Assembly: GCA_013414795.1 (NCBI GenBank)
Contig: CP058732.1
Span: 1,161,744-1,225,743, forward strand
Direction of reading: 5' to 3'
DNA from: Candidatus Kapaibacterium sp.
Lineage (GTDB): Bacteria; Bacteroidota; Ignavibacteria; Kapaibacteriales; UBA2268
Length of the DNA stretch: 64,000 nt
Shown here: piece after piece, positions 1-64,000 of the stretch
Position numbering within the stretch: position 1 is the stretch's first letter
Layout of the letters: the number at the start of each line of letters is the position of its first letter
The notes under the pieces: generated by a model
The model's database searches: none
Seen by the model: only the letters and a program-made list of their open reading frames with translations
Told to the model about the DNA's origin: nothing
Made by a program: the position numbers and the translations under genes

Positions 1-147
1 CAAAGAAAAATTCGTTACAAATGGAAATGTCCACTTTATTTATATAGCGAAGAGAAAATAAGAGAACTTTTCAAAGATTTTCCACCAGAAAAAGTTCAGA
101 TTAAAAAAATTCAGCGGGACTACTTTGTTACTTTGCTCTTAGATTGA
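1..147 (+). CDS. 3' end of an upstream ORF (about 48 C-terminal codons, stop TGA at 145-147); product unknown
   Basis: Open frame 1 runs from the window edge to the TGA at 145-147. It is too short to assign a family. Confidence 0.3.
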   Translation, partial: QRKIRYKWKCPLYLYSEEKIRELFKDFPPEKVQIKKIQRDYFVTLLLD

Positions 148-155
148 GGGTTTTG

Positions 156-1055
156 CTAATTCCTCAAAAATAGCATTGCAATTCCAATAACTGCAAGAAA
201 GGCTCCAATTACTGATTGTATTGAAAAGCGTTCCTTTTGGATATATCTTGAAATAGGAAGCATAAAAATTGGTTGCAACGACATAATTGTGGCTGCAATT
301 CCAACATTGATGTGTGTAACTGCAATAAAACTAAATGTAATTCCAAGATAGGGTCCAATGATAGAACCAAGGACTAAAAGTCCAAGAGTTTTACCATTTG
401 CTAAATTTTTGAAAAAATCACCGTTTATTCTTTTCGAAAAGATACCAATCATAGTCAGCATTAAGAAAGCAGGAAAAATGCGATAAAAAGTAGCAGAGAG
501 AGGATGTATATCATTAATTTTGAATGCATATTTTGTTAGAATGAGCCCGCCAGCTTGACCAAGAGCAGAAAGGATTCCATAAATTATCCCTTTTGTTGTG
601 ATTTTGTATTGGGTAATTTCCTTACCATTTTGTTGGTATACAACGAGGGTGATTCCTGCAAAAGTTAAAATCATTCCAAAGATTCCAATGATTGAGATTA
701 CTTCACCAAAAGTAAAATAGGCGATAATTGCACCAAAAGCGGGATTGCTTGCCATCAGAATCATAGTGTACCTTGGTCCTATTTCTTTGAGAGATTTGAA
801 CAGGAATGTGTCTCCAAGTACCAAACCAACAAATGCACTTAAAATCAGATATATAAGTTGCAAGTTGGAAGTTTGCAATGAAATTCCAAATACTAAACAA
901 GTGAAAAACATTAGGATTGAGGAAATAAACAAGCGCGAGATGTTTAGATTGAAAGACCCTATCCTCTTCACAACAACAGAAAAGACGTAGGGGGAAAAAG
1001 ACCATAATATCGACGCTGCAAGAGCACTTAGTTCGCCTATAAGCATTTTTCGCAA
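156..1055 (-). CDS. EamA/DMT-superfamily transporter (10-TM membrane protein)
   Basis: 299 aa, highly hydrophobic throughout, with two repeated halves of multi-TM segments typical of EamA (RhaT-like) permeases. Confidence 0.7.
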   Translation of the reverse strand: MRKMLIGELSALAASILWSFSPYVFSVVVKRIGSFNLNISRLFISSILMFFTCLVFGISLQTSNLQLIYLILSAFVGLVLGDTFLFKSLKEIGPRYTMILMASNPAFGAIIAYFTFGEVISIIGIFGMILTFAGITLVVYQQNGKEITQYKITTKGIIYGILSALGQAGGLILTKYAFKINDIHPLSATFYRIFPAFLMLTMIGIFSKRINGDFFKNLANGKTLGLLVLGSIIGPYLGITFSFIAVTHINVGIAATIMSLQPIFMLPISRYIQKERFSIQSVIGAFLAVIGIAMLFLRN

Positions 1056-1141
1056 AAAAAAAGTACAAAATTAACTTATTATTGCGACTTTTTTTCTAAA
1101 TTTGTCATTGTCCTTTTTTTGTTTAATTAATCGAGGTAATT

Positions 1142-2314
1142 ATGGCAAGCGTTATTGTCTCTGCTGTTCGAACACCTATTGGTGCTTTTCTTGGTTCTCT
1201 TTCGAACTTCACAGCTCCACAACTTGGTTCAATTGTGATTCGCGAGGCTGTGAAGCGTGCTGGTGTCGAGCCGAGCGAAGTTAGCGAAGTAATTATGGGC
1301 GAGGTTTTGCAAGGTGGTGTTGGCCAGGCTCCCGCACGCCAGGCGGCTATTTATGCTGGTCTTCCAGTAAGTGTTCCTTGTATGACAATTAACAAAGTAT
1401 GTGGAAGTGGTTTGAAAGCAGTAATGCTTGCAGACCAGGCGATTAGATGTCAAGACGCAAAGATTGTCGTTGCTGGAGGTATGGAATCGATGTCCAACGC
1501 CCCCTATTTTGTAAAAAAGGCAAGAACTGGATTCAAAATGGGGAATGTTGAACTTATTGATTTGATGATTCACGATGGGTTGTGGGATGTTTACAATCAA
1601 ATTCATATGGGAAATGCAGGGGAATTGTGCGCAAGCGAATGCAATATTTCTCGCCAAGAGCAAGATGAATATGCAATTATGAGTTACAAGCGAGCCTTGG
1701 AAGCACAAGAGAAAGGATGGTTCGCCGAGGAGATTGTTCCCGTGGTGATTGAAGACAAAAAGGGTAATATTATTGTTGACAAAGATGAAGAGCCATCGAA
1801 AGTGAATTTTGAGAAGATACCGCAACTTAAACCTGTTTTCAAGAAAGATGGTACCGTTACCGCTGCGAATGCATCTTCGATTGACGACGGTGCTGCTGCT
1901 CTTGTGGTTATGGACGAAGAAGAGGCTAAAGCACGAGGAATTAAGCCATTAGCAAGGATTATTGCCCACGAATCCCACGCACAACAGCCAGATTGGTTCA
2001 CCACAGCCCCAGCAAAAGCAATTACCAAAGTTTGCCAGAAGGCTAGAATGAAAGTAGAAGATATTGACCTTTTCGAAATCAACGAAGCCTTTGCCGTCGT
2101 TCCGATTGTGACTTGTCGTGAATTGGGACTTCCTTACGACAAAGTAAATATACACGGCGGGGCTGTTTCGTTAGGGCACCCAATTGGAGCCTCTGGAGCT
2201 CGAGTTCTTACAACATTGATTTATGCTCTTAAAAAAGTTGGCAAAAAATACGGCTTGGCAACTCTTTGCATTGGTGGTGGCGAAGCCAGCGCTATGATTA
2301 TTGAAATGATATAA
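1142..2314 (+). CDS. acetyl-CoA C-acetyltransferase (thiolase II)
   Basis: 390 aa. N-terminus VIVSAVRTPIGAFLGSL, active-site-like NKVCGSGLKAV, and C-terminal GHPIGASGARVLTTL plus CIGGGEASAMIIE are classic thiolase signatures. A GAGGT Shine-Dalgarno lies 7 nt upstream. Confidence 0.9.
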   Translation: MASVIVSAVRTPIGAFLGSLSNFTAPQLGSIVIREAVKRAGVEPSEVSEVIMGEVLQGGVGQAPARQAAIYAGLPVSVPCMTINKVCGSGLKAVMLADQAIRCQDAKIVVAGGMESMSNAPYFVKKARTGFKMGNVELIDLMIHDGLWDVYNQIHMGNAGELCASECNISRQEQDEYAIMSYKRALEAQEKGWFAEEIVPVVIEDKKGNIIVDKDEEPSKVNFEKIPQLKPVFKKDGTVTAANASSIDDGAAALVVMDEEEAKARGIKPLARIIAHESHAQQPDWFTTAPAKAITKVCQKARMKVEDIDLFEINEAFAVVPIVTCRELGLPYDKVNIHGGAVSLGHPIGASGARVLTTLIYALKKVGKKYGLATLCIGGGEASAMIIEMI

Positions 2315-2429
2315 ATCCTATCAATTTCTTTCTATTTTGTTATAAATTGAAAATTCATATGTTGGCGCCTAACGAAATGAGCGTAATTAATATTAATTTT
2401 GTATTTTTGTTTCATAACTGTTGAGCAAT

Positions 2430-3461
2430 ATGAAAGCAAATGTAATAATTAAGAACGGCGGGCCAGAAGTTTTTGAATTCATTGAAAATTATCCAGAACC
2501 CAGCATTGGACACAACGATGTTCTTGTAAATGTAAAGTTTACAAGTCTCAATCGAGTTGATTTGCATCTTAGAAAAGGCTATCCAGGTTTGCAACTTGAG
2601 TTTCCCCACATACTTGGGGCTGACATTGCAGGAGTGGTTGTTGCCGTAGGCTCCAATGTTTCAAACTTTAAAGCGGGAGATAGAGTTGTTGCATATCCAA
2701 TTGTTTTGCCAAATGAATTAGACCCAAAATACAATGGAATGGAACATTTAAATGATAATTGGAAATACTTTGGAATGCATTTAAAAGGTTCTTACGCCCA
2801 ATTCGTTTCGGTTCCCGAGGTAAATCTTGTAAAACTTGACAATAGTAAAAGTTTTGAAGAGGCTTGCACATTGCCCGTTGCAGGCTTAACTGCTTATCAT
2901 TCTGTTGTTTCTGTGGGAAATTTGAAGGAAAATGATGTGTTCTTCTTTTGGGGTGGCTCGAGTGGTTTAGGTGCATTTGCAATTCAACTTGCCAAACTTC
3001 AAGGGGCTACTGTTATTACAACTGTGGGAAATGATAAAAAGCGTGCAGTTGTGGAATCACTCGGTGCCGATTATGTATTTAATCACCATAATGACGATGT
3101 AGTTTCGAATGTTTTGAAACTTTTCCCCAAAGGAGTGGATTTAGTTTTAGATTATGTTGGGAGCGCTACATTTGATAAGTCTTTGGCGATGTTGAGAAAA
3201 AATGGGAAGTTGTTGGTTTGCGGAATGATTACCTCGCCAGAAGTATCCTTGAATTTGCAAAGGTTTTACATCAGGCATTTGAATATTAGTGGCTTATATT
3301 TGGGGTCGCCATCCGAATTCAAAGCCCTTGTGAATTTGTTCAACGAAGGCAAAGTTCGACCAAGAATTGATAAAATATTTGATTTAAAGGACGCACCAAA
3401 AGCGCATAAGTATATGGAGTCTGGCGAGCACATTGGCAAAATTTTACTCGCTGTCGATTAA
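2430..3461 (+). CDS. zinc-type alcohol dehydrogenase-like / NADPH:quinone oxidoreductase (MDR superfamily)
   Basis: It starts MKANVIIKNGGPEVFEF, typical of quinone oxidoreductases. A Rossmann motif GGSSGLGAFAIQLAKLQGA is present. The track ORF begins at an upstream TTG (2421); the ATG at 2430 is the more likely start. Confidence 0.8.
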   Translation: MKANVIIKNGGPEVFEFIENYPEPSIGHNDVLVNVKFTSLNRVDLHLRKGYPGLQLEFPHILGADIAGVVVAVGSNVSNFKAGDRVVAYPIVLPNELDPKYNGMEHLNDNWKYFGMHLKGSYAQFVSVPEVNLVKLDNSKSFEEACTLPVAGLTAYHSVVSVGNLKENDVFFFWGGSSGLGAFAIQLAKLQGATVITTVGNDKKRAVVESLGADYVFNHHNDDVVSNVLKLFPKGVDLVLDYVGSATFDKSLAMLRKNGKLLVCGMITSPEVSLNLQRFYIRHLNISGLYLGSPSEFKALVNLFNEGKVRPRIDKIFDLKDAPKAHKYMESGEHIGKILLAVD

Positions 3462-3489
3462 TAAAATAAATCAAAAATGTTTGTATTTC

Positions 3490-3517
3490 GGAGGCAAGAT
3501 TGCCTCCTTTTTATTTT
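3490..3517 (+). terminator. rho-independent terminator downstream of the oxidoreductase gene
   Basis: Perfect hairpin GGAGGCAAGATTGCCTCC followed by TTTTTATTTT. Confidence 0.6.
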
Positions 3518-3626
3518 CTTAATCTAATTAAATTTATGGCACAAATTTTTCTTTTTAATTTTTCTGATATTTGTAATTCAATTAGTTAATGTAAGTGGTG
3601 ATTATTCGCCAAAATTTAAGTTTGTT

Positions 3627-6600
3627 ATGAATGATGGTAGTGAACTAAAAAATTTAGCCGTTCTGGTTTCGGATGGTAATCCCGAGAACCTTTTCTATAA
3701 GTTTGTTAATTTAGTGAAACAAACTGCTTTTAAAGAAAAGCACTTAAATATTTTTATCTTCATCCGTGATATTTCAGAAAAAAGCCTTATCGAAAAATAT
3801 TTACCACTTTTGCCAGATAAATCTGTTGAACTTTTTGATGTTAAAGAATTCAAAAATGTTTTATCAAAATCAATTAACACCGATTCTATTGGACTTGTAA
3901 CAATTTATTTTGGACAAATTAGTTTACGCCCCGATGCCATTGATTTGTTGTCTTCGTTTTTACAAAACAATAATTTCATTGATGGGGCATTTGCAGATAC
4001 AATCTTATCAATTGATAATCAAAATTATTTCGAGGTTGTCGAATCCAATTTCGCTTCCAATTTCCCTTTTGAGTTTAAGCAAATACCGAAAAATTCGAAA
4101 TTGCTACCAGAACTTTTTGTATTGAAGAAAGAAATTTTTTATAAATTCTTTGAAGACTATGATACAATTTCAAGTTTCAATGCACTTACTTTTGCTAACT
4201 TTCTTTGGGAAAACGAGTTCCAAATCGAAAAGTTAGATTCGATTTTGAGTTCGAAGCCTATCGATTTGTCTGATGGTTTAACAAATGAAAAAATAGAAAC
4301 CCCCATAAAAGAAAAGTGGCTTTTAGAAAGGTTGTCACAAAAATTTGGAAGCAACTCGATACGAACACTTTTTTACAATGAATTAAACAACCTTCCCTAC
4401 CATTTTTCCAATCCCTTTAATGATTTGGTTTCTGTTGTTGTTTTTGATGAAAGTAGAACAAATTCTGTTGAAAAAGAAGTAACACTTAATTCTTTAAAAT
4501 TTCAAAGCCACAGAAATATAGAGATTATTGAGTGCATAGTTGATGTCGATTCTATTTCGAGTGCTTGCAATTTTGTGTCATTGATTGCAAACGGGAAATA
4601 TTTGTTCTTTTTAAATGCTGGTGATGAAGTTTTTTCCAACACATTTGTTGTTTTGATAGAATTATTGAAAGAGAGAGAACAGATTGGTTATGTTTACTTC
4701 GATTATATTCAAGAACAAGAACAAAGAGTAGTAAGAAATTTAGATTTCAGTTTTGAAAAACTTAAAAAATTTAATTTTATACCACATTATCTTTCTTTCA
4801 ATCGTTCCATATTCTTGAAAGGAAATCATTTTGACGAAAGTTTACCATTTGCATATTCTTTTTGGGATTTGCTGTTAACATTGGGTGAAAAAGGAATTTT
4901 TGGGACAAGGTATTCCGAACCATTGTTAAAAGTAAAAAGGATTGGGTCAAATTTTGATACAAAGAATGCCCTTCTGGACGCAAATTATAAGGCAAAGATT
5001 GTTTTAAACCATAAAGACTTGTTCACTCCGATGCAATTCAATTGGGCGAAATCGACATTGGAAGGCGAAAATATGTATGATAATAGTAAGATTCCCATTG
5101 GAATCATTCCAAGCAATTCGCTTTTGACTAAAGTTATTGTAAATAAATATAAGGAGGATAAAGTGGATACTCGAAAGAAAATACTTTTTGTAATGTACGG
5201 ATGGAACGAAACTGGTGGAGGCACAATTTTCCCCAAAAATGTTGCGATTGAATTGGCAAAGCGTGGTTGGGATGTCTCTGTTTTCTATGCCTCTTTAAAG
5301 TACGATCCTGCAATGCCGTTGTATTCAATGGAAAGGAGCCAGGAAGGGGGCGTGAAATTGTATGGCTTGTACAATCGTCCCGCAGCGTTCATCGACCCCG
5401 AAAACCCAAGTCGAGAAACATCCGACCCAATGGTTGAACAAAGGTTTAAAGAAGTTTTGGATGAGGTTGAACCCGAAATTATTCATATTCACAATCTTCA
5501 CGGATTAAGTTTAAGTTTGCCGAAAATTGCAAAGGAAAAATTCAAAGTACCAATTGTCTATACGCCACACAACTATTTTTTGATTGACCCCAAGTTGTAT
5601 ATGATAAATTCGGATTTGACTCTTTGGAAAGATACTGACTTTTTTGCTAATTCAGAACTTGTCAAGCAATTTCCCGAAAAGCGAAAGGATTACGAAAGGA
5701 GGCAAGAACTTGCTAAACAAACTCTTCAAGATTATTTTGATTTGGTATTGGCTGTTTCCCGCAGGCAGAAAGAAATTCTTAAAGAGTTTGCTGGCAATGA
5801 CAAAAATATCATTGTAGTTCACCAGGCGAACAAAATAGTGGACAAACTATGGGAAGACGATAGATTAAGATTTGAAGTTCAAAGAAAAGTACCAAAAAAA
5901 GTTCGCTTTGGTTACATTGGTGGAGTGTTTCCAACCAAAGGAGTTCATAACATCGCAAAAGCCGCTCAATATTTTCTTCTTAGTGATATTGAATTCCATA
6001 TCTTTGGTTTTGTGGGTCAGAAGTATGCAGAACAACTTAATTCAATCGATAGAAAGAAAATGCTCCAATATCATAATGAATATTCTTATGAAAATCTAAT
6101 TTCCATTGCATCTGAAATCGATGTTGGAATAGTGCCGTCGATTTATGAAGATCCTGCTCCTCTTGTTTTGTTGGAAATGAACGCTATGCGATTGCCTGTG
6201 CTTGGGTCGAAAATTGGTGGTATTCCCGACTTCGTTGTTGACGGAGTAAATGGTTTTCTTTTCGAATATGATGATATAGATTCTTTGGTTTCTGCAATTC
6301 AATTTTGTTCATTAAATCCCGATGTTGTTGACTCAATTCGACAACAATTGGAACCAGTGCATTACTTTGTCGATTATGTTTCCCACGTTGAAAAAATTTA
6401 TCTTGATTTGATAGAAAAAAAGGTTAGAAATCCTAAAGATTATGAATTGATTATAACAACAAAACTGCTAAGGAAAAGAAAGGTTAGTGATATAACTTTC
6501 ACTCGCAGGGTTGAGCTGCCAGAAGAGTTTCAAGCAAATTTTGCCAATCTTGGATATGAACTTTTAGATTTGAGAAAGTTAGAGGAAAACGATGATTATT

Positions 6601-8660
6601 CAGTATATCAAGCAGAATTTATGGTGCCAAAAAGTATAACACTCGAAAAGTTTTTTGAAGAAATTGGAACAGAGGCGAAAAGTGAAACTTTTGAAGAAGT
6701 TGTTTCAAAAGAGTTTAATCTTTTTCAAGAAAGCGAAAGCCCTCAATTGGATGAAAAAGTATTTGAATTATCGGATTTGGAGGAAATTTTGTCACCAAAG
6801 GAGGAAATCAAAGAGGAGGTTCATTTTAAAATGTCTCAAAGCAAACATAATGTTGGAATTAAGATTGACAAGTCGAATTTTAAACCAGAATTGAATGTCG
6901 TTTGGGAAGGTTCTCAATTTGTTTACCATTCTCTTGCATTAATTAATCGTGAACATTGTTCGAATTTAATTGATACGAATCTTGTTGAAGTTACAATAGT
7001 ACCATATGAAGCCGATCAATTTCAACCACTTGGAAACCCTAAATACGAGAAGTTAGCCAAAATGGACATTCGGATAAAAGAAGAACCACCAGAATGGATA
7101 AAGAAATTACCATATCTTTGGGTTCGCCATCAATGGCCACCTAAAGCGGAACCACCGAAAGGAGCAAAATGGGTGATAATGCAACCTTGGGAATTTACAA
7201 CGCTACCCAAAAAATTTGTTGATATATTTATGCAAGCAGACGAATTGTGGGTGCCTTCGAACTTTACTCGACAAGCGTTCATCAATAGTGGTATTCCATT
7301 CAATAAAGTTCAAGTTGTGCCAAATGGTGTCGATCCAAATCTCTTCCAGCCAAAAGGTGCAAAATATAAACTTCCAACAGATAAGAAATTGAAATTTTTG
7401 TATGTTGGTGGGACGACATATCGTAAAGGATTTGATATTCTTTTGCAGAGTTATGTTAGTGCTTTTAGTTCAAAAGACGATGTTGTTCTTGTGGTCAAGG
7501 ATATGGGAACTGAATCTTTCTACAAGGGTCAAACGGCAGAAGAGATGATCAATCAAATCAAAGAAGATCCAAATTCCCCAGAGATTATTTACATAAAACA
7601 TTATTTAACCGAAGAAGAAATGGCAAGTCTGTATCGTGCTTGCGATGTTTTCGTTTCTCCCTATCGTGGGGAAGGATTCTCATTGCCAACACTCGAGGCA
7701 ATGGCTTGTGGGCTCCCAGTGATTGTTACCGAGGGTGGTTCAACCGAGGATTTTGTTCTTGACAGCTTTGCGTGGAAAATACCTTCATACAAAATTTCGA
7801 TTGGTACAATGATTGACAAAGATCCTTTGGTTGGGGAAGCGTTCTTGTTGGAGCCAGATGGTGATTTTCTATCTGGTTTAATGAAATCAATATATATGAA
7901 TCCCGCAGATATTGTTGTTCGGGGTATTTTAGCATCTTCTTATGCCAGAACAATTTGGACTTGGAATCGTTCAACTTTGAAACTCCTTTCCAGAATTGAT
8001 GCATTATTTGGAAAGGTTTTGTCTAAAAAAGCCAAGGATATCTTGGTCGATAGAATAGATGCTCAAATACTTCTTGGTAAAGCGGAATCATATTTTGCAG
8101 ATGGTCAACTTGCCGATGCCTATAAAGTTTATCAACAAATTGAAAACAGAATTGAGGAATTAAGTCCAAAATATAAGTTGTTCTACTATTTGCGAATTGC
8201 AGTGATAAACATTTTAAATCAAGATTTTGAGAATGCTTTACTTTATTTGAAGAGAGTTGATAATATTGAGAAAAATCAAATCGATAGTTTATATTTAAAG
8301 TCGAAGATTCTTTATCTGGAAAATAAACTTGTCGAGGCTCTTGAAAGTTACACTGAATTAGTTTCTCGTTGGAATTCCGAAAGGTTCAATTCTGTTATTG
8401 GCAACTCCCTTGACCAAATTCTTGTCGAAATGGCAGATTTAATGCTGATAATGAAAGATGTAGATAGTGCTTTGCAACTGTACACGAATGCAATTAAACT
8501 TAATGAAAAGAAACTTGAAGCCTATATCGGTTCTGCAAAATGTTTCATAGAAGTGAAAGATTACGAAGAAGCCAAAAGAATGCTTGATTGGGCATTGAAA
8601 ATTGAACCAGAAAACGAAGAAGCAAAGTCGCTACTTGATCAAGTGTTGGTTCAAAGTTAG
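3627..8660 (+). CDS. giant multidomain glycosyltransferase: N-terminal GT2-like domain, two GT4 (group 1) domains, C-terminal TPR repeats
   Basis: 1677 aa. The GT2-like region has VVVFDESRT...LNAGDEV. Two separate GT4 C-terminal signatures occur: EDPAPLVLLEMNAMRLPVLGSKIGGIPDFVVDGVNGFLFE and GEGFSLPTLEAMACGLPVIVTEGGSTEDFV. An acidic low-complexity linker separates the halves. The last ~230 aa carry TPR-like repeats (AYKVYQQ..., ALQLYTNAIKLNEKKLEAYIGSAKCF..., EEAKRMLDWALKIEPENEEA). Confidence 0.85.
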   Translation: MNDGSELKNLAVLVSDGNPENLFYKFVNLVKQTAFKEKHLNIFIFIRDISEKSLIEKYLPLLPDKSVELFDVKEFKNVLSKSINTDSIGLVTIYFGQISLRPDAIDLLSSFLQNNNFIDGAFADTILSIDNQNYFEVVESNFASNFPFEFKQIPKNSKLLPELFVLKKEIFYKFFEDYDTISSFNALTFANFLWENEFQIEKLDSILSSKPIDLSDGLTNEKIETPIKEKWLLERLSQKFGSNSIRTLFYNELNNLPYHFSNPFNDLVSVVVFDESRTNSVEKEVTLNSLKFQSHRNIEIIECIVDVDSISSACNFVSLIANGKYLFFLNAGDEVFSNTFVVLIELLKEREQIGYVYFDYIQEQEQRVVRNLDFSFEKLKKFNFIPHYLSFNRSIFLKGNHFDESLPFAYSFWDLLLTLGEKGIFGTRYSEPLLKVKRIGSNFDTKNALLDANYKAKIVLNHKDLFTPMQFNWAKSTLEGENMYDNSKIPIGIIPSNSLLTKVIVNKYKEDKVDTRKKILFVMYGWNETGGGTIFPKNVAIELAKRGWDVSVFYASLKYDPAMPLYSMERSQEGGVKLYGLYNRPAAFIDPENPSRETSDPMVEQRFKEVLDEVEPEIIHIHNLHGLSLSLPKIAKEKFKVPIVYTPHNYFLIDPKLYMINSDLTLWKDTDFFANSELVKQFPEKRKDYERRQELAKQTLQDYFDLVLAVSRRQKEILKEFAGNDKNIIVVHQANKIVDKLWEDDRLRFEVQRKVPKKVRFGYIGGVFPTKGVHNIAKAAQYFLLSDIEFHIFGFVGQKYAEQLNSIDRKKMLQYHNEYSYENLISIASEIDVGIVPSIYEDPAPLVLLEMNAMRLPVLGSKIGGIPDFVVDGVNGFLFEYDDIDSLVSAIQFCSLNPDVVDSIRQQLEPVHYFVDYVSHVEKIYLDLIEKKVRNPKDYELIITTKLLRKRKVSDITFTRRVELPEEFQANFANLGYELLDLRKLEENDDYSVYQAEFMVPKSITLEKFFEEIGTEAKSETFEEVVSKEFNLFQESESPQLDEKVFELSDLEEILSPKEEIKEEVHFKMSQSKHNVGIKIDKSNFKPELNVVWEGSQFVYHSLALINREHCSNLIDTNLVEVTIVPYEADQFQPLGNPKYEKLAKMDIRIKEEPPEWIKKLPYLWVRHQWPPKAEPPKGAKWVIMQPWEFTTLPKKFVDIFMQADELWVPSNFTRQAFINSGIPFNKVQVVPNGVDPNLFQPKGAKYKLPTDKKLKFLYVGGTTYRKGFDILLQSYVSAFSSKDDVVLVVKDMGTESFYKGQTAEEMINQIKEDPNSPEIIYIKHYLTEEEMASLYRACDVFVSPYRGEGFSLPTLEAMACGLPVIVTEGGSTEDFVLDSFAWKIPSYKISIGTMIDKDPLVGEAFLLEPDGDFLSGLMKSIYMNPADIVVRGILASSYARTIWTWNRSTLKLLSRIDALFGKVLSKKAKDILVDRIDAQILLGKAESYFADGQLADAYKVYQQIENRIEELSPKYKLFYYLRIAVINILNQDFENALLYLKRVDNIEKNQIDSLYLKSKILYLENKLVEALESYTELVSRWNSERFNSVIGNSLDQILVEMADLMLIMKDVDSALQLYTNAIKLNEKKLEAYIGSAKCFIEVKDYEEAKRMLDWALKIEPENEEAKSLLDQVLVQS

Positions 8661-8684
8661 TGTGAAAAAGATTTGAGATTTTGC

Positions 8685-8774
8685 GGAAAGGGAGGGATTC
8701 GAACCCTCGGTACGGCTTGTGACCGTACACACGATTTCCAGTCGTGCCAGTTCAGCCACTCCTGCACCTTTCCG
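8685..8774 (-). tRNA. tRNA-Ser (anticodon GGA), long variable arm, CCA not encoded
   Basis: The reverse complement gives acceptor stem GGAAAGG/CCTTTCC, anticodon stem-loop CACGA-CUGGAAA-UCGUG (anticodon GGA), a long variable arm, and T-arm GAGGGTTCGAATCCCTC. Confidence 0.85.
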
Positions 8775-8857
8775 AAACCTCAAAATTACGAATTTTTATT
8801 GAATTTTGTAACTTTATGGTACAAATTTTGTTTATTTTCTTTTGATAGATGCTATAT

Positions 8858-9928
8858 ATGAATAGAAGGAATTTTTTTGAATTTGCAACAGCAAGTGCAA
8901 TTCTACTCGGTGTTCAGAGAGGAACTTTCCTTTTATCCAAAGAGAAAGAAAGTCAATCATTTTATTTTCCCCCACCATTGTTGAAGAAGGGCTCGAAAGT
9001 AGTTTTCACCGCTCCCGGTAGTCCAGCGAATTTTTGGGAGGTGCGAAATCTTGCAAGTTTTTTTGTACGTAGAGGTTGCACAGTAGAATATGGGGAAACA
9101 ATCACCAAACGCGATAAAAAGTTTAGGTACTTGTCTCGTGACGACCAAACGCGTGCCGAAGAATTGATGCGTTTTTTCACGGACCCAGCTGTAAATTGCA
9201 TTGTTGCGGCTCGCGGAGGCTATGGTTCAATTCGAATACTGGATTTACTTGATTACGATTTGATTAGGCAGAATCCTAAGGTCTTCATTGGTTTTAGCGA
9301 TATTACGAGCCTTTTGAATGCAGTCCACAAAAAGGCTGGTTTTTTTACTTTCCACGGTCCAACTGGGAATTTTTCGCTTGATAGTTTCACTGCTAAGGCG
9401 CTCGAATCGATGTTGTTCGAGTTGGAAAACAAAACCAACAACCAATTGCGATACAAATTTTCTAAATCTGATATACTTGTAAATGGGGAATCAAGTGGTC
9501 GTCTTGTTGGAGGAAATTTGTCGAATTTAGTTTCATTACTTGGAACTGAGTTTGAGTTCGACACAAACGATAGTATTTTGTTTTTGGAAGAAATTTCCGA
9601 ACCGCCATACAAAATAGACAGAATGTTGAAGCAATTGGAACTTGCAGGAAAATTTAAAAATTGCAATGGGGTATTGCTTGGATATTTTGGTAAACTCGAT
9701 TCTCGCCGAAACTTTTATCCAGACTATTCTTTGACTTTGAGCGAAATCTTTCAAATGTACTTCAAAAAATATGATTTTCCAGTAATTTTCAACATACCTT
9801 TTGGACACAGTTCAAAATTTCTTACTTTTCCAATAGGCGCAATTGCAAAAATTTCTTCCAAAAATCTGGAATTTTCTGTAAATTTGTATGAAGTTCTTTC
9901 TGATAATGAAAATGTTTATAAAAAATAG
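8858..9928 (+). CDS. LD-carboxypeptidase (peptidase S66, LdcA/MccF-like) with a probable twin-arginine signal peptide
   Basis: The N-terminus MNRRNFFEFATASAILLG resembles a Tat motif (RRxFF). The S66 fold is indicated by VVFTAPGSPAN and IVAARGGYGSIRILDLLDY. The track ORF starts two codons upstream at 8849. Confidence 0.75.
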   Translation: MNRRNFFEFATASAILLGVQRGTFLLSKEKESQSFYFPPPLLKKGSKVVFTAPGSPANFWEVRNLASFFVRRGCTVEYGETITKRDKKFRYLSRDDQTRAEELMRFFTDPAVNCIVAARGGYGSIRILDLLDYDLIRQNPKVFIGFSDITSLLNAVHKKAGFFTFHGPTGNFSLDSFTAKALESMLFELENKTNNQLRYKFSKSDILVNGESSGRLVGGNLSNLVSLLGTEFEFDTNDSILFLEEISEPPYKIDRMLKQLELAGKFKNCNGVLLGYFGKLDSRRNFYPDYSLTLSEIFQMYFKKYDFPVIFNIPFGHSSKFLTFPIGAIAKISSKNLEFSVNLYEVLSDNENVYKK

Positions 9929-9937
9929 AGGGTTCAA

Positions 9938-12900
9938 ATGAAAAGGTCATTATTAGTGCTTGCAATATTGTTGCTATTTAGGCAGATTTTAATTTCACAG
10001 GAGGCAACTTTTTCGATTTCAGAAGTGGATGCAAGCCGTTTTCCTTTGATACGCTGTACTTTCATTGCTCTTGACGCAACTGGAAAAAGTTACACGGATT
10101 TAAAACCCAGCGACTTCGATGTTTTTGAACGCGGGAAAAATATGAACCCCACTGTAAACGTTGAGTGCAAGGATACATTGGTAGAACCTGCGGTTAGCAT
10201 CATTTTAATTGTCGACCAAAGCGAATCGATGCGATGGTTGAACGAGGCTGGAGAACAACGATGGAGTTGGGTTTTGAGAGGTGTGGAAGCATTCGTCAAC
10301 ACAATTAATTTCAAAACTGGTACAAAAGTTGGATTGATTTCATTCGGGCGAGTTGCATATAAAAGATGTGACTTCACCGATAATAAGCAGGAAATTCTTG
10401 ATTCGTTGAACAATACTGTAATTGGTGGTGGCACTCTTTACGACCCACCATTTTTGGATAGAATTAACGGTGCAATTACAATGTTTCTTAATGGCTCTCC
10501 TGACCCGCAAAAGCGACGAATTATTGTGTTTTTGACTGATGGTGAACCAAACGACCCACCTAAAACCGACTCAATTGTCAAGGAATTGCAAAGAATTAAT
10601 GCACAGGTGTACGCAATCACTCTTGCTATGCCAATGCATAAATCATTGGAAGAAATTTCATCGAAAACTGGCGGCAAGGCTTACAAAGTCGAAACCAAAC
10701 AAGAACTTGAAGACATTTATCGATTTATTGCTCTCGACATTCAAAAGAAACAACTTTGTCAACTTACTTGGGTTACAGATTATGGATGTGACAAACTTGA
10801 TTTAGTTAGACCAATTAAGATTACCTTCAAACGGCAGGCAGTAACAATTGAAAGAGATTATGTTGCACCAGATTACAGCATTGCAAAATTGCCAATCGAC
10901 GGAGCGATATTTGATTTTCTCGACCCAGCACCCAATACCTCCAATGATTTGGACATTACAATAACTGCACCAGTTGCTGATTACACTATCAATGACATAA
11001 AAATTATACCGTCCACTTATTACCAAGTGATAAATTGGGACGTTGGTGGTTCTGGAGGTGCCCCGCCTTTTGTTATTCCAGCAGGTGAATCCAGAACTAT
11101 TCGAGTGCGTTTCACTCAAGGAGCAGTGCGTTCATATCGAGAAGCAACTCTTTATATTGATGCCAAACCTTGCCCTGCACAAGTAAAACTAATCGGTGGA
11201 ATTTCCCAAGTTCGAATTATATCTCCAAATGGTGGCGAAATTTATTCAATATGTGATACAATTAATATTGTTTGGAGTGGTGTTGAAAGCGACAAGCCAA
11301 TCAATTTGTTCTACAGTACCGACGGCGGAAATAGTTGGCGACCTATTGCTTCTAATGTTAAGGGACTTTCCTATAAGTGGATACCTCCTGTTGGAGGAAA
11401 TAATCTTCGCATTCGTGCAACAGTTGCCCCAGTTTCAAACTATATTTGGGCAAAAGCAATTGGCGGAACAGAAGATGACTTTGGTAGAAGTATAGCAGTA
11501 ACTGAAGATAATTCCTACTTATACATTACTGGTTCTTTCTCTGGAACAATTGAATTTGAGAACAATAAGAAATTTACCAGTGCTGGCGGGTTGGATATCT
11601 TTGTTGCTAAGTATGATAGAGACGGAAACTTGATTTGGGTCCAAACTGCTGGAGGTTACGGAACGGATACTGCTGCTGGAATTTGTGTCGACCGTGCTGG
11701 TAATGCTTATGTTGTTGGTACCTGTCAACAGACAGCGACTTTTGGTTATATTTCGCCTAATATTCCTATTAAAGATGCTCCTTATTGTTTCATTGCTAAA
11801 TACCCCGCAAGTGGTTCAACACCCATTGTAACACTCATTGGTCCCGACCAGACTTATTCTAACTTTAAAGCCTGGGGACAGAAGATTAAATACAAAGTAA
11901 ATCAAGCACCAAATCCCGACGAGATTGTCATTTTAGGTGAATATGTTAATCAGATTCAAACAGTTTTATATTCACTCCCCAAAGTAACTGTCCCAACTAC
12001 TTTTACTGGTGTGTTGTATCCAGATATGACTATCAAATACACGCAAAAAGGTGGGACCGACGATGGAACTTTTTCAAAGAGTGTGGCATATGATGGAGTT
12101 GGCGACCGATATGAGGTAGGGACTTTCACTGGCACATTAGTAAGCGGAAACATTACAATAACCAGTAAAGGCAAGAATGATGTCTTTATCCGTAGATATG
12201 GTGGAAGCCCAGGTAGTCAAGACATAAGCGATACGGTATTTTCTATTCAAAACCCAGTATGGGTACTTGCAAGCAATAGTTATGATTTTGGAGACTGTAC
12301 AGTAGGCGACGTCAAGCCAGTTGTATTAGATGCGTACATTTGTAATCGAGGGAATGTTCCAATCGTCATAGCCAACACTGCTTTTATTGGCTCCAATCCA
12401 GCAGATTTTAGAATTGGTGCAACTCTAATAGGTAAACGATTAATGCCCGGTGATTGCATTCCAGTTGAATTAGCATTTGTTCCCAAGGATGTTGGCGCCA
12501 GAAATGCTCAACTTGTAATTACACCCGATTGTGGTTCAGAACTGGTTTTGAATTTGAGTGGATTTGGTGTTTGTACTGGCGAAGCACTTTCCAAAGTTAA
12601 TCTTGGACCCTCGAATTTAAGTGTGAAAGTAACCAAAACTATACAATGCATTTTTAAAAATACAAATCCCGCCTCAGTTCCAGTGAAATTTGTAATTTAT
12701 GGACCTAATGCTTCCGACTTTTCTATACCAATAAGCAGTTTAATTGTAAAACCCGGGGAATGTGTAGACCTTGATGTTTCATTCATTCCTTCTGGTGCTG
12801 GACTTCGTGTAGCATATCTCAAGTTTGAGTTGCCCCCGGGCTGTATCAATCCAGAAACTGAACTTAACGGTATTGGTGTTGATGCCGATATTGTGATTGA

Positions 12901-14539
12901 GCCGATTGATTGGAATGGTCGTAGGTTAAAGACTCAAAACGATACCGATTTAGTAATAATTAACCGAAGTTCTATTGCACAAAAACTTTTGGATATCCAA
13001 TTCCAAGATAACATCCCCAATTTTGAGTTTGTTAATAATCCACCAATTCCTTTGCCATACACTGTTCAAAGTGGTGATAGTATAAAAATTCCCATTCGTT
13101 TTACCCCCGAAGAAGAAGTTCAATACTCTAACACTCTCATCTTAAAGTTCGAAGGGCTTTTAAGCGACCTTTATGGTAATGTTCGTGGCGAGGGTATTCT
13201 TCCGAGAATTGAGTTAAAATGGACTTGCCTCGATGCAGTTAAACCCGGTGAACAGGGAATGGCTGAACTTGAAGTTTCAAATCCAAGTACAACTGCCGAT
13301 TTAGTAATTTATAAGATGGACTTCAAGTACAAAACTGGAGATTTTAATTGGGTTAATGGTGTTCCAACGAACGAGGTAATTCCAAAATCTTCCAGCAAAG
13401 TTTACGAAGTTTACTTTACTCCTCAAACTCCAGGTACTCGGGCCGATTTGATTGAAATTACGCACGACGCTGCCCCTGGTCCAGAAAAATATCCTCGGGT
13501 CGACACTACATTCGATGCTGAATGCGATGGACTTGGTTTGACTGCTGTGAAAACAATTGATTTTGGAAATAGCATTATTTGCGACGATAATGCTTACGAC
13601 TTGAAAGTTATCAATGATAGTTGGATAACACCTATTACTATCACAGGTTATGAAATAACTGGTTCGGGAAGCGAGGCATTCAGATTATTGGAGAATATGC
13701 CAATTGTAGTTCCGCCTTCTAATTTCGTTACCTTGAAATTGGTTTTTGATCCACAAGAAGCAAAAGACTATAATGCCGTCTTGACATTTAAAACCTCGAT
13801 AAATAGTGATATTGTAATTAATTTGACTGGAAAAGGTGTTTTACTCGACTTTTATTCTGATAATCCCGAATGGAAATTGGAACCGACGTTTTCCCGCAAT
13901 TTAAATGTAAAGGGAAGGATACCAAAATTATACAATGCTAACATTAATTCATTAGATTTAAATATTTACTATAATCCGAAGATGATTAGGATTGATACGA
14001 TACGTCCTTCGCCCTCGCTTCAAAATTGGGTTTGGGAACCTCCGACACTGGTCGAACGTGGCAAAGTGAATTTGAAAGGTAGCGGAAGCCTTGCAACTGG
14101 ATTTGACCTTGAATTGTTTACCATTGACTTTACTGTATTTCTTGGGGATGTTAAGGAGTCGACATTCGATATAGAAATGAAGAACAATGGCTGCCTTGCG
14201 CCGCTCGACATAGTTTCTAAAATCATAATTGCAAACGTTTGCTTTATCGATGGAAGATTGATAACACTTTCCGATACTCCTTATTTCATAACTTTGCCTG
14301 AACCCAATCCAGTAGTTGACAAAATCAACTTCAAGTTTGGCGTGGCTTTTGATGAACCAGTCAACGTTTCATTAATAAACATTTATGGACAAACCATTAA
14401 GACATTTGTCGACGAGAATTTAAAGGCCGGTATCTACGAAGTGAATAGCGATGTTTCGAACATTTCAAATGGCGTATATTATTTGAAACTCATTTCTGGT
14501 AGTTACCAAAAGATTTTGCCAATTATTATTGCAAAATAA
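9938..14539 (+). CDS. 1533-aa secreted multidomain protein: signal peptide, vWA domain, beta-propeller (SBBP-like) repeats, multiple Ig-like/ASH (choice-of-anchor-D-like) domains, T9SS C-terminal sorting domain
   Basis: The signal peptide is MKRSLLVLAILLLF. The vWA domain carries a MIDAS motif IVDQSESM. SBBP-like repeats include FGRSIAVTEDNSYLYITGSF and GGLDIFVAKYDRDGNLIWVQTAGG. Ig-like modules of the DFGxxxxG...I.N.G type are repeated. The C-terminal ~80 aa end ...GVYYLKLISGSYQKILPIIIAK, as in Por-secretion CTDs. Confidence 0.8.
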   Translation: MKRSLLVLAILLLFRQILISQEATFSISEVDASRFPLIRCTFIALDATGKSYTDLKPSDFDVFERGKNMNPTVNVECKDTLVEPAVSIILIVDQSESMRWLNEAGEQRWSWVLRGVEAFVNTINFKTGTKVGLISFGRVAYKRCDFTDNKQEILDSLNNTVIGGGTLYDPPFLDRINGAITMFLNGSPDPQKRRIIVFLTDGEPNDPPKTDSIVKELQRINAQVYAITLAMPMHKSLEEISSKTGGKAYKVETKQELEDIYRFIALDIQKKQLCQLTWVTDYGCDKLDLVRPIKITFKRQAVTIERDYVAPDYSIAKLPIDGAIFDFLDPAPNTSNDLDITITAPVADYTINDIKIIPSTYYQVINWDVGGSGGAPPFVIPAGESRTIRVRFTQGAVRSYREATLYIDAKPCPAQVKLIGGISQVRIISPNGGEIYSICDTINIVWSGVESDKPINLFYSTDGGNSWRPIASNVKGLSYKWIPPVGGNNLRIRATVAPVSNYIWAKAIGGTEDDFGRSIAVTEDNSYLYITGSFSGTIEFENNKKFTSAGGLDIFVAKYDRDGNLIWVQTAGGYGTDTAAGICVDRAGNAYVVGTCQQTATFGYISPNIPIKDAPYCFIAKYPASGSTPIVTLIGPDQTYSNFKAWGQKIKYKVNQAPNPDEIVILGEYVNQIQTVLYSLPKVTVPTTFTGVLYPDMTIKYTQKGGTDDGTFSKSVAYDGVGDRYEVGTFTGTLVSGNITITSKGKNDVFIRRYGGSPGSQDISDTVFSIQNPVWVLASNSYDFGDCTVGDVKPVVLDAYICNRGNVPIVIANTAFIGSNPADFRIGATLIGKRLMPGDCIPVELAFVPKDVGARNAQLVITPDCGSELVLNLSGFGVCTGEALSKVNLGPSNLSVKVTKTIQCIFKNTNPASVPVKFVIYGPNASDFSIPISSLIVKPGECVDLDVSFIPSGAGLRVAYLKFELPPGCINPETELNGIGVDADIVIEPIDWNGRRLKTQNDTDLVIINRSSIAQKLLDIQFQDNIPNFEFVNNPPIPLPYTVQSGDSIKIPIRFTPEEEVQYSNTLILKFEGLLSDLYGNVRGEGILPRIELKWTCLDAVKPGEQGMAELEVSNPSTTADLVIYKMDFKYKTGDFNWVNGVPTNEVIPKSSSKVYEVYFTPQTPGTRADLIEITHDAAPGPEKYPRVDTTFDAECDGLGLTAVKTIDFGNSIICDDNAYDLKVINDSWITPITITGYEITGSGSEAFRLLENMPIVVPPSNFVTLKLVFDPQEAKDYNAVLTFKTSINSDIVINLTGKGVLLDFYSDNPEWKLEPTFSRNLNVKGRIPKLYNANINSLDLNIYYNPKMIRIDTIRPSPSLQNWVWEPPTLVERGKVNLKGSGSLATGFDLELFTIDFTVFLGDVKESTFDIEMKNNGCLAPLDIVSKIIIANVCFIDGRLITLSDTPYFITLPEPNPVVDKINFKFGVAFDEPVNVSLINIYGQTIKTFVDENLKAGIYEVNSDVSNISNGVYYLKLISGSYQKILPIIIAK

Positions 14540-14542
14540 TTT

Positions 14543-15337
14543 ATGGAAAAGTTCATTGTGATTGCAGGTCCCTGTGTAGTTGAAAGCAGGGACCTTTTGT
14601 TTGAGGTTGCAGAGCATTTTCGCTCGATTGTCAAGGAGTTCGATATCGATTTTTACTTCAAATCATCTTATAGAAAGGCAAATCGTACCAGTATCAAATC
14701 CTTTGTGAGTATTGGGGACGAGGTTGCCTTGGAGTATTTATCTGAAGTTCGGGAGAAATTTGGTTATAAGATACTTTCAGATGTTCATACTCCGCAAGAA
14801 GCCGAAAGATATTCCAAGTACCTTGACGTAATACAAATTCCTGCTTTCCTTTGCAGGCAAACAGACTTACTCCTTTCTGCGGGTAAAAGTGGTAAAATAG
14901 TAAATATCAAGAAGGGGCAGTTTGTTGCTCCCTGGGATATTTTGAAAGCATATGAAAAAGTGAAAAGCACAGGTAACGACAATGTTTGGATTACTGAAAG
15001 AGGCACTTTCTTTGGCTACAATGACCTGGTAGTAGACTTTCGTTCACTTTTAATTATTCGAAATGCTGGTTGTCCAGTGATTTTTGATGCAACACATTCA
15101 TTGCAAAGACCTTCCATTGGGGAGCAATCTGGGGGTTTCCGTGAATTTATCTTTCCGCTTGCTCGTGCTTCTGCAGTTGTTGGTATTGATGGTTTGTTCT
15201 TTGAAACCCATCCTCGACCGTCCGAGGCTTTGAGCGATTCGGCTACGCAACTTCCCCTTCAATTTGCAAAGGAATTGATTTACCAAGTTATTGAATTGAG
15301 GAACAAAGTAAATTCGTTCAATGAACCAAAATTTTAA
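14543..15337 (+). CDS. kdsA: 3-deoxy-8-phosphooctulonate synthase (KDO8P synthase)
   Basis: 264 aa. MEKFIVIAGPCVVES, the QIPAFLCRQTDLL motif and the DATHSLQ motif are hallmark KdsA residues. Confidence 0.9.
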   Translation: MEKFIVIAGPCVVESRDLLFEVAEHFRSIVKEFDIDFYFKSSYRKANRTSIKSFVSIGDEVALEYLSEVREKFGYKILSDVHTPQEAERYSKYLDVIQIPAFLCRQTDLLLSAGKSGKIVNIKKGQFVAPWDILKAYEKVKSTGNDNVWITERGTFFGYNDLVVDFRSLLIIRNAGCPVIFDATHSLQRPSIGEQSGGFREFIFPLARASAVVGIDGLFFETHPRPSEALSDSATQLPLQFAKELIYQVIELRNKVNSFNEPKF

Positions 15338-15728
15338 AAAATTTTTGTTTATTCTACTAATTATTGGTGCAAATTTCATTTTCTCTTGTGATGTTGAAGA
15401 ATGTCCTTGCTCTTCGTCTGTGATTTATGGTACTTGGTCGGGGGAAGCCAAACAGAATGATTTTGAATGCTACATAAGGTTATTTTTAAATACAAATAAT
15501 TCTAATTTAGAAGGGAGTGGAACTTTATATTTAATGCATAATGGAATAAAATACGAAAATCAAGTTACTTGCGGTGGTAGTTTTGTTAGCAACAAAATCG
15601 TTTTCAAAATAAATGAAATCGATTCTCTCTTCTACGAGGGATTGTTAAATGCACGTAGGGATACAATTTTTGGAAATCTTTTCTTTTTGGGCGATAAGTT
15701 ATCTTTAAACCTTCAAAGGCTTCAATGA
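15321..15728 (+). CDS. small hypothetical lipoprotein
   Basis: 135 aa. N-terminal signal with a lipobox-like FIFSC. No recognisable domain. It overlaps the end of kdsA by 17 nt. Confidence 0.4.
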   Translation: MNQNFKKFLFILLIIGANFIFSCDVEECPCSSSVIYGTWSGEAKQNDFECYIRLFLNTNNSNLEGSGTLYLMHNGIKYENQVTCGGSFVSNKIVFKINEIDSLFYEGLLNARRDTIFGNLFFLGDKLSLNLQRLQ

Positions 15729-16718
15729 TTTGATAATCTTTTTTTCTATTGCTTCCGAAAGTCGTAGAGCCTGGGAAGCATCAAACGCAGAAACGGGTAT
15801 TTGTTCGCCGTACAAAATTGCACGGAAGAATGAATTATGTTCATCTACTATTGCATTTCCTTGCTCTGCCTCGATTTTTTCGAAGTATATGTTTACTTTT
15901 TTCGGTGATTCATTTATATTTCCTAACATAAATGCGAATCCACCATTTGAAACTGTATCGGAATTATCTTGTATCTTATAAATTTCAACGCTTTGGTTTG
16001 CGAAATCAATTGAGAAATAGGCTTGCTTTTGGAAGAAACGCATCTTTCGCATTGGCTTTGCAGAAATTCTCGAGGCCGTGAGATTTGCAACTGCTCCATT
16101 TTCGAATTCTATTCTTGCGTTTGCAATATCAATTGTATCGGTTAAGACAGGAACTCCATTTGCGTGTATTCTTTTAACTTTCGATTTCACCAGCCAAAGT
16201 ACAATGTCCAAATCGTGTATCATCAAGTCTGAAATTACTGATACGTCAATTGCTCTTGGCTTGAATTGACTCAAGCGATGTGATTCAATGAAGAGTGGTT
16301 CTGGTTTATATTTCATAACGGATTTCAATGCTGGATTGAAACGTTCCACGTGTCCAACTTGAATTATAACATTTTTAGTTTTTCCAAGTTCAATTATCCT
16401 TAAAGCCTCTTTATATTTGGCTGTGATAGGTTTTTCGATGAAACAATGAATTGAATGGGTTAAAAAATACTTTGCAATTTCAAAATGTGTTGTTGTGGGA
16501 GAAGAAATGATTACCGCTTCGGAATTTTTAGCCACTTCTTCAAAAGAAAAAAACACCCTACAACCCAATTCATTTGCAAGTTGTTTGCTTTTGTTGATGT
16601 CACTATCGTAAATTCCAACAAGTTCGCAATATTCATTATTGAGAAGGAGTTTTGTGTGGATTGTTCCAAGATGACCAACTCCAATCACTGAAACTTTAAC
16701 TTTTTTGGCTTTTTCCAT
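15705..16718 (-). CDS. Gfo/Idh/MocA family NAD(P)-dependent oxidoreductase
   Basis: The N-terminal Rossmann KVSVIGVGHLGTIHTKLL, followed by ELVGIYDSD...SFEEV...AVIISSPTTTH and the EKP motif, are characteristic of this family. Confidence 0.8.
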   Translation of the reverse strand: MEKAKKVKVSVIGVGHLGTIHTKLLLNNEYCELVGIYDSDINKSKQLANELGCRVFFSFEEVAKNSEAVIISSPTTTHFEIAKYFLTHSIHCFIEKPITAKYKEALRIIELGKTKNVIIQVGHVERFNPALKSVMKYKPEPLFIESHRLSQFKPRAIDVSVISDLMIHDLDIVLWLVKSKVKRIHANGVPVLTDTIDIANARIEFENGAVANLTASRISAKPMRKMRFFQKQAYFSIDFANQSVEIYKIQDNSDTVSNGGFAFMLGNINESPKKVNIYFEKIEAEQGNAIVDEHNSFFRAILYGEQIPVSAFDASQALRLSEAIEKKIIKSLKPLKV

Positions 16719-16724
16719 AGGTAT

Positions 16725-17213
16725 CTATTCAATTAACTTTGGTCGATTTTCTATTTCATATTGGTAATCTATTTCAATTGCGAAATCTTTTGCATTTTTC
16801 TTTGCAATTTTATCTGCTTTTTCGTTAAATTCATTACCGCTATGTCCTTCGACCCATTTGAATTTAACATTTACAAAGTTAAGCAGAAAATGCAGTTTCT
16901 GCCAAAGGTCAATATTTAGCACTTTTGTTTTGTTTGAAGTTAGCCAGCCATTTTTAACCCAACGCTCGAGCCAATGTTCGTTAATTGCCTTCGTGATTAG
17001 TTGAGAATCTGTGTAAATTGTTGCATTTTCGATGCTATTATTTTTTATAAAGTTTAAGGCTTCGATCACAGCAAGAAGTTCCATTCGGTTGTTGGTTGTC
17101 CTTCGAAATCCTTTTGCCAAAATAATTTCTTGTTCTGTAAATAATATTATCACCGCAAATCCACCTTTGCCAGGATTGCCCAATGATGTTCCGTCAGTAT
17201 AAATTTCAACCAT
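16725..17213 (-). CDS. rnhA: ribonuclease HI
   Basis: 162 aa. MVEIYTDGTSLGNPGKGGFAVIIL, TNNRMELLAVIEAL and IYTDSQ give the RNase H catalytic DEDD arrangement. Confidence 0.85.
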   Translation of the reverse strand: MVEIYTDGTSLGNPGKGGFAVIILFTEQEIILAKGFRRTTNNRMELLAVIEALNFIKNNSIENATIYTDSQLITKAINEHWLERWVKNGWLTSNKTKVLNIDLWQKLHFLLNFVNVKFKWVEGHSGNEFNEKADKIAKKNAKDFAIEIDYQYEIENRPKLIE

Positions 17214-17298
17214 ATTTTAAAAATTTGCAATTTGTAACTTTGCAATTTCGCATAAAAATATTAAATTGCTTTTATGTAAAACTTTTTATAGGTGCATT

Positions 17299-17976
17299 AT
17301 GTTGAAATTAACATATCTCAGCCATTCGACTTTTATGCTCGACGATGGTTCTCACAAATTAATCATCGACCCATTCATCACTGGGAATCCAACTTGCCCT
17401 ATTAAAGTCGAAGATGTAAAAGTGAATTTTGTAGTGTTAACCCACGCACACGGCGACCACCTTGGCGATGCCTTTACTATTGCCAAAAATAACGACGCCC
17501 TTGTTATTGCGGTAAATGAACTCGCTAATTATGCTGCAGAAAATGGATGCAAAGCACACAATATGCACATTGGTGGAGGATTTAATTTTCCATTTGGCAG
17601 ACTGAAATTTACAATTGCACATCACGGGTCTTCGTCCCCCGATGGTCGATATATGGGCGAGCCTGCTGGCGTTGTAATTAAGATGGGCGGCAAAACGGTT
17701 TACCACACTGGTGATACTGGATTATTCCTTGATATGAAATTGATTGGTGAACTTGACAAGATTGATATTTTCCTTGTTCCAATTGGTGATAATTTTACTA
17801 TGGGTATCGATGATGCAGTTAAAGCAGTAGAATTTGTCAACCCAGAGTTGACCATTCCAATGCACTACAACACATTTCCAGTGATCCCAGCAGATCCAAA
17901 TGAATTCAAGAAGAAAGTGGAAAGCATTGGCAAAAAGTGCCGTGTAATGGAATTTGGAGAGACTATAGAATTTTAA
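17299..17976 (+). CDS. UPF0173-type metal-dependent hydrolase (MBL fold)
   Basis: It starts MLKLTYLSHSTFML and has an HAHGDH metal-binding motif. The track ORF begins at an upstream TTG (17266); the ATG at 17299 is preferred. Confidence 0.75.
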   Translation: MLKLTYLSHSTFMLDDGSHKLIIDPFITGNPTCPIKVEDVKVNFVVLTHAHGDHLGDAFTIAKNNDALVIAVNELANYAAENGCKAHNMHIGGGFNFPFGRLKFTIAHHGSSSPDGRYMGEPAGVVIKMGGKTVYHTGDTGLFLDMKLIGELDKIDIFLVPIGDNFTMGIDDAVKAVEFVNPELTIPMHYNTFPVIPADPNEFKKKVESIGKKCRVMEFGETIEF

Positions 17977-17996
17977 ATAATAACAATTAAAAAATT

Positions 17997-18024
17997 AGGG
18001 GCTCGCCAAGAGCCCCTTGTTTTA
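17997..18024. terminator. bidirectional rho-independent terminator between convergent genes
   Basis: GGGGCTCGCCAAGAGCCCC hairpin flanked by A-run on one side and T-run on the other. Confidence 0.6.
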
Positions 18025-18035
18025 TTCAAATTGAT

Positions 18036-19846
18036 TTATTTGATAATTAATATGGATTGAGAATTTAAGCCTTGCAAAGACTCAATTACTAAATGATAAA
18101 CACCCGACGGTAGTTCTTTGCAATTAATTTTTATTGTTTCGGCAGAGTAGGGATCAATCGAGATTCTTTGAACAATTTCTCCAAGCCTATTGTAAATATT
18201 AATTACCCTCGGTAAAGAATTTGAAATTTGGCTAATCTTAATTTCAATTGCTTGTTCGATTTCATTGTAGAAAGCGAGGTTATTACTTGAAAATTGCTTT
18301 TCTTCGACTGAAACAAAGCCTTCAACTTCGCCTTGAAGTTCAATATAGAAACTACTATTGTTTTTAGCATTTGTTGTTACTTTGATTCGCCCATAATAAA
18401 CTCGCTCTTCTTGGGTTGCAGCGGAAAATCTCACTTTGACTTTGAATGAATCGTTTGGCTCGATATAAATAGGAGTTTGTAAAACTTGGGCAAAGTCGAA
18501 TCTTTGATGGTCTTGGTAAGTAGTATCAATTTCGAACTCTGATATTTCCAGTGTTTTATCACCCACATTTTTCAACACAAGTTCAATGATTTTACTTGTC
18601 GGTTTTTTCACTTTTCCAAAATCAATTTTGTTCTCGGGGAAGTTAGTTTCGAGAATTGGTCCTTTGGCTTCAATACCGCCACCATAACCCCAAACTTCAA
18701 GATAGTAGTATTCGTTGTTAAGTGCATTTGTTTTGATAGAGATTGATCCTTTGTAGGCGATTTTTTCTTTGGGAGTAAATTTAACTGTAAAAGTATACTT
18801 TTCGCCTCGCTTCAATGTTACTGGTTTGGTGATTTTGCCTGAAATTATTTCAAAAACATCGTCTGGATTTTCCCAAAAATCAATTTCTTCGATTACCAAG
18901 TTTAATTTTCCTGTGCTTGTTATCGTAACTTGTATTGTATCCGATTTACCTGGTTGGATTTCCCCGAAATCAACAATATTCGGGTCGATATCATATGCTG
19001 CACCGTCGGGGGCAATATTTCCTTTGAGCCAAGTCATAGCACGGGCGAGTTGGTAGCCGCGGGGAATATCCCCGGCAAATGCCTCGAAACCAATAGACCA
19101 GAAACATAGCCGTGCTGTTCCCCATTCTGTCCGTATTCCCACAATTGTGTCGTTGGGATAGTCATTATTTTTTCTAATAAAATGATCAACTGGGTGAAAC
19201 TTTGTTGGATCTTTTGATTTGAATACATCAAAAGCAAGATAGATTGCAAGGGGCCACCAAACTTCTTGACCAGTATTAAAGCCCATATTACACCATTTAA
19301 TGATAGATTGTCCTACTGGATCCCCGAACGCACCACGCACGTTGAAACTCCAGTACTGAATTTCGTTACCGGATTGTCGGCTAACGAAAACTCGCGTAAG
19401 ATACTCGATGCCAAGTGTGTCGGAAAGGAATTTTTGAACTTCGGGGTTTAAGTCGCCTCCTTGTGGATTAAATGCATAATAAAGCACATTCCTGCCTATT
19501 ATCAAACAGTTTTTGCCCGCAGCAATCATTTGTCTGATAGCGTTGAGAACGCTTGCATTTCCGACTTTGGTGTTGAGTTTGTTGTCTCCTAAAAGAAAGA
19601 TTGCTACGTCGAAGTCTGTGAGTTTGTATTTCTGCAAAGTTGCATCGTTAAATGGTTCCCGAACGACGTAAGGAGCAATGTCGGGCATATATGTCGGGTC
19701 GGTTAAGTAAATCCAATAGGCACTGTCTACGAAATTTTTTTGCTCGAGGTTGTCGAAAAGTATATACTTGGGCTGTTCAGCGGAAAGGTTTCGAAAAGTG
19801 ATTGCAAGTATTGACACCAATAATAGTACTAATCCTTTCTTCATAT
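18036..19846 (-). CDS. secreted T9SS cargo protein: signal peptide, uncharacterised ~280-aa N-terminal domain (shared with the upstream neighbour), two Ig-like/ASH domains, T9SS C-terminal sorting domain
   Basis: The likely start is MKKGLVLLLVSILAITF at 19844-19846, preceded by GGAGG. The track ORF extends to 19904. Ig-like modules include DFGEIQPGKSDTIQVTITSTG and DFGKVKKPTSKIIELVLKNVG. The CTD ends ...LPSGVYHLVIESLQGLNSQSILIIK. Confidence 0.7.
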
Positions 19847-19861
19847 TAACCTCCTCGTTGT

Positions 19862-19906
19862 TTTTAAAACAAAAAAGGCTGCCACCCAAGGATTTGGATG
19901 GCAACC
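19862..19906 (-). terminator. rho-independent terminator after the upstream T9SS cargo gene (minus-strand orientation)
   Basis: On the minus strand GGUUGCCAUCCAAAUCCUUGGGUGGCAGCC can form a hairpin (with G-U pairs) followed by UUUUUUGUUUU. It sits in the 20-80 nt gap between the two tandem cargo genes. Confidence 0.5.
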
Positions 19907-19924
19907 TCGGACCTTTTGGTAATA

Positions 19925-22729
19925 TTATTTAACAATAACAATTGGAATGTATTGTACTTCATCTCCTAACTGAATTCTCAAATTGTAATGACCACTGGGC
20001 AAGTTGGAAACGGAGAATTTCTCGATTGAATTTCCTTGGGCAAAACTTCCAACTTTCAAATTCTCGATGAGTGTGCCTTTCAGATCAAATATTTGAATAG
20101 TTGCGTTGCTGGTACCAGTTTCGGGAGAATTGACTACAAGCGTTAATTCATCGTTCACTGGTAACGGTGTGACTCGTATTTGAGTACCATTGGAGAACTT
20201 GGTTTTTGCGACAGAGCCAGCAACTTCTCCTTCGCCGGTAAGAGGAATATTCAGCGTAGGTTCGTTGTTAGCATTCGAAGTAATTCGAAGAATTGCATTG
20301 TAAGTCTTTGCTTCGGTTGGCGTAAAGAGAATACTGAGTGTAAGAGTTTCCCCAGGACCAAGTTCAACAGGCAAAGTTGGCATATTCATAATTGAAAAGA
20401 CACCGGGATTATTGACGATTTGTATGTTGGTTATTTGAAGGTCGGCAAGTCCAGTATTTGTTATGTCAACGTCTGCAACTTTTGAATTTTGTGTCGCACC
20501 TTTGCCAAAATTCACTTCGGTTTTGTTTGCTGAGATAAGGGGAACATTGCCAGCAACTCCAATTCCATCGAGCGAGATTAGTTCGTCTGGTGAGTTCTTT
20601 GCGTTGGATTTGATGACAATGGAAGAAGTATACGAAACTGCTTCATCCTTCGGGGTGAAAGATACAGTGACAGTGTATTTCTGATTTGGTTGAATAGTTA
20701 AGGGCAATGTTGGTGGGTTAACAATGTTAAAGACTTCTTCGGGATCGAAATCTCTATCAACATACAATTCGGTTATAATTAGTGGCTCGTCACCAGTGTT
20801 CGAAATATCGAATGTTTTTGTTGCGGTCGTACCAACAATTACTTCTTCGAAATCAATTGCTGTAGCGCTCAAAGTGATTTGTGGACCAATTTTCGTTGTT
20901 GGTTTGTTGAGAAGCCATTCGATAATTTTTGAAATGAACCCATTTCTGCGGGTTGGGTCTGCAATTGCTTCAAAGCCTGATGTCAAGTAGACTATTCTTG
21001 CGTCTCCATTTGTTACGCGCACGCCACCGTATGCGGTAGGATTGTTGTCGTAGTAAATAATAGGTTTCGTGTTGTTATTATTTGTTATTCCAAGAATGTC
21101 GGTATAGACAATATAGTAAGGATGGGAACTTTGGTTATATTGGTTCATAGTTAAACTGATACCGTTGCCAATGGGGTCACCACTTACTCCATTTGCAGGA
21201 TATGAATTTACGGCGGTAATTTGCCCACTACTGTTTACAGTAACTCGAAGTACCGGATTTTGGGCTTGGTTAATAAATAACTTGTTGGAATAAAAGTCTC
21301 TCGCGGTTTGTGAACCTTGGGTACCTTGGGAAAAAGCAAGGTCAACTTCAGAGGTTAGAAGAATGCTTTTACCAGAGGAAATCATCGAATTAAGCGCAGT
21401 AAACAAAGGAGTACTTTCAGCAAAATACCCACCAAGAACACCTCGTGTCCAAAAACTAAAACCAAAGACAGCAAGATCGAAATTTGGCACAGGATAATTG
21501 TTTAAAATATCCATTGCGAACGGAAGAAGTGCTGCATCATTGGCGTATTTTGTCATATTAAGGATTCCCTGGTAGGCGAAACTGGCGCTTGGGGAATTCG
21601 AAAGTACGTAAAATGCATATTTTGTGTCTTCTGTTAAAGCATAGAAATATCCACTTGACACTTCGTAGGGCGTTTGCACATTTGGAGTGAAATCAACACC
21701 AATAACTGCAAATTCTGCTTTTGTCCCGCTTTTGAGGGTTACTTTTACTTGTTGTGTTTGGTTGGGTTGCAATATTAATTGTTGTGTATTTAATGTTGCT
21801 TGCCAGCCAGATGGAATATAACTTGTAGATGTGTTAATTGCTGCATTGACACGCAGTAATTCATTACTTGGGTTTGTTACATTGAATGTGTATTCCAATT
21901 GTCCTTTTCGCGGTATGGTTAAAAATGGATTGTCTGCGGTTAAATTAACTTTTGCCACTTTAAGATTCTGTGCTGCTTGGAGAACTTCTTGCGTTTGGTC
22001 ATCTTGAATGAATGCAACAACGTAAATTTGCGAGGCTTTCCAAGAAGATTTAATTGAGTAATTAAAGGTATATGTTTGGTTGGAGCCAGCGTTTAAATTT
22101 AAAGTTGTTCCGTTTGCGTCGGGTAACATTGTTCGAGCAACCCAGAAAAATTCTTTTTCTCCGTTTGTACCGGGAGGAGTAGGATATGAAATGTAATATT
22201 CAACGACTGCAACTCGCAGTTTTTTCCCCACAAGAGATTGTGAAGTGTTAATGGTTACGTTTACAGTGCATTGAGAACCACTTCGCGTTTCTGCAACTTG
22301 AAGTGTAATTGGGGATGTTGTCCCACGATATTTGTCCACTTCGTTTTTTATTGCAACAGTGTCGCCTGCGGCACCTTCATACCAGTTGCCTGTTGGGGGC
22401 AGAGCCATTTTTCCGTTAACACGTACCTCGGGGACCCCTTGTTGGTCAATGCCATAATATTTTATTCTTGCAGTGTTCATAGCAGTATTTTCAAGGTACA
22501 TTGGGTCATTGCCTCCGGGCCACCAAGCGTGGTAAATCAGGGGTATAACATCAGAAAAGTTGTTACGGATAAAGGCTTGGAAAGAAGGATTTTGGGCTGC
22601 GCAAGGTCCGCAACTAGTATTTGTTGCTTCTTCAATCAACACTTTGCGTGGGGAATCTGCGAATGCGTCGAATTTTGGAACTAAAATGATAAATGAGAGC
22701 AAAGAAAAGAAGAACAAGAACTTTTTCAT
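19925..22729 (-). CDS. secreted T9SS cargo protein: signal peptide, thioredoxin-like/Omp28-like N-terminal domain with a CGPC motif, central domain paralogous to the downstream neighbour, Ig-like domains, T9SS C-terminal sorting domain
   Basis: 934 aa. Signal peptide MKKFLFFFSLLSFIIL. The N-terminal motif is EEATNTSCGPCA. The central region (FDLAVFGF...SGKSILLTSEVDLAF...SGDPIGNG...GDARIVYLTSGFEAIAD) aligns with 18036-19846 (FDVAIFLL...AGKNCLIIGRNVLYYAF...FGDPVGQS...GTARLCFWSIGFEAFAG). The CTD ends ...LPSGHYNLRIQLGDEVQYIPIVIVK. Confidence 0.75.
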   Translation of the reverse strand: MKKFLFFFSLLSFIILVPKFDAFADSPRKVLIEEATNTSCGPCAAQNPSFQAFIRNNFSDVIPLIYHAWWPGGNDPMYLENTAMNTARIKYYGIDQQGVPEVRVNGKMALPPTGNWYEGAAGDTVAIKNEVDKYRGTTSPITLQVAETRSGSQCTVNVTINTSQSLVGKKLRVAVVEYYISYPTPPGTNGEKEFFWVARTMLPDANGTTLNLNAGSNQTYTFNYSIKSSWKASQIYVVAFIQDDQTQEVLQAAQNLKVAKVNLTADNPFLTIPRKGQLEYTFNVTNPSNELLRVNAAINTSTSYIPSGWQATLNTQQLILQPNQTQQVKVTLKSGTKAEFAVIGVDFTPNVQTPYEVSSGYFYALTEDTKYAFYVLSNSPSASFAYQGILNMTKYANDAALLPFAMDILNNYPVPNFDLAVFGFSFWTRGVLGGYFAESTPLFTALNSMISSGKSILLTSEVDLAFSQGTQGSQTARDFYSNKLFINQAQNPVLRVTVNSSGQITAVNSYPANGVSGDPIGNGISLTMNQYNQSSHPYYIVYTDILGITNNNNTKPIIYYDNNPTAYGGVRVTNGDARIVYLTSGFEAIADPTRRNGFISKIIEWLLNKPTTKIGPQITLSATAIDFEEVIVGTTATKTFDISNTGDEPLIITELYVDRDFDPEEVFNIVNPPTLPLTIQPNQKYTVTVSFTPKDEAVSYTSSIVIKSNAKNSPDELISLDGIGVAGNVPLISANKTEVNFGKGATQNSKVADVDITNTGLADLQITNIQIVNNPGVFSIMNMPTLPVELGPGETLTLSILFTPTEAKTYNAILRITSNANNEPTLNIPLTGEGEVAGSVAKTKFSNGTQIRVTPLPVNDELTLVVNSPETGTSNATIQIFDLKGTLIENLKVGSFAQGNSIEKFSVSNLPSGHYNLRIQLGDEVQYIPIVIVK

Positions 22730-22847
22730 ATAGACCTCCTTAATATAATAACATAAAATTTATTAAAACAAAACATTAACAATTCAAAAGTTTCAAAAGT
22801 TACAAATTAAAGAATTTAATTTAATAAAAAAGTTCATAATAAAAAAA

Positions 22848-22944
22848 GAGCCAAGTCTTCTATGCTCTTCAAGTCCAAGCTGACCGTTGCTTCCTTCCGG
22901 ACCTGGCGGGGTTGGGCTTGGCTTGAAAGCATAGGACCTGGCCC
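22848..22944 (-). ncRNA. ffs: signal recognition particle RNA (small bacterial 4.5S type)
   Basis: The minus-strand transcript GGGCCAGGUCCUAUGCUUUCAAGCCAAGC...CCAGGUCCGGAAGGAAGCAACGGUCAGCUUGGACUUGAAGAGCAUAGAAGACUUGGCUC contains the conserved domain IV motif GGUCCGGAAGGAAGCA. Its 5' and 3' ends pair (GGGCCAGGUC with GACUUGGCUC) into the long helix, and a U7 tail follows. Confidence 0.75.
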
Positions 22945-23057
22945 AGTACAAAATTACAAAATTTTTACAAATAACTTATCGTATTCTTAAGATTACCTGC
23001 CTATTAAGTAAAACTCTTGGCTAAAAGTTGAATTTTTATTAATTTTGCATTCGACAA

Positions 23058-23131
<74 letters not shown>

Positions 23132-23134
23132 GCT

Positions 23135-24007
23135 TCAGTTGTTCTTAATTTTCTTGGTATCTCGAAGATTTGGCAATTCTTTTTTGATTTCTGCTGGTGT
23201 CAAAATAATGGGTTTCTTTTCTTGCTCGGTTGTAGGTTTGGGTTTCGGAGTGGGTTCTATATAATATTTATCGCGAGTAATAACTATGTTTTTAATTGCA
23301 ACTTTTCCTTTTGCAAGCGGGGGTAATTCAATTCCATCACGTTTGATAATTACTCCACCTGCATTTCCAAGAGTAAATCTAAAAAAACTTCCCGCTTTCC
23401 ATTCTTTTGAATTGTTCGGATAAAGTACAAGTTTTTCCGAAATAGCATTGTCTATAACCATATTTACCCAAACGGTATCCTTGGCAAAAAATTCCAGTTT
23501 GATACTATCTTGTCCTTTTGGAATGAAAGGTATTCCCTTTGTTTCACCTTTAACTATGAAAGTATCGGTTATAGTAGGATTTTCGATTGGTTTTTGCTCT
23601 TCTTCTTGGTAGAATAAAGTAAAGTAGAGAATAGCAACAAAAGAAAGAAAAATTGCTGCATAAATAAAATAGAGTGCTTTATTTAGTTGCTCGGGAGTGT
23701 ATTTTATCTTTTTTCTCTTGTTAAATAATTTGTCCGATATTATATCATCTTCTGGGCTTTCAATATGTTTTTTCTCTTTGCCAAATATTTTATTCAATTC
23801 GTCTTTGAAATCTTCAACATTTAATCCCAGAAACTTTAAATATTCTTTTGTGAAAGAAAGCATATAAACTTTGGGCAGGTATTGAAAATTTCCTTCTTCT
23901 ATAGCTTTCAGCACATTGATACGAATTTTTGTTGCATTCGCAATTTCCTCGAACGAAAGTCCTCGGTTCTCTCTCGTCTTTTTAATTATTTCGGAAATAT
24001 TTTCCAT
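23135..24007 (-). CDS. RodZ-like membrane protein with N-terminal XRE-type helix-turn-helix domain
   Basis: The N-terminus IKKTRENRGLSFEEIANATKIRINVLKAIEEGNF is the RodZ/XRE HTH. A single TM segment (LYFIYAAIFLSFVAILYF) and a C-terminal periplasmic domain follow. Confidence 0.65.
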   Translation of the reverse strand: MENISEIIKKTRENRGLSFEEIANATKIRINVLKAIEEGNFQYLPKVYMLSFTKEYLKFLGLNVEDFKDELNKIFGKEKKHIESPEDDIISDKLFNKRKKIKYTPEQLNKALYFIYAAIFLSFVAILYFTLFYQEEEQKPIENPTITDTFIVKGETKGIPFIPKGQDSIKLEFFAKDTVWVNMVIDNAISEKLVLYPNNSKEWKAGSFFRFTLGNAGGVIIKRDGIELPPLAKGKVAIKNIVITRDKYYIEPTPKPKPTTEQEKKPIILTPAEIKKELPNLRDTKKIKNN

Positions 24008-24054
24008 CCATTTAACTTATTTTTGCAACTTTATCAATACAAAAATATAAACAA

Positions 24055-25083
24055 ATGAGATTTCTTTTGCAAAGGTTCTTTTTTTTATTTATTATGTTTA
24101 TCATACAGTTACGTTTTTTTGCTTTTTCTCAAAGCAATTCAGACTCGACCTCTTTAAAAAATCGTTCATATCGTATAGCCGATAAACCCTTTCACACAAT
24201 TTCTGGAAATTCCATAAATGAAACAACAAAAATCAAGCCAATTCCAACAGCAATTTTTACTGGAACTTATGCCGGAATTTTTGTCCTTCAGCACATTGGA
24301 CAGATGAACACAATTTGGAAGAATAGAGGAAATTTTCATTTCGCCGAAGATGGTAAATACGCTTTGTACATTGATAAGGCTGGGCATTTCTATGGGACTT
24401 TTCTAACTTCTTATGTCCTTTCTCAAAGCTTGATTGAATGTGGATTTAGTTATAATTTGGCAACGGGCATTGGTGGGTTGCTTGGTCTTGGTTACACGAC
24501 TTACGTGGAAATACTCGATGGCTTTGCAACCGATTGGGGTTTTTCTCCCAGCGATTTTTACGCTGATGTTGGTGGTGCTTTGTTCTTCTACCTTTACTCC
24601 TATGTGCCTTTTTTTCAAAATTTTACCCCGAAATTTATGTACTTTCCACCTCGTTGGTTCAATGCATTTTCACGAAAACCCTCGAAGATGTTCATTGATG
24701 ATTACAGTTCGCACACTTTTTGGATAAGTATAAATATTCACAATTTATTACCAAATGATTGGAAAAAACATTATCCGAAATGGCTCGATTTATCGATTGG
24801 GGTTGCTGTTAGGAATTTGTGCGACCCTTTGAATCCATCGAACAATTGCAATCCTCAAATATCCGAGCCGATATATTCTTATGTTTGGGGAAATCCCAAA
24901 TTAATCATTGCACTTGATTACGACCTTGTAAAATTACTTCCCGATGGTGCTCCTTTTTGGAATTGGCTAAAACAATCCTTGAACTACTTCAAGTTGCCAA
25001 GTCCAGCGCTTGAAATTGGACATCCAACTCGTTTCTACTTGTTATATCCCTTCCCTTTGAAATTAGGTTCGCTTAAATTCTAA
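24055..25083 (+). CDS. hypothetical secreted protein
   Basis: 342 aa. Hydrophobic N-terminal signal. Rich in aromatic and Gly residues. No confident family assignment from sequence alone. Confidence 0.4.
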   Translation: MRFLLQRFFFLFIMFIIQLRFFAFSQSNSDSTSLKNRSYRIADKPFHTISGNSINETTKIKPIPTAIFTGTYAGIFVLQHIGQMNTIWKNRGNFHFAEDGKYALYIDKAGHFYGTFLTSYVLSQSLIECGFSYNLATGIGGLLGLGYTTYVEILDGFATDWGFSPSDFYADVGGALFFYLYSYVPFFQNFTPKFMYFPPRWFNAFSRKPSKMFIDDYSSHTFWISINIHNLLPNDWKKHYPKWLDLSIGVAVRNLCDPLNPSNNCNPQISEPIYSYVWGNPKLIIALDYDLVKLLPDGAPFWNWLKQSLNYFKLPSPALEIGHPTRFYLLYPFPLKLGSLKF

Positions 25084-25109
25084 TCCCTTTTTGTTAACTT
25101 TGCTTTTAA

Positions 25110-25931
25110 GTGTTTTATGAATTGAGAAAAATTAATTTACAAGACCAGGATTTAGCCTATATTGATTCACCCAAGAATCAAAAACCTCCACTATTGTCCA
25201 AACCTATTATAAGCGTTATTATTCCCGTGTTTGAAGAAGGGAAAATTTTACCAAAAACCTTGTCCAATTATCAAGTTGATTTGTTATGGAAATTCAATGC
25301 TGAACTGATTATTAGCGACGGAGGTAGCACAGACAACACTGTTGAGATTGCTAAGTTATTCTCCGATAAGATTGTCTTGCATAATTCAAAGAGAAAGCAG
25401 ACAATTGCAGAAGGAAGGAATCGAGGTGCAGAAATAGCCTTGGGCGATGTTCTTGTTTTCCTTAACGGTGATACAATTCCCCACGATGTAGAGAAATTCT
25501 TTGAATATGTATTCAATTGGGCGAAAAGTGATAGCAAAGAGGTTGCTCTTGCGGTTAAAGTGAAAAGTTTTCCCGAAGAAGAAATATGGAAAGATAAAAT
25601 CTTCTATTTTCTCCATAACAACTATGTTCGATTTTTGAATTTCATTGGTTTGGGAATGGGTAGGGGCGAATGCCAAATTATTCGCAAAGAGGCTTTTTGG
25701 AAAGTTGGAGGATATAATCCAGAAATCATTGCTGGTGAAGATTTCGACTTGTATAGAAGATTGGCAAAAATTGGCAAGATAAAATTTGTTGATGAAATCT
25801 GGGTATATGAATCTCCTCGAAGGTTTCGAAAGTATGGATATCTTCGTACAATTCTTAAATGGATTCTAAACGGAATTTATGTAATGCTCTATGGACGTTC
25901 CTATTCTAATGATTGGGAACCAGTTAGATGA
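25110..25931 (+). CDS. family 2 glycosyltransferase
   Basis: The GT2 nucleotide-binding region is ISVIIPVFEEG...IISDGGSTDNTVEIA, and the DxD-like region is LNGDT. Confidence 0.75.
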   Translation: MFYELRKINLQDQDLAYIDSPKNQKPPLLSKPIISVIIPVFEEGKILPKTLSNYQVDLLWKFNAELIISDGGSTDNTVEIAKLFSDKIVLHNSKRKQTIAEGRNRGAEIALGDVLVFLNGDTIPHDVEKFFEYVFNWAKSDSKEVALAVKVKSFPEEEIWKDKIFYFLHNNYVRFLNFIGLGMGRGECQIIRKEAFWKVGGYNPEIIAGEDFDLYRRLAKIGKIKFVDEIWVYESPRRFRKYGYLRTILKWILNGIYVMLYGRSYSNDWEPVR

Positions 25932-25953
25932 ATGGTCAATCCAGAGGTAACCT

Positions 25954-28900
25954 ATGAATAGGTACTTTGGTGTATGTATCGGAGCCTCGACAATTACTTT
26001 TGTAGAAATTTCCTCGAATAGCAAAGATAAATGGGAAATTGAGCAAGTCCACTCCTTTCAACACAATGGCTTGCCAAGACAAGTATTCACCGAAAAACTC
26101 AAACTGCTTAATCCGAAAAAGTTTCCGACTGTTGTAACTGGTAGAAAAATTAGAAATGTGCTTAAACTACCGACTATTTCCGAGGTCGAAGCAGTCGAAA
26201 CTGCATTTAAGTCGCTTTTTAGTAATAAAAGTGATTTTAAAGCAATTTCCTCGCTGGGAAGCGAAACTTTTATTGTTTATGTTTTAGATAAAAATGGAAA
26301 CATTGTTGATGTCGTAACTCGCAATCAATGTGCTTCTGGGACAGGTGAGTTTTTCCTTCAACAATTGAAAAGAATGAACATAAACATAGATGAATTGCAT
26401 AAATTTCAAAATAACGTAACTCCTTTTAAAGTTTCTGGACGTTGTTCTGTGTTTTGCAAATCCGACTGTACCCACGCTTTGAACAAAGGAGTACCCAAAG
26501 AAGAAGTTCTTGCTGGCTTGGCAATGATGATGGCAGACAAAGTCGAGGAATTGTTGCACAAAGTTGACAAAGGCAAAATACTTTTGATTGGTGGGGTTAC
26601 ACAAAACAAACTTGTCTTGAAGTACTTAATCGAAAAGGAATACGATGTTGTAATTCCCGAAGAAGCGACCTATTTCGAAGCCCTCGGTGCAGCAATATTT
26701 TGTTTGCAAAACAATGTTCATTCCAATTTTGACTTTGATAATCTATTTTCAAATCATACCAGTTCATTTATTTTCCATAAGCCGTTAAGTGAGTATAAAC
26801 ATCTTGTTGAATTTAAGGCTTTTGAGCGAGGAAAAGCAAAGGACGGGGATGTTTGCATTGTTGGTCTTGACGTTGGGTCGACAACAACCAAAGGTGTTGT
26901 CCTTCGAGTTGATGATTGCAAAATACTTGCCTCGTCGTACATTTACACACACGGGGAGCCAATTAAAGCCGCTCGAAAAGTTTACGCCGAACTTGCAGAA
27001 CAAATAGGCTCGACGAAAATCAAAATAATTGGCTTGGGAACAACGGGTTCGGGTCGACAGGTTACTGGATTACACGCATTAACCAAAGGTGTGTTCAACG
27101 AAATCATTGCACACGCAACTGCTGCTATTTATTTCGACCCAAATGTTGATACAATCTTTGAAATTGGCGGTCAAGACGCAAAGTACACTTATCTTGTAAA
27201 TCGGGTTCCTGCTGATTATGCAATGAACGAGGCTTGTTCGGCTGGCACTGGCTCCTTCATCGAGGAAAGTGCATTTGAGTCGCTGGGAATTAAAACTCAC
27301 GAAATTGAGAAAATTGCGTTTCAATCGAAAAACCCACCAAATTTCAGCGACCAGTGTGCTGCGTTTATAAGTTCAGACATTAAAACTGCTCAAAACGAAA
27401 ACATTCCACGAGAAGATATTGTGGCTGGCTTGGTGTATTCTGTTTGTTTAAACTACATTAATCGGGTAAAGGGGAATAGGCAGATTGGTAATGTAGTCTT
27501 TATGCAGGGTGGCGTTTGCTACAACAGAGCCATCCCTGTTGCAATGGCTGGTTTGGTCGGAAAGAAAATAATTGTACCCCCCGAGCCAGGTCTGATGGGA
27601 GCCTTTGGGGTTGCTCTCCAAGTAAAAGAAAAAATTGAACTTGGTTTGTTGGAACCGCAGGAATTTTCTTTAGAAGAACTTGCTCAAAGAGAAGTAACAT
27701 ACAAGACGCCTTTTATCTGTATGGGCGGAAAAGAGAAATGCGACTTGCGTTGCCAGATAAATCGAATAGTAGTAAACGGGAAAACTTATCCCTTTGGTGG
27801 TGCTTGCAACAAATTCTATAATTTGCTTTATAATAAAAATTACAATATTGAAGAATACGATTTTATTGCCAAGCGAAATTCATTGCTTTATGAGTATTCC
27901 CGTCAAGAGGAAAGAAAAGATTCTCTTGGAACGATTGGTATCAATTTATCATATCATACGTTTACAATTTTACCTTTGCTTTCCACATTTTTCAATGGCA
28001 TTGGCTACAAAGTTGTTTTGCCAGATGAACCCGACCCACGTGGTTTCGACCGTGAACACACAAGTTTCTGTTTCCCCGCACAAATTTCATTATGTATGTT
28101 TCAAAATTTGCTGGATAAAAACCCAGACTACTATTTCCTTCCAGAAATTTTCGAAATGTGGACTGCCGAGGATGAACCTCAAAGACTGGATTTCAATAGT
28201 AGTTGCGTGTTTGTAAGTGGCGAACCGTTCTATTTGAAACAAGCATTCAAAGATTATAACATTTCAGACAAAATAATTTCACTCTATTTAAACTTTGCAA
28301 ATGGTTTCGACAAAGAAAAAGGCAAATTTGTTGAGATTGCGAAAAAATTGGGTGTCGATAAAGAAATTGCAGAGAAAGCATTTAATGATGCTATTGAAAA
28401 GCAAATGCAATTTTTCAATCGTTTGGAGGAGGAAGGAGCCAAATTCCTTGACTTTTTGAAAGAGAACCCAGACAAATTTGCTGTCGTTTTGGTTGGAAGA
28501 CCCTACAACTCTTTCACCTCGTTTACAAACAAAGGTATTCCCCAAAAGTTTGCAAGTCGTGGTGTTTACATTATTCCTTATGAATTTCTTTCGTTTAAAA
28601 ATTACAAACTTGACGAAAGCCAGTTTTGGGAAGCAGGGAAGAAAATACTCAAAACAGCAAAAGCAATTCGAGACAATGAACAACTTTTCCCAGTTTATAT
28701 TACAAATTTCTCTTGCGGACCAGATTCAATGTTAATTCCGCAATTTCGAAAAATAATTGGAACAAGACCTTCGCTTACGTTGGAACTGGACCAACACACT
28801 GCAGACGCAGGAATAAACACTCGAATTGATGCTTTTCTTGATATTGTCGACAATTTCCGTGCAGTTAAAAATCAAATTAAGCACAAGGCGGGTGAATTTC

Positions 28901-30273
28901 GCATTGCAGAAATTCAATTTGATGGGGACGATTCATTCTTTGTTTGTTCCGATGGACGAAGAATTCCGCTTCGAAGCAAAGAAATTGATGTATTGATTCC
29001 ATCGATGGGGGACCTTGCCGCCCCTCTTTTCGCTGCAACACTGCGTGGTCTTGGATTCAACGCCAAACCGATGCCCGAAAGCAACCCAGAAATTTTGAAA
29101 CTTGCTCGTAGTGTTTCTACGGGGAAGGAATGCCTTCCGCTTCTTCTTCTGGTCGGTCATTTATTGAATTATATCGAAAATCTTTGGGATAGAAAACAAA
29201 AGATTGCCTACTTCATTGTCCAGGGAGCAGGAAATTGTCGTTTGGGACAATATCCAGTGTTCATTCGCAACTTGATTCGTGACCGCAAGATTCCCGACGT
29301 TGCCACACTTGTTTTGATGAACGAGGATGGTTTTGCTGGGCTTGGTAGCGATTTTGCACTTCGTGGTATACAAGCAATTATTGCAAGCGATGTTCTCGAT
29401 GATATTAGGAGTGCGATTCTTGCAAATGCTGTTAATCCAGAAGAAGGAATTGAAATTTTCCACCAGGAATATCAGAAATTACTTTTGGCATTTGAACATC
29501 AGCCTAAAAAAATTTACAAAGCCTTAAAAGATTTTGCACTGACAATAAGAAAGAAAGTTCCCTCGAAAGTTCCAATCCAAAAAGCCAAATATATTGCACT
29601 CGTTGGTGAAATTTATGTTCGCCGAGACCATTTTGCACATCGCTACTTAAATAAATATTTTGCTTCGAAAGGTTTTGTTTTGAAAGATGCCTACATTAGC
29701 GAATGGATTTTCTATGTGGATTATTTGTTGAAACTTAAATTGCTTGAACCAGATACCGATTTTCGCAAGAAATTGGAACGCTGGACACGTGTCCTTTTTA
29801 TGAGAATAGCCGAACACAAGATAAAGAAAAATTTAGCACTTTCTGGCTATTACGAATATTCAAGAACTCTTATCGAGCCAATATTAAATCACAGCAAGCA
29901 TTTGATTCCATTAGAATATAAAGGCGAACCAGGGCTCACATTGGGAATTGCTTTAAAAGATATTCTGGAGAAGTATTGCGGGGTTGTAAATGTTGGTCCA
30001 TTCGGTTGTATGCCAACCAGGTTAGCCGAAGCGGTAAGTGTTCCAGAAATGAAAGTGCAAAACAAAATTACAGCAAGGAAAATGAACAATCCAGCATTCG
30101 ATTTGCCACTGTTTGTCGATAGGGAAATGCCATTACCATTTTTGACAATAGAAAGCGATGGAAATCCTTATCCGCAAGTAATTGAAGCGAAATTGGAGTC
30201 CTTTGTATTAAAAGCCGAAAAAGTAGCTAATTTGATGGAAAAAATTAAAATGAATGGAAAATATAAAGGTTAA
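25954..30273 (+). CDS. 1439-aa fusion protein: two BadF/BadG/BcrA/BcrD-type ATPase (acyl-CoA dehydratase activase, HgdC-like) domains followed by a 2-hydroxyacyl-CoA dehydratase (HgdB/D-component-like) region
   Basis: The first ASKHA ATPase domain has N-terminal FGVCIGASTITFVEI. The second has CIVGLDVGSTTTKGVVL...IFEIGGQDAKYTY...FMQGGVCYNRAIPVAMAGLVGKKIIVPPEPGLMGAFGVAL. The C-terminal ~850 aa have repeated dehydratase-subunit-like halves with conserved Cys (FSCGPDS, GAGNCRLGQY, GPFGCMP). Confidence 0.75.
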   Translation: MNRYFGVCIGASTITFVEISSNSKDKWEIEQVHSFQHNGLPRQVFTEKLKLLNPKKFPTVVTGRKIRNVLKLPTISEVEAVETAFKSLFSNKSDFKAISSLGSETFIVYVLDKNGNIVDVVTRNQCASGTGEFFLQQLKRMNINIDELHKFQNNVTPFKVSGRCSVFCKSDCTHALNKGVPKEEVLAGLAMMMADKVEELLHKVDKGKILLIGGVTQNKLVLKYLIEKEYDVVIPEEATYFEALGAAIFCLQNNVHSNFDFDNLFSNHTSSFIFHKPLSEYKHLVEFKAFERGKAKDGDVCIVGLDVGSTTTKGVVLRVDDCKILASSYIYTHGEPIKAARKVYAELAEQIGSTKIKIIGLGTTGSGRQVTGLHALTKGVFNEIIAHATAAIYFDPNVDTIFEIGGQDAKYTYLVNRVPADYAMNEACSAGTGSFIEESAFESLGIKTHEIEKIAFQSKNPPNFSDQCAAFISSDIKTAQNENIPREDIVAGLVYSVCLNYINRVKGNRQIGNVVFMQGGVCYNRAIPVAMAGLVGKKIIVPPEPGLMGAFGVALQVKEKIELGLLEPQEFSLEELAQREVTYKTPFICMGGKEKCDLRCQINRIVVNGKTYPFGGACNKFYNLLYNKNYNIEEYDFIAKRNSLLYEYSRQEERKDSLGTIGINLSYHTFTILPLLSTFFNGIGYKVVLPDEPDPRGFDREHTSFCFPAQISLCMFQNLLDKNPDYYFLPEIFEMWTAEDEPQRLDFNSSCVFVSGEPFYLKQAFKDYNISDKIISLYLNFANGFDKEKGKFVEIAKKLGVDKEIAEKAFNDAIEKQMQFFNRLEEEGAKFLDFLKENPDKFAVVLVGRPYNSFTSFTNKGIPQKFASRGVYIIPYEFLSFKNYKLDESQFWEAGKKILKTAKAIRDNEQLFPVYITNFSCGPDSMLIPQFRKIIGTRPSLTLELDQHTADAGINTRIDAFLDIVDNFRAVKNQIKHKAGEFRIAEIQFDGDDSFFVCSDGRRIPLRSKEIDVLIPSMGDLAAPLFAATLRGLGFNAKPMPESNPEILKLARSVSTGKECLPLLLLVGHLLNYIENLWDRKQKIAYFIVQGAGNCRLGQYPVFIRNLIRDRKIPDVATLVLMNEDGFAGLGSDFALRGIQAIIASDVLDDIRSAILANAVNPEEGIEIFHQEYQKLLLAFEHQPKKIYKALKDFALTIRKKVPSKVPIQKAKYIALVGEIYVRRDHFAHRYLNKYFASKGFVLKDAYISEWIFYVDYLLKLKLLEPDTDFRKKLERWTRVLFMRIAEHKIKKNLALSGYYEYSRTLIEPILNHSKHLIPLEYKGEPGLTLGIALKDILEKYCGVVNVGPFGCMPTRLAEAVSVPEMKVQNKITARKMNNPAFDLPLFVDREMPLPFLTIESDGNPYPQVIEAKLESFVLKAEKVANLMEKIKMNGKYKG

Positions 30274-30275
30274 CT

Positions 30276-31268
30276 ATGGGAACTACTTACAAGCAGTCGG
30301 GTGTGGACATCGAGGCAGGGGAGAAAACTGTCGAACGAATTAAATCGCTTGTGAAATCTACTTACAACGAGCGAGTACTTTCTGAAATTGGTTTGTTTGG
30401 CGGGTTCTACGATGCAAAATTTCCAGAGTTCGAACATCCAGTTTTAATTTCCAGCACTGATGGTGTTGGAACAAAGTTGAAAATTGCTTTTATGATGAAC
30501 AAACACGATACAATTGGTCAATGCCTTGTCAATCATTGTGTTAATGATATTTTAACGGCTGGTGCAAAGCCTTTGTTCTTCCTCGACTATTTTGCAATGG
30601 GAAAACTGGACGTTGACGTGGCGTATGAAGTAATTAGGGGTTTAGTAATTGCATGCAAAGAAAACAATTGTGCTTTGATTGGGGGAGAAACCGCTGAAAT
30701 GCCCTCGTTTTATGCGGAAGGGGAGTATGATATTTCTGGTACTATTGTTGGTGTAGTAGAAAAATCGAAAATAATCAACGGTTCGAAGATTGCTTCTAGT
30801 GATGTTTTAATTGGGCTGGCTTCCAATGGCTTGCATACAAATGGATATTCCCTTGCTCGAAAAGTCTTGCTTGCGAAATATAAAATCGACCAATATGTGG
30901 AAGAACTTGGTACAACTCTTGGCGAAGAATTGTTGAAAATCCACAAGAGTTATTACCGTTCGATTTATTCATTAGTTCAAGAAGGTCTTATCAACGGTAT
31001 TTCACATATTACTGGTGGAGGGATATTGGGAAACACCAAGCGAATAATTCCCAATGGCTTAACATTGAAAGTTGATTGGAACAGTTGGGAAATGCCACCA
31101 ATTTTTCGTCTCATTCAAAAACTTGGAGATGTTCCAGAAGAAGAAATGCGAACTGTTTTCAATTTGGGTATTGGCTTGATTCTTGTCGTTTCGAAAAGCA
31201 ATGTAGATAAAGTTTTAAATTTTATAGAAGGAAAAGAAAAGTATTTCATAATTGGGGAAGTTGTGTAG
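30276..31268 (+). CDS. purM: phosphoribosylformylglycinamidine cyclo-ligase (AIR synthetase)
   Basis: 330 aa. MGTTYKQSGVDIEAGEK, ISSTDGVGTKLKIAF and HITGGG are the PurM signatures. It follows the preceding stop by 2 nt. Confidence 0.9.
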   Translation: MGTTYKQSGVDIEAGEKTVERIKSLVKSTYNERVLSEIGLFGGFYDAKFPEFEHPVLISSTDGVGTKLKIAFMMNKHDTIGQCLVNHCVNDILTAGAKPLFFLDYFAMGKLDVDVAYEVIRGLVIACKENNCALIGGETAEMPSFYAEGEYDISGTIVGVVEKSKIINGSKIASSDVLIGLASNGLHTNGYSLARKVLLAKYKIDQYVEELGTTLGEELLKIHKSYYRSIYSLVQEGLINGISHITGGGILGNTKRIIPNGLTLKVDWNSWEMPPIFRLIQKLGDVPEEEMRTVFNLGIGLILVVSKSNVDKVLNFIEGKEKYFIIGEVV

Positions 31269-31965
31269 TTCTGTGCGTTTTAGCAAGCGATTTCAATGCC
31301 AAGAACAAAAGAAGAATAGTTAAAACAATTATAAGACCAGCCCAGAACCAATTCGGAAGAAAAAGATTGCGTGCAACTATTTCAGTATCGGATGCTAATG
31401 ACGATTCATTTACATTTCCACTTTTGGCAAATAAATATCCCAAACTTAAGTACACGCTCATAAATGCTTGTATTCCAATAAATTGAGAAGTTACGATTTG
31501 AGATTTTGTCCAATTTGAAATTGAAATAAAAAATATTATCACTGATAGAAAAAGCAAGAAGAAGAAACCAAAGGTAGAACGTACCCACAGCAATGTAGAA
31601 ACAAACAAAGCAGTGCTCGAAAGAAACAAAAGGAGGCGTGTGCGGGGTATATTTTTTGTGGATGTTAAATATAAATACCCAAGCAAAGGCGGAAGAAGTG
31701 GACCACTTATTGCAATTAATGCATTTCCCAGATTTCCAAGTGAACCGCTATTTGATAGTGTTGCAATTCCGCTTCCGTCGGGGAAAATTTGGATTTTGGA
31801 TATCCCCCCGCCCAGAAGTAAAGCCATTATTCCGTGTCCCATTTCGTGGAACCAAGTACTTATTATTATAAATGGATATAGGAAAATATTCAAAATTGGG
31901 AATTGCATAAAAATAATATTTACCGCAATCAAACTCAATGCTAACTGAATTGGCGACTTTTTCAT
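31246..31965 (-). CDS. polytopic membrane protein with intramembrane HExxH motif (M50-like metalloprotease family)
   Basis: 239 aa with several TM helices. The motif WFHEMGHGIMALLLGG lies in a hydrophobic segment. Its 3' end overlaps convergent purM by 23 nt. Confidence 0.45.
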   Translation of the reverse strand: MKKSPIQLALSLIAVNIIFMQFPILNIFLYPFIIISTWFHEMGHGIMALLLGGGISKIQIFPDGSGIATLSNSGSLGNLGNALIAISGPLLPPLLGYLYLTSTKNIPRTRLLLFLSSTALFVSTLLWVRSTFGFFFLLFLSVIIFFISISNWTKSQIVTSQFIGIQAFMSVYLSLGYLFAKSGNVNESSLASDTEIVARNLFLPNWFWAGLIIVLTILLLFLALKSLAKTHRTTQLPQL

Positions 31966-33686
31966 AAACCTAAAGAATTTATTTCGGAAATTAATTTTTT
32001 TGCGTTTTCGATTGCAAATTCAGAAACCATCTCTCCACTTAACAATCGAGCAATTTCAATTATCCTTTCTGTTTCGGACAGACTTCTTGCAGTAATTTCG
32101 AAATTTCCGTTCTTTTCTTTCTTTTCAATCAAAATGGTATGGTTCCCAGCGGAAGCAATTTGGGGTAAGTGTGTGATTGCAATGATTTGATGATTTTGTG
32201 CAATTTTTTTCATCAGTTGGGCAGTCATCGATGCAATTTTTCCACTAATGCCAACATCGATTTCATCGAATATCATAGTAGGAAATTTGTAATGTTCTGC
32301 TGAAATGCTTTTCAATGCAAGCATCAAGCGGGAAAGTTCTCCGCCAGAAGCAATATTGTCCAAAGGTTGGGGTTTCGAGGCTGGATTTGTTGAAATGAGA
32401 AACTCAATTCTATCGATACCATTTGGGTTCAACTTTACATTTTTCCCTTCGATTTCAATTGTCAAATCTTTAATATCGCTGTTACTTGATTCTTCAAATG
32501 TGCTCGATACTTGGAAGATAACGTTTTTCATTCCAAGCGTTTCGAGTATTTCAGGTATTTTGTCTTCGAGGGTTTGAATGCCTTCGAGCCGTTTATTGTG
32601 AATTTCCACTGCGATGCTTTTGATTTGTTCTTTTAGGTGCAAAATTTCATTTCTAATATTCTTTATTTCATCTTCAAGGGAGTATGTGGAAAGAATCATC
32701 TTTTGAAGTCGCTCTTTTTCCACGAAAATGTTCTCGTAGGAAAGATACTTCTTTTCAAGATACTTTAACTCGGAAAGCCTTGTCCGAAGATTGTTTATGT
32801 ATTCGGGGTCGTATTCGATGTCGATGAATTTTTTTTGTAATTCAGTTGAGATTTCAGTAATACTTTCGAGCACTGTCTCCAATTGATTTACCAAATCTTC
32901 CAAAGATTTGTCATATTTGAGTAAAGTCTCTAACTTTTTGATAGCAAATGAAATATTATCGACAACCGACCTGTCGGATCTATAGATGATTTCATTAACT
33001 TCGTTTAAAGTGTTGTTGATTATTTCTATGTTTTCCAGTTTTTTCAACTGCTGTTCGATGGTTTCAAGTTCTTCGGGTTGTGGATTAATTCGAAGTAGTT
33101 CTTGCAATTCAAAATCCACTTTTTCCTTTTCCTTTTGCATTAAAATCAAATCTTGTTCAAGTCTGGTTAAAGTATCGATTTTTTCTTCGAGTTGTTTTTT
33201 CATTTGTTTGTATTTTTCGAGTAATTCTTCTGTATTGGATATGCTGTCCAAAAGTTGGATTTGAAACTTGGGTAATAGTAGTTGTTGATGTGTATGCTGA
33301 CCGTGAAAATCAACAAGATAGTCTCCGATTTCCTTGATAACTGTCAGTGGATAGGGTGTATCGTTTAAGAAGCAACGTGAAGTTCCTCGTGTGCTTATTT
33401 CACGACGCAAAATAAATGTATTACCAATGACATTTTCAGTATCTTTTACGATGGAGTTTATGATATTTGGATTTTCGACGGAAAAAGTTGCTTCGACGAT
33501 TGCTTTGGTTTCCCCGCTTTTGACCAAATCGGGCGAGGTTCTTTCGCCAAGAGTTGTCAACAATGCATCAATAACAATAGACTTTCCCGCCCCTGTTTCG
33601 CCAAGGAAAATATTTAACCCATCTTTAAATTCTAGATATATTTCCCCAATTAATGCAAAGTTCTTGATGTATAGGCTTTGAAGCAT
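31962..33686 (-). CDS. recN: DNA repair protein RecN
   Basis: 574 aa. The N-terminal Walker A is LQSLYIKNFALIGEIYLEFKDGLNIFLGETGAGKSIVIDAL. A long coiled coil follows. The C-terminal ABC signature is GGELSRLMLAL with Walker B IFDEID. Confidence 0.9.
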   Translation of the reverse strand: MLQSLYIKNFALIGEIYLEFKDGLNIFLGETGAGKSIVIDALLTTLGERTSPDLVKSGETKAIVEATFSVENPNIINSIVKDTENVIGNTFILRREISTRGTSRCFLNDTPYPLTVIKEIGDYLVDFHGQHTHQQLLLPKFQIQLLDSISNTEELLEKYKQMKKQLEEKIDTLTRLEQDLILMQKEKEKVDFELQELLRINPQPEELETIEQQLKKLENIEIINNTLNEVNEIIYRSDRSVVDNISFAIKKLETLLKYDKSLEDLVNQLETVLESITEISTELQKKFIDIEYDPEYINNLRTRLSELKYLEKKYLSYENIFVEKERLQKMILSTYSLEDEIKNIRNEILHLKEQIKSIAVEIHNKRLEGIQTLEDKIPEILETLGMKNVIFQVSSTFEESSNSDIKDLTIEIEGKNVKLNPNGIDRIEFLISTNPASKPQPLDNIASGGELSRLMLALKSISAEHYKFPTMIFDEIDVGISGKIASMTAQLMKKIAQNHQIIAITHLPQIASAGNHTILIEKKEKNGNFEITARSLSETERIIEIARLLSGEMVSEFAIENAKKLISEINSLGL

Positions 33687-33728
33687 TTTTTTTGAAAAAA
33701 TATCATTAACTTACAAATTTAATAAAAG

Positions 33729-34340
33729 TTGTTGTTGAGGATGGCTTTTTCGTTTTTCTTTCGTGACCATTTTATTTTGGATAGGCTCGCAGATATTCTT
33801 TCGAAAGACATTTTTGGGCAAAAAGAAATTAAAATTTGGGATGCTGGCTGTGCTCTCGGTCAAGAACCTTTTACTTTTGCCATACTTCTTTCTGAAAAAG
33901 TTGGCTATTTCACTTTTAAAAAGGTTAAAATTTTTGCTTCCGATATTGACGAAACTGGGGAATATCAAAAAACAATTGAAAATGGAATTTATCCATATCA
34001 AGACCTTTCACGTATTCCAAAAGATATTTTTGAAAAATATTTTACAAAAGTGAGCGAAGACAAATATAGGATTGTTTCAGAAATTCACACACGAGTTAAG
34101 TTTGTAAAACATAATCTTCTTGGTCTAAACCCTTTCGAATCTAACTTTGATGCTATTATTTGCAAAAATGTACTACTACATTTTTCCTATTTAGAAAGGG
34201 TTAAAGTTTTACAAATGTTTTACAATACTCTTAAAGATGGAAAATATTTAGCATTGGAGCAAACTCAAAAAATTCCAACAGAACTTGTAGATAAATTCAA
34301 GCAAGTGTTTAGTGATGTAACAATTTACAAAAAAGTCTGA
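33729..34340 (+). CDS. CheR-type SAM-dependent methyltransferase domain protein (catalytic domain only)
   Basis: FFRD...IWDAGCALGQEPFTFAILL matches the CheR methyltransferase motif (FFRD...IWSAGCSTGEEPYS). It is only ~200 aa and lacks the N-terminal helical domain. No other che genes are nearby. Confidence 0.6.
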   Translation: MLLRMAFSFFFRDHFILDRLADILSKDIFGQKEIKIWDAGCALGQEPFTFAILLSEKVGYFTFKKVKIFASDIDETGEYQKTIENGIYPYQDLSRIPKDIFEKYFTKVSEDKYRIVSEIHTRVKFVKHNLLGLNPFESNFDAIICKNVLLHFSYLERVKVLQMFYNTLKDGKYLALEQTQKIPTELVDKFKQVFSDVTIYKKV

Positions 34341-34939
34341 TGAGAATCATAACCTTGCCGTTCAACCCAAGCAAATACTCTTGCAATGTTTATTATGTTC
34401 TTGGCGATTGGAATCGTTTACAAGATGTGAACACTTTGATTGACGCTGGAACAGACGATTTTGTGATTCCTCATATCGAAAAGGTTTCAACTGGCGTCGG
34501 ACAGAAAAAAGTTTCCCAAGTTATAATCACCCACGAACATTTCGACCACAAAGGAGGACTAAAGTATTTAAAGGAAAGGTTCAACCCGATTGTTTATGCT
34601 TTTAACAAGAGTGATTTGGTCGATATTCAAATACAAGACGGGATGGAAATATTGGTTGGGGACAGAAAAGCAATTCTTCTTCATACTCCTGGTCATTCAA
34701 ACGATTCTGTCAGCGTGTATATTCCCGAAGAAGGTGTCCTTTTTTCTGGCGATTTGCCAGTTATGATTCACTCTTATAAAGATACGTTTACTTTAAGTTT
34801 TCTTAATACATTGGAAAAACTTTCTCAATTGGATATAAGGGATATATATCCTGGACACGGCAACCCAATCATTGGTAATGGCTTACAAGTTTTAAAAAGA
34901 AGTTTAGAATTTGTGAAATTGTCTAAAATTATCCAGTAA
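34340..34939 (+). CDS. MBL-fold metallo-hydrolase
   Basis: 199 aa. ITHEHFDHKGG metal-binding motif; later HTPGHS. Confidence 0.7.
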   Translation: MRIITLPFNPSKYSCNVYYVLGDWNRLQDVNTLIDAGTDDFVIPHIEKVSTGVGQKKVSQVIITHEHFDHKGGLKYLKERFNPIVYAFNKSDLVDIQIQDGMEILVGDRKAILLHTPGHSNDSVSVYIPEEGVLFSGDLPVMIHSYKDTFTLSFLNTLEKLSQLDIRDIYPGHGNPIIGNGLQVLKRSLEFVKLSKIIQ

Positions 34940-35612
34940 AACTTTGGTCTTGCTCTTCTCCAAAATCAATTTTTAAAGTTAGTTCTTGCTGTTTACTCTT
35001 TGCCTCAATTAAAGTGCGAATTTCTTCAAGGTTTGGTAATTCAGACAAGTTGTTCAAACCAAAAGTTTTAAGAAATTCTATTGTCACACCATACATAAAT
35101 GGTCGTCCGATAGTTTCTTTTCTACCAACAATTTTTATTAAATTCCTTTCGAGAAGCGTGTTCAAAATTTCGCTGGTATTCGTTCCTCGTATTTCTTCAA
35201 TCTCTGGTCTGGTGATTGGTTGCTTGTAGGCAATAATAGCCAAAGTTTCAAGCATTGCTTTGGAAAACCTTTTCTTGTGTTTAAACTGTGGAAGAGAACC
35301 AAGGATTTTACCAAATTCCTTTTTCGTTGCAAAGGTGTAACCGTTTGCAACTTGAATAATTTGGTATGGTCGATTTGTTATTTCCAAATCTGAATTTATT
35401 TCTTCAATCAATGAAGTTAAGTATTCCTCGAAATTTGAAATTTCTTCGATAGCGTTGTTCGATTTTTTTGTTTTAAAACTTGTAAAATCGAGTTTTTTAT
35501 CAATGATATCAATAATGTTTTCTAATGAAAGCGGCAGTTCGCTTGCAAAAATCAAAGTTTCGACTATCTGCTTTTGAGTTTCTTTGTCTAAAGATAGAAA
35601 ATCCGTTTGCAT
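34929..35612 (-). CDS. scpB: segregation and condensation protein B
   Basis: ScpB winged-helix motifs: ETLAIIAYKQPITRPEIEEIRG and ETIGRPFMYGVT. Confidence 0.85.
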   Translation of the reverse strand: MQTDFLSLDKETQKQIVETLIFASELPLSLENIIDIIDKKLDFTSFKTKKSNNAIEEISNFEEYLTSLIEEINSDLEITNRPYQIIQVANGYTFATKKEFGKILGSLPQFKHKKRFSKAMLETLAIIAYKQPITRPEIEEIRGTNTSEILNTLLERNLIKIVGRKETIGRPFMYGVTIEFLKTFGLNNLSELPNLEEIRTLIEAKSKQQELTLKIDFGEEQDQSFTG

Positions 35613-35613
35613 A

Positions 35614-36339
35614 TTAGTTTCTTTGGAAATTTGATGTTAAAAACAAGAAAATGTCCATTTCTTGGTCGGCTTGATAAGCATAAAGAATCTTTTGTTTGAT
35701 TAATTCCAAAATAGCAACGAAATAAAGAACAAGCACTGGCTTCGAGGCTCCGATGCAAAGTTTACGAAAAGAAATTTGTCGTTCAGTTTGTAGAACTTGT
35801 AGAATATTTGCCATAGCATCTTCAAGTTTATATTCCGTGGTTTTAATCTCGTGAATTACTTCTTTTTCATGTTTAGTTACCAATTCGTAGAATGCTTTTG
35901 CCAGGTCGTAAACTGTTGCTGGCTTGAATGTTTTCAATTTGGATGAAATTTCTGAAATTTCGCTTTCATATATTCCACGGAAATAAACATCTTGCATTCG
36001 TTCCAGATTTGTTTCAAGAAATTGGCTGACTTCCTTGTAGACTTGATATTCTATAAGTTGCTGGACAAGTCCACTTCGCGGGTCCTCGACAATTCCTTCG
36101 CTTTCTTGTTTTTCTATTGGTAAAAGCATTTTTGCTTTGATTTCCATTAATGTTGAAGCCATAACAAGGAATTCGCTCGCTACTTCTATATCAAGTTCTT
36201 GAAGCATATTTAAGTAATTTAAAAACTCATCCGTTATTCTTGCAATAGGGATATCGTAGATGTTTATCTCATCTCGTTTTATGAAATACAATAGCAAATC
36301 CAAAGGACCTTCGAATATCGGAAGAACAATTTTGTACAT
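35614..36339 (-). CDS. scpA: segregation and condensation protein A
   Basis: MYKIVLPIFEGPLDLLLYFIKRDEINIYDIPIARIT is the kleisin ScpA N-terminus. It lies immediately upstream of scpB. Confidence 0.85.
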   Translation of the reverse strand: MYKIVLPIFEGPLDLLLYFIKRDEINIYDIPIARITDEFLNYLNMLQELDIEVASEFLVMASTLMEIKAKMLLPIEKQESEGIVEDPRSGLVQQLIEYQVYKEVSQFLETNLERMQDVYFRGIYESEISEISSKLKTFKPATVYDLAKAFYELVTKHEKEVIHEIKTTEYKLEDAMANILQVLQTERQISFRKLCIGASKPVLVLYFVAILELIKQKILYAYQADQEMDIFLFLTSNFQRN

Positions 36340-36455
36340 TGGTTCCTCGTTGTAAAAACAAATTTACAAAACTAATTTTTTTTCTTTATTTTCTAAAAAA
36401 TTGTGAACAACTAAAATTTTTTTATATTAATTTCGTAATTTGATTTAGTTTAAGT

Positions 36456-36884
36456 TTGTTTGAAATGAGACGAGTATTAATTGCGATTCTGTTGTCTTTC
36501 TCTGTACTGATACTTTATGCCGTCGATGCTTACATCGAAAGTATTAATGCCACTTCTAATGGAAAAGACATAACAATTGAATTTAAAACAATCAATGAGA
36601 AAAATATTTCTCTTTTCGAAATCGAACGTTCTGTGAATAATGGTAATTTCAAAAAAATTACTTCTTTAATTCCCAAAGGCTATCCAACAACTTATAAATA
36701 TGTTGACCAGGAAGCCTTTTTGAAAGGTGGCGAAGAAGAAAAAACGACAGCAAACAACTATTCCTATAGAGTTAAAATCATACTTAAAGACAATACCTAT
36801 TTGTATTCCAATTTTGTAAATGTTGCTCATAAAGTTAATGGCATTTACCGAACCTGGGGAATGATAAAAGAAATGTTTAGGTAG
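36456..36884 (+). CDS. small hypothetical secreted protein
   Basis: 142 aa. N-terminal signal LIAILLSFSVLILYA. No family assigned. Confidence 0.35.
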   Translation: MFEMRRVLIAILLSFSVLILYAVDAYIESINATSNGKDITIEFKTINEKNISLFEIERSVNNGNFKKITSLIPKGYPTTYKYVDQEAFLKGGEEEKTTANNYSYRVKIILKDNTYLYSNFVNVAHKVNGIYRTWGMIKEMFR

Positions 36885-36896
36885 AACTTTATCCTT

Positions 36897-38540
36897 ATGA
36901 AAATCAATAGATTTTTCCTTTCTTTGTTATTTTATTTTATCACGATTTTTCCAATCTTTGCACACGATGACATTAAATGCCTAACTTTTCCCATCAGAAA
37001 AAACGAAAAGTTGAAGGAGCAAATTCAAAGCATAGTTAATTTTGATTCTACTGGTAGACCCAAAAATCAATGCGTTGCAATTTCCCCTAATCGACTTTTT
37101 GCTGTTCACTACGATACCTCGGGTCCGAACAAAGTCCCGTCTCTTGATGTCAATCACAACGGAATTCCCGATTATGTCGACTCGGCTTTGTATTATTTGG
37201 AGCGTGCGTATTATTTTTATGTTGATACACTTGGTTTCGACCCACCACCGACGGATAGTGGAAGAGGTGGCGGGGATGAATATGACTTTTACCTCTGGGA
37301 AATTGGAAATGGATTCTACAAGGAAGTCGCCTATGGTTGGACTGTTTGCGACCTGGAAATCAAAACTCCAAATATTTACTCTAAATATGCTTGCTTTTCT
37401 GTGATTGATAATGACTACAGTCCAAATGATACAACTTTTTTCACTTCTGGGAATAAAAGACAAACTTATAGAGAAACTGGCTATCTTGGGCTGAAAATAA
37501 CCACTGCACACGAACTGCACCATTTGTTCCAATTTGGCTATGGCGATCCTCTCTTTCCATCAATCAATGAGATGACGAGTACGTTTATGGAATGGCGGGT
37601 TTGGCCCGAAACAAAGGATTACCTGCAATTTGTTAAAAGTTTGTTCAGCGATTTCTCCAAATATATTCTTTCCGACCCGACCTATTACGTTGGTTATCGG
37701 TATGCAATTTTTTTACAGTATATTCAAAAAAGATTTGGTGACCAACCGATTGTCGAACTTTGGCGTAACATTGGCAGAGGAAACAATCCAATGCTTTCGC
37801 TTGAACTTGCTTTAAAACAAAAAGGAAGTTCACTTTCAGAATCAGTTGCAAACTTTTTGCCTTATATATATTATTCTGGAACAAATTTCAAACCAAATTA
37901 TCTTCCAAATGCAGAACTTTTCCCTCCAATAAAATACAATTATGAAAATGTTTTCGACGGTTCGCTATTACTTTCGCAAAGATTGAAACCGCTCGAAATT
38001 CGACCATTGCGTATTTTTTTCCCAGCAGAAGACCCAGAAACGCTCGACGACACTCTTGTTATTCTTCTTGCTAACATCGATTCTAAAAACGCTATTCAAC
38101 AATTTTTAGATTCCTTAAAAGAGTGTACAATCGTTCTTTCTAAAACAAATTCAAGCGGAATTCAACTTTACCCAAGAGAAATTTATTACGATTTGCTTGG
38201 CGAAAAAAATCTTTTTGCCGATTCTTTGTACTTGAGTTTTGGATATAAGACATATTCAATTTCCTATGCTTTTCCAAATCCTTGGAGAAGAGGCAAAGAA
38301 CCAATATCTTTCCCCGTCCCCGATAAAGTTAGTTTAAAAGATGTTGTTGACTTTCGTATCTATGACTCCCATCTTCAAGAGATACCATTACCAACAAGTA
38401 AGCAAAATGTTTCAATTGTGGATAAAAGAAGGGTAATTCATTTCGATACATTTCCGATTGAACTTTCCTCTGGTGTGTACTTTTTCAAAGTCAAATTTGA
38501 GGATAGCGAAGTTTTTGGCAAATTTTCCGTTATTTACTAA
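36897..38540 (+). CDS. secreted putative zinc metalloprotease (HExxH) with T9SS-type C-terminal domain
   Basis: Signal peptide FLSLLFYFITIFPIFA. Zincin-like motif HELHHLFQFGYGD. The C-terminal ~70 aa end ...SSGVYFFKVKFEDSEVFGKFSVIY, resembling a Por-secretion CTD. Confidence 0.5.
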   Translation: MKINRFFLSLLFYFITIFPIFAHDDIKCLTFPIRKNEKLKEQIQSIVNFDSTGRPKNQCVAISPNRLFAVHYDTSGPNKVPSLDVNHNGIPDYVDSALYYLERAYYFYVDTLGFDPPPTDSGRGGGDEYDFYLWEIGNGFYKEVAYGWTVCDLEIKTPNIYSKYACFSVIDNDYSPNDTTFFTSGNKRQTYRETGYLGLKITTAHELHHLFQFGYGDPLFPSINEMTSTFMEWRVWPETKDYLQFVKSLFSDFSKYILSDPTYYVGYRYAIFLQYIQKRFGDQPIVELWRNIGRGNNPMLSLELALKQKGSSLSESVANFLPYIYYSGTNFKPNYLPNAELFPPIKYNYENVFDGSLLLSQRLKPLEIRPLRIFFPAEDPETLDDTLVILLANIDSKNAIQQFLDSLKECTIVLSKTNSSGIQLYPREIYYDLLGEKNLFADSLYLSFGYKTYSISYAFPNPWRRGKEPISFPVPDKVSLKDVVDFRIYDSHLQEIPLPTSKQNVSIVDKRRVIHFDTFPIELSSGVYFFKVKFEDSEVFGKFSVIY

Positions 38541-38596
38541 TACATCCCTTTGGTTGAGAGCATATTTCGTAATTTTGCTTTTTTTAAGATAAGAAA

Positions 38597-39328
38597 ATGG
38601 TTACTTTAAATGTTAACGTAGACCATATTGCTACCTTGCGACAAGCACGCGGTGGAAACGAGCCCGACCCAGTGGCTGCTGCGGTAATCTGTGAACTTGC
38701 GGGCGCCAATGGAATAGTGTGCCACTTACGTGAAGACCGACGACACATTCAAGACCGCGATGTTGAATTGCTTCGCCAAGTAGTTTCGACAAAACTCGAC
38801 CTTGAAATGGCTGCTGTGGAGGAAATAATTAACATTGCATTAAGAATTAAGCCCGACCTTGTAACGATTGTTCCCGAAAAGCGTATGGAATTGACAACAG
38901 AAGGTGGGCTCGATGTTGCAAAAGATATTCCTCGATTCAAAGAACTTGTCGCAAGAATGCACCAAAGCGGGATTGAAGTTAGTTTCTTTATTGAACCAGA
39001 ATTAAAGCAAATAGATGCAGTGCTTGAGACTGGAGCGGAAATTGTTGAACTTCATACTGGCGTTTATTCAAATTTGAGGGACATAAAGCAAATCAAATTA
39101 GAACTTGAACGATTGAAAAAAGCGGCAGATTATGCAAAAAATTCTGGTTTGAGAGTTGTTGCTGGTCATGGATTAAATTATCGCAACGTTTTCGACATCT
39201 GTCTTATTTCATCGATTGAGGAATTAAGCATTGGACATTCTATTATTTCCCGAGCCGCTTTCGTTGGTTTGGAGCGGGCAGTTCGGGAAATGATTGATGC
39301 AATAAATTATGCTGTTCTATCAAGGTAG
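38597..39328 (+). CDS. pdxJ: pyridoxine 5'-phosphate synthase
   Basis: [35 protein letters not shown] and GLNYRNV are hallmark PdxJ motifs. Confidence 0.9.
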
Positions 39329-39334
39329 CCTTAA

Positions 39335-41272
39335 ATGTGTGGTATAGTCGGGGTTCTATCATTTAATAAAACTAAACAAAGCAGTATTGTTAACCCCGAC
39401 ATACTCAAAAAAATGTCCGATGTGATTTACCATCGAGGTCCCGATAGCAACGGGATTTGGGTTTCGAAAGAATTCGAGTGTGGTTTTGCTTTTCGCCGTC
39501 TTTCGATTATCGATTTAACTCCCGCTGGCAACCAACCAATGAGTACTTCTGATTTCAGCGTTACAATTGTTTTCAATGGTGAAATCTATAATTATTTGCA
39601 AATCCGCGAGGAATTGAAACAAAAAGGCTATTCGTTTCGCTCTCGAACCGATACCGAGGTAATACTTTACGGATACAAAGAGTGGGGAACATCAATTGTC
39701 AAGAAGTTATCTGGAATGTTTGCTTTTGTTCTTTGGGACGAAGAAAGGAAACTTCTTTTTGGAGCACGCGATAGGCTTGGAAAGAAACCCTTATATTATT
39801 TCCGCAATTCTGATTGCTTTATTTTCGCTTCTGAAATAAAATCATTAATTCTCCACCCTTTGTTGCAAAAAGAAATTAACATTGATGAAATAGGTAATTA
39901 TTTAAATTTTGGGACAAGTTCCAACCGAGCAACGTTGTTCAAAAATATTTTTAAAATACCGCCATCACATTTTTTTACTCTCGATTCAAAGGGAAATTTT
40001 AATATCGAACGCTATTGGAATCCCTTTGTTTTGGGAATAAACACAGAAATTAATGAAAATGATGCAAAGAATGAGATAATCAATCTCCTTCGGGTTGCCA
40101 TAAAAGACAGAATGATGAGCGATGTACCATTTGGTGTATTCTTAAGTGGTGGAATTGATTCGAGTTTGAATGTTGCATTAATGTCCGAGTTGATGGACCG
40201 ACCAGTTGATACTTTTACTGTTGGGTTCAAGGAGTTGCAAAAGTACAATGAATTGGAATATGCCCGCAAAATTGTTGAAATTTTCCGAACAAACCACCAC
40301 GAAATACTTATTGATAGTAAAGATGCATTCGAGGTACTATATGATTTAGTCTGGTACGAAGACGAACCAAATGCCGACCCAGTCTGCATTCCGCTTTATT
40401 TTTTAAGTAAACTTACTCGTTCCTCTGGAACGATTGTCGTACAAGTTGGCGAAGGAAGCGACGAGCAATTTGTTGGATACAACTGGTTGCTTCGTGATTA
40501 CAAATTTTACCACACTTTTTGGAAGTTTTTCGTTTCTTTGCCAAAGTTTTTGCGAAAATCAATTTACGAAACTTCCAAGCCATTTTTAAAAGCAATCAAT
40601 CAGCATCTTCCATTGGATTTTATTCGAAGAGCCACCCAAGACGAGGAATACTATTGGAGCGGAATTTCAATTTTTCCACCCGAAGAGATGAGAGTACTTT
40701 TAAAAAAGAAATTTCAATGGATTGCTGAAAAACCTTGGGAGTATGTTGGCGATTTACTTGCCAATGCAACTAAATTAAGTCAAGGCAATTTGAATTTCTT
40801 GCAATGGGTTCTGTTCGCCGAAATTTCCCAAAGATTGCCCGAACTTCTATTAATGCGAGTGGATAAGATGGGAATGGCAAATAGCATCGAAGCGAGAGTG
40901 CCTTTTCTCGACTACCGTTTAATTGAATTCACTATGTCTTTGCCCGAGAAGTTGAAAGTCCCAAATGGGAAAACAACGAAATATTTGTTGAAAAAAGCTG
41001 TGGAGGGAATTCTTCCCGATGAGATAATTTATCGCAAGAAACAAGGTTTTTGGGCTCCAATTAATGAATGGTTGCGAAACGAGTGGTTCGAATTTGCCTC
41101 CGCCCGCATAAATAATTCTAATTTATTCAAAAACCTATTTGAAGAAAAATATTTGAATTTTATTTTGAATCAACACAAAAATGGCAAAGGGAAGTACGGT
41201 TTTAGAATTTTTACTCTTTTAAATCTTGCTCTTTGGTACGAAAAGTTTTTCGACAATCAAAAAATTGAGTAA
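39335..41272 (+). CDS. asnB: asparagine synthase (glutamine-hydrolysing)
   Basis: 645 aa. The N-terminal MCGIVG provides the Ntn amidotransferase Cys. The PP-loop is SGGIDSS. Confidence 0.9.
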   Translation: MCGIVGVLSFNKTKQSSIVNPDILKKMSDVIYHRGPDSNGIWVSKEFECGFAFRRLSIIDLTPAGNQPMSTSDFSVTIVFNGEIYNYLQIREELKQKGYSFRSRTDTEVILYGYKEWGTSIVKKLSGMFAFVLWDEERKLLFGARDRLGKKPLYYFRNSDCFIFASEIKSLILHPLLQKEINIDEIGNYLNFGTSSNRATLFKNIFKIPPSHFFTLDSKGNFNIERYWNPFVLGINTEINENDAKNEIINLLRVAIKDRMMSDVPFGVFLSGGIDSSLNVALMSELMDRPVDTFTVGFKELQKYNELEYARKIVEIFRTNHHEILIDSKDAFEVLYDLVWYEDEPNADPVCIPLYFLSKLTRSSGTIVVQVGEGSDEQFVGYNWLLRDYKFYHTFWKFFVSLPKFLRKSIYETSKPFLKAINQHLPLDFIRRATQDEEYYWSGISIFPPEEMRVLLKKKFQWIAEKPWEYVGDLLANATKLSQGNLNFLQWVLFAEISQRLPELLLMRVDKMGMANSIEARVPFLDYRLIEFTMSLPEKLKVPNGKTTKYLLKKAVEGILPDEIIYRKKQGFWAPINEWLRNEWFEFASARINNSNLFKNLFEEKYLNFILNQHKNGKGKYGFRIFTLLNLALWYEKFFDNQKIE

Positions 41273-41301
41273 TTCTAATTTTGTTACCTATCTATTTATT
41301 C

Positions 41302-41925
41302 TCAAAAAATATGTTTTATTGTTTGGATAAAGTATTCAACAATATTTGGAAACATAACGATTGTAATGACAAGACCCCAAACTGCTCCCCAAAAATGTGC
41401 TTCGTGGTTGATATTCGTCGAATGATATTTTGAAGCATAAACGCAATAGCCAAGATAGATTAATGCAAAAATAGGTGCGGGAATCCCGATTGGGATAAAA
41501 AACATATATATTCTTGATGTTGGATAGAACAAAATAAAACTGAAAAGAACTCCTGCTATTGCCCCAGAAGCACCAAGCGAGTAATAATTTGGATTGTCTT
41601 TGTTTTTAACAATTGATGGAATCGAAGCAACTATTCCAGCGGTTATGAAAACCAAAGCGAAACGTTCGCTACCAATTGCAAACTCGAGTTGGGGAGCAAA
41701 AAAGTAAAAGGTCAATGCGTTGAATAGTAAATGCATCCAATCGAGGTGAATAAAAATATGTGTAACGATTTGATAGTATTTTCTATAATGAACAGTCGAA
41801 TATGGATTTAGGGAAAACTTTATTAAGATTTGGTTTGGCGAGCCAAACCCAATCAAACTCGAAACAATAATTATTGCCAAAATGGTTAGTGAAACTGGCG
41901 AATCAAGTAAATTCATAAGCAACAA
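41302..41925 (-). CDS. rhomboid-family intramembrane serine protease
   Basis: Six TM helices. The GASGAIAGVLF motif (GxSG) and a downstream His in TM6 are present. Confidence 0.75.
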   Translation of the reverse strand: MLLMNLLDSPVSLTILAIIIVSSLIGFGSPNQILIKFSLNPYSTVHYRKYYQIVTHIFIHLDWMHLLFNALTFYFFAPQLEFAIGSERFALVFITAGIVASIPSIVKNKDNPNYYSLGASGAIAGVLFSFILFYPTSRIYMFFIPIGIPAPIFALIYLGYCVYASKYHSTNINHEAHFWGAVWGLVITIVMFPNIVEYFIQTIKHIF

Positions 41926-41943
41926 ACAAATTTTGTTAGAAAA

Positions 41944-43491
41944 CTAACACTTATGCAAGTTTCTATGCATTATTCTTCTGGATTCGATTAGTCTTTCCTC
42001 CTCGGGCAATGAAATTAAGCGAGAGTTCAAATCTTTGTCGTTTTCGGAAAGGAGAATCTTTGCATAGTAGTCGATAACTTTTGGTGGAAAAATGCCATCC
42101 CGTTCGTAATGATGTCGCTTTTGAAGAAGTTTCTCCGCAGATTCCACGCAACTTTTGCCAAGCACTTCCAAATCCTTTTGTAATGAATTTGGGTCATCCG
42201 TAACTTTGTAATGTTCAGCCAGTTGCAAAGAACGTTGTGGATTGCTCAATCCCCATTCTATTGCTAAAATTAAGCCAGAAAGTATAAGATGTATTAAAGC
42301 ACTACCATCTGGACTTCTAAATTCAATTGTTTGACGGTTGTCTTCATATTCCAACGTTTCGGTTTCTTGTGGATTTATTTTTTTTGCAAGGTTATTTGCT
42401 TTCGTCCAAGCCAAAGGAATTCTAATGAGCGAACTTCTATTCGACGGACTCCAACAAACTTTTGTTGGTGCTTCTTGACCTGGGACTAGGCGGAGGTAGG
42501 AAGCAGCGACTGTATTACCAAATGCAGTTAGGCTTGGTGCATAGTGGCAAAGTCCACCGATAGCCATCAAAGCCTCTTGGGATAAATTACCGCTTGGGTC
42601 TAATAGTATGTTTTTGCCATTCTTTGTCAAAGCAAGATGGAAATGCAGACCATTGCCAGCGTGTCCTGGGTCGATTTTTGGGAAAAATGTTGCAATGGAA
42701 TTGTATTGGTATGCAACGTTTCGAATAATCCAGGTTGAAAGAACAAGGTCGTAGGCAAGTTCTTCAATATCTGTTAAGTGAAATTCAATTTCAACTTGTT
42801 CTGCAGATTTTCCGCTCAATTCGGGAATTTCGCTCTGTATATTTTCAATGTAACCAACTTCGTTGTGAGAGTATTTTATTGAATTTGTAATCTTTGCAAT
42901 AATTGAGGCAATTTCGCTGACGATATGCGTTGTTTTCGCAAAGGGCGGACTGCTATGGTAACCTTGTTGTTTGCCCAAAATATACATTCTTTTGGGCATA
43001 TCGTAAATTAGATAGAATTCCAATTCCCCCAAGGCTTTTAAATTCAAACCAGTTTTGGATTTGAAATATTCATTTGCCCTTGCAAGAATGTTGTCTGGAG
43101 TGAAATTTGCTGGAATTCCATCTTTATCAAAAAAGCGACAGAAGAAATCCAAACTTTTGTTGTCAAATGGATTAATAAATGCACTTTTGTAAATTGGAAC
43201 GACATAGAGGTCGGAAGAACCAACTTCGACAATTCCCTTGAACAAAGAGGAGCCATCAACACGTTCACCGTCGGCAAGTACTGATTCAACTTGGAACTTG
43301 TTTTGTATTGGGATTTGCATTTGACGTGGCTTGCCGTCGGAGGCAACATAATGGAAAGTTATTCTTTCAAGTTGTAAAGTTTGGATAACTTTTAAAAAAT
43401 CTTTTCTTGTCCATTCATTTTTGGGTTTTCCAGTGATTGCTGATATTTGATTTTCTAAAACAAAATATAAATTTGTATTTTGCATAACCAT
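41944..43491 (-). CDS. glutamine synthetase family protein
   Basis: GS catalytic motifs GNGLHFHLAL and NRSSLIRIPL are present, with an N-terminal beta-grasp domain. At 515 aa its length is atypical. Confidence 0.7.
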   Translation of the reverse strand: MVMQNTNLYFVLENQISAITGKPKNEWTRKDFLKVIQTLQLERITFHYVASDGKPRQMQIPIQNKFQVESVLADGERVDGSSLFKGIVEVGSSDLYVVPIYKSAFINPFDNKSLDFFCRFFDKDGIPANFTPDNILARANEYFKSKTGLNLKALGELEFYLIYDMPKRMYILGKQQGYHSSPPFAKTTHIVSEIASIIAKITNSIKYSHNEVGYIENIQSEIPELSGKSAEQVEIEFHLTDIEELAYDLVLSTWIIRNVAYQYNSIATFFPKIDPGHAGNGLHFHLALTKNGKNILLDPSGNLSQEALMAIGGLCHYAPSLTAFGNTVAASYLRLVPGQEAPTKVCWSPSNRSSLIRIPLAWTKANNLAKKINPQETETLEYEDNRQTIEFRSPDGSALIHLILSGLILAIEWGLSNPQRSLQLAEHYKVTDDPNSLQKDLEVLGKSCVESAEKLLQKRHHYERDGIFPPKVIDYYAKILLSENDKDLNSRLISLPEEERLIESRRIMHRNLHKC

Positions 43492-43557
43492 TTAGAAACT
43501 TTTGTTCAACAAAAAAAGCAAGTTATGTAAAAAAAATAAAACAAAGGCTTATAATAA

Positions 43558-43926
43558 ATGGATTTGTTACAAATTCGTGAATATTGCCTTTCTAAACCTT
43601 TTGCTGTCGAGGATTTCCCTTTCGACGAAGAAACACTTGTCTTCAAAGTCTTTGGGAAAATGTTTGCCCTTGTTGATTTGTATTCAATCCCAGCGTGGAT
43701 GAATTTGAAAGTTCCTCCAGAGGATGTGGTTTACCTTGTAGAAAGGTATGACTTTATAAAACCAGGCTATCATATGAACAAAAAGTACTGGATTACTGTC
43801 CAAATCGTCGATAATATCTCGGACAATTTCTTAATGAATTTGATTGACACTTCGTATAACGAGGTGGTCAAAAAGTTGGCCAAATTTAGACAAAAGTTAA
43901 TCGAGGAAAGTTTGAAGAATGGTTAA
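43558..43926 (+). CDS. MmcQ/YjbR-family protein
   Basis: 122 aa. CLSKPFAVEDFPFDEETLVFKVFGKMFAL...KPGYHMNKKYWITV resembles YjbR/MmcQ proteins. Confidence 0.6.
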   Translation: MDLLQIREYCLSKPFAVEDFPFDEETLVFKVFGKMFALVDLYSIPAWMNLKVPPEDVVYLVERYDFIKPGYHMNKKYWITVQIVDNISDNFLMNLIDTSYNEVVKKLAKFRQKLIEESLKNG

Positions 43927-44929
43927 TCAAAGCGAAAGAGAATATTTAGCAGAAAAAATAAAAGAACATTTGGGCTGGAAGGTTAATCCTCTGCGAATTA
44001 AAATATTTACAGATACATCTGATTGGATGCGAATTGCCAGAGGAGACATTATTAGATTGAACTGTGGCGACTATCTTGTAAAGGGCAATATGCGAGAGCC
44101 AAGGTTTGGAATTGATGACCAGCCGAAATATTGGGTTTTCAATGCAATTGATTTAAAAGATAATTCAGAGAAAATAATTAAAACGGTATTTCACGAGGAA
44201 TTTTATGCTCATATTGGATTTTTAAGGATTCGTTGCTACCGAAACCCCGAAAAAGAAGGCGAAGTTCTGAAAATCGTTCAAGGGGACAAAAGATTTATGC
44301 AAGGATTTGTGTGTTTTGATGAAAAGGGCAATGCTGTGCGAATAATTGATTTCATCAAAGGTACCTCCTTTTTTAATTTTGTTCCAATGATAAATAAGAA
44401 CCACGAGGAGTATTTCTTCGAGGATTTGCCATATATTCTTTGGAAATTGAAAGAATCGTTCGAAGCGATTAATTTTTTGCACGAACACAAACTGTGTCAC
44501 GGCGATATACGAAACGACCATATTATAGTTGAAACCGAAACTGGGCTTTATCGTTGGATTGACTTTGACCTTATGCAAGATGTTTCCGACTTCGACCTTT
44601 GGAGTTGTGGTAATATTGTTTCTTACGCTGTTGCCAAGGGTTTGAAAACATTCGACCAAGTGCTTAAAGGCAATGAGTTTCCAAATGAAGTTAAATTAAG
44701 TTTGACCGCGGAGGATGCCTCGGCATTTTACAATTATCGAATTATGAATCTTAAAAAGTTATATCCTTATATCCCAATAAAATTGAACAAAATACTTCTT
44801 CATTTTACGATGAAGCCTATTGCTTTTTACAACAATATCCGTGAATTTTTGGAGGATTACACGGAAATGCTCGAAACAGAATTTCCAATAAAGGATAAAA
44901 CAAATATTGTTAAAAGAGATGAGAAATGA
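43919..44929 (+). CDS. protein-kinase-like fold protein of uncertain activity
   Basis: The catalytic-loop-like motif LCHGDIRNDHIIV and a DFG-like WIDFDL are present. It overlaps the upstream gene by 8 nt and the downstream HK start by ATGA. Confidence 0.5.
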   Translation: MVNQSEREYLAEKIKEHLGWKVNPLRIKIFTDTSDWMRIARGDIIRLNCGDYLVKGNMREPRFGIDDQPKYWVFNAIDLKDNSEKIIKTVFHEEFYAHIGFLRIRCYRNPEKEGEVLKIVQGDKRFMQGFVCFDEKGNAVRIIDFIKGTSFFNFVPMINKNHEEYFFEDLPYILWKLKESFEAINFLHEHKLCHGDIRNDHIIVETETGLYRWIDFDLMQDVSDFDLWSCGNIVSYAVAKGLKTFDQVLKGNEFPNEVKLSLTAEDASAFYNYRIMNLKKLYPYIPIKLNKILLHFTMKPIAFYNNIREFLEDYTEMLETEFPIKDKTNIVKRDEK

Positions 44930-46755
44930 ATGCAATTATCATCGGTGGTGGTAAAGGTTGCTATGCGATATTAAAGTTACTTCGAGAGAAGCCAATCAAG
45001 GAATTGAATTTGCAAGTGCTTGGTGTTGTCGATATCAATCCAGAAGCAGAAGGTTTGAAATATGCTAAAGAATTGGGTTTGAAAACATTTTCAAACTATA
45101 AAGAAGCATTGAATTCTTTGGATGTAGAGGTTGTAATTGAATTAACTGGTAACAACGAATTCGTGAAAAAATTAAAACAAGAGTTAAGCCCAGAAATAAA
45201 ATTAATAGAACACTCGATTGCTCATATTTTCTGGGATTTAATGTATGCACACGAGGAACTCGATAAAAAAATAGAGGATTTACAAAGGCTTGAAAAAGTT
45301 ATCGAAAACGATAATGTTTTCTTGAAGTCAATCTTCGATAGTTTTCAAGATTTAACAGTAGTTATGGATTTAGAACAGCGAATTACTCGGGCAAACAAAG
45401 CCTTTTGCGAATTTGTGGGTTTACCAGAAGAGAAAGTGATTGGGCAAAAATGTTATCATTTATTGGAGATTGCTGAAATAAATTGTGATAAAAAAGGTTT
45501 GGAAGAAATAATTAATTACATCAAAGAAACAAAAAAACCGCATACGATGGTTCATTACTCTGCACAGCCAAAAGAATCTTATTGGGAAGTAACTCGTTCT
45601 CCTATTTTTGATGTACAAGGCGAAGTGAAGTTTATTCTATCTAACTGGCATAGGATAACAGAACTTGTGTATTTAAAGCGGGAAGTTGAAACGCTTGAAC
45701 AAAAATTGAAGAGTTTTATTAATAATGCCCAAGACTGGATTAGTATGAAAAACCTTAATGGTGAATACATTCTTGTAAATCCAGTTATTGCAAAAGCATT
45801 TGGAAAGCAACCAGAGGACTTTATTGGGAAAAAACCAGAAGATGTTTTACCAATGAAAATTGCACAAACCGTGAAAGCACACGACAGCGAAGTTCTTCGC
45901 ACGGGGAAAGCAATCCTTTACGACGAAACTATTACGCTTAACGGGGAAGAACATTATTTTCGTATGCTTCGGTTTCCACTTACCGATTCCCAAGGTAAAA
46001 TCATCGGAACTTGTACGATTGGACGGGATGCAACGAACGAAATTCAATTAATGGAGAAATTGGTGCAAAGCGAAAAACTTGTTGCTCTTGGAAAACTTGC
46101 CGCAGGCGTTGCCCACGAAATCAATAATCCGCTTACTGGAATTCTTTCTTATGCAGAGAGTATTTCAGAAGAATTGGACAAGGACAATCCATTGCAAGAA
46201 GACATTGCAATTATTATTCGTGAAACGCTACGCTGTCGGGATATTGTTCGAAATCTCCTCGATTTTGCAAAGCAAAGCACACCCAAATTCGAAATAGTAA
46301 ATCCAAATTCAATTATTAAACAATCGTTAGATTTGATCAGCCGTTTACCACAGTTTAAGGATATTGAAATCGAAGTCCTTCTCGATGAAAAAGTTCCCCA
46401 GATAAAAGCCGATGCAAAGCAAATACAGCAAGTCATACTCAATTTCTTGATAAACGCTGCTGATGCTATGAAATACAAGGGAAAGATAACTATATCGACC
46501 GAATATTATCGCCAGCAAAAGAAGTGTATCATTTCGGTTGAGGATACTGGTCCTGGTATCCCAGAAAATCTAATGGACAAAATTTTCGAGCCATTTTTCT
46601 CGACCAAAAGTACAAGTGGTTTAGGACTGGCTGTGAGTTGGGGAATTATCGAGCGACACCACGGAACAATTGAGGTCGACACTGCACCATCGGGGGGTGC
46701 AATATTTAGGATACTTCTCCCAGCATATTTTGAAATTGTTGATAAATTGGAATAA
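44926..46755 (+). CDS. cytoplasmic sensor histidine kinase: N-terminal Rossmann (Gfo/Idh/MocA-like NAD(P)-binding) domain, two PAS domains, HisKA, HATPase_c
   Basis: N-terminal IIIGGGKGCYAILKLL...LQVLGVVDINPEAEGLKYAKELGL...SNYKEAL...VEVVIELTGNNEF. The H-box is VAHEINNPLTGI, and the ATP lid has DTGPGIP and GLGLAV. No TM segments. Confidence 0.85.
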   Translation: MNAIIIGGGKGCYAILKLLREKPIKELNLQVLGVVDINPEAEGLKYAKELGLKTFSNYKEALNSLDVEVVIELTGNNEFVKKLKQELSPEIKLIEHSIAHIFWDLMYAHEELDKKIEDLQRLEKVIENDNVFLKSIFDSFQDLTVVMDLEQRITRANKAFCEFVGLPEEKVIGQKCYHLLEIAEINCDKKGLEEIINYIKETKKPHTMVHYSAQPKESYWEVTRSPIFDVQGEVKFILSNWHRITELVYLKREVETLEQKLKSFINNAQDWISMKNLNGEYILVNPVIAKAFGKQPEDFIGKKPEDVLPMKIAQTVKAHDSEVLRTGKAILYDETITLNGEEHYFRMLRFPLTDSQGKIIGTCTIGRDATNEIQLMEKLVQSEKLVALGKLAAGVAHEINNPLTGILSYAESISEELDKDNPLQEDIAIIIRETLRCRDIVRNLLDFAKQSTPKFEIVNPNSIIKQSLDLISRLPQFKDIEIEVLLDEKVPQIKADAKQIQQVILNFLINAADAMKYKGKITISTEYYRQQKKCIISVEDTGPGIPENLMDKIFEPFFSTKSTSGLGLAVSWGIIERHHGTIEVDTAPSGGAIFRILLPAYFEIVDKLE

Positions 46756-46757
46756 AT

Positions 46758-47534
46758 ATGGAAAATAGTAAAATCAAAATTTTAGTTATAGACGATGAGC
46801 AAATTGTACTCGATAGTATAAAACGTCTTTTGAAAAAGGACGAAAATTATATTATCGAAACTGCACTTTCAGCAATGGAAGGTTTAGCAAAAGTTGATGA
46901 GTTCAAACCAAATGTCATTCTCACTGATTTGATGATGCCAGAAATTGATGGCTTGGAATTGCTGAAAAAAGTTAAAGAAAAGGACGAAAAGATTTTTGTG
47001 ATAATGATTACTGGCTATGCAACAATTAATACAGCACTTCAAGCGATGCAACTTGGGGCTTTCGACTACATTGCAAAGCCATTTACTCGTGAAGAGTTGA
47101 GACGAGTCATTGAAAGGGCTGCAAGTTTGGTTGAAGTGCAAAAAACTTCTCAAATTAAGTCTCCATTGCAAAATGAAATTATTGGAAATATTCAAGGAAT
47201 TGGTCAATATTCTTGGTTGATGATGAATGACGAAGGGCTTGTCGTTTTGGGTGTCGAAAGAGCTTTTCTTTATTCAGTGGGAAAAATACAAACTGTGTAT
47301 TTGCCATCTGCTGGGGACGAAATTAGGCAAGGTAGCGTTTTTTTCCAAATATTTTCTTCGGATTTGCGTACCCAATCGATTTATTCTCCTCTTTCGGGTA
47401 CTGTTGTCGAAGTAAATGAAAAAGTTTTGGCTAATCCAGAACTCGCAGCACTCGACCCTTATGGCGAAGGTTGGTTGATTAAAATAAAACCAAGCAACTT
47501 TGAAGATGATATGAAAACACTTGGATTACTTTGA
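46758..47534 (+). CDS. response regulator: CheY-like receiver domain fused to a glycine-cleavage-H-protein-like (lipoyl-domain fold) C-terminal domain lacking the lipoyl-lysine
   Basis: The receiver has KILVIDDE...ILTDLMMPEIDG...KPF. The C-terminus SIYSPLSGTVVEVNEKVLANPELAALDPYGEGWLIKIKPSNFEDDMKTL aligns with GcvH (...VKAASDIYAPVSGEVVEVN...SPELVNSDPYGEGWIFKIK), but Leu replaces the lipoylated Lys. Confidence 0.8.
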   Translation: MENSKIKILVIDDEQIVLDSIKRLLKKDENYIIETALSAMEGLAKVDEFKPNVILTDLMMPEIDGLELLKKVKEKDEKIFVIMITGYATINTALQAMQLGAFDYIAKPFTREELRRVIERAASLVEVQKTSQIKSPLQNEIIGNIQGIGQYSWLMMNDEGLVVLGVERAFLYSVGKIQTVYLPSAGDEIRQGSVFFQIFSSDLRTQSIYSPLSGTVVEVNEKVLANPELAALDPYGEGWLIKIKPSNFEDDMKTLGLL

Positions 47535-48585
47535 TTTTATGAAAGAAGCAATACTTTATGAAGTAATAGATGACAATACTAAAGAAGTTGAATGTAAACT
47601 TTGCAGTCATTATTGTAAGATAAAAAATAACTATGGTGGAATATGCCGAGTGCGTTTCAATCACAATGGAGTTCTCTATTCCTATACTTATGGAAAGGTA
47701 GATGGGGTTGCAATCGACCCAATCGAAAAAAAGCCATTCTATCATTTTAAACCAAAGAGCAGAGTCTTGTCGTTCGGAACCCCTGGATGCAATTTCAAAT
47801 GTGCAAATTGTCAAAATAGTTATCTTTCACAATCAATTAAATTGAAGCCAGACCATTTGCTTGTCCAAGAAACTATACCACCAGAGGAGATTGTAAGACT
47901 TGCAGAAAAGTATGATGTCGATGGAATTTCGTATACATATTCTGAACCAACAATTTTCTTTGAATATGCAAGGGATATCATCTTGAAATGCAAAGAAAAT
48001 CCAGGAACCAGGAATTTAGTACATCTTTTCGTTTCGAATGGATATTTCAGCAAGGAAATGCTACAAATTGTTGTCGAAGAACAACTACTTGATGCTATTA
48101 ATATAGACTTAAAATTTATTGACGACCAAAAATATTTAAAGATAACTGGTGGACATCTTAAGCCTGTTTTGGATAGTATTGAACGGGTATTTTCGGCAAA
48201 CATTCATATGGAGATAATCAATCTTGTCATTCCTGGAGAAAACGATACCGACGAGTCTTTCTCGAAAATTTCTGAATTTATTGCAAATTTGTCGAAAGAT
48301 ATTCCTTTGCATTTCAGCAGATTTTATCCTCAATACAAAATGACAACCAAGACGCCGACGCCCTATTCGACATTAATCCGTGCAAAGGAAATTGCGGAGT
48401 CCTACGGTTTAAACTTCGTTTATATTGGAAACACTGATATTCCAAATGCTGAAAATACATATTGTCCCAATTGCAAATTTTTAGTTGTTGAACGTGAAAG
48501 ATATTTAACAAATGTAAATTATTTTGTGGAAAATGGGAAAGCAAAATGTCCAAAATGTTTAGAAACATTGCCTATAGTTGTTTAG
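47521..48585 (+). CDS. AmmeMemoRadiSam-system-type radical SAM enzyme (PFL-activase-like)
   Basis: The N-terminal AILYEVIDDNTKEVECKLCSHYCKIKNNYGGICRVRFNHNGVLY has a Cys-rich zinc-ribbon-like segment. The radical SAM cluster motif GTPGCNFKCANCQNSYLS (Cx3Cx2C) is present. Confidence 0.8.
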   Translation: MDYFDFMKEAILYEVIDDNTKEVECKLCSHYCKIKNNYGGICRVRFNHNGVLYSYTYGKVDGVAIDPIEKKPFYHFKPKSRVLSFGTPGCNFKCANCQNSYLSQSIKLKPDHLLVQETIPPEEIVRLAEKYDVDGISYTYSEPTIFFEYARDIILKCKENPGTRNLVHLFVSNGYFSKEMLQIVVEEQLLDAINIDLKFIDDQKYLKITGGHLKPVLDSIERVFSANIHMEIINLVIPGENDTDESFSKISEFIANLSKDIPLHFSRFYPQYKMTTKTPTPYSTLIRAKEIAESYGLNFVYIGNTDIPNAENTYCPNCKFLVVERERYLTNVNYFVENGKAKCPKCLETLPIVV

Positions 48586-49733
48586 TGATTGTTCTGTTTT
48601 ACCTTTTGATGGTTAGTAAAAGCGGAACATTATATGCCCAATGGCCTGCGATGAAGACAGATGCAGATAGTCTTGTGCGGTTGGGTGCAGACTACATTTA
48701 CAATATGGAATTTGATAAAGCCGAACAGTGCTTCAAGCAAGTTATAGAAAAATATCCAGAACTTCCCGCTGGATATTTTTTGAATGCAATGGTGGATTGG
48801 TGGAAAATTGTTGCATTTCGCAATTCCCAAGAATTCGACAAGTCTTTTCTTGAAAAAATTGACCGAACAATCCAAGTTTGCGACAGAATACTCGATACTA
48901 ATGAATTCGAATTGAGTGCTTTGTTTTTCAAAGGCGGTGCGATTGGATATCGAGGTCGATATCACGCAATTCGTGAAAACTGGTTTCGTGCTGCCAACGA
49001 TGGTTATTCGGGTTTTAAAATATTGACGAAATGTCTTGAAATTGCCCCAAACAATTACGACATTATGCTTGGTACTGGTGTTTATAACTATTTCGCCGAG
49101 GTTCTTCCTTCGGAAAATCCCGCTTTAAAACCATTGATGCTTTTTCTTCCCAAAGGTGATAGAAAACTTGGAATATTACAACTTCAAGCCTCGGCAAAAT
49201 ATGCTCGATATGCAAATGTCGAGGCAAAATTGGTGTTGTTGCAAATTTTTAACGATTTCGAAAAAGATTACTATTCTGCATACACAATTGCAAAGGAATT
49301 AGTTGAGAAATATCCCAACAATCCAGTTTTTCAGCGATATTATGGTAGGACGCTTGTCTCGCTCTACTATCTTGACGAATGGGAAAAGCATTGGAAAATG
49401 ATACTTAATTGGTACGAGCAAAAAAAGCCTGGTTTCGATGTTGCAACTGCCAGAGAGGCAATGTATTACATTGGCAGTGCTTTGTTTGAACAAGGACGCT
49501 ACGACGAGGCTTTATCATATTTCTACAAATGTGATGAATTTTCACGTAAGTTAGATAAGAATGGTCCTTCGGCTTTTATGATTTACCTAAACTTAAAAGT
49601 TGGAAAAATATACGACCTTCAAGGTAAACGAAATTATGCAATTATGCAATATAACAAGGTCCTTTCTTGGAAAAATTATCGAGATTCCCACGAACAAGCA
49701 AAAAAATACCTCCAAACTCCATATACAAGGTAG
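48555..49733 (+). CDS. secreted TPR-repeat protein
   Basis: A signal-like N-terminus (IAYSCLVIVLFYLLMVSKSGTLYAQ) is followed by TPR-like helical repeats. The start is uncertain (48546, 48555 or 48609), and it overlaps the rSAM gene end. Confidence 0.6.
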   Translation: MFRNIAYSCLVIVLFYLLMVSKSGTLYAQWPAMKTDADSLVRLGADYIYNMEFDKAEQCFKQVIEKYPELPAGYFLNAMVDWWKIVAFRNSQEFDKSFLEKIDRTIQVCDRILDTNEFELSALFFKGGAIGYRGRYHAIRENWFRAANDGYSGFKILTKCLEIAPNNYDIMLGTGVYNYFAEVLPSENPALKPLMLFLPKGDRKLGILQLQASAKYARYANVEAKLVLLQIFNDFEKDYYSAYTIAKELVEKYPNNPVFQRYYGRTLVSLYYLDEWEKHWKMILNWYEQKKPGFDVATAREAMYYIGSALFEQGRYDEALSYFYKCDEFSRKLDKNGPSAFMIYLNLKVGKIYDLQGKRNYAIMQYNKVLSWKNYRDSHEQAKKYLQTPYTR

Positions 49734-49770
49734 ATTTTTTAATTTTGAAATTTTGCAAAATTTTTTTCCG

Positions 49771-51012
49771 ATGGTAAGACTTTTACTATGCTTTTTGATT
49801 TTGTGTATTAGTTGCACGACCGAAGTTTTTCCCAAGGTTGGCTACCAACAAAAAATTCTTCTTGGTATTGATGTTTTAGTTCGTGATGATTTTAAAATAC
49901 TTTATGGGAAAAGAGTTGGGTTGCTAACGAATTCGGCAAGCCGTTCTTCATCGAAAAAAATGACTGTGGAGTATTTCGTAAACAATCCCAAATTTACTTT
50001 AAATGCAATTTTCACCCCAGAACACGGATTTTTTACAACCGTTCCTGCTGGCAAGTATGTTCCCGACGATAGCCTATATGGGGTTCCAATCTTTTCGCTT
50101 TATGGAAATAATCGAAAACCAACTCCCTACCAAATGTCTCTGGTTGATATCGTTGTTGTAGATTTGCAAGATATAGGAGTACGTTCCTATACTTTTATTA
50201 GCACTCTTTACAAAGTTATGGAAGCCTGTGCAGATGCAAATATTCCGCTCGTTATACTGGACCGTCCCAATCCGCTTGGTGGAAATCTTGTTGATGGCAA
50301 TGTGCTTGAACCGCAATGGGCTTCATTTGTGGGAATTGTTCCAATTCCATATTTGCACGGCTGTACTATTGGCGAAATTGCTTTTATGATAAATGAAGAA
50401 GGCTGGCTGAAATCCAACGGAGTAACGAAAAAGTGTGATTTAACTATTGTTAAGATGGAAAACTGGAAGCGACAAATGAATTGGGAGGATACCAATTTGG
50501 AATGGTTCCAAACTTCACCCAACATAAAGAGTGTTGACGCTATACGTGGGATTGCTATGTTTGGTGTGCTTGGCGAGTTGGGACTTTTTAATTTAGGTGT
50601 TGGTACTGACTTGCCCTTCCAAGTTTTTTCAATTCGAAATGTGAATGTGAAAAAGTTGGAAAAGTTAGTTTCTGAATTAAAGTTTGATGGCGTTGCTTTC
50701 ATAAATAAAGAGAAACAAAAGCATTTAGAAAAAGAGCACAATAGTTTTTTGATTAAGTTTGCAAAAAACAAAGAATGTAAATACTATACTTTTGGTATGA
50801 CTTTGTTGTTTGAAATTCGGAAGGCTTTTCCACATTTATTTTCTTATGAACGACTTAAGTCGAGAAGAATAGAAATGTTCAAAAAAGTAACTGGAACAAG
50901 CGTTTTGTTCGATAGTTTAATTCAAGGAGATGAAACCGAATACTTTAATTATTTAAACAAAGGATTGGATGAATTTTTAAAACTTCGCTCTAAATATCTA
51001 TTATATAAATAG
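49771..51012 (+). CDS. DUF1343-family protein (NamZ-like exo-beta-N-acetylmuramidase family)
   Basis: The signal or lipoprotein start is MVRLLLCFLILCISC. The family motifs are DIGVRSYTFISTL and LVILDRPNPLGG. The track ORF starts at 49600 inside the previous gene, so 49771 is preferred. Confidence 0.7.
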   Translation: MVRLLLCFLILCISCTTEVFPKVGYQQKILLGIDVLVRDDFKILYGKRVGLLTNSASRSSSKKMTVEYFVNNPKFTLNAIFTPEHGFFTTVPAGKYVPDDSLYGVPIFSLYGNNRKPTPYQMSLVDIVVVDLQDIGVRSYTFISTLYKVMEACADANIPLVILDRPNPLGGNLVDGNVLEPQWASFVGIVPIPYLHGCTIGEIAFMINEEGWLKSNGVTKKCDLTIVKMENWKRQMNWEDTNLEWFQTSPNIKSVDAIRGIAMFGVLGELGLFNLGVGTDLPFQVFSIRNVNVKKLEKLVSELKFDGVAFINKEKQKHLEKEHNSFLIKFAKNKECKYYTFGMTLLFEIRKAFPHLFSYERLKSRRIEMFKKVTGTSVLFDSLIQGDETEYFNYLNKGLDEFLKLRSKYLLYK

Positions 51013-51020
51013 GGATAGCA

Positions 51021-53174
51021 TTGGCTAAACTTTGGCAAGTTAGAAGGGTTCCGTTAAAAATTACAATTAACAAAATTGTTGAAAAAATTTACAATGCGTT
51101 TCATCCAAAAAGTGAACAAGATTTTTACAAAAAATACTTTGTAGATTTACAAAATTTAAGACCTTTTAAAAAACTCGAAACTGGTTATTTCGGAATAATA
51201 GATAAATCTTTGCTGGTTGAAAAGAAAGACTTGATTGAATTTCTGGGAAATCAAATTCTTGAACATAAATTTAATCTGCTTGGTACGGGTTGGATAAATC
51301 GTAACCACATTCAGAACTTTGAAGAAATAATAAATATTCTGCCAGAATTCTATCGAGAAAATTCACGGAAACTATTTGGCTATCTTAACGCAAGAAATTA
51401 CAAACCAATAAATTATTGGAATGACCCGAAAAGTGGTTACCTTTGGGAACCAAAGTTTTACAAAAAAATTAGTATTCTGCTCGGTTCCGATATAAAACAA
51501 CCTTGGGAACTTGGGAGAATGCAACATTTACCAATTTTGGCTTATTGCTATTTTCTTTTCCAAAACGATGTGGTTCACTCGAGGAAATTTTTAGATGAGT
51601 TCCAAAGCCAAATCATTGATTTCATTGCAACAAATCCTGTGGGATATACTGTTCAATGGCTTTCTCCAATGGATGTTGGCATTCGTGTTTCAAATTGGCT
51701 TTTTGCATACGATTTGTTTTCCGATTTGGGAGCCGAATTTGACCAGAACTTCTTGGATGTTTTTATGCAAAGTATTTTCGAACACATTGAATTTGTTCTG
51801 GATAATTTAGAATGGTCTGGTGGTCTTCGAGGTAACCACTATTTTGCAAACATAACTTCTTTGCTATTTGCTTGTTCTTACTTACCATTTAGTGACTATT
51901 CGACCTCAATTTTGGCATTTGCGATAAACGAACTTATATCCGAAACGCTTTATCAATTTCTTCCCGATGGCGGAAACTTCGAGGCTTCTACCTATTATCA
52001 TATCCAAGTTGTTGAAATGTTGCTTGTTTCTTTATACCTTATTCAATCTTATGAACGAAGCCGACTTTACGACTTGAACGAGTTTTTGAAATTGAAAGGG
52101 AATATAATATTTGGAAAAAGAAATTTTAAACCATCCAAATTTTCAATCGACTTGGTTAATAATCGAATTTTGTATCCAAATGAATTTTTAGAACGATTGT
52201 ATAGAGTTGTAAAATTCACTCATTCGATTTTCCAAACAAACGACAAATTCATTCAAATTGGCGATAGCGACAGTGGTTTTTTCCTTCGCCCGTATTACTT
52301 TTTTGATAATTTTAAAGTTAATGGCGAAATTTTCGAGGAAGTTCAAAGAAGACCTTTCCTCTACGAGTTAATAAATTCATTGAGTGAAAACAATTGCAAA
52401 GGTAAATCTCTTGTCTTGAAAAATTCATTGAAACATTCTTTCAATCTACCAAAAAGTGAAATAGTTATTTTTCGTAAAGTATTTCCCTTCGTTGATTTTG
52501 GTTTGTTTGTGATTAAATCTGCTGAATTCGAGTTGTTTCTCCGTTGTGGTAGCATTGGACAACAAGGAAAAGGTGGGCACTCCCACAACGACCAGTTGTC
52601 TTTTGTGTTGTGTGTAAAAGGAAAGGAATTTTTTGTTGACCCAGGAATGTACTGTTATACTTGTTCAGAAAAAGAGAGAAATAAATATCGTTCCGTGCAT
52701 ATGCATAACACGCTTGCTATTGAGGATGAAGAACAAAATCTATGGAAAGTTGGGGACACAGAAAATCTTTTTTGGATTTACAAACATCGCACAAAAGCTA
52801 AGGCATCTAAAATATTTGATGATTTAATCAAAATGCAACATTTTGCATATACAAAGCCACACATTAGAATAATATCTTATGAACCCGAGCGAATTGTTTT
52901 CACAGACACTTTAAATTCGAAAAAAGATAAAATTCTTTACTTCCATCTTCATCCAAATGTTGATATTACAATTAAGAATGATATTTTTATATTAACTAAT
53001 GAGCAAGTAACAATCAAACTTCGACTTCCAGAAGCAAGTTTTGAAGTAAAGAATTATGATTATTGCCCACAGTATGGGGTAAAATTAAGAGCAAGTAAGA
53101 TTGCAGTTCGTTCCAATGAGCGTTGTTTACAATGGTTTATTGATTTTGGCATTGAAAACGAAGAACCCACCTAA
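51021..53174 (+). CDS. heparinase II/III-like family protein (no signal peptide)
   Basis: 717 aa. The C-terminal region GSIGQQGKGGHSHNDQLSFVLCVKGKEFFVDPGMY resembles the heparinase II/III-like GHxHxD motif. The N-terminal part is alpha-helical toroid-like. Confidence 0.55.
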   Translation: MAKLWQVRRVPLKITINKIVEKIYNAFHPKSEQDFYKKYFVDLQNLRPFKKLETGYFGIIDKSLLVEKKDLIEFLGNQILEHKFNLLGTGWINRNHIQNFEEIINILPEFYRENSRKLFGYLNARNYKPINYWNDPKSGYLWEPKFYKKISILLGSDIKQPWELGRMQHLPILAYCYFLFQNDVVHSRKFLDEFQSQIIDFIATNPVGYTVQWLSPMDVGIRVSNWLFAYDLFSDLGAEFDQNFLDVFMQSIFEHIEFVLDNLEWSGGLRGNHYFANITSLLFACSYLPFSDYSTSILAFAINELISETLYQFLPDGGNFEASTYYHIQVVEMLLVSLYLIQSYERSRLYDLNEFLKLKGNIIFGKRNFKPSKFSIDLVNNRILYPNEFLERLYRVVKFTHSIFQTNDKFIQIGDSDSGFFLRPYYFFDNFKVNGEIFEEVQRRPFLYELINSLSENNCKGKSLVLKNSLKHSFNLPKSEIVIFRKVFPFVDFGLFVIKSAEFELFLRCGSIGQQGKGGHSHNDQLSFVLCVKGKEFFVDPGMYCYTCSEKERNKYRSVHMHNTLAIEDEEQNLWKVGDTENLFWIYKHRTKAKASKIFDDLIKMQHFAYTKPHIRIISYEPERIVFTDTLNSKKDKILYFHLHPNVDITIKNDIFILTNEQVTIKLRLPEASFEVKNYDYCPQYGVKLRASKIAVRSNERCLQWFIDFGIENEEPT

Positions 53175-53185
53175 ACGGTGGGTTC
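53163..53185. terminator. hairpin (possible bidirectional terminator) between convergent genes
   Basis: GAACCCACC-TAAAC-GGTGGGTTC perfect 9-bp stem that overlaps the stop codon of the heparinase-like gene. The U-tract is weak. Confidence 0.4.
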
Positions 53186-53214
53186 CTCTAATTGAGTGAA
53201 GTAATTTAAATTAA

Positions 53215-54501
53215 TTAAACCCAACCACGAAGTTTTACAGCCTCGGCAACTCTTGAAATAGCAATCATATATGCAGCGTCACGCATATAGACACCCTGCT
53301 TAATCGCAAGGTCCAGCACTGAATGATAGGCGCTTGTCATCTTTTGGTCGAGTTTGGTTAAAACTTCTTCCTTCGTCCAGAAATAGTTCATATTGCATTG
53401 AACTTGTTCGAAATAGGAACAGGTAACTCCACCAGCGTTGCACAAGAAGTCTGGAATGACGTGAATGTTCTTTGCCTTGAGTACCTCGTCTGCTTCTGGT
53501 GTTGTTGGACCATTGGCACCTTCGGCAATAATCTTTACAGTGGGTTTAATCAATTGCACTGTATCTTTGTTGATTTGGTTTTCCAAAGCGGCGGGGACCA
53601 AAATATCCACTTCTTGCTCAATCCAAGCATTGCCAGGAAGCAATTCAAAGCCAAGTTCTTTGGCTTTTTCTTTATCGATTTCCCCAAATTTGTTGGTAAT
53701 GCTCTTGAGTTGTTCGAAATTAATACCGTCTTTCTTTAGGAAGGTAATTGCCCGCTGTTCTTTTGGATCCCAGGAAGATACAGCAATGGCGGTTCCGCCC
53801 AACTTTGTATACAATTCAAGAGCGTATTGGCTAACATTACCAAAACCTTGAAAACTAGCCGTTGTCTTTTTAATATCAATTCCTAAATGTTTTAGGGCTT
53901 CGCGAACGGTGTAAATTACACCATAGCCTGTTGCCTCGGTACGCCCGAGAGAACCGCCCAGACCTAATGGCTTACCAGTGATGAATCCAGGGGCTTTAAT
54001 TCCAGTGATTTTCTCATATTCATCCAGCATCCAAATCATATGTTGTGCGTTGGTCATAACGTCTGGTGCTGGAACGTCTTGCAATGGTCCGACGTTTCGA
54101 GCAATTTGGCGAACCCAGCCACGGCAAATTAGTTCTTGCTCTCGGAGTGAAAGATGGTGTGGGTCGCAGACAACTCCGCCCTTGCCACCACCCAAGGGAA
54201 TGTCGACCACAGCAGTTTTCCAGGTCATCCACATTGCAAGAGCACGCACAGTATCGATTGTTTCGTTGGGGTGGAAACGAATTCCGCCTTTCGCTGGTCC
54301 GCGAGCATCACTGTGTTGAACGCGGAAGCCACGGAAGACTTTGTAAGTACCATCATCCATTCGAACTGGAATGTTGAATTGGTATTCTCGGTCTGGCCAA
54401 CGCAGTAGATCACGTGTTGCTTGGTCAAGACCTAACTTATCGGCAACAGCATCAAATTGTCGCTGTGCCATATGAAATGGATTGAAACCCTCTGTTGACA
54501 T
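53215..54501 (-). CDS. gdhA: NAD(P)-specific glutamate dehydrogenase
   Basis: 428 aa. The Glu/Leu/Phe/Val dehydrogenase signature region is GGGKGG...K, and the Rossmann motif is GFGNVSQ. GC content (~50 %) is conspicuously higher than in the neighbouring genes. Confidence 0.9.
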   Translation of the reverse strand: MSTEGFNPFHMAQRQFDAVADKLGLDQATRDLLRWPDREYQFNIPVRMDDGTYKVFRGFRVQHSDARGPAKGGIRFHPNETIDTVRALAMWMTWKTAVVDIPLGGGKGGVVCDPHHLSLREQELICRGWVRQIARNVGPLQDVPAPDVMTNAQHMIWMLDEYEKITGIKAPGFITGKPLGLGGSLGRTEATGYGVIYTVREALKHLGIDIKKTTASFQGFGNVSQYALELYTKLGGTAIAVSSWDPKEQRAITFLKKDGINFEQLKSITNKFGEIDKEKAKELGFELLPGNAWIEQEVDILVPAALENQINKDTVQLIKPTVKIIAEGANGPTTPEADEVLKAKNIHVIPDFLCNAGGVTCSYFEQVQCNMNYFWTKEEVLTKLDQKMTSAYHSVLDLAIKQGVYMRDAAYMIAISRVAEAVKLRGWV

Positions 54502-54537
54502 AGTAATTTCTCCGTTAATTGTTAATACAAATCAAAT

Positions 54538-54558
54538 AACTTCGAATTAATCGAAGTT
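54538..54558. promoter_or_regulatory. perfect 8-bp inverted repeat AACTTCGA-N5-TCGAAGTT about 37 nt upstream of gdhA, a candidate operator
   Basis: Read directly from the sequence. It lies in the 303-bp AT-rich divergent gdhA/ilvE intergenic region. Confidence 0.35.
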
Positions 54559-54804
54559 AAAAGTGCAAATTAAGAAAAAAAGTTTTCCTCAAATAGATAG
54601 AATTTCAATATTTATGAGTTCTGTAAAAGTTTGTTAATTTTTGTGTTGTTTTTGATTTCTCTTAAAATGCTTTATGTTTGAAAATCTCTTGATATATATT
54701 CAAATCATCTACTCAACATTTCTAAATACAATTTTAATTATTACTTCTGTATTTAGTTTTTTTTTTGTAAAATTATTTTTCGTAAATATTTCTTTGGTGA
54801 AAAA

Positions 54805-55875
54805 ATGGGAATAGTTATTGAGAAAGCAACTGAAACTCGTTATGATTCAATTGATTGGAAGAATTTAGGATTTGGTCGGTATTTTGCCGACCATATGTTT
54901 ATAAGTTTTTACAAAGATGGGAAATGGGACGAGGGAAAAATTGTTCCCTACGGACCAATTTGTTTTGAACCAGCGATGATGACTCTTCACTATGGTCAAA
55001 CCATTTTCGAAGGTTTAAAGGCTTACTATGATGTCAATGGAGGTGTAAATCTTTTTCGCCCAGATATGAATGCGAAAAGGATGAATAACTCTGCCGAGCG
55101 TCTTTGCATTCCAAAATTTGACGAAAAGAAATTTGTCGAGGCAATTATTGAGCTTGTAAAATTAGACAACAAGTTCGTTCCAAAAGTAAAAGGCGAATCG
55201 CTTTACATTCGTCCTGTGTGTTTTGGGAGCAGTTCGTTCTTGGGAGTTCATCCTTCGAGCGAATATACGTTTATTATTATGACTTCACCCGTGGCTTCTT
55301 ATTATCCTGAAGGATTGAATCCAGTGAAGATTTTAATTGAAGACCAGTTTGTGCGTGCCGTTCGGGGAGGCCTTGGGAACGCAAAAACTGCTGCGAATTA
55401 TGCCGCCTCGCTTTATGCGGGACATAAAGCAAAAGAAAAGGGATTTTCCCAAGTTCTTTGGCTTGATGGAATTCAACACGAGTTCGTTGATGAAGTTGGA
55501 GCAATGAACATTATGTTTGTAATCGACGATATTTTGATTACTCCACCATTAAGCCAAGGCTCTATTTTGCCTGGGGTTACACGCGATTCGGTTCTTATTT
55601 TAGCAAGAGAAATGGGAATTAAAGTTCAGGAGCGTTCTATCAAAATTCAGGAAGTTCTCGAAGCATATGAAAGGGGAACTTTGCAGGAGGTTTTTGGTAC
55701 TGGGACTGCTGCAACAATTTCGCCTGTTGGCAAATTGTATTACAAAGACAAAGAAATGATTATCAATAATAATCAAATTGGTCCGATAGCCCAAAAAATG
55801 TATGATACATTAACAGGTTTACAGCACGGCTTAATAAAAGATACTCACAATTGGATTATTCATATTGATATTTAA
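54805..55875 (+). CDS. ilvE: branched-chain amino acid aminotransferase
   Basis: 356 aa. The fold-type IV PLP enzyme is indicated by conserved ...EGLKAY..., the Lys region, and C-terminal GTGTAATISPVG. Confidence 0.9.
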   Translation: MGIVIEKATETRYDSIDWKNLGFGRYFADHMFISFYKDGKWDEGKIVPYGPICFEPAMMTLHYGQTIFEGLKAYYDVNGGVNLFRPDMNAKRMNNSAERLCIPKFDEKKFVEAIIELVKLDNKFVPKVKGESLYIRPVCFGSSSFLGVHPSSEYTFIIMTSPVASYYPEGLNPVKILIEDQFVRAVRGGLGNAKTAANYAASLYAGHKAKEKGFSQVLWLDGIQHEFVDEVGAMNIMFVIDDILITPPLSQGSILPGVTRDSVLILAREMGIKVQERSIKIQEVLEAYERGTLQEVFGTGTAATISPVGKLYYKDKEMIINNNQIGPIAQKMYDTLTGLQHGLIKDTHNWIIHIDI

Positions 55876-55938
55876 TTTTTATTTTACAATTAAAGAAATT
55901 TTTCTTCGATTATACTTTTTTAAACAATTTGGTGAGGT

Positions 55939-56637
55939 ATGAAGAGGAACATTGCTTCCTTCGAGAATCCTTCTGTTGCATTAGCATTACAAGACTACAT
56001 CCGCAAAACATACTTGTGGATGTTTGCTGGCTTGGTTGTTTCGGGACTTACCGCCTGGTTTACCTTCACTTCTTCTATTTTTATGGCATTTGTTGCAAAC
56101 CCTGCTTCTTTGTTTATACTATTCCTTGCAGAGTTAGGGCTGGTTTGGTATCTTTCTGCGAGAGTAATGAGATTGCAAGCATCGACTGCGGCTTTCTTGT
56201 TTTTGTTGTACTCGTTCTTAAATGGTCTAACTCTTTCCTTGATTTTTGCGGTTTTCGCAAGTGCTACGATTCAAAATGTGTTTTTCACAACTGCTGCCTT
56301 GTTTGCTGCGATGAGTTTCTTTGGGTATACAACCAAAAGAGATTTGACAAGTTGGGGTAGTTTCTTGTTTATGGGTTTAATTGGCATTATCATTGCAACT
56401 TTGATAAATATTTTCATTGCCAGTTCCGCATTGGATTTTGCTATTTCTTTGATTGGGGTTTTTATTTTCGTTGGATTGACGGCATACGACACCCAAAAAA
56501 TCAAAGAAATGTTTTATGAATTGAGTGATGACAGTTCTGCTTTAGGTAAGTACTCAATTCTCGCTGCTTTGACTTTGTATTTGGACTTCATAAACCTATT
56601 CTTGTTCTTGTTGAGATTGTTTGGGCGACGTGAGTAA
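55939..56637 (+). CDS. Bax inhibitor-1/YccA family membrane protein
   Basis: 232 aa and 7 TM helices. The N-terminus FENPSVALALQDYIRKTYLWMFAGLVVSGLTAW is typical of this family. Confidence 0.8.
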   Translation: MKRNIASFENPSVALALQDYIRKTYLWMFAGLVVSGLTAWFTFTSSIFMAFVANPASLFILFLAELGLVWYLSARVMRLQASTAAFLFLLYSFLNGLTLSLIFAVFASATIQNVFFTTAALFAAMSFFGYTTKRDLTSWGSFLFMGLIGIIIATLINIFIASSALDFAISLIGVFIFVGLTAYDTQKIKEMFYELSDDSSALGKYSILAALTLYLDFINLFLFLLRLFGRRE

Positions 56638-57035
56638 TGGATATTTTTAGTAATCCAATTTCTTTAATTGAATACGCAAATTCAGAACTTACTGCTGGAA
56701 ATTACTCCAAAGTAATAGAAGTTTTAGAGGAGGGAATTCAACTTTACGATGAATTCCCTCTTCTTTTTCTTCTTCTTGCACGTGCGTATTTCGAAATAGA
56801 TGATGTTGAAAATGCCAGGAAAACGATTCAAGTAGCGTTGGAGAAATTTCCTTTTAACAAGAGTTTACAGCAATTTTACGATGAGTTGCAAACAAAAGCA
56901 AAGAGTTTTTCTGTTACAGAAGAAAATCATAGCCACAAAAATATTAATTCAATTATCTTTCCTTTTAGAAAAACTTCTTCGGGACTTTTTGCAAATAGAC
57001 TGCTTTTGACAAAGTCTTTTTTACATCAATTTTGA
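56637..57035 (+). CDS. hypothetical TPR-like protein
   Basis: 132 aa, helical, with a TPR-like segment (ARAYFEIDDVENARKTIQVALEKFP). It is start-stop coupled to the preceding gene. Confidence 0.3.
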   Translation: MDIFSNPISLIEYANSELTAGNYSKVIEVLEEGIQLYDEFPLLFLLLARAYFEIDDVENARKTIQVALEKFPFNKSLQQFYDELQTKAKSFSVTEENHSHKNINSIIFPFRKTSSGLFANRLLLTKSFLHQF

Positions 57036-57114
57036 TTCCCTTCATTTATTACTTGATATTTATAACTCCTAATTCCCCAAGCCTTCTTAATTTTGTGTTT
57101 TTTTCTGAAACTAA

Positions 57115-58197
57115 ATGAAGATAGTTGCTTGTTGCTTAAAGTATGAATACGGCGACCCAACACGTGGTTTAAGTTTTGAATACTACAATTTCTTGGATAC
57201 ACTTATCAAAATGGAAAATGGTAAGCATACCGTTATTCATTTTCCATTCGACGAATTCTACAAAAGCCTTGGACGCAATAAAATGAACGAAAAGTTAGTT
57301 GAGGTTGTTAAAGAACACAAGCCCGATTTGGTCTTCTTTTTTTTATTTAATGATGAGTTCAGAAAAGACGCACTTTTGTACATCAAGAACGAATTGGGGA
57401 TTCCTACATTCAACTGGTTTGCCGATGACCATTGGCGTTTTTATAATTTTAGTCGTTTTTGGGCTCCAATGTTTTCCTATGTTGCAACAACAGATTCCCA
57501 AGCAATTAAGAGATATCACAAGTATGGAATTTACAATGTGATAAAGTCTCAATGGGCGGTCAACCATTTTTTGTACAAAGTACCAGATGATTTCAATTTT
57601 GATGATGAACCCAAATTTTCGGTTACATTTGTTGGGCAAAAGCATAGCAACAGAGCCACTTTGATAAGTTTCTTGAAACAAAATGGCATAGATGTGCAAT
57701 GTTTTGGTAGGGGATGGGATAGCGGAAGAGTATCTTTTGAAAAAATGCTTGAAATATTTCGAACTTCAAGAATAAATTTAAATTTCAGTAACTCTTCGGG
57801 AAGTTTCCGTTTGAGAAGTCTGGCGACATTGTTCCTAACCAGAAGAATTGATATGAAAATTAGGCTTAACCGACTCGATAGATTGCATTTACATACTTTG
57901 TCGTTTTATAATCGTTTTACAAAAAGACAAATTAAGGGGCGTGTATTCGAAATTCCTGGCTCTGGAGGTTTCCTTTTAACCCAAGATGCTGATAATTTAA
58001 GAGATTATTATGTGGATGGTAAAGAAATAGCCATTTTCGACAATCAGAAGGATTTGCTCGAACAAGTGAAATTCTATCTCAACAATGAGACTTTGCGAAA
58101 GGAAATTGCTTATAACGGTTACCATAGAACATTACGTGAACATACATATGAGCAAAGATTTAAGGAAATTTTCAAACAAATTGGTTTAAAAGATTAG
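57115..58197 (+). CDS. CgeB-family glycosyltransferase (GT1-like, DUF3880-type)
   Basis: The C-terminal EIPGSGGFLLTQDADNLRDYYVDGKEIAIFDNQKDLLEQVKFYLNNETLRKEIAYNGYHRTLREHTYEQRF is characteristic of the CgeB family. Confidence 0.65.
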   Translation: MKIVACCLKYEYGDPTRGLSFEYYNFLDTLIKMENGKHTVIHFPFDEFYKSLGRNKMNEKLVEVVKEHKPDLVFFFLFNDEFRKDALLYIKNELGIPTFNWFADDHWRFYNFSRFWAPMFSYVATTDSQAIKRYHKYGIYNVIKSQWAVNHFLYKVPDDFNFDDEPKFSVTFVGQKHSNRATLISFLKQNGIDVQCFGRGWDSGRVSFEKMLEIFRTSRINLNFSNSSGSFRLRSLATLFLTRRIDMKIRLNRLDRLHLHTLSFYNRFTKRQIKGRVFEIPGSGGFLLTQDADNLRDYYVDGKEIAIFDNQKDLLEQVKFYLNNETLRKEIAYNGYHRTLREHTYEQRFKEIFKQIGLKD

Positions 58198-58206
58198 GTT
58201 AGTGTT

Positions 58207-58896
58207 ATGAAAGTACATCTTGGTTGTGGAAATAAGTATCTTGAAGGATATGTAAATATAGACCTTCCGCCAAGCGAACACACAGTGATGGAAGTCAAGG
58301 CAGATATGTTTGCCGATATTCGAACGCTTGAATTTCCAGAGAATTCAATCGAGGAAGTAAGGTTACACCATCTCTTTGAGCATTTCACACGAGCGGAAGC
58401 ATTGAAATTGCTTGTGCGATGGCGAAAATGGCTTAAAGTTGGCGGTATTCTCCATATTCAAACACCAGATTTTGCCGCTTGTGCACTGAAATATTTGTAT
58501 GCACCAATTAGATTAAGATTAAAACTTGGTCGCCACATATTTGGTTCGCAAGAGGCTCGTTGGGCGAACCATTTAGATTTTTGGGACAAAAAGAAATTTA
58601 AGTTTGTTTTAAAGAAATTAGGCTACGATATCGTCAAAATCAAACGCTATTGCAATTCTTTCCACAAACATTATTCGAAAATTCCATTTTCTGCTTTAAT
58701 TGGTGAACTTATTCCCGAAAAGATTTATCAAAAGTATGGTGGGTACAAACTCCCCGATATTGTTGTTTTTGCAAGAAAAAATGAACGAGAGATTAACTAC
58801 GATGAAGTCGTCGAAGAAATTCTTGAAACATATCTCATAGGTAAAGAAGATAGAAAGATGTTGGAAGTTTGGATGAATGAATATAGGAATATGTAG
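58207..58896 (+). CDS. class I SAM-dependent methyltransferase
   Basis: Motif I-like VHLGCGNKYLEGYVNID, and later WLKVGGILHIQTPDF. It follows the CgeB-like gene by 9 nt. Confidence 0.55.
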   Translation: MKVHLGCGNKYLEGYVNIDLPPSEHTVMEVKADMFADIRTLEFPENSIEEVRLHHLFEHFTRAEALKLLVRWRKWLKVGGILHIQTPDFAACALKYLYAPIRLRLKLGRHIFGSQEARWANHLDFWDKKKFKFVLKKLGYDIVKIKRYCNSFHKHYSKIPFSALIGELIPEKIYQKYGGYKLPDIVVFARKNEREINYDEVVEEILETYLIGKEDRKMLEVWMNEYRNM

Positions 58897-58944
58897 CGAT
58901 TCTCCATTTTTTTCAATTTTGGTCGATAAGATAATTGTACAAGT

Positions 58945-59346
58945 TTGGGTATAATGGAAGTTCAATTTGAATTGGAATTAAAGTTTGAAAAATCAGTGAT
59001 TTTCACGTATTTTATTTCTGAACAGAGGAACATCAAAAATACCGAGCCACCGAAAGAAGAAGACAAATTTGATTTGAACGATGTTTGGGATGCAGTAGAT
59101 AGCATTTTCGATTTAGGAGATTCAAATTTTTTCAGTTGGTTGCGACTAAACGAGGAGGAGCAAAGGAAGTTTTGGGAAATTGTGAGCAAACTCATAAAAG
59201 CGGGAATTATCGGCTATCGATATTATGATGTGAATGGGCATTTGGAAAGGCATTTCATCGAGTGGGAAATTGCAAACCCAAGATTGCAAAACGCAAAAGT
59301 AAAATATATTGACAAGAGGCAATATTCAAGGGATTGGCTCGTTTAA
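58945..59346 (+). CDS. hypothetical protein
   Basis: 133 aa with no recognisable motif. Its position in the operon is its only support. Confidence 0.3.
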   Translation: MGIMEVQFELELKFEKSVIFTYFISEQRNIKNTEPPKEEDKFDLNDVWDAVDSIFDLGDSNFFSWLRLNEEEQRKFWEIVSKLIKAGIIGYRYYDVNGHLERHFIEWEIANPRLQNAKVKYIDKRQYSRDWLV

Positions 59347-59368
59347 TTTTATTTAAATTTACCGAGAG

Positions 59369-60031
59369 TTGAAAGGTTTTCTTGCTGTTGCTTACAAAGA
59401 TTTGCAAATTGAATTCCGTAACAGGTATACCTTAACTACAACTATCCTTTTTACTTTAATTTCAACTACAATTGTCAACTTTAGTATACCTTCGAATTTA
59501 ATTCAAACCCAAGTTTATTCTGGTATGCTCTGGATTGTAATCTTCTTTGCCTCGATGACTGGAATGATGCGAGCCTTCGTAAGCGAGGAAGAAAAAGGCA
59601 CGACGCTACTGTTGAAAATGCTTTCGACACCATACGCAGTTTTTTTCGGTAAATTCCTTTTCAATCTCCTTATTTCTATTCTTGTCAATTTGACTTCGAT
59701 TCTAATGTTTATGCTGTTTTTTGATAAAATTTCTATTAAATATTTTCATTTGTTTGCGTTAACGATGCTTGTTGCGGGAATTGGTATTGCTGGTTGTTCT
59801 ACAATAATCGGAGCAATCGTCTCACGGGCAAATGTTAAAGGGGCACTTTTTCCGATATTATCACTTCCAATTTTAATACCTTTGCTAATGGTTGGTATCG
59901 AAGCCACACAATTTTCGATTGTAGGTAAGGACTTGAAATTGATTTTGCAGGACAATATTGTGATTTTTGCCTATTCTGGGCTCTTGATAACTCTTTCCTC
60001 TTTGCTTTTTGAATTTGTTTGGAAAGAATAA
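59369..60031 (+). CDS. CcmB-like ABC-2 transporter permease (heme exporter B family)
   Basis: 220 aa and six TM segments. RAFVSEEEKGTTLLLKMLSTP parallels the CcmB segment ERLFRDDLQDGSLEQLMLLP. No ccmA or ccmC lies adjacent. Confidence 0.5.
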   Translation: MKGFLAVAYKDLQIEFRNRYTLTTTILFTLISTTIVNFSIPSNLIQTQVYSGMLWIVIFFASMTGMMRAFVSEEEKGTTLLLKMLSTPYAVFFGKFLFNLLISILVNLTSILMFMLFFDKISIKYFHLFALTMLVAGIGIAGCSTIIGAIVSRANVKGALFPILSLPILIPLLMVGIEATQFSIVGKDLKLILQDNIVIFAYSGLLITLSSLLFEFVWKE

Positions 60032-60073
60032 AAATTTGCTTTTTATTTTTAATTTTGTAAGTTTTTTAATTAA

Positions 60074-61978
60074 TTGCAGATACAAATGAGGAAATGGCGA
60101 ATTGAAGATTCGATTGAACTTTACAACATAAAAGGTTGGGGTTTAGATTACTTCAACATAAACGAAAAGGGCAATCTGGTTGTAACTCCTTCGAAGAATG
60201 GGGTTCAAATTGATTTAAAAGAGTTAGTCGACGAATTGATTCTTCGGGATGTTTCGCTTCCAATTTTGGTTCGCTTCCCCGATATATTGGATTCCAGAAT
60301 TGAAACAATTACTCGATGTTTCGAGGATGCTTCAAGAGAATTTGGTTTTAAGGGTAACTACTATAATGTTTATCCAATTAAAGTGAACCAAGTTCGCCCA
60401 GTTGTAGAGGAAATAATGCGATATGGCAAAAAGTATAACATTGGGTTGGAGGCTGGTTCGAAACCCGAACTTCATGTTGTGCTCGCAGTTGCAAGTTCTC
60501 CAGATTCTCTTGTTATATGCAATGGATACAAGGACGAAAGTTTTATTGAACTTGCTCTTCTTGCCCAAAAGATGGGCAGAAAAGTATTTGTTGTGATAGA
60601 AAAATTTAATGAGTTGAAACTGCTGATTTCTCTGGCAAAAAGGTTGAAAATTAAACCGAATATAGGTGTTCGAATCAAACTGTCGACTCAAGGAAGTGGA
60701 AAATGGGAAGACTCTGCTGGGGATAAAAGCAAATTTGGTTTAACATCGAGCGAACTAATTGAAGCAATTGAATATCTTAAAAGCAATAAAATGCTCGACG
60801 CATTTAAACTGATTCATTTCCATATCGGTAGCCAGGTTACAAATATTCGAATGATAAAAAACGCATTGCGTGAATGTTCCCAATTCTATGTCCAATTGCG
60901 TAAACTAAACTGTAATATTGAATATGTTGATATAGGTGGTGGTCTTGGGGTAGATTACGACGGAACTCGTTCATTTAGTCCAAGTAGTATCAATTATACA
61001 ATTAAAGAATATGTTGATGATGCTGTTTATATGTTAAAAGAAGCCTGCGATAGGAATAATCTTCCCCACCCGAATATCATTACTGAATCTGGTCGTTCAC
61101 TTACAGCACATCATTCTGTTCTAATCTTCAATGTGTTGGAAGCAACATCAAATCCACGATGGGATTACGATAGCGATGAAATTCTGGAAACAGACCACGA
61201 GAACGTAAAAGAACTGTTCAATCTGCTGGAAAATGTGAATTCGACTAACATCCTTGAAACCTGGCACGACGCACAACAAATTCGAGAAGACTCTCTCGAT
61301 TTATTCAGTCTTGGACTTTTGGATTTGCAAACACGGGCAAAAGTCGAAAAGTTGTTCTGGACAGTGGCTTACGAAATTTACCAAATTGCCCTTGAAATGA
61401 AACATATGCCAGACGAACTTCGTCCGCTCTCAAGAATGCTCGCCGACAAATACTTCTGTAATTTTTCGCTCTTTCAATCTTTGCCAGATTCTTGGGCAAT
61501 CGACCAGGTGTTTCCAATTGTTCCAATTCATAGATTGAACGAAAAGCCAACCAGATTTGCCACTCTTCACGATATCACTTGCGATTCCGATGGTAAGATA
61601 GATAATTTTATCGGTACAAAGAATTATGCTCATTATTTGCCAGTTCACGAACTGAAACCCAACGAGCCATATTACATCGGCGTCTTTCTTGTTGGAGCAT
61701 ATCAAGAAATACTTGGCGATTTACACAACCTTTTTGGCGATACTAATGCTGTGCACGTTGTTGCCGAAGATGATAGTTACAAAATTGTTCAAGTAATCGA
61801 TGGAGAGACTGTTGCCGAGGTTCTGGATTATGTTCAATATGACTCGAAAAGACTTGTTCGAACAATTGAAACCTGGGTGACAGCCGCAGTAAAAGAAGGC
61901 AAAATTTCGCCCCAAGAAGGAAAGGAGTTCCTTTCCAATTACCGTTCTGGATTGTATGGTTACACTTATTTGGAGTAG
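60074..61978 (+). CDS. speA: biosynthetic arginine decarboxylase
   Basis: 634 aa. The N-terminus WRIEDSIELYNIKGWGLDYFNINEKGNLVV, the PLP-Lys region YPIKVNQ and later GGGLGVDYDG are SpeA hallmarks. Confidence 0.9.
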   Translation: MQIQMRKWRIEDSIELYNIKGWGLDYFNINEKGNLVVTPSKNGVQIDLKELVDELILRDVSLPILVRFPDILDSRIETITRCFEDASREFGFKGNYYNVYPIKVNQVRPVVEEIMRYGKKYNIGLEAGSKPELHVVLAVASSPDSLVICNGYKDESFIELALLAQKMGRKVFVVIEKFNELKLLISLAKRLKIKPNIGVRIKLSTQGSGKWEDSAGDKSKFGLTSSELIEAIEYLKSNKMLDAFKLIHFHIGSQVTNIRMIKNALRECSQFYVQLRKLNCNIEYVDIGGGLGVDYDGTRSFSPSSINYTIKEYVDDAVYMLKEACDRNNLPHPNIITESGRSLTAHHSVLIFNVLEATSNPRWDYDSDEILETDHENVKELFNLLENVNSTNILETWHDAQQIREDSLDLFSLGLLDLQTRAKVEKLFWTVAYEIYQIALEMKHMPDELRPLSRMLADKYFCNFSLFQSLPDSWAIDQVFPIVPIHRLNEKPTRFATLHDITCDSDGKIDNFIGTKNYAHYLPVHELKPNEPYYIGVFLVGAYQEILGDLHNLFGDTNAVHVVAEDDSYKIVQVIDGETVAEVLDYVQYDSKRLVRTIETWVTAAVKEGKISPQEGKEFLSNYRSGLYGYTYLE

Positions 61979-62547
61979 TGATGGAAGGCAAAATACCAAC
62001 ACGTGAAGAGGCACTCGAATTATTTTTGAAATACAACAAGAGTGAATCATTAATAAAACACGGAAAGGCTGTCGAAGGAGTTATGCGTTACATTGCTAAA
62101 AAACTCGGCGAAGATGAGGAACTATGGGGAATTGTCGGGTTAGTGCACGACCTGGATTATGAAATGTATCCAGACCAACATTGCCAGATGACTAAAAAGA
62201 TATTGGAAGAGAAAGGCTGGCATTCGACATTGATACGAGCAGTTCTTTCCCACGCCTGGGGCTTCTGTACAGATGTCGAACCTAAATCCTTAATGGAAAA
62301 ATATCTTTACGCAATAGATGAACTCACAGGGTTAATAACTGCTGTGGCTCTTGTTCGTCCCTCCAAAAGTATAGCCGATGTTGAAGTTAAATCAGTAAAA
62401 AAGAAATGGAAAGAGAAGAACTTTGCCGCTGGTGCCAATAGGGAAGTAATTCAAAAAGGAGCAGAAATGTTGGGAATTTCCCTCGACGAATTAATCCAAC
62501 TGACAATTGATGGTATGAAAACAGTCGCAAATGATATCGGTCTATAA
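61978..62547 (+). CDS. HD-domain phosphohydrolase
   Basis: H...HD motif: KHGKAVEGVMRYIA...GLVHDLDYE. It overlaps the speA stop (ATGA-type coupling). Confidence 0.7.
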   Translation: MMEGKIPTREEALELFLKYNKSESLIKHGKAVEGVMRYIAKKLGEDEELWGIVGLVHDLDYEMYPDQHCQMTKKILEEKGWHSTLIRAVLSHAWGFCTDVEPKSLMEKYLYAIDELTGLITAVALVRPSKSIADVEVKSVKKKWKEKNFAAGANREVIQKGAEMLGISLDELIQLTIDGMKTVANDIGL

Positions 62548-62574
62548 ATTCCACAATCCATTTCGAGGTAACTA

Positions 62575-63906
62575 ATGATTGTTGCAAAATTTGGTGGAAC
62601 ATCAGTTGCAAATGCCATTGCAATTGAACAAGTAAAAAATATTCTGTCCAAAAAGGAAAAGAAAACATTTGTTGTCGTTTCTGCTTTTGCTGGTGTTACC
62701 GATTTACTCCTTCGAATTACTAATTTAATAAAAAATAAAGATAAGAATTACCACCAGGAAATCGAGTCTTTGTTTAAAAGGCACTATGAAGTTGTTGAAC
62801 AATTAAGATTGAACCCAAATGTAGTAAATTTCCTTGACCAAAGCAAGCACGAATTCCAGATGATTGCAAATGCCTTGGTTGTTCTTGGGGAAATCACTCC
62901 ACGTTCCGTCGATTTGATTTTAAGTTATGGAGAAATATTATCCTCGCAAATAATCTATGCATATTTGAAATCACAAGGCTTTGATATTAATTTTGTCGAC
63001 CCAAGAGCGATTATCAAAACGGATGCGAATTTCACTTGTGCGGAAGTGGATGTGGTCGCAACAGAAACACAAATTCGAAACTACCTGGCTGGCAATTCTG
63101 CTTTCCAATTTCACATAACTGGTGGCTTTGTTGGTTCAACATTAGACGGATTTACAACAACTTTGGGGCGTGGTGGTTCTGATTATTCTGCTTCAATAAT
63201 TGCCTCTGTCATAAGTGCGGAAGAACTTGAAATTTGGACTGATGTCGACGGGATTATGACTTGCGACCCAAATTTTGTTCCAAATGCAAAACTTTTGGAA
63301 CAGGTTTCCTACAAAGAGGCTTCGGAAATGGCAATATTTGGAGCAAAAGTATTACATCCAAAAACAATTTACCCAGCGATTAAGAAAAAGATACCAGTTT
63401 TCGTTAAAAATACCTTTAACCCAGAAGGAAAATGTACTTTTATCACCTCCTACAACTCCAAAGAGAAGAAAGCAAAAGCCATTGCTTTTAGGAAAAACGT
63501 CACAGTGATTAATATAATTTCGAGTCAAATGCTTGGGACATATGGATTTCTTTCGAAAGTTTTTAAAGTTTTCGAAAAATTCGAAACCGAAGTCGATTTA
63601 GTCTCTACTTCCGAAGTTAGCATTTCTTTAACTATCGAAAACTTGGCATTTCTGTCCAAAATCGTTAAGGCATTGAAAGAATTTTCTGATGTAGAAGTAA
63701 TACAAAAGTGTGTAATTGTGTCGGTGATTGGCGAGGGAATTAAAAATTCCACAAAGGTGGCAAAACGAATTTTTTCCGCCATCGATGGAATAAATGTTCT
63801 TATGGTAAGTATGGGAGCCTCGGATATTAATTTCAGCATTGTTGTCCGTGAAAATGATTTTGAAAAAGTAGTTAAACTTTTGCATAAAGAATTTTTTGAA
63901 CAATAA
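62575..63906 (+). CDS. lysC: aspartate kinase
   Basis: MIVAKFGGTSVANA is the N-terminus of the amino-acid kinase fold. A C-terminal ACT-domain region is present. Confidence 0.9.
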   Translation: MIVAKFGGTSVANAIAIEQVKNILSKKEKKTFVVVSAFAGVTDLLLRITNLIKNKDKNYHQEIESLFKRHYEVVEQLRLNPNVVNFLDQSKHEFQMIANALVVLGEITPRSVDLILSYGEILSSQIIYAYLKSQGFDINFVDPRAIIKTDANFTCAEVDVVATETQIRNYLAGNSAFQFHITGGFVGSTLDGFTTTLGRGGSDYSASIIASVISAEELEIWTDVDGIMTCDPNFVPNAKLLEQVSYKEASEMAIFGAKVLHPKTIYPAIKKKIPVFVKNTFNPEGKCTFITSYNSKEKKAKAIAFRKNVTVINIISSQMLGTYGFLSKVFKVFEKFETEVDLVSTSEVSISLTIENLAFLSKIVKALKEFSDVEVIQKCVIVSVIGEGIKNSTKVAKRIFSAIDGINVLMVSMGASDINFSIVVRENDFEKVVKLLHKEFFEQ

Positions 63907-63918
63907 GGAACGGAATCA

Positions 63919-64000
63919 ATGGATTTCATCGGTAATGTCGACGTAAAATCGCTTGCAACGGAATTTGGTACTCCTTTATATGTTTACGATAGACAAAAGA
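63919..64000 (+). CDS. lysA: diaminopimelate decarboxylase, N-terminal fragment (continues past window end)
   Basis: MDFIGNVDVKSLATEFGTPLYVYDRQK matches the LysA N-terminus. It is truncated by the window edge. Confidence 0.7.
   Translation, partial: MDFIGNVDVKSLATEFGTPLYVYDRQK

Follow-up and report, generated by a model that had tools for sequence, protein, structure and literature searches.

What does a reading frame of 1677 codons holding one glycosyltransferase (GT) module after another encode, how many of its active sites work, and on which acceptor? The frame lies in a window of 64,000 nucleotides from Candidatus Kapaibacterium sp., the whole stretch of DNA that was analysed, and a sequence-only reading had described its product as a rare fusion of three catalytic GT modules with a TPR tail, possibly acting on a neighbouring adhesin. 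Our best explanation overall, which we hold to be somewhat probable, is a soluble cytoplasmic modular Leloir glycosyltransferase with two working GT4 sites, belonging to a family that is recognised by its C-terminal GT4 and TPR cassette.

The reading frame and its transcription unit

The ORF call, the translation and 17 full-length orthologues (51-99% identity, 1570-1710 aa; NCBI, JGI and Logan assemblies) agree on a single polypeptide in one frame. Internal stops are absent from all 17, and domain order and length follow those of the 1677-aa protein down to 51% identity. In addition, a 99% identical copy (P0001) was found on two further contigs, and the complete architecture occurs in nine species-level genomes (L009-L016, L055); the arrangement with two apparently decayed GT-A domains forms a single cluster at 50% identity. 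The long frame might have been an assembly or annotation artefact merging separate genes, a danger to which the sequence-only reading itself had pointed. Nothing was found in favour of this, and because the full-length orthologues come from independent assemblies, which agree with one another, the artefact is rejected with a probability close to nil and the fusion is taken as genuine and conserved.

On the upstream side, a terminator-like hairpin (3490-3507) followed by a T tract is predicted from its sequence to end the Zn-ADH gene and to shield the GT gene from upstream transcription. On the downstream side, a tRNA-Ser(GGA) gene sits between the GT gene and the S66-VWA-KdsA genes, and orthologous loci L001, L003 and L005 have this tRNA at the corresponding position. 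Both flanking elements had been noticed before, the tRNA without its convergent orientation. With a terminator upstream and a conserved, convergent tRNA downstream, the GT gene is therefore most likely monocistronic, as had been proposed. The protein has no signal peptide and no TM-like segment (top Kyte-Doolittle 19-residue mean 1.45), and is therefore predicted to be cytoplasmic. Its Rossmann domains are acidic, and it is soluble by prediction.

Table 1. Features of the GT locus, in window positions, with the basis of each assignment.
Feature	Residues	Position	Strand	Basis or description
Intrinsic-terminator-like hairpin and T tract		3490..3517	+	GGAGGCAAGATTGCCTCC then TTTTTATTTT; 7 stem pairs, 5 G-C
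Whole ORF	1677 aa and stop codon	3627..8660	+	ORF list and translation; ATG start
N1, first GT-A-fold domain	~8-250	3648..4376	+	AF2, Foldseek, family profile, motif alignment
N2, second GT-A-fold domain	~265-480	4419..5066	+	PF00535 sub-threshold, AF2, alignment to intact GT2 modules
GT-B1, complete GT4 module	516-940	5172..6446	+	Pfam, GlgM 6tvp alignment, orthologue conservation
Helix and beta-hairpin element	~966-1010	6522..6656	+	MAFFT register, pLDDT 62-80
Acidic linker	~1011-1086	6657..6884	+	11-14 Asp+Glu per 50 residues; pLDDT below 50
Short linear motif in linker, KVFELSDLEEIL	1044-1055	6756..6791	+	Orthologue alignment, regex
GT-B2, complete GT4 module	1087-1455	6885..7991	+	Pfam, AF2, Foldseek, alignments
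C-terminal TPR	1456-1677	7992..8657	+	Pfam TPR models, AF2
tRNA-Ser(GGA)		8683..8773	-	Convergent with GT gene

Glycosyltransferase folds and their catalytic motifs

Two complete GT4 modules of GT-B type had been claimed, and Pfam recognises both, with PF00534 reaching 140.8 bits over two stretches of the whole protein and PF13439 reaching 77.3 bits. We infer a GT-B fold for GT-B1 from Pfam matches on both of its halves (Glyco_transf_4 at aa 530-732, Glycos_transf_1 at aa 750-899) and from PDB sequence matches. Its G530-G-G loop, H622, K771-G772 and E841-x8-E850 are invariant in orthologues, and alignment with GlgM (6tvp) places a one-residue insertion in the glutamate pair. GT-B2 carries R1266-K1267-G1268, the canonical E1349-x7-E1357 and a conserved Trp/Pro/Lys-rich segment (aa 1161-1188). 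Hence the E-x7-E motif that had been assigned to each GT4 module is right for GT-B2 and wrong by one residue for GT-B1. E841, E850, E1349 and E1357 are the same in all 17 orthologues; since both GT4 modules keep their catalytic signatures, the protein is not one with a single intact GT domain, the outcome against which the sequence-only reading had warned.

GT-B2 is the most conserved part of the protein, with a mean identity of 82% among orthologues. Scanned alone, it matches PF00534 at 72.5 bits and PF13439 at 28.9 bits, just over the cut-off of 28.5, and its AF2 pLDDT is above 90 in a C-terminal model whose overall pLDDT is 85.4. All top Foldseek matches are GT4 enzymes (GlgM, PBCV B736L, ManT, SPS, HepE, PimB', and also WaaG), at 11-17% identity, which amounts to generic GT4 similarity. 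Within its C-terminal Rossmann domain, GT-B2 has a beta-hairpin insertion (aa 1382-1411). The TPR tail, previously put at about 230 aa, measures about 220 aa. TPR_19 (48.0 bits, cut-off 25), TPR_12 (32.4 bits, cut-off 30.1), TPR_2 and TPR_14 all exceed their Pfam cut-offs, consensus TPR proteins are among the Foldseek matches of the C-terminal model, and AF2 packs about 11 helices (H506-H736 of the model) as repeats right after GT-B2 with pLDDT above 90.

The N-terminal part had been read as one GT2-like domain. Its GT-A fold stands; the single domain does not, since AF2 (pLDDT 85.8, pTM 0.87) and Foldseek resolve two tandem GT-A folds, N1 and N2, and neither reaches the Pfam GT2 cut-off (PF00535, 23.3 bits): N2 reaches 19.6 bits within the whole protein and 16.8 bits when scanned by itself, and N1 gives no match at all. 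The best PDB matches of aa 1-515 are the two-GT-A polymerases K4CP, PmHS2 and LARGE1. SpsA, WrtF and 6p61 are also among the Foldseek matches of the two domains, those of N1 being K4CP, SpsA and 6p61. Moreover, the N-terminal family profile matches 6p61 (E 2e-4) and SpsA (E 1e-3), and N2 faintly matches GalT1 (5hea, E 0.051).

Catalytic motifs of N1 and N2 were compared with those of the intact tandem GT2 modules of P0151, L033 and L077. N1 has 'FGQ' (aa 95-97) at the position of the relatives' 'TDD', and no acidic residue at the positions aligned with the ED-type base. N2 has 'NAGD' (aa 330-333) in place of 'DADD/DGDD', 'YSFWD' (aa 410-414, within YSFWDLL) against 'YEDWE' (within YEDWEFW) in the closest intact relatives, and a deletion of about 21 aa in the nucleotide-binding 'DDGS' segment. 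N1 is the least conserved folded part (mean identity 33% among orthologues); N2 averages 46% and retains D333, D359 and D403-E404 besides many invariant residues. Judged by this comparison, both domains are likely to be catalytically decayed, having lost the DxD and ED signatures of GT2 that their closest relatives keep, and two active sites are therefore likely rather than three. Metal-independent GT-A enzymes exist, and N2 keeps several acidic residues, so that loss of DxD and ED is no proof of inactivity. The three catalytic modules of the sequence-only reading thus become four GT folds, of which two look intact and the GT-A pair has decayed motifs; N1 and N2 probably persist as scaffold or binding domains. 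For annotation, the lesson is that counting GT-like domains overestimates the active sites of this protein.

Between the GT4 modules, the element at aa 966-1010 lines up (MAFFT) with the C-terminal part of the SAM-methyltransferase domain in relatives with a methyltransferase-GT4-TPR architecture. The profile match reaches 21.6 bits for orthologue P0010 and 3.4 bits for the 1677-aa protein. Pairwise BLAST is not significant, and Pfam finds no methyltransferase in the 1677-aa protein, of which only these 45 aa align with the end of that domain. The alignment is suggestive of a vestige, and the element is probably what is left of a lost methyltransferase module. Of five ancestral catalytic modules, three appear to be silenced in this protein with their folds kept.

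The acidic low-complexity linker noted earlier at about 6600-6900 is real. A composition scan finds acid-rich sequence over aa 951-1070, and AF2 predicts disorder over aa 1014-1079 (pLDDT below 50). Linker length and sequence differ among orthologues (mean identity 32%). It contains a short motif with the consensus (F/Y)-x-Φ-x-x-L-x-(E/Q/S)-Φ, in which F1046 is near-invariant and L1051 invariant. A strict regular expression finds the motif in 43 of 99 cassette relatives, where shuffled sequences give an expectation of 0.3, and in 11 of the 17 orthologues. It lies 22-66 residues before GT-B2 in cassette relatives, and the 1677-aa protein conforms to the family pattern with FELSDLEEI, 45 residues before GT-B2. 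AF2 gave no confident docking of the motif, including onto the TPR.

A family built on a GT4 and TPR cassette

GT-B2 and the TPR together form a conserved cassette, the last 591 aa of the protein. More than 1474 relatives were found at E < 1e-20, with 45-55% identity over 97-100% of this length, and at least 432 species-level genomes carry the cassette, mostly of Kapabacteria, Ignavibacteria and Chlorobiota. Chloroherpeton thalassium is among the carriers that are in culture. An alignment of 74 cassettes has about 60 invariant columns. ORFs span 591 to 2876 aa and differ in Pfam content: some consist of the cassette by itself, others have a methyltransferase ahead of it, and in proteins of up to about 2900 aa it comes last, after other GT modules. 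The upstream part varies with the species: it may be missing, consist of a SAM methyltransferase, or comprise GT2, GT4, GT9 and methyltransferase modules totalling up to about 2200 aa; in the lineage of the 1677-aa protein it is GT2-GT2-GT4-(methyltransferase stub). Larger relatives have GT-B1-like modules (41-49% identity) immediately before the cassette. A search with an N-terminal-half profile retrieves 7012 proteins (E <= 1e-3), mostly giant multi-GT proteins. With these numbers, and with WbdA and WbbB already characterised, the rarity claimed for such fusions is not borne out.

Comparisons with Pfam, NCBIfam, PADLOC and PDB yielded no characterised homologue or curated family for the cassette, and the best NCBIfam matches of the 1677-aa protein fall far under every equivalog cut-off. 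One Pfam model among several overlapping GT4 models, the anti-phage GT4 family PF20706, matches GT-B2 at 36.9 bits. Conflict-system GT4 proteins of this type occur with STAND NTPase, MoxR-vWA and other defence modules (PMC8195603). PADLOC gave no match and five orthologous loci have no defence-type neighbours, and membership in that group was rejected.

Multi-module glycosyltransferases are already a known kind of enzyme, and the finding therefore leaves concepts unchanged. What it adds is a large family in a poorly studied lineage, whose strong conservation as a lone gene suggests a basic cellular role for the cassette. Because its members, from 591 to about 2900 aa, show modules being gained, lost and decaying, the family is useful for studying how pseudo-enzymes originate in glycan assembly, and the linker motif beside the TPR offers a handle for mutation or binding studies.

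Acceptor, rival pathways and known systems

Since the GT2-derived domains have lost their signatures and probably no more than a stub is left of the methyltransferase, only the two GT4 sites would be expected to work. Each site would add one kind of alpha-linked (retaining) sugar from a nucleotide-sugar donor, and the product may be a short defined glycan or a disaccharide-type repeat. More weakly, the invariant cassette may carry out one step shared by the whole family, with the TPR holding a conserved acceptor or partner, and the variable upstream modules may elaborate the product. Our tentative preference is that the TPR recruits a macromolecular acceptor, a protein being the most plausible kind; we favour this over a lipid-linked glycan or a soluble saccharide while giving this reading less than even chances. 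A protein acceptor in general is possible because a TPR is present. However, TPRs can serve oligomerisation or complex assembly instead of acceptor binding, and the structural neighbours of GT-B2 (GlgM, ManT, SPS, PimB', WaaG) act on sugars, lipids and small molecules, none of them on proteins.

The 1533-aa VWA/Ig protein with a T9SS C-terminal sorting domain does lie where the sequence-only reading placed it, starting 1278 nt downstream of the GT gene. On that model it would be glycosylated in the cytoplasm before export, as by HMW1C or GtfA/GtfB, an idea to which the TPR tail lends itself and for which SRRP systems provide precedents (PMC6973325, PMC5207161). The block of GT, tRNA, S66, VWA and KdsA genes is retained in orthologues down to 54% identity, and the same 16-nt TTATGGYACAAATTTT stands upstream of the GT gene and of the S66-VWA unit. 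Yet the linkage is kept only in the closer orthologues (54-69%) and is gone in those at 51-52%, only 4 of the 80 cassette loci have a VWA-type neighbour, and the cassette is conserved across its many species with unrelated neighbours. The adhesin carries a Sec signal peptide and lacks an acceptor region rich in Ser/Thr, S+T never exceeding 27.5% per 40 aa. Adhesin and GT gene belong to different transcription units, with the convergent tRNA between them; the 16-nt motif is not found in orthologous loci, and two matches to it arise by chance in 8 of 100 shuffles. The adhesin as substrate is thus not borne out, and we consider it very unlikely.

Gene context also bears on a WbdA/WbbB/WsaE-like polymerase of a lipid-linked surface glycan (O-antigen, capsule or S-layer glycan), in which the GT4 modules would extend an undecaprenyl-PP-linked primer at the inner membrane face, the TPR would dock the enzyme to export or assembly machinery, and the methyltransferase of relatives would cap the chain. 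In its favour, related species differ strongly in module content, as they do in surface glycans; GT-B2 is similar to enzymes that transfer mannose or glucose in glycolipid and polysaccharide synthesis (ManT, PimB', WaaG, HepE); and 7 of 80 loci encode an MsbA/PglK-type ABC exporter 0.9-2 kb downstream. Against this, wzm/wzt, primer or adapter GT and nucleotide-sugar genes are absent from the window and five orthologous loci and do not recur in the 80 cassette loci, no priming phosphoglycosyltransferase adjoins the gene in the loci examined, the 64-kb window holds no glycan gene cluster, and no neighbouring gene family is found in more than 11 of 80 cassette loci. The protein itself lacks a coiled-coil ruler, its N-terminal Rossmann domains are net acidic without an obvious basic membrane-binding face, and a TPR is not usual in such polymerases. 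We rank a lipid-linked acceptor below a protein, as a possibility on the unlikely side. A soluble cytoplasmic oligo- or polysaccharide or glycoside (storage glycan, compatible solute, MMP/MGLP-like methylated polysaccharide) appears improbable. The enzymes closest to GT-B1 and GT-B2 in structure and sequence work in the cytoplasm on soluble acceptors (GlgM, the methylmannose-polysaccharide ManT, sucrose-phosphate synthase, BshA, MshA), the protein is soluble and acidic and its gene an orphan, and methyltransferase plus GT4 is the commonest cassette architecture, the methyltransferase of relatives then methylating the sugar just added. However, the structural matches are generic and the NCBIfam scores far too low for assignment, a simple metabolic GT would not be expected to have a conserved TPR or a docking-type motif in a disordered linker, and such extreme variation in module number is unusual in a metabolic pathway.

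At the speculative end, the cassette family might be a single-polypeptide assembly line, spread across Kapabacteria, Ignavibacteria and Chlorobiota, for glycosylating proteins in the cytoplasm, in which the TPR picks a conserved protein, the invariant GT4 primes it, species-specific upstream modules (GT2, GT4, GT9, methyltransferase) extend and cap the glycan, decayed GT-A domains act as GtfB-like pseudo-enzyme holders, and the linker motif is a gating intramolecular TPR ligand; taken as a whole this is a long shot.

In known systems, tandem GT-A architecture like that of aa 1-515 is seen in K4CP (2z86), PmHS2 (8vh7/8vh8), LARGE1 and LH3 (6fxm), with Foldseek E values from 5e-17 to 1e-9. Matches of the K4CP/PmHS2/LARGE1 type show 10-13% identity, and the relative orientation of the domains differs (rmsd ~20 Å over both domains). 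In K4CP, PmHS2 and LARGE1 both GT-A sites are active and have DxD motifs, which N1 and N2 both lack. LH3 is a precedent for the pairing of a catalytic GT-A domain with a non-catalytic GT-like accessory domain.

Fusion of a TPR with a Leloir GT in one cytoplasmic protein is shared with OGT (GT41, eukaryotic and bacterial; bacterial example PMC4683255), GmaR of Listeria and FlmG of Caulobacter. In OGT and in the flagellin glycosyltransferases GmaR and FlmG, the TPR selects protein substrates. The 1677-aa protein differs in having a GT4 catalytic domain rather than GT41 or GT2 and a TPR that is C-terminal; all catalytic-domain matches in Pfam, NCBIfam and Foldseek are GT4, with no GT41 domain among them. 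Moreover, OGT, GmaR and FlmG act on proteins, whereas the gene context here points to no protein substrate. In the GtfA/GtfB systems of SRR adhesins in Streptococcus and Lactobacillus, a GT4 enzyme is paired with a GT-fold partner that is itself non-catalytic, and additional GT modules lengthen the glycan while the adhesin is still in the cytoplasm (PMC6973325, PMC5207161). GtfA and GtfB are separate proteins encoded beside a Ser-rich adhesin and accessory Sec, whereas the modules here share one chain, aSec is absent, and the adhesin nearby is not rich in Ser/Thr.

WbdA (E. coli O9a/O8, K. pneumoniae O3/O5) and WbbB (K. pneumoniae O12) are ABC-transporter-dependent O-polysaccharide polymerases with two or three GT modules per polypeptide, one per linkage type, those of WbdA being GT4-type mannosyltransferases; methylation is a partner activity there, in WbdD and in the methyltransferase-containing ORF6 of serotype O7 (PMC11231755). 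Our protein is like them in carrying several GT modules in one soluble or peripheral polypeptide. Their genes belong to rfb clusters that also contain wzm/wzt and genes for sugar nucleotides, whereas the gene here is an orphan in all loci examined; they use coiled-coil rulers where this protein has its C-terminal TPR, they have no decayed GT-A domains, and the similarity is only generic GT4. The true homologues are unnamed methyltransferase-GT4-TPR and GT4-TPR proteins of Kapabacteria, Ignavibacteria, Chlorobiota and Bacteroidota (for example P0049, 845 aa; P0119, 598 aa; L047, 2443 aa), which are 45-55% identical over the whole cassette and share the acidic linker and its motif ahead of it. 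Several also have an orthologous GT-B1 and intact versions of N1 and N2, and most have an intact methyltransferase where the 1677-aa protein has only the stub. Thus the 1677-aa protein is one architectural variant of a modular family defined by the GT4 and TPR cassette and the motif-bearing acidic linker.

Reading frame and domain anatomy

The glycosyltransferase (GT) gene consists of one ORF with an ATG start, whose product has 1677 aa. Because the G+C content of the window is 36.6%, an open frame of 1677 codons is not a chance event. A search of 5.8 billion proteins retrieved 17 full-length relatives (the orthologues) of 1570-1710 aa, with 51-99% identity and identical domain order, from NCBI, JGI and Logan assemblies; the named ones are Kapaibacteriota or Ignavibacteria MAGs. 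All 17 can be aligned end to end (alignment A1), and the same architecture is found in nine GTDB species-level genomes. These comparisons rule out an assembly artefact or a frameshift, the main way in which the sequence-only reading had said that it could fail, and the single-polypeptide fusion is genuine. As it described, a terminator-like hairpin upstream and a tRNA downstream are likewise present.

Strong Pfam scores were obtained for the two GT4 modules and the TPR tail. Pfam gave no match in aa 1-262, and a GT2 match at aa 267-384 was sub-threshold (19.6 bits, cut-off 23.3). An AlphaFold2 (AF2) model of aa 1-515, made from the orthologue alignment (pLDDT 85.8, pTM 0.87), contains two consecutive GT-A-type alpha/beta domains, N1 and N2. 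Its best PDB matches were tandem GT-A enzymes, namely K4CP chondroitin polymerase (E 5e-17), PmHS2, LARGE1 and LH3, followed by the single-domain GT2 structures SpsA, WrtF and 6p61; the family profile also matched 6p61 and SpsA, through N1. Taken together, the Pfam, AF2 and PDB results therefore give four glycosyltransferase folds. Thus, the two GT4 modules and the TPR tail proposed earlier hold, and the single GT2-like domain gives way to two GT-A domains in tandem.

A second AF2 model, of aa 941-1677 with 74 sequences, reached pLDDT 85.4, with GT-B2 and TPR above 90; its small helix and beta-hairpin element covers about aa 966-999. A highly conserved beta-hairpin insertion lies in the C-terminal Rossmann domain of GT-B2; canonical GT4 structures are not known to have it, and its role may be to bind the acceptor or contact the TPR. 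The protein has neither a signal peptide nor a hydrophobic segment (highest KD19 mean 1.45) and all its domains are net acidic, features from which it is predicted to be cytoplasmic and soluble.

Coordinates of features of the GT locus, of the GT protein (aa) and of other genes in the window
Feature	Position	Strand	Remark
Terminator-like hairpin	3490-3517		GGAGGCAAGATTGCCTCC then TTTTTATTTT; after Zn-alcohol-dehydrogenase gene
16-mer TTATGGYACAAATTTT, first copy	3534-3549	+	
GT gene	3627..8660	+	
tRNA-Ser(GGA)	8683-8773	-	convergent with GT ORF
16-mer TTATGGYACAAATTTT, second copy	8814-8829	+	
S66 LD-carboxypeptidase gene	8849-9928	+	downstream of GT
Adhesin gene	9938-14539	+	1533 aa; VWA and Ig-like domains, T9SS C-terminal sorting domain; first of three Ig-domain proteins
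KdsA-like gene		+	downstream, beyond VWA/T9SS gene
N1	about aa 8-250		GT-A fold
N2	about aa 265-480		GT-A fold
GT-B1	aa 516-940		GT4
Helix and beta-hairpin element	about aa 966-1010		
Disordered stretch	aa 1014-1079		AF2 model
Linker motif	aa 1044-1055		KVFELSDLEEIL
GT-B2	aa 1087-1455		GT4
Beta-hairpin insertion	aa 1382-1411 (window 7770-7859)		AWKIPSYKISIGTMIDKDPLVGEAFLLEPD
TPR repeats	aa 1456-1677		
Second Ig-domain protein	18036-19904	-	
Third Ig-domain protein	19925-22729	-	
Giant activator-type protein	25954-30273	+	1439 aa
PAS histidine kinase	44926-46755		
Receiver/H-protein fusion	46758-47534	+	258 aa
NamZ and heparinase II/III-like genes	49600-53174	+	

Catalytic motifs of the four domains

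GT-B2 has the canonical E1349-x7-E1357 and R1266-K1267-G1268, and GT-B1 has K771-G772 and E841-x8-E850, where the HMMER alignment shows one residue inserted by comparison with GlgM. Hence the E-x7-E signature formerly assigned to both modules applies to GT-B2 and is E-x8-E in GT-B1. The motif residues of both modules are invariant across the 17 orthologues. Identity between GT-B1 and GT-B2 is only 26% over 130 aa, which rules out a recent tandem duplication; they are therefore different GT4 lineages, presumably with different specificities.

For decay of N1 and N2, the family profile was aligned to intact tandem GT2 modules of a distant relative (P0151) and of L033 and L077, both from the same cassette family. 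N1 carries YFGQ in place of the relatives' NTDD. N2 carries LNAGD in place of LDADD or LDGDD, and YSFWDLL in place of YEDWEFW at the site of the presumed catalytic base; it is also about 21 residues short in the segment bearing the nucleotide-binding DDGS-type loop. Moreover, the N1 motif position reads ER, GR, EK, DF, SD, VD, PN or DD among orthologues, so this position is no longer constrained. Mean orthologue identity is 33% in N1, the lowest of the folded parts, and 82% in GT-B2, the highest. Judged by their motifs, N1 and N2 are probably GT2 modules that have decayed but are kept as folded domains. Where three catalytic modules had been counted, the protein has two GT4 modules with intact signatures and two GT-A domains that appear decayed.

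The GT4-TPR cassette family and its linker

At E < 1e-20, the last 591 aa (GT-B2 and TPR, hereafter the cassette) matched more than 1474 proteins. Of these, the best 120 have 43-77% identity, mostly 45-55%, and nearly all cover 97-100% of the query. The smallest kind of relative, about 591-600 aa, is the cassette alone; the commonest, about 800-960 aa, has an N-terminal SAM methyltransferase (MT); a third kind comprises larger proteins. With one genome scanned per species, at least 432 genomes have a relative. Among the best 80, nearly all are from Kapabacteria, Ignavibacteria, Chlorobiota (Chloroherpeton thalassium among them) or unclassified Bacteroidota MAGs; the cassette ORFs of the 80 have 591 to 2876 aa. 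Layouts from Pfam scans of five large ORFs include GT2 x3 - GT4 - TPR (1535 aa), GT2 x2 - MT - GT4 - TPR (2039 aa), MT - GT9 - GT2 - GT4 - (MT) - GT4 - TPR (2443 aa), and GT2 x3 with further GT-like domains before GT4 - TPR (2830 aa). About 20 of these cassette-bearing proteins have a module orthologous to GT-B1 (41-49% identity, about 420 aa) directly upstream of the cassette, usually at a spacing of 240-320 aa with a methyltransferase inside. The L033 protein (2049 aa) has the core of the window protein, N2-GT-B1-short spacer-GT-B2-TPR, with N2 intact.

Giant single-ORF relatives (L017, L021, L025, L027 and L066; 2750-2880 aa) have at least five GT-like modules with the cassette at the end; their N-termini may be misplaced, because each start was taken as the frame's first Met and some begin within a few hundred bases of the locus edge. 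Many MAG records from binchicken/SRP co-assemblies, L012, L016 and L021-L024 among them, are named 'uncultured Hyphomicrobiales bacterium'; their genes share synteny and 50-70% identity with Kapabacteria/Ignavibacteria genes, and these names seem to be placeholders or mistakes.

When 1.84 billion cluster representatives were searched with a profile of aa 1-515, 7012 proteins matched at E <= 1e-3, the majority being multi-GT proteins of 500-5000 aa. Such fusions, which had been called rare, are thus common. Only one 50% cluster matched at full length, and therefore the 1677-aa arrangement is narrow. Assignment to a curated family was rejected, since every NCBIfam match was far under its cut-off (e.g. 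glgA_Coryne, 105.7 bits vs 302.4) and PADLOC gave no match. A defence or 'conflict' GT4 (PF20706) was ruled out by the lack of associated modules. Literature searches returned no paper on the GT4-TPR cassette family, and it is only of this unnamed family that the window protein is a true member.

In all family members an acidic, variable and disordered stretch precedes the cassette. It contains a short conserved motif, 22-66 residues before GT-B2, with relatives reading FSIDMLEEI, YDLDMLQEV, YNIAMLEEL or FDIDLLSEI; by a strict regular expression it occurs in 43 of 99 relatives, where shuffled linkers would give 0.3. In the AF2 model the motif has pLDDT 31-41 without confident docking anywhere, TPR included; its possible roles are those of a TPR ligand, a partner-docking site and a membrane-binding helix. 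In addition, the small helix and beta-hairpin element modelled before it aligns with the last strands of the relatives' methyltransferase domain. Profile scores were good for some orthologues (21.6 bits for P0010) but only 3.4 bits for the window protein, and pairwise BLAST gave no significant match; the alignment hints at a possible methyltransferase vestige.

Gene context and candidate acceptors

The block GT - tRNA-Ser(-) - S66 - VWA/T9SS - KdsA is kept in orthologues with 69, 62 and 54% identity. In orthologues at 51-52%, a phosphoribosyltransferase lies upstream and either a MoxR ATPase or a TonB-dependent receptor downstream, and the cassette genes of relatives P0119 and P0035 lie amid unrelated housekeeping genes. 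When all ORFs of 80 cassette loci were clustered, no family adjoined the cassette gene in more than 11. The recurrent neighbours (MnmE, MnmG, an RmlD-like protein, S66, an MsbA-like ABC transporter and an RsmI-like protein) follow lineage synteny and often lie on the other strand, and a function drawn from gene neighbourhood was thus rejected. The GT gene is an orphan, and its product belongs to a large family of modular proteins whose GT4-TPR end is constant.

The S66 peptidase, near the cassette in 9 of 80 loci, showed the sole slightly broader recurrence. It is the only neighbour common to several architecture classes, also following MT-GT4-TPR genes of other architectures (L041, L078 and L024); in L041 and L078 it starts 4 nt after the MT-type cassette gene (811-838 aa). 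LdcA is usually cytoplasmic; the S66 protein of the window starts with MNRRNFFEF, a twin-arginine-like signal, and so is probably periplasmic. The 16-mer TTATGGYACAAATTTT has two exact copies in the 64 kb, one lying 78 nt before the GT start and the other about 20-30 nt before that of S66, each followed by a similar T-rich sequence, and might be a promoter or operator element. At least two matches arose in 8 of 100 shuffles and the 16-mer is absent from eight related loci, orthologous ones included; a shared promoter or co-regulation of GT and the S66-VWA unit was therefore rejected.

The 64-kb window contains no polysaccharide gene cluster. Its receiver/H-protein fusion joins a response-regulator receiver to a glycine-cleavage H-protein (lipoyl/biotinyl-type), an output domain unusual for a two-component system; the gene directly follows the PAS histidine kinase and precedes a radical-SAM protein and a TPR protein. 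Three large secreted proteins of ASH/Cep192/HYDIN-like Ig domains lie within 13 kb, two of them with T9SS C-terminal sorting domains, one with VWA and another with Omp28. The giant activator-type protein has two BadF/BcrA/HgdC-type ATPase stretches and DUF2229 ('CoA enzyme activase'), with no obvious dehydratase partner among the scanned window ORFs. The NamZ exo-beta-N-acetylmuramidase gene is directly followed by the heparinase II/III-like gene, and they may be a cell-wall or glycan-degradation pair.

We infer two active retaining sites, each of which would add one type of alpha-linked sugar. All family members would share the step that the cassette performs, on an acceptor or partner that is conserved, and differences among the products would come from the variable modules. 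Three ancestral modules, two of them GT2 and the third a methyltransferase, would have been silenced in the lineage of the window protein.

For the acceptor, we tentatively favour a macromolecule recruited by the TPRs, probably a protein, since TPRs are a usual feature of protein glycosyltransferases but not of lipid-linked glycan polymerases. The adhesin, which the sequence-only reading had suggested as substrate, is a highly improbable specific substrate: its block is lost in the 51-52% orthologues, VWA-type proteins adjoin the cassette in 4 of 80 loci, and it carries a Sec signal peptide but lacks any Ser/Thr-rich tract. A soluble glycan, to which the nearest structures (GlgM, ManT and SPS) and the frequent methyltransferase would point, is unlikely. 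A WbdA-like lipid-linked glycan polymerase, against which the TPRs speak, is conceivable if somewhat doubtful; the modular format and the species-level variability fit that model (PMC11231755).

What makes the system moderately interesting is that the uncharacterised cassette family is large and conserved, together with the apparently decayed modules and the linker motif. Although the window protein lacks the context and family features that define WbdA, WbbB, WsaE-type enzymes and K4CP, it resembles them in its multi-module glycosyltransferase mode of working.

Follow-up and report, generated by a model that had tools for sequence, protein, structure and literature searches.

A putative three-gene signalling module with a GcvH-like output domain and its lineage-specific neighbours in Kapaibacteria

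Six closely packed genes in the genome of a Candidatus Kapaibacterium raise the question of whether they form a single functional unit, as an earlier note on this DNA had proposed, in which a radical SAM (rSAM) enzyme serves the lipoyl-type domain of a response regulator, or whether their proximity conceals separate histories. Our comparison, made within a 64-kb window (the whole stretch of DNA analysed) and across related loci, reveals two parts of different evolutionary depth, namely a core of three genes (g2–g3–g4) and a set of Kapaibacteria additions (g1, g5, and g6). The core would constitute a signalling module of three genes that is widespread and, it appears, has not been described before.

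Gene organization and transcription

All six plus-strand ORFs reported previously are present where they had been placed, and the domain identities of their products hold in Pfam and NCBIfam profile scores. They encode a YjbR/MmcQ-family small protein (g1, 43558..43926, 122 aa; PF04237, E = 3.6e-26), an atypical protein-kinase-fold protein (g2, 43919..44929, 336 aa), a cytoplasmic sensor histidine kinase (HK; g3, 44926..46755, 609 aa), a response regulator with receiver and GcvH-like domains (g4, 46758..47534, 258 aa), an AmmeMemoRadiSam-type rSAM enzyme (g5, 47539..48585, 348 aa), and a TPR protein with an N-terminal signal-like segment (g6, 48546..49733, 395 aa). Read from the sequence, the junctions are an 8-nt overlap (g1/g2), a 4-nt ATGA overlap (g2/g3), a 2-nt gap (g3/g4), and a 40-nt overlap (g5/g6), in agreement with the earlier account. 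The 14-nt overlap also claimed for g4/g5 requires a TTG start at 47521, whereas the ATG at 47539 leaves a 4-nt gap and yields a 348-aa protein, consistent with homologues of 346–348 aa and with the NCBI gene call (L002). Tight same-direction packing of this kind is an ordinary operon trait and not beyond chance; the information lies in the identities of the genes.

Neither a terminator-like site nor a Bacteroidetes-type −7 box (TAnnTTTG) was seen before any of g2–g6, and no −7 box precedes the rSAM or TPR gene in any locus examined. The suggestion of a single transcript is thus plausible, and g1–g6 are probably transcribed together. The −7 motif is enriched in the window (114 matches versus 86 ± 8.6 expected) and usually lies 7–37 nt ahead of the first gene in a co-directional string. 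A candidate box, TAAATTTG (43468..43475, plus strand), is found 82 nt 5′ of g1, within the 5′ end of the divergent glutamine synthetase gene; its assignment to g1 is tentative, as a distance of 82 nt is atypical. A second candidate, TAATTTTG (49740..49747, plus strand), lies 23 nt 5′ of the NamZ gene that follows g6, with equivalents 31 and 24 nt before NamZ in loci L171 and L176, respectively, and is the probable mark of where the g1–g6 transcription unit ends.

The response regulator ends in a GcvH-like domain

The product of g4 contains a receiver domain (46779–47111, plus strand; Response_reg, E = 5.6e-31) followed by a GcvH-like domain (47205–47516, plus strand). The latter scores as GCV_H with E = 1.4e-21, the result on which the earlier assignment had been made to depend. 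In the AlphaFold2 (AF2) model the two fold as independent domains on either side of a flexible linker, residues 131–145 of which fall below pLDDT 50. The receiver residues D12, D13, D57, T85, and K107 are invariant and make up a complete phospho-acceptor pocket, and in this respect, as in having no DNA-binding motif in its output, g4 is similar to protein-binding regulators of the RssB and CheY type. Because it is devoid of a DNA-binding motif, the output would have to work via protein contacts.

In terms of fold and most core motifs, the output domain matches the glycine cleavage H protein (PF01597), and the g4 profile aligns to solved GcvH structures with an E of about 6e-15. It differs from the H protein in its fusion to a receiver, in its scores below the GcvH equivalog cutoffs (70.9 versus 115.85 for TIGR00527 and 75.4 versus 117 for NF002270), and in the loss of the lipoyl lysine. 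In the main regulator family an invariant D-L-R, which in g4 is D202-L203-R204 (47361–47369, plus strand), occupies the lipoyl-lysine place in a hairpin with a one-residue insertion. The family comprises about 1,400 homologues; at the lipoyl-lysine position, main-family members have D or L, and five divergent subfamilies have a residue other than Lys, such that no family member compared has the lysine, and the view that this regulator cannot be lipoylated is upheld. With the lysine lost, the domain most likely acts as a protein-binding module and not as a cofactor carrier. We found no description of a receiver–GcvH fusion regulator in the literature.

The histidine kinase and the kinase-fold protein

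The HK encoded by g3 comprises, by its Pfam matches, two PAS domains (45319–45663 and 45706–46041), a HisKA domain (46087–46275) with the H-box AAGVAHEINNPL, and a HATPase_c domain (46411–46725), all on the plus strand, preceded by a Rossmann-like N-terminal domain (44926–45240, plus strand). Its best NCBIfam similarity is to AtoS (294 bits), and it resembles the cytoplasmic PAS kinases of the NtrB/AtoS type in combining HisKA/HATPase_c with PAS sensors; the N-terminal Rossmann-like domain sets it apart from them. No membrane-like segment was found in g1–g5. The previous description of g3 as a cytoplasmic PAS kinase is therefore retained, whereas the "NAD domain" assigned to it amounts to sub-threshold Rossmann similarity.

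The protein encoded by g2 scores 23.5 bits against Pfam Pkinase, below the cutoff of 31.7, but its AF2 model (pLDDT 86.6) has a protein kinase fold, with the kinase domains of ASK1, Stk1, CK1, and Abl as the top Foldseek matches in the PDB; the label of atypical kinase-fold protein is thus appropriate. Invariant residues include K88, E93, HGD196, D215-F-D, and D-F-D-x-W228. The equivalent of the catalytic loop, H194-G-D-I-R-N-D-H201 (44498–44521), has His at the position of the catalytic-loop Asn. The glycine-rich loop is degenerate, and confidence in its model is low; g2 could be a pseudokinase. It belongs to a small, isolated family, for which 1.84 billion representatives yielded 559 hits at E ≤ 1e-3.

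Hanks-type Ser/Thr kinases are known to cross-talk with two-component systems, as Stk1/PrkC does with WalR-type regulators. The g2 protein has the same eukaryotic-like fold, with Staphylococcus Stk1 among its top structural matches, and is likewise linked, through its gene, to an HK and a regulator. It differs from these kinases in being a single-domain protein of about 330 aa that lacks both a sensor and a membrane segment, in its HGDIRNDH loop and degenerate glycine-rich loop, and in belonging to a tiny isolated family under the Pkinase threshold. In one naturally fused protein (P0364), the kinase-like domain is linked to a receiver, and the gene adjoins another HK and regulator.

Conservation of the core and proposed mechanism

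Gene neighbourhoods were compared at 19 distinct loci, 5 from Kapaibacteria lineages and 14 from others. An HK is adjacent to the regulator in 17 of the 19. The kinase-like gene is adjacent in 12, its identity outside Kapaibacteria being 49–59%; the seven loci where it is not adjacent are L011, L014, L087, L089, L092, L171, and L172. The complete core occurs in Kapaibacteria, in Zixibacteria, in an Abyssobacteria MAG, and in unclassified bins. By tblastn, g2, g3, and g4 are found together in six loci of other phyla (L007, L008, L009, L088, L090, and L091), with identities of 57–59%, 48–58%, and 53–58%, respectively, and the g3 homologues that adjoin the regulator there are full length. In L010 and L012, g2 and g4 are kept, but the kinase between them is a different one, a membrane protein of the HAMP type. 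When the ORFs of 17 loci were clustered all against all, the HK was recovered in 15 and the kinase-like gene in 10, with no other recurrent neighbour above 3 loci; L175 and L176 are two further loci that carry both.

The additions are distributed differently. The YjbR gene is confined, in its position 5′ of the kinase-like gene, to window-type loci, L170, L175, and L176, and represents an addition to the module that is specific to Kapaibacteria. The rSAM and TPR genes lie 3′ of the regulator in four of the five Kapaibacteria lineages (the window, L171, L175, and L176) and in 0 of the 14 other loci; in L170, from Kapaibacteriales, the rSAM gene is absent from this position. Conservation of the six-gene arrangement among relatives had been set beforehand as the test that could refute the proposed unit, and outside Kapaibacteria the arrangement fails it.

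The reading that we favour, and regard as rather probable, is that g2–g3–g4 form a signalling module in which the GcvH-like output is paired with the kinase-like protein, the rSAM, TPR, and YjbR genes being lineage-specific. To judge from its two PAS domains and Rossmann-like N-terminal domain, the HK would detect an intracellular cue and, by a presumed phosphotransfer, phosphorylate D57 of the receiver, the output of which, a GcvH fold without the lipoyl lysine, would serve to bind a protein. The module's fixed partner would be g2, in which the catalytic Lys, Glu, Asp, and DF-D residues are preserved and which is most likely an effector or co-regulator contacted through the GcvH-like domain; a His-Asp signal would in this way be relayed to a Ser/Thr-type kinase or nucleotide-binding switch. 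Pairing of the GcvH-like domain with the kinase-like protein is suggested by gene adjacency and by the single singleton fusion. Both the GcvH-fold output and the kinase-fold gene as fixed third partner distinguish the module from NtrB/AtoS- and RssB/CheY-type systems. In Kapaibacteria, the YjbR gene ahead and the stand-alone rSAM and secreted TPR genes behind would be extras, the latter two probably co-transcribed with the module.

The signal and the target

What the HK senses may be indicated by its N-terminal domain. This domain could read NAD(P)H/NAD(P)+, making the module a sensor of redox or energy state whose output controls respiratory or electron-transfer complexes. Such a role concerns signal and target, and is compatible with the wiring of the g2–g3–g4 module. 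The domain has an invariant GxGxGC, D36, and ELTG, and every weak match that it gives is to an NAD(P)-binding domain, namely GFO_IDH_MocA (18–21 bits; cutoff 24), DmpF (1nvm_B, E = 0.006), NAD_binding_3, and DapB_N. Distant subfamilies adjoin redox complexes: L010 and L012 have a five-gene block resembling DsrMKJOP, L092 has a TAT Fe-S protein and NrfD, and L011 has a NiFe hydrogenase. However, every Rossmann match falls under its curated threshold, the glycine-rich loop reads GxGxG, one residue shorter than GxGxxG, the HKs of L010, L012, and L171 are without the N-terminal domain, and the main-family loci have no consistent redox neighbours. We consider a redox role possible but unlikely.

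The retention of GcvH core motifs, among them HxW, PxSG, and PYGxGW, in the regulator, with the hairpin alone changed, is compatible with a phosphorylation-controlled mimic of the H protein that docks on the P-, T-, or L-protein or on lipoate-handling enzymes and tunes glycine, one-carbon, or nitrogen metabolism, with the kinase-like protein as an accessory sensor. The genomic context lends this some weight: in the window, the module lies among genes of nitrogen assimilation, which encode asparagine synthase, glutamine synthetase, glutamate dehydrogenase, and a class IV aminotransferase. The glutamine synthetase gene (41944..43491, minus strand, 515 aa, with Gln-synt_N and Gln-synt_C domains), noted here as context, has the same adjacent, divergent placement in L170 and L176. 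In L089, a locus outside Kapaibacteria, it lies 3.5 kb from the regulator; ornithine carbamoyltransferase and amino-acid kinase genes are present in that locus too. It is close by in just 4 of the 19 loci, however, three of which are from Kapaibacteria, and no gcvT, gcvP, lpd, or lipoate ligase gene was found in the loci with gene calls or Pfam scans. The hairpin is the main recognition element for partners of GcvH, yet no other part of the domain has changed as much here. We consider mimicry of the H protein improbable.

The radical SAM enzyme and its TPR companion

The g5 protein belongs, as proposed, to the AmmeMemoRadiSam type: it scores 303 bits against TIGR04337 (cutoff 220), covering almost the whole model, and contains a CX3CX2C motif (47788–47811, CNFKCANC) and CxxC pairs at both ends, features shared with that family. 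Against the PFL-activating enzyme, the competing assignment raised earlier, it scores only 49.8 (cutoff 231.75). Its rSAM profile matches are limited to TIGR04337, glycyl-radical-enzyme activases, MoaA, and NrdG, with no lipoyl-synthase-type model among them. "Memo-Ammecr1 systems" are cited from Burroughs et al. 2019 in a passage of PMC7159879. Here, no AMMECR1, Memo, or glycyl-radical enzyme gene was detected in the 64 kb, in a Pfam survey of the other ORFs of at least ~140 aa and in precomputed calls for the flanking genes, and the description of g5 as an orphan within the window, without its usual partners, is borne out. In Kapaibacteria the enzyme is instead paired with a secreted TPR protein, g6, its constant companion there. 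TPR models match g6, and residues 5–23 form a hydrophobic N-terminal segment (Kyte-Doolittle hydropathy 1.96), consistent with the secreted TPR protein described previously; the TPR protein of L171 is 66% identical, and TPR proteins are also encoded in L175 and L176.

By analogy with lipoyl synthase and the H protein, g5 might modify the GcvH-like domain or use it as a carrier, in a redox-sensing unit of all six genes. The absence of AMMECR1 and Memo from the window is in keeping with this, as are the g4/g5 gap of just 4 nt and the conserved order of regulator, rSAM, and TPR genes in four Kapaibacteria lineages. As the regulator–rSAM junction in Kapaibacteria is tight (4–13 nt), is kept down to 67% regulator identity, and contains no promoter-like box, a functional link specific to that lineage may exist. 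Against a modifying role, the adjacency is missing in L170 and in 14 of 14 regulator loci of other lineages, and close rSAM relatives in related bacteria (55–61% identity, L173 and L174) have unrelated surroundings, where neither the regulator nor a TPR, AMMECR1, or Memo gene is nearby. Moreover, g5 is 50–55% identical to archaeal (Micrarchaeota) homologues and its family, with more than 7,900 homologues, is far broader than that of the regulator, which argues for a substrate common with archaea. In addition, there is no lysine in the hairpin, the expected target of a lipoyl-type enzyme. The proposal that g5 modifies the GcvH-like domain is unsupported and very unlikely. The enzyme is a lineage-specific neighbour outside the conserved core and looks like a general-purpose member of a very broad family, a passenger or lineage-specific accessory whose dedicated task is not to modify the GcvH-like domain.

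Beyond g6, and outside the signalling module, Pfam calls identify a co-directional block (49771..53174, plus strand) that encodes NamZ (49771–51012) followed by a heparinase II/III-like protein (51021–53174). The same block comes after the rSAM and TPR genes in L171, L175, and L176, and in the window a GC-rich hairpin (53160–53188) closes the string.

A three-gene signaling module conserved across phyla

Six plus-strand genes follow one another closely in the window, all of them present as the earlier note described: g1 (43558–43926), encoding a YjbR-family protein; g2 (43919–44929), a protein-kinase-fold protein with a sub-threshold Pkinase score; g3 (44926–46755), a histidine kinase (HK) with two PAS domains, HisKA, and HATPase_c; g4 (46758–47534), a receiver (REC) followed by a GcvH-like domain; g5 (47521 or 47539–48585), a radical SAM (rSAM) enzyme of the AmmeMemoRadiSam type (TIGR04337); and g6 (48546–49733), a TPR protein with a signal-like N-terminus. 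The domain identities given for these genes are upheld by Pfam and NCBIfam scores and, for g2, by the predicted fold. The note had offered the plausible model that all six form one redox-sensing unit in which the rSAM enzyme modifies the GcvH-like domain of g4. The observation is confirmed and the interpretation is supported in part: the assigned domains and a probable single transcript hold, and the coupling of the rSAM enzyme to the GcvH-like domain does not. The result worth keeping is narrower than this six-gene model and different from it, namely that the kinase-fold protein, the HK, and the REC–GcvH-like regulator (g2–g3–g4) form a widespread signaling module conserved across phyla.

The comparison covers 19 distinct loci encoding a full REC–GcvH-like protein, searched with the window proteins and by all-against-all ORF clustering. 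The genome scan for relatives of the regulator used receiver-domain peptides as patterns, and for this reason only about 8 of 80 loci contained the full regulator; in a metagenome scan with the GcvH-like domain alone, the pattern DPYGxGWL also fits ordinary GcvH, and only loci L090, L091, and L092 were useful. Genes g2, g3, and g4 lie side by side in the same orientation in six loci from Zixibacteria and unclassified bins (L007, L008, L009, L088, L090, and L091), with identities of 57–59% for g2, 48–58% for g3, and 53–58% for g4. L010 and L012, the latter from an Abyssobacteria MAG, retain g2 (49–51%) and g4 (36–38%), with a different kinase, of the membrane HAMP type, lying between the two. 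Overall, an HK gene adjoins the regulator in 17 of the 19 loci and a kinase-like gene in 12; any other gene family recurs in four loci at most.

Conservation of the arrangement in relatives thus extends across phyla for g2–g3–g4, whereas the rSAM, TPR, and YjbR genes accompany the module only in Kapaibacteria. The rSAM and TPR genes stand behind the regulator in Kapaibacteria-type loci (the window, L171, L175, and L176) and in none of the 14 loci from other lineages; in L170, from Kapaibacteriales, the regulator is followed by glutaredoxin and Cpn10 rather than by rSAM and TPR genes. The YjbR gene is likewise confined to Kapaibacteria among the loci compared. Glutamine synthetase was rejected as a conserved partner of the module, as it is adjacent in only 4 of the 19 loci.

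Several loci show local variation. L171 is missing the YjbR and kinase-like genes and keeps the regulator, rSAM, TPR, NamZ (the gene after g6), and heparinase-like genes. In one Kapaibacteria lineage, a gene with 2-thiouracil desulfurase and DUF1722 domains lies between the kinase-like gene and the HK gene (L175:5106-6047). Directly downstream of the regulator, three loci encode a protein of 381–391 aa whose N-terminus carries an InsA-type zinc ribbon (L087:9027-10172, L089:8793-9968, and L172:8825-9970), the L089 and L172 copies being 68% identical. The gene in this position in L089 and L172 was considered as a diverged g6 and rejected, as its product has no similarity to g6 and falls into a zinc-ribbon, transposase-like family of its own. 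The protein might represent a transposase-like partner that has been domesticated, or else an insertion element with target preference.

Gene junctions and transcription

Read from the sequence, g1 and g2 overlap by 8 nt, g2 and g3 overlap by 4 nt (ATGA), g3 and g4 are separated by 2 nt, and g5 and g6 overlap by 40 nt, all in agreement with the junctions first described. The 14-nt overlap claimed for g4 and g5 holds only if translation starts at the TTG at 47521; starting from the ATG at 47539 leaves 4 nt between the genes and yields a product of 348 aa. This length fits both the 346–348-aa homologues and one public gene call (L002).

On the plus strand of the region, no terminator-like site occurs before 53160. 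A sigma-70 promoter scan was uninformative for the window (47 matches versus 42 expected), and the Bacteroidetes-type -7 box, TAnnTTTG, was used instead. This box is enriched in the window (114 matches versus 86 ± 8.6 expected) and is positioned 7–37 nt 5′ of the first gene in many co-directional strings; example window positions are 1097, 2394, 17235, 24018, 38570, 49740, 57088, and 60050. Its enrichment and its placement before first genes suggest that Bacteroidetes-like promoters are in use by this Kapaibacterium. In the module region, a box lies 82 nt before g1 and another 23 nt before NamZ, the latter also found in L171 and L176, and none precedes g2–g6 in the window sequence. The simplest reading of the terminator and -7 box positions is that g1–g6 probably form the single transcript that had been proposed, with the NamZ and heparinase-like pair promoted separately.

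The REC–GcvH-like regulator

The receiver domain of g4 (PF00072, E = 5.6e-31) has a complete pocket, with D12, D13, D57, T85, and K107 invariant in 24 sequences. The C-terminal domain scores as GCV_H, as had been anticipated (PF01597, 77.1 bits versus a cutoff of 22.2), and the g4 profile matches 13 solved GcvH chains with a best E value of 5.9e-15; by these profile matches, the domain clearly has the GcvH fold. In the AlphaFold2 (AF2) model, g4 consists of two separate domains with a disordered linker between them. In terms of the cofactor site, the position of the lipoyl-lysine hairpin is occupied in g4 by D202 or L203 of an FS-x-D-L-R motif that is invariant across 24 family members, and alignment to 3ift and 2ka7 also supports a residue other than lysine at this position. 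The same position is non-lysine in five divergent REC–GcvH-like subfamilies, as judged against an E. coli reference sequence. With D-L-R in place of the lipoyl-lysine hairpin, the g4 domain therefore cannot be lipoylated, which bears out the earlier proposal. Thus, g4 shares a fold with GcvH but is not a GcvH, the lysine being absent and the equivalog scores lying below cutoff (TIGR00527, 70.9 versus 115.85; NF002270, 75.4 versus 117).

The regulator family comprises about 1,400 database matches at E ≤ 0.001 from several poorly studied phyla, and those with a name come from bacteria. GCA_037478895.1, labeled Candidatus Kapaibacterium sp. by NCBI, encodes an identical regulator. Public labels for the family are “response regulator”, “CheY-like/GcvH”, or, wrongly, “Glycine cleavage system H protein”; the last of these is present in this organism’s own NCBI record. 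Literature searches turned up no publication on a receiver–GcvH architecture. Two loci contain a tandem pair of REC–GcvH-like genes (L092:5349-7326 and L014:9998-11982), in which the second copy, 386–389 aa long, has a hydrophobic helix at its N-terminus and is extended at its C-terminus; it may be a form of the regulator that is anchored in the membrane.

The kinase-fold protein and the histidine kinase

The g2 protein falls below the gathering score of the Pfam Pkinase model (23.5 bits versus a cutoff of 31.7). Its AF2 model (pLDDT 86.6, pTM 0.85, with pLDDT below 50 for residues 61–68) has as its top solved Foldseek matches only protein kinase domains, at a probability of 1.00 and TM scores of 0.4–0.6, and ASK1, Staphylococcus Stk1, CK1, and Abl are among the best. 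The β3 lysine (K88), the αC glutamate (E93), the catalytic aspartate (D196), and the DFG aspartate (D215) are all present. Invariant across 27 homologues are K88, E93, H194-G-D196, D215-F-D217, and a D-F-D-x-W-S-x-G-N motif. The catalytic loop reads HGDIRNDH, with the invariant H201 at the position expected for asparagine, and the glycine-rich loop is degenerate. The fold is therefore common to g2 and the Hanks-type protein kinases, whereas g2 fails the sequence threshold and is without two of the canonical motifs.

The kinase-like family, small and isolated, has 559 matches among 1.84 billion representatives, a size that fits a dedicated partner somewhat better than a general kinase. The kinase-like domain is fused to a receiver in P0364, to HisKA and HATPase_c in P0374, and to a carbon-nitrogen hydrolase in P0509; because each fusion is a singleton, they offer weak support. 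The neighbors of the P0364 gene (L177:8001-11094) are genes for a Cys-rich HK, another regulator, and NamZ. L012 has a carbon-nitrogen hydrolase gene upstream of the module, and a putatively similar N-terminal ORF is located at the start of L010.

The HK encoded by g3 matches PF00512 (HisKA, 58.3 bits) and PF02518 (HATPase_c, 85.7 bits) in addition to its two PAS domains, its H-box reads VAHEINNPL, and no membrane-like segment was found in it. Residues 1–110 constitute a conserved domain with invariant GxGxGC, D36, E-L-T-G, and H96. All matches of this region are to NAD(P)-binding Rossmann domains, always below threshold (GFO_IDH_MocA, 18.3–21.4 bits versus a cutoff of 24; DmpF 1nvm_B, E = 0.0064). 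The GxGxGC loop is one residue shorter than GxGxxG, and the acidic D36 is invariant. As the Rossmann matches are all sub-threshold, dinucleotide binding by this domain is a reasonable lead rather than a finding. In a Kapaibacteria relative (L171:6487-8013), the HK is 508 aa long, aligns from residue 110, and is without the Rossmann-like domain.

The radical SAM enzyme

The g5 protein scores 303.2 bits against TIGR04337 (cutoff 220), over model positions 9–330 of 349, and its CX3CX2C motif, CNFKCANC, occupies residues 84–91 of the 348-aa form (PF04055, E = 6e-19). An assignment as an activase of pyruvate formate-lyase (PFL) or another glycyl-radical enzyme was rejected, with TIGR02493 at 49.8 versus 231.75 and TIGR02494 at 43.9 versus 174.35, and a Pfam survey of the 64-kb window, covering ORFs of about 140 aa or more together with existing Pfam calls for the flanking genes, found no PFL-like or Gly_radical gene. 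The same survey found no AMMECR1-type (protein A) or Memo-type (protein B) gene, adjacent or fused, and so upholds their reported absence from the window; g5 is a TIGR04337 member by sequence, whereas the three-component AmmeMemoRadiSam context is not found locally. To our knowledge, the function of the AmmeMemoRadiSam system is still unproven, and literature searches returned passing mentions only.

The proposal that g5 acts on the GcvH-like domain is not sustained by gene context: the rSAM gene is missing beside the regulator in all 14 loci outside Kapaibacteria, the rSAM family is far broader, and some of its members occur without a regulator. Homologues of g5 number more than 7,900, many of them archaeal (Micrarchaeota, 50–55% identity). 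Of two relatives at 55–61% identity, one follows glycosyltransferase genes (L173) and the other, in a Kapabacteria genome, follows a GNAT acetyltransferase gene (L174), with no regulator, TPR, AMMECR1, or Memo gene near either. Because the enzyme is conserved across archaea and bacteria and the regulator is confined to a few bacterial phyla, the substrate of g5 is most likely one common to both domains of life, and the regulator is an unlikely substrate. AmmeMemoRadiSam-type genes beside such regulators should accordingly not be annotated as a dedicated modification system.

A possible relay and its candidate cues

An anti-phage defense identity for the module was rejected, as PADLOC gave only generic receiver and kinase similarity over partial domains (E ≥ 2.7e-8). 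The module would work much like two-component systems with protein-binding outputs: the HK would phosphorylate the receiver of the regulator, and the GcvH-like domain would serve as the protein-binding output. Its most likely partner would be the kinase-fold protein, since the g2 gene remains beside the regulator also in loci in which the sensor part of the HK is swapped (L010 and L012). We tentatively propose, as a possible if rather unlikely reading, an undescribed relay in which a lysine-less H-protein mimic, freed by receiver phosphorylation, binds to a dedicated atypical Ser/Thr-type kinase or pseudokinase and switches it. In Kapaibacteria, Ignavibacteria, Bacteroidota, Zixibacteria, and Abyssobacteria, such a relay would lead from His-Asp signaling to Ser/Thr phosphorylation or a nucleotide-dependent switch, and it may report on redox or nitrogen status.

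The Rossmann-like domain of the HK and redox complexes beside divergent REC–GcvH-like subfamilies suggest, but do not establish, a redox or NAD(H) cue. These complexes are a DsrMKJOP-like block of five genes (L010:2288-7237 and L012:2225-7210), comprising NarI-like, HdrD-like Fe-S, small 127-aa, TAT Fe-S, and NrfD proteins; a TAT Fe-S protein with NrfD (L092:7924-10020); and a four-subunit NiFe hydrogenase (L011:4526-8250). Nearby genes of nitrogen metabolism, glutamine synthetase among them, hint at a nitrogen cue, again without establishing it.

Response-regulator output domains set what bacterial signaling can control. A GcvH fold without its cofactor lysine, employed as a regulator output, would be a new case of a metabolic carrier domain recruited for signaling, and its fixed pairing with an isolated kinase-fold family would be a rare hard-wired coupling of His-Asp and Hanks-type systems.

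Other features of the window

Genes for PdxJ, asparagine synthase, a 515-aa glutamine synthetase, glutamate dehydrogenase, and a class IV aminotransferase surround the module (38597-43491 and 53215-55875), and beyond them (60074-63906) are genes for arginine decarboxylase and an ACT-domain amino-acid kinase. A giant 1,677-aa protein (3627-8660) folds two GT4/GT1 glycosyltransferase modules and C-terminal TPR repeats into one chain. Three large proteins (9938-14539, 18036-19904, and 19925-22729) contain Ig-like/ASH-type repeats, one of them also a VWA domain, and are assigned as type IX secretion cargo because of their C-terminal Por_Secre_tail sorting domains. A 1,439-aa protein with BcrAD_BadFG and DUF2229 domains (25954-30273) resembles a CoA-enzyme activase and is followed by an AIR-synthase-related protein.

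Follow-up and report, generated by a model that had tools for sequence, protein, structure and literature searches.

We found that a 258-residue response regulator encoded in the window, the whole 64,000-nucleotide stretch of Candidatus Kapaibacterium DNA that was analysed, joins a receiver domain through a variable linker to an output domain with the fold of the glycine cleavage H protein (GcvH), and that this output domain has no lysine at the lipoyl site. The GcvH-like, lysine-less output domain is real and beyond chance. The gene (46758..47534, + strand) was delimited from its open reading frame and translation, and its product matches QLH53809.1/MEJ5286484.1 from Candidatus Kapaibacterium sp. 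at 100% identity. Response regulators are classified on the basis of their output domains, and full-text literature searches found no description of receiver-GcvH proteins or of an H-protein fold as a response-regulator output, which agrees with the statement in the first-pass annotation that such fusions are poorly characterised. Yet sequence clusters with the lipoyl-carrier fold as an output domain number at least 3,900. They cover many phyla whose bacteria are mostly uncultured, and all stem from metagenomes or metagenome-assembled genomes (MAGs). In the sources these proteins go by the name response regulator alone or by the erroneous name glycine cleavage system H protein. The latter is also the GenBank label of the regulator studied here, where it is a misnomer, and its recurrence would inflate reconstructions of glycine cleavage in MAGs.

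Judged from its sequence, the protein has the acidic pocket, phospho-acceptor aspartate, switch residues and conserved lysine of a response regulator, and all residues required for phosphotransfer are present. The receiver domain spans residues 8-118 (46779..47111, + strand; Pfam Response_reg, E 5.6e-31), and its phospho-switch is intact, with D12, D13, D57, T85, Y104 and K107 all invariant in a 16-sequence alignment. D57, the predicted phospho-acceptor (codon 46926..46928, + strand), is invariant in those 16 and also in 99 sequences. The modelled receiver matches those of NtrC1, NtrX and CheY in Foldseek with an rmsd of about 1.5 A, and RssB is among the structural matches through its receiver. 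The linker that follows (about residues 131-146, 47148..47195, + strand) is variable and predicted to be disordered, being unconserved among the 16 sequences and modelled with pLDDT below 50 at residues 133-144. Pfam and NCBIfam scans found no DNA-binding or enzymatic domain in the regulator.

The output domain (residues 150-253, 47205..47516, + strand) was assigned by Pfam GCV_H (E 1.4e-21), by H-proteins of the PDB, by Foldseek and by alignment with true GcvH. The Pfam match spans profile positions 6-108 of 122 with 77 bits, where the gathering score is 22.2, and phmmer matched 13 solved H-proteins in the PDB, the best being those of T. maritima (2ka7/1zko, E 2-3e-15). These matches confirm the receiver-GcvH fusion that had been proposed from the letters alone. 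The NCBIfam GcvH models score below their equivalog or subfamily cut-offs (TIGR00527 / NF002270; 70.9 versus 115.85 bits and 75.4 versus 117 bits), so the domain is GcvH-like, yet no GcvH equivalog. Its identity to seven bona fide, ESVKA-bearing GcvH sequences is 35-37% in a MAFFT alignment.

An AlphaFold2 model built on a 99-sequence alignment has a mean pLDDT of 87.7, with residues 151-250 at 87-97 and the receiver at 73-96 per ten-residue block. It was preferred to a model from the 16-sequence alignment, which was discarded because its C-terminal domain reached a pLDDT of only about 40; the inter-domain arrangement in the retained model is unreliable (pTM 0.64, linker pLDDT below 50). Superposed on the E. 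coli H-protein (3ab9/3a7l), the modelled output domain deviates by an rmsd of 1.2-1.4 A (1.2-1.3 A over 103-111 columns, with a target-normalised TM of 0.76-0.80), and over 3ab9, 3a7l, 1zko and 3klr together Foldseek gave rmsd values of 1.2-1.6 A and TM values of 0.76-0.81. Both its score and its modelled three-dimensional structure, an H-protein fold, place the C-terminal domain in the GCV_H family (PF01597). The fold is present nearly end to end, as had been claimed, the one element of true GcvH that is absent being the C-terminal helix. The GcvH signature segments (S/A)PxSG, VN, PEL, DPYGxGW and the tryptophan of HEW are retained, and the helix motif GITDYAQ of GcvH reads GVERAFL. The domain is mildly acidic in most members of the family (pI 4.4-5.9), and a comparison of its charge with that of true GcvH gave no discrimination.

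The turn that bears the lipoyl lysine in GcvH (ESVKA) is occupied in the regulator by the hairpin motif F199-S-S-D-L-R204 (47352..47369, + strand), flanked by modelled strands at residues 194-200 and 205-209. The first-pass annotation had read this as a lysine-to-leucine replacement in a degenerate domain. The loss of the lysine holds in every alignment register, since residues 177-221 contain no lysine at all, the nearest being K176 and K222. The leucine is less certain: MAFFT places the lipoyl lysine opposite L203, whereas HMMER, through a one-residue insertion, places it opposite D202 or a gap, and with a loop that exceeds that of GcvH by one residue, either D202 or L203 could be the exact equivalent. 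The word degenerate turns out to be misleading. Among 121 subfamily members, F199 is found in all, S200 and D202 each in 119, R204 in 118, and position 203 is L, M or F; the motif FSxD[L/M]R occurs in about 117 of the 121, and none has a lysine at position 202 or 203. In the wider family, 75 of 103 members have a basic residue at the position equivalent to R204, which in some sister clades is a lysine (DGKTH). The hairpin, E167-R168, Q178, D187, K253 and G256 are invariant across phyla at 54-62% identity. Invariance over such distances, together with the conservation of FSxD[L/M]R, points to selection on the output domain and not to decay, although S200 and several of the invariant residues are structural in true GcvH as well, so that part of the conservation is silent on function. 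The nearly invariant motif and the basic residue at its tip suggest that the hairpin has been re-purposed. The best explanation of the sequence is that the regulator carries no lipoate and that the canonical site cannot be lipoylated. It appears to be a clean case of exaptation, in which a swinging-arm carrier no longer has its cofactor site and has acquired a new hairpin, strictly conserved and under phospho-control.

A search for further receiver-GCV_H architectures and for the genes that accompany them, which had been recommended at the outset, returned the clusters mentioned above and two co-occurring genes, a histidine kinase and a kinase-like protein that we call PKL. In the window the three genes lie in the order PKL (43919..44929, + strand, 336 aa), histidine kinase (44926..46755, + strand, 609 aa) and regulator, with a 4-nt overlap between the first two and a 2-nt gap between the last two, and the regulator is likewise the last gene of the triad in the sister clades of the window's clade. 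The histidine kinase consists of a Rossmann-like domain (residues 1-110, with GGGKGC), two PAS domains, HisKA and HATPase_c (Pfam PAS_4, PAS_9, HisKA and HATPase_c), and its H397, at 46114-46116 on the + strand, lies in HisKA. The Rossmann-like region gave a weak Pfam match to GFO_IDH_MocA (E 5.6e-4, under the gathering score) and is kept in 7 of 10 aligned kinases. With its H-box and ATPase domain, this protein encoded alongside the regulator is most probably the cognate kinase, and nearly every locus has a kinase gene in synteny with that of the regulator. In keeping with an operon, the + strand shows no terminator-like site from 43300 to 50271; promoter-like sites numbered 28 against 26.6 expected, both scans stayed at background level, and no riboswitch (the glycine riboswitch included) or other Rfam element was found near the operon. 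Genes for GlnA, AsnB, GDH and an aminotransferase are located near the regulator in the window and are unconserved in other lineages.

At 15 loci, which represent several phyla, PKL directly adjoins the regulator or lies close to it. The triad is found in Zixibacteria, Abyssobacteria, Planctomycetota, Kapaibacteria and unclassified MAGs; its PKL proteins are 45-65% identical, and it usually includes the Rossmann-like-PAS-PAS form of the kinase. It survives where the sensor part of the kinase has been swapped (L004, L006) and where the hairpin has diverged to LTDDQR (L093). The two families are of similar size (1052 PKL versus 1432 regulator matches), and in at least 15 cases a PKL and a regulator have their longest contig in common. 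We read this synteny as a functional link, not as proof of direct binding. In loci of the Bacteroidota type PKL is non-adjacent, and a conserved zinc-ribbon/Mutator-like gene follows the regulator instead. The distant REC-GcvH-like regulators at L008, L095, L096, L101 and L104 stand beside other kinases and have no PKL nearby, so the fold must also work where PKL is missing, and what it generally targets may be a component of the cell encoded elsewhere. Downstream radical-SAM and TPR genes were rejected as partners on account of a synteny limited to Kapaibacteria. The idea that the triad is a defence system was also dropped, as PADLOC gave only weak kinase and receiver cross-matches and nothing credible.

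PKL matches Pfam Pkinase with an E-value of 4e-5, and its homologue at L088 does so with 35 bits, above the gathering score. Its Hanks-type core comprises K88, E113, the catalytic loop H194-G-D-I-R-N-D-H201 and D215-F-D; K88, E113, H194-G-D196, D215-F-D and D226-x-W-S-x-G-N are invariant or nearly so. By these motifs PKL has the core of a protein kinase. The catalytic-loop asparagine, in contrast, is replaced by an invariant histidine (H201), and only about 6-8 residues separate DFD from DxWSxGN, compared with about 30 in STK17A, a spacing so short that PKL has neither an activation segment nor a P+1/APE loop. Its profile finds remote CAMK-type kinases in the PDB (best E 4e-6), and the alignment displays the deletion. 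Bud32, RIO and the Kdo kinase type are minimal or atypical protein kinases without an activation loop. PKL resembles them in its catalytic aspartate, metal-binding aspartate, Lys-Glu pair and missing activation segment, but differs in the invariant histidine and in a family-specific N-terminal region, and by score it falls outside the Bud32 (TIGR03724, E 0.086), Kdo and APH families (E 0.06-0.18). Databases nevertheless label some members Bud32 (JGI) and one as belonging to the aminoglycoside phosphotransferase family (NCBI). At L090, a 395-aa gene unrelated to the rest of the set lies upstream of PKL.

We consider it about an even chance that the regulator is switched by phosphorylation and that its effector is a lipoate-free, re-purposed GcvH fold acting as a protein-binding module. 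The kinase, with its Rossmann-like domain and two PAS domains, would sense an intracellular signal, possibly one related to redox or to a nucleotide cofactor, and would phosphorylate D57. Through a change at the alpha4-beta5-alpha5 face, which is strongly conserved, phosphorylation could then alter the presentation of the GcvH-fold domain on its flexible tether. This domain would bind or release a protein partner with its surface near the FSxDLR hairpin, at which a fixed arginine may stand in for the swinging lipoyl-lysine arm. In the window's lineage the most likely partner or co-regulator would be the co-encoded PKL, and the module may link an atypical kinase or ATPase to His-Asp signalling. 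From such binding or release it follows that the output would be protein-protein, and neither DNA binding nor catalysis. PhyR (a sigma-factor mimic), RssB and CheY are response regulators with protein-binding, non-DNA-binding outputs. The regulator shares with them a canonical receiver that drives an output neither enzymatic nor DNA-binding, and in PhyR there is an earlier case of an output domain derived, as a degenerate copy, from a protein that does something else; the H-protein, or barrel-sandwich hybrid, fold of the output is what sets the regulator apart from all three.

The domain had been suggested to act either as a docking module or as a substrate mimic. As a mimic or decoy of the H-protein, it would dock on the P-, T- or L-protein, on LplA/LipB/LipM/LipL or on lipoyl synthase, and throttle glycine cleavage or lipoylation by phospho-dependent competition, much as the sigma-like output of PhyR imitates a sigma factor. 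The preserved fold, identity level and signature segments speak for such a role, the mild acidity is kept, and nitrogen and amino-acid genes lie nearby in the window. Yet other lineages do not conserve those genes, the hairpin has one extra residue and an altered tip chemistry (D-L-R), GITDYAQ has become GVERAFL and the C-terminal helix is lost. Moreover, no gcvP, gcvT, lpd or lipoate-ligase family was found in about 24 distinct neighbourhoods (about half checked with Pfam tables and the rest by homology search alone, the scope being neighbourhoods and not whole genomes), the window holds no second GcvH, and the glycine riboswitch is missing near the operon. Because of the conserved synteny with PKL and a histidine kinase and of the missing links to glycine-cleavage or lipoylation genes, docking appears to fit the genomic evidence better, and we regard competition with the H-protein as improbable.

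In the comparison with GcvH itself, the fold, 35-37% of the residues and the signature segments are shared, whereas the lipoyl lysine is missing, FSxDLR takes the place of ESVKA, a receiver is fused and no gcvP/gcvT/lpd linkage exists in the neighbourhoods covered. Cut-off score, lipoyl lysine and linkage to the P-, T- and L-proteins thus all speak against a functional glycine cleavage H protein. H-protein folds have been recruited away from glycine cleavage before. LbpA, a GcvH-like paralogue that takes part in sulfur oxidation by the sHdr system, is described as lipoate-binding (PMC6067878). GcvH-L is a paralogue in SirTM/macrodomain operons (PMC4518038, PMC12440151), with its Firmicutes gene adjoining those of the ADP-ribosylating sirtuin SirTM and the macrodomain protein (PMC4518038, PMC11490716), and is described as a lipoic acid carrier that promotes oxidative-stress resistance (PMC12440151). 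Both are described as binding or carrying lipoate, whereas the regulator is not lipoylatable at the canonical site and is controlled through its fused receiver.

Phosphorylation-driven dimerisation at the alpha4-beta5-alpha5 face is a common mode among response regulators, and barrel-sandwich hybrid domains are common packing modules. The output domain could be imagined mainly as a scaffold or self-association module, with phosphorylation driving the formation of dimers or oligomers, or with the regulator serving the kinase as a connector or phosphate sink; the hairpin would then recognise no separate target. The unusual conservation of the alpha4-beta5-alpha5 face in the regulator and the tandem REC-GcvH-like paralogues beside one kinase at L008, L101 and L104, as in branched phosphorelays, are in line with this idea. 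A passive role, however, needs no near-invariant exposed hairpin and no set of about 25 family-specific invariant positions across phyla, nor does it explain a single architecture held in so many clusters, and we think such self-association an unlikely account of the domain.

Still more doubtful is a second input, in which the cleft for the lipoyl arm would bind a free metabolite (for instance lipoate, octanoate, a nucleotide or an aminomethyl-type ligand). The kept H-protein architecture and the new invariant polar residues E167, R168, D202 and R204, which could line a pocket, would suit such a sensor, a variant with a 4Fe-4S module exists, and the cytochrome and hydrogenase neighbours of distant members hint at redox chemistry; on the other side, literature searches gave no ligand-binding precedent for free H-protein folds, and the regulator would be left without an output domain, though signalling like that of a stand-alone receiver is possible. 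GcvH-L of Firmicutes is reportedly an ADP-ribosylation target of SirTM/macrodomain proteins, a precedent for a second modification on the H-protein fold. Modification of a non-lysine residue, for example phosphorylation of S200/S201 by PKL or ADP-ribosylation of R204/D202, would make the hairpin a covalent carrier or regulated modification site instead of a docking arm, an idea to which the near invariance of S200, D202 and R204, the lysine of some sister clades and the intact catalytic Asp, DFD, Lys and Glu of PKL lend some colour, but PKL lacks the activation and P+1 loops that normally bind peptide substrates, ordinary GcvH (ESVKA) also keeps the serine that corresponds to S200, which needs no special explanation, and PKL is missing from the distant REC-GcvH-like subfamilies, which makes this a poor candidate.

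The protein-binding reading of the GcvH fold can be extended to the whole locus. The regulator, PKL and the usually Rossmann-PAS kinase may form an undescribed three-component module, in which the GcvH fold, an ancient cofactor carrier, would have been exapted as a phospho-gated "arginine-arm" dock that switches on or off an atypical kinase or ATPase or, elsewhere, a domesticated transposase-derived zinc-ribbon protein. This extension, which would include a spread over MAGs of uncultured Kapaibacteria, Ignavibacteria, Bacteroidota, Zixibacteria, Planctomycetota and Abyssobacteria, is tentative, and the chances are against it. D57, R204 and the co-encoded PKL provide handles for finding what such domains bind.

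The family was collected in part by pattern scans of uneven yield. A genome-contig scan with receiver-derived peptide patterns returned unrelated regulators at 72 of 80 loci, with only L001-L009 useful, and a metagenome scan with C-terminal patterns returned mostly true GcvH through the shared DPYGxGWL, with only L097-L100 in the subfamily. The variant with the added 4Fe-4S module is P0405, and cytochrome and hydrogenase genes adjoin the distant REC-GcvH-like members.

Pfam analysis of the 258-residue protein encoded at 46758-47534 (+), whose reading frame and translation agree with those of the first-pass annotation, identified a receiver domain at residues 8-118 (Response_reg, E 5.6e-31) and a GCV_H domain at residues 150-253 (E 1.4e-21; 77 bits, where the gathering score is 22.2; spanning positions 6-108 of the 122-position profile), thus bearing out that annotation's assignment of the C-terminal domain to the fold of the glycine cleavage H protein (GcvH), a lipoate carrier. 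The C-terminal 116 residues matched 13 solved H-proteins, the best being from T. maritima (2ka7/1zko, E 2-3e-15), and the output domain shares 35-37% identity with seven GcvH sequences from databases, all with the canonical ESVKA turn. In the AlphaFold2 model, built on a 99-sequence alignment (mean pLDDT 87.7; 87-97 per ten-residue block over residues 151-250), a disordered linker lies at residues 133-144. Foldseek searches of the PDB placed the modelled C-terminal half on the H-protein of E. coli (3ab9 and 3a7l, with 103-111 columns superposed at 1.2-1.3 A) and gave further matches to the H-proteins of T. maritima, Thermus, cattle and humans, while the N-terminal half matched NtrC1, NtrX and CheY-type receivers. 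The regulator belongs to the receiver family and to the GCV_H fold family. Because its scores with NCBIfam GcvH models (71-75 bits) fall well short of the cut-offs (116-117), the output domain is best classed as H-protein-like rather than as an H-protein equivalog.

The MAFFT alignment sets the GcvH lysine opposite L203, the pairing proposed earlier, whereas HMMER opens a one-residue gap and sets it opposite D202 or the gap; the equivalence is ambiguous because the regulator loop is one residue longer than that of GcvH. The register is moot, since there is no lysine between K176 and K222, the nearest ones, and no other register can restore one in the hairpin, a possibility that the first-pass annotation had raised. 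In the model, the turn S201-D202-L203-R204 is flanked by strands 194-200 and 205-209. Across 121 members of the window's subfamily, F199 is present in all, S200 and D202 each in 119 and R204 in 118; position 203 is L, M or F and position 201 is variable. With a hairpin region devoid of lysine and a turn conserved as FSxD[L/M/F]R, canonical carrier function is excluded as judged from sequence. The residue equivalent to R204 is also frequently basic in the wider family (R in 47, H in 16 and K in 12 of 103), which makes a basic-tipped hairpin the recurring feature rather than a canonically placed lysine. Unlike true GcvH, the output domain aligns without a C-terminal helix, and GITDYAQ of GcvH becomes GVERAFL. 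Two entries from Candidatus Kapaibacterium sp. that are 100% identical to the regulator (QLH53809.1/MEJ5286484.1) bear the name 'Glycine cleavage system H protein' in GenBank; since the protein is predicted to be incapable of carrying lipoate, we regard this name as a mis-annotation, which could distort metabolic reconstructions.

More than 1,400 relatives were found at 90% clustering, and the best 120 of these, from MAGs of Kapaibacteria, Ignavibacteria, Bacteroidota and Zixibacteria, nearly all combine receiver and GCV_H domains in 256-263 residues. Relatives are 54-62% identical across phyla, with about 65 invariant positions in the alignment, including the whole receiver switch (D12, D13, D57, T85, Y104, K107) and family-specific positions of the output domain (E167, R168, Q178, D187, F199, S200, D202, L203, R204, K253, G256). 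Such cross-phylum conservation is not that of a decayed remnant, and the earlier description of the domain as degenerate does not hold in that sense. Searched exhaustively by phmmer with only the C-terminal domain as query, 1.84 billion cluster representatives yielded 4,418 matches. Below the window's subfamily come dozens of other receiver-GcvH-like clusters (250-290 residues, 30-43% identity) with varied turns, none of them ESVKA, and true GcvH is reached only at about E 1e-12 to 1e-13. The search for further receiver-GCV_H architectures suggested earlier, run with a profile of diverse members, returned at least 3,915 clusters that share the architecture. In every case the source is a MAG or a metagenome, and the taxa are Deltaproteobacteria, Planctomycetota, Acidobacteriota, Aminicenantes, Eisenbacteria and others.

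The regulator gene lies in a co-directional run of six genes in which neighbours overlap or lie a few bases apart: YjbR-like (43558-43926), a kinase-like protein (PKL, 43919-44929), a histidine kinase (44926-46755), the regulator, a radical SAM gene (47521-48585) and a TPR gene (48546-49733), all on the + strand, on which a terminator scan found no terminator-like site upstream of 50271. Examination of co-occurring genes, also suggested earlier, showed that among 30-odd loci compared only PKL, the histidine kinase and the regulator travel together. This triad is adjacent in Zixibacteria (loci L001, L002, L009, L083/84), unclassified MAGs (L003, L004), Abyssobacteria (L006), Planctomycetota (L007), and L088, L093 and L097-L099; in L091 two genes are inserted. 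PKL is 45-65% identical across triad loci. The triad is kept where the kinase's sensor region is swapped (L004, L006, membrane sensor) and where the hairpin differs (LTDDQR, L093). The PKL family (1,052 matches) has the same taxa as the regulator family, with a longest contig in common for at least 15 pairs. PKL does not neighbour the regulator in Bacteroidota-type loci (L081/82, L087, L089); in L089/L090 the two are 34 kb apart on one contig. In the distant subfamilies at L008, L095, L096, L101 and L104 the kinases are of other types (HAMP, Cache), and PKL is missing from those loci.

The histidine kinase combines a complete catalytic core, made up of HisKA (H397) and HATPase_c, with two PAS domains and a conserved 110-residue N-terminal domain with a glycine-rich GGGKGC motif (IIGGGKGC...ELTG; 44926-45255, +), kept in 7 of 10 aligned cognate kinases. 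This domain weakly resembles NAD-binding Rossmann folds (GFO_IDH_MocA, E 5.6e-4, below threshold; acetaldehyde dehydrogenase, E 0.27) and may be a cofactor-sensing input domain; given so weak a resemblance, a redox or nucleotide input is just a guess. Anecdotally, a Rex repressor gene lies divergently upstream in L093.

PKL is a remote Hanks-type kinase, with profile matches to CAMK-type kinases up to E 4e-6. K88, E113, H194-G-D196, D215-F-D and D226-x-W-S-x-G-N are invariant or nearly so, an invariant His replaces the catalytic-loop Asn (HGDIRNDH), and an N-terminal motif, DT..W..I ... G...E.RFGI..QPK.WVF, is invariant and family-specific. Since only about 6-8 residues separate DFD from DxWSxGN, PKL lacks the activation segment and P+1 loop. 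The minimal kinases or ATPases Bud32 and RIO likewise lack an activation segment, but PKL falls outside those families by score, and no Pfam or NCBIfam family is dedicated to it.

A full-text literature search found no paper on a receiver-GcvH fusion, in line with the first-pass view that these are poorly characterised, and NCBIfam has no dedicated model. We therefore rate the protein as a response regulator of an undescribed output class inside an undescribed triad. That annotation pipelines have met the architecture without interpreting it is clear from automatic JGI names ('CheY-like chemotaxis protein/glycine cleavage system H lipoate-binding protein'). Unusual response-regulator outputs are common; the output fold together with the kinase partner would surprise a two-component specialist.

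Sequence and modelling show a receiver that is competent, its cognate kinase, an H-protein fold that has lost the lipoyl site, a hairpin that is re-invented and strictly conserved, and a conserved synteny with PKL. Phosphorylation at D57 would alter the alpha4-beta5-alpha5 face (ITGYATINTALQAMQLGAFDYIAKPF, almost invariant in the alignment) and thereby change how available the GcvH-fold domain is on its flexible linker; that domain could then bind or release a protein through its FSxDLR-bearing surface, R204 standing in for the swinging lipoyl-lysine. The regulator would thus work as protein-binding response regulators do, with PhyR, in concept, the closest earlier case of a 'degenerate copy' output. 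We give this general model about an even chance; PKL would be the best candidate partner in this lineage, and its direct binding is only a tentative proposal. Retention of the fold would also suit a decoy H-protein that targets enzymes of glycine cleavage or of lipoylation, but the contact motifs are altered and the genomic link is absent: glycine-cleavage, dihydrolipoamide dehydrogenase and lipoate-ligase families are missing from every neighbourhood examined, and the window has no second GcvH and no riboswitch. Gene association is thus the third defining test of a functional H protein, after score and lysine, that the regulator fails. We consider the decoy unlikely. Self-association or a phosphate-sink role is equally unlikely. 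Small-molecule sensing through the old lipoyl-arm cleft, or modification of the hairpin itself, for example by PKL, is more improbable still.

In Bacteroidota-type loci the regulator is followed by a conserved protein of 381-393 residues (63-72% identity between loci; C-terminal end KCEMK(I/L)DKCSLF), in which an InsA zinc ribbon is combined with a Mutator/MULE-like core. Its gene is directly downstream in four different lineages (L082:9027-10172, L087:8793-9968, L088:8905-10086, L089:8802-9947), L088 carries PKL as well, and the window has no gene for this zinc-ribbon protein. The protein looks like a domesticated transposase held in synteny and could be an alternative partner for the regulator.

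The radical SAM gene encodes an AmmeMemoRadiSam-system enzyme (TIGR04337, 303 bits against a cut-off of 220) and, with a TTG start, would share its first 14 nt with the 3' end of the regulator gene. The Pfam-annotated stretch of about 20 kb around it has no AMMECR1 or Memo gene, and its synteny with the regulator does not extend beyond Kapaibacteria. A glutamine synthetase gene (513-523 residues, Gln-synt_N and Gln-synt_C) is near the regulator both in the window (41944-43491, -) and in the unrelated Bacteroidota-type locus L087 (12252-13823). Most loci do not show this proximity, which may be coincidence; AsnB, GDH, aminotransferase IV and OTCase are other nitrogen or amino-acid genes nearby. 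Among longer variants of the regulator (P0405, 442 residues; P0140, 445 residues), P0405 has 4Fe-4S cluster domains C-terminal of the GcvH-like domain, and at L008 (8990-9790), L101 (6109-7323) and L104 (9193-10524) a short and a long paralogue stand in tandem behind one histidine kinase. Receiver-less, lysine-less GcvH-like proteins of about 150-250 residues each form tandem arrays of 2-3 on metagenome contigs (L107:5124-9495, L150:790-2985, L153:693-2323), so response regulators are not the only proteins of this fold to have lost the lipoyl lysine; multi-repeat proteins also occur, such as P0126 (1,391 residues, three copies).
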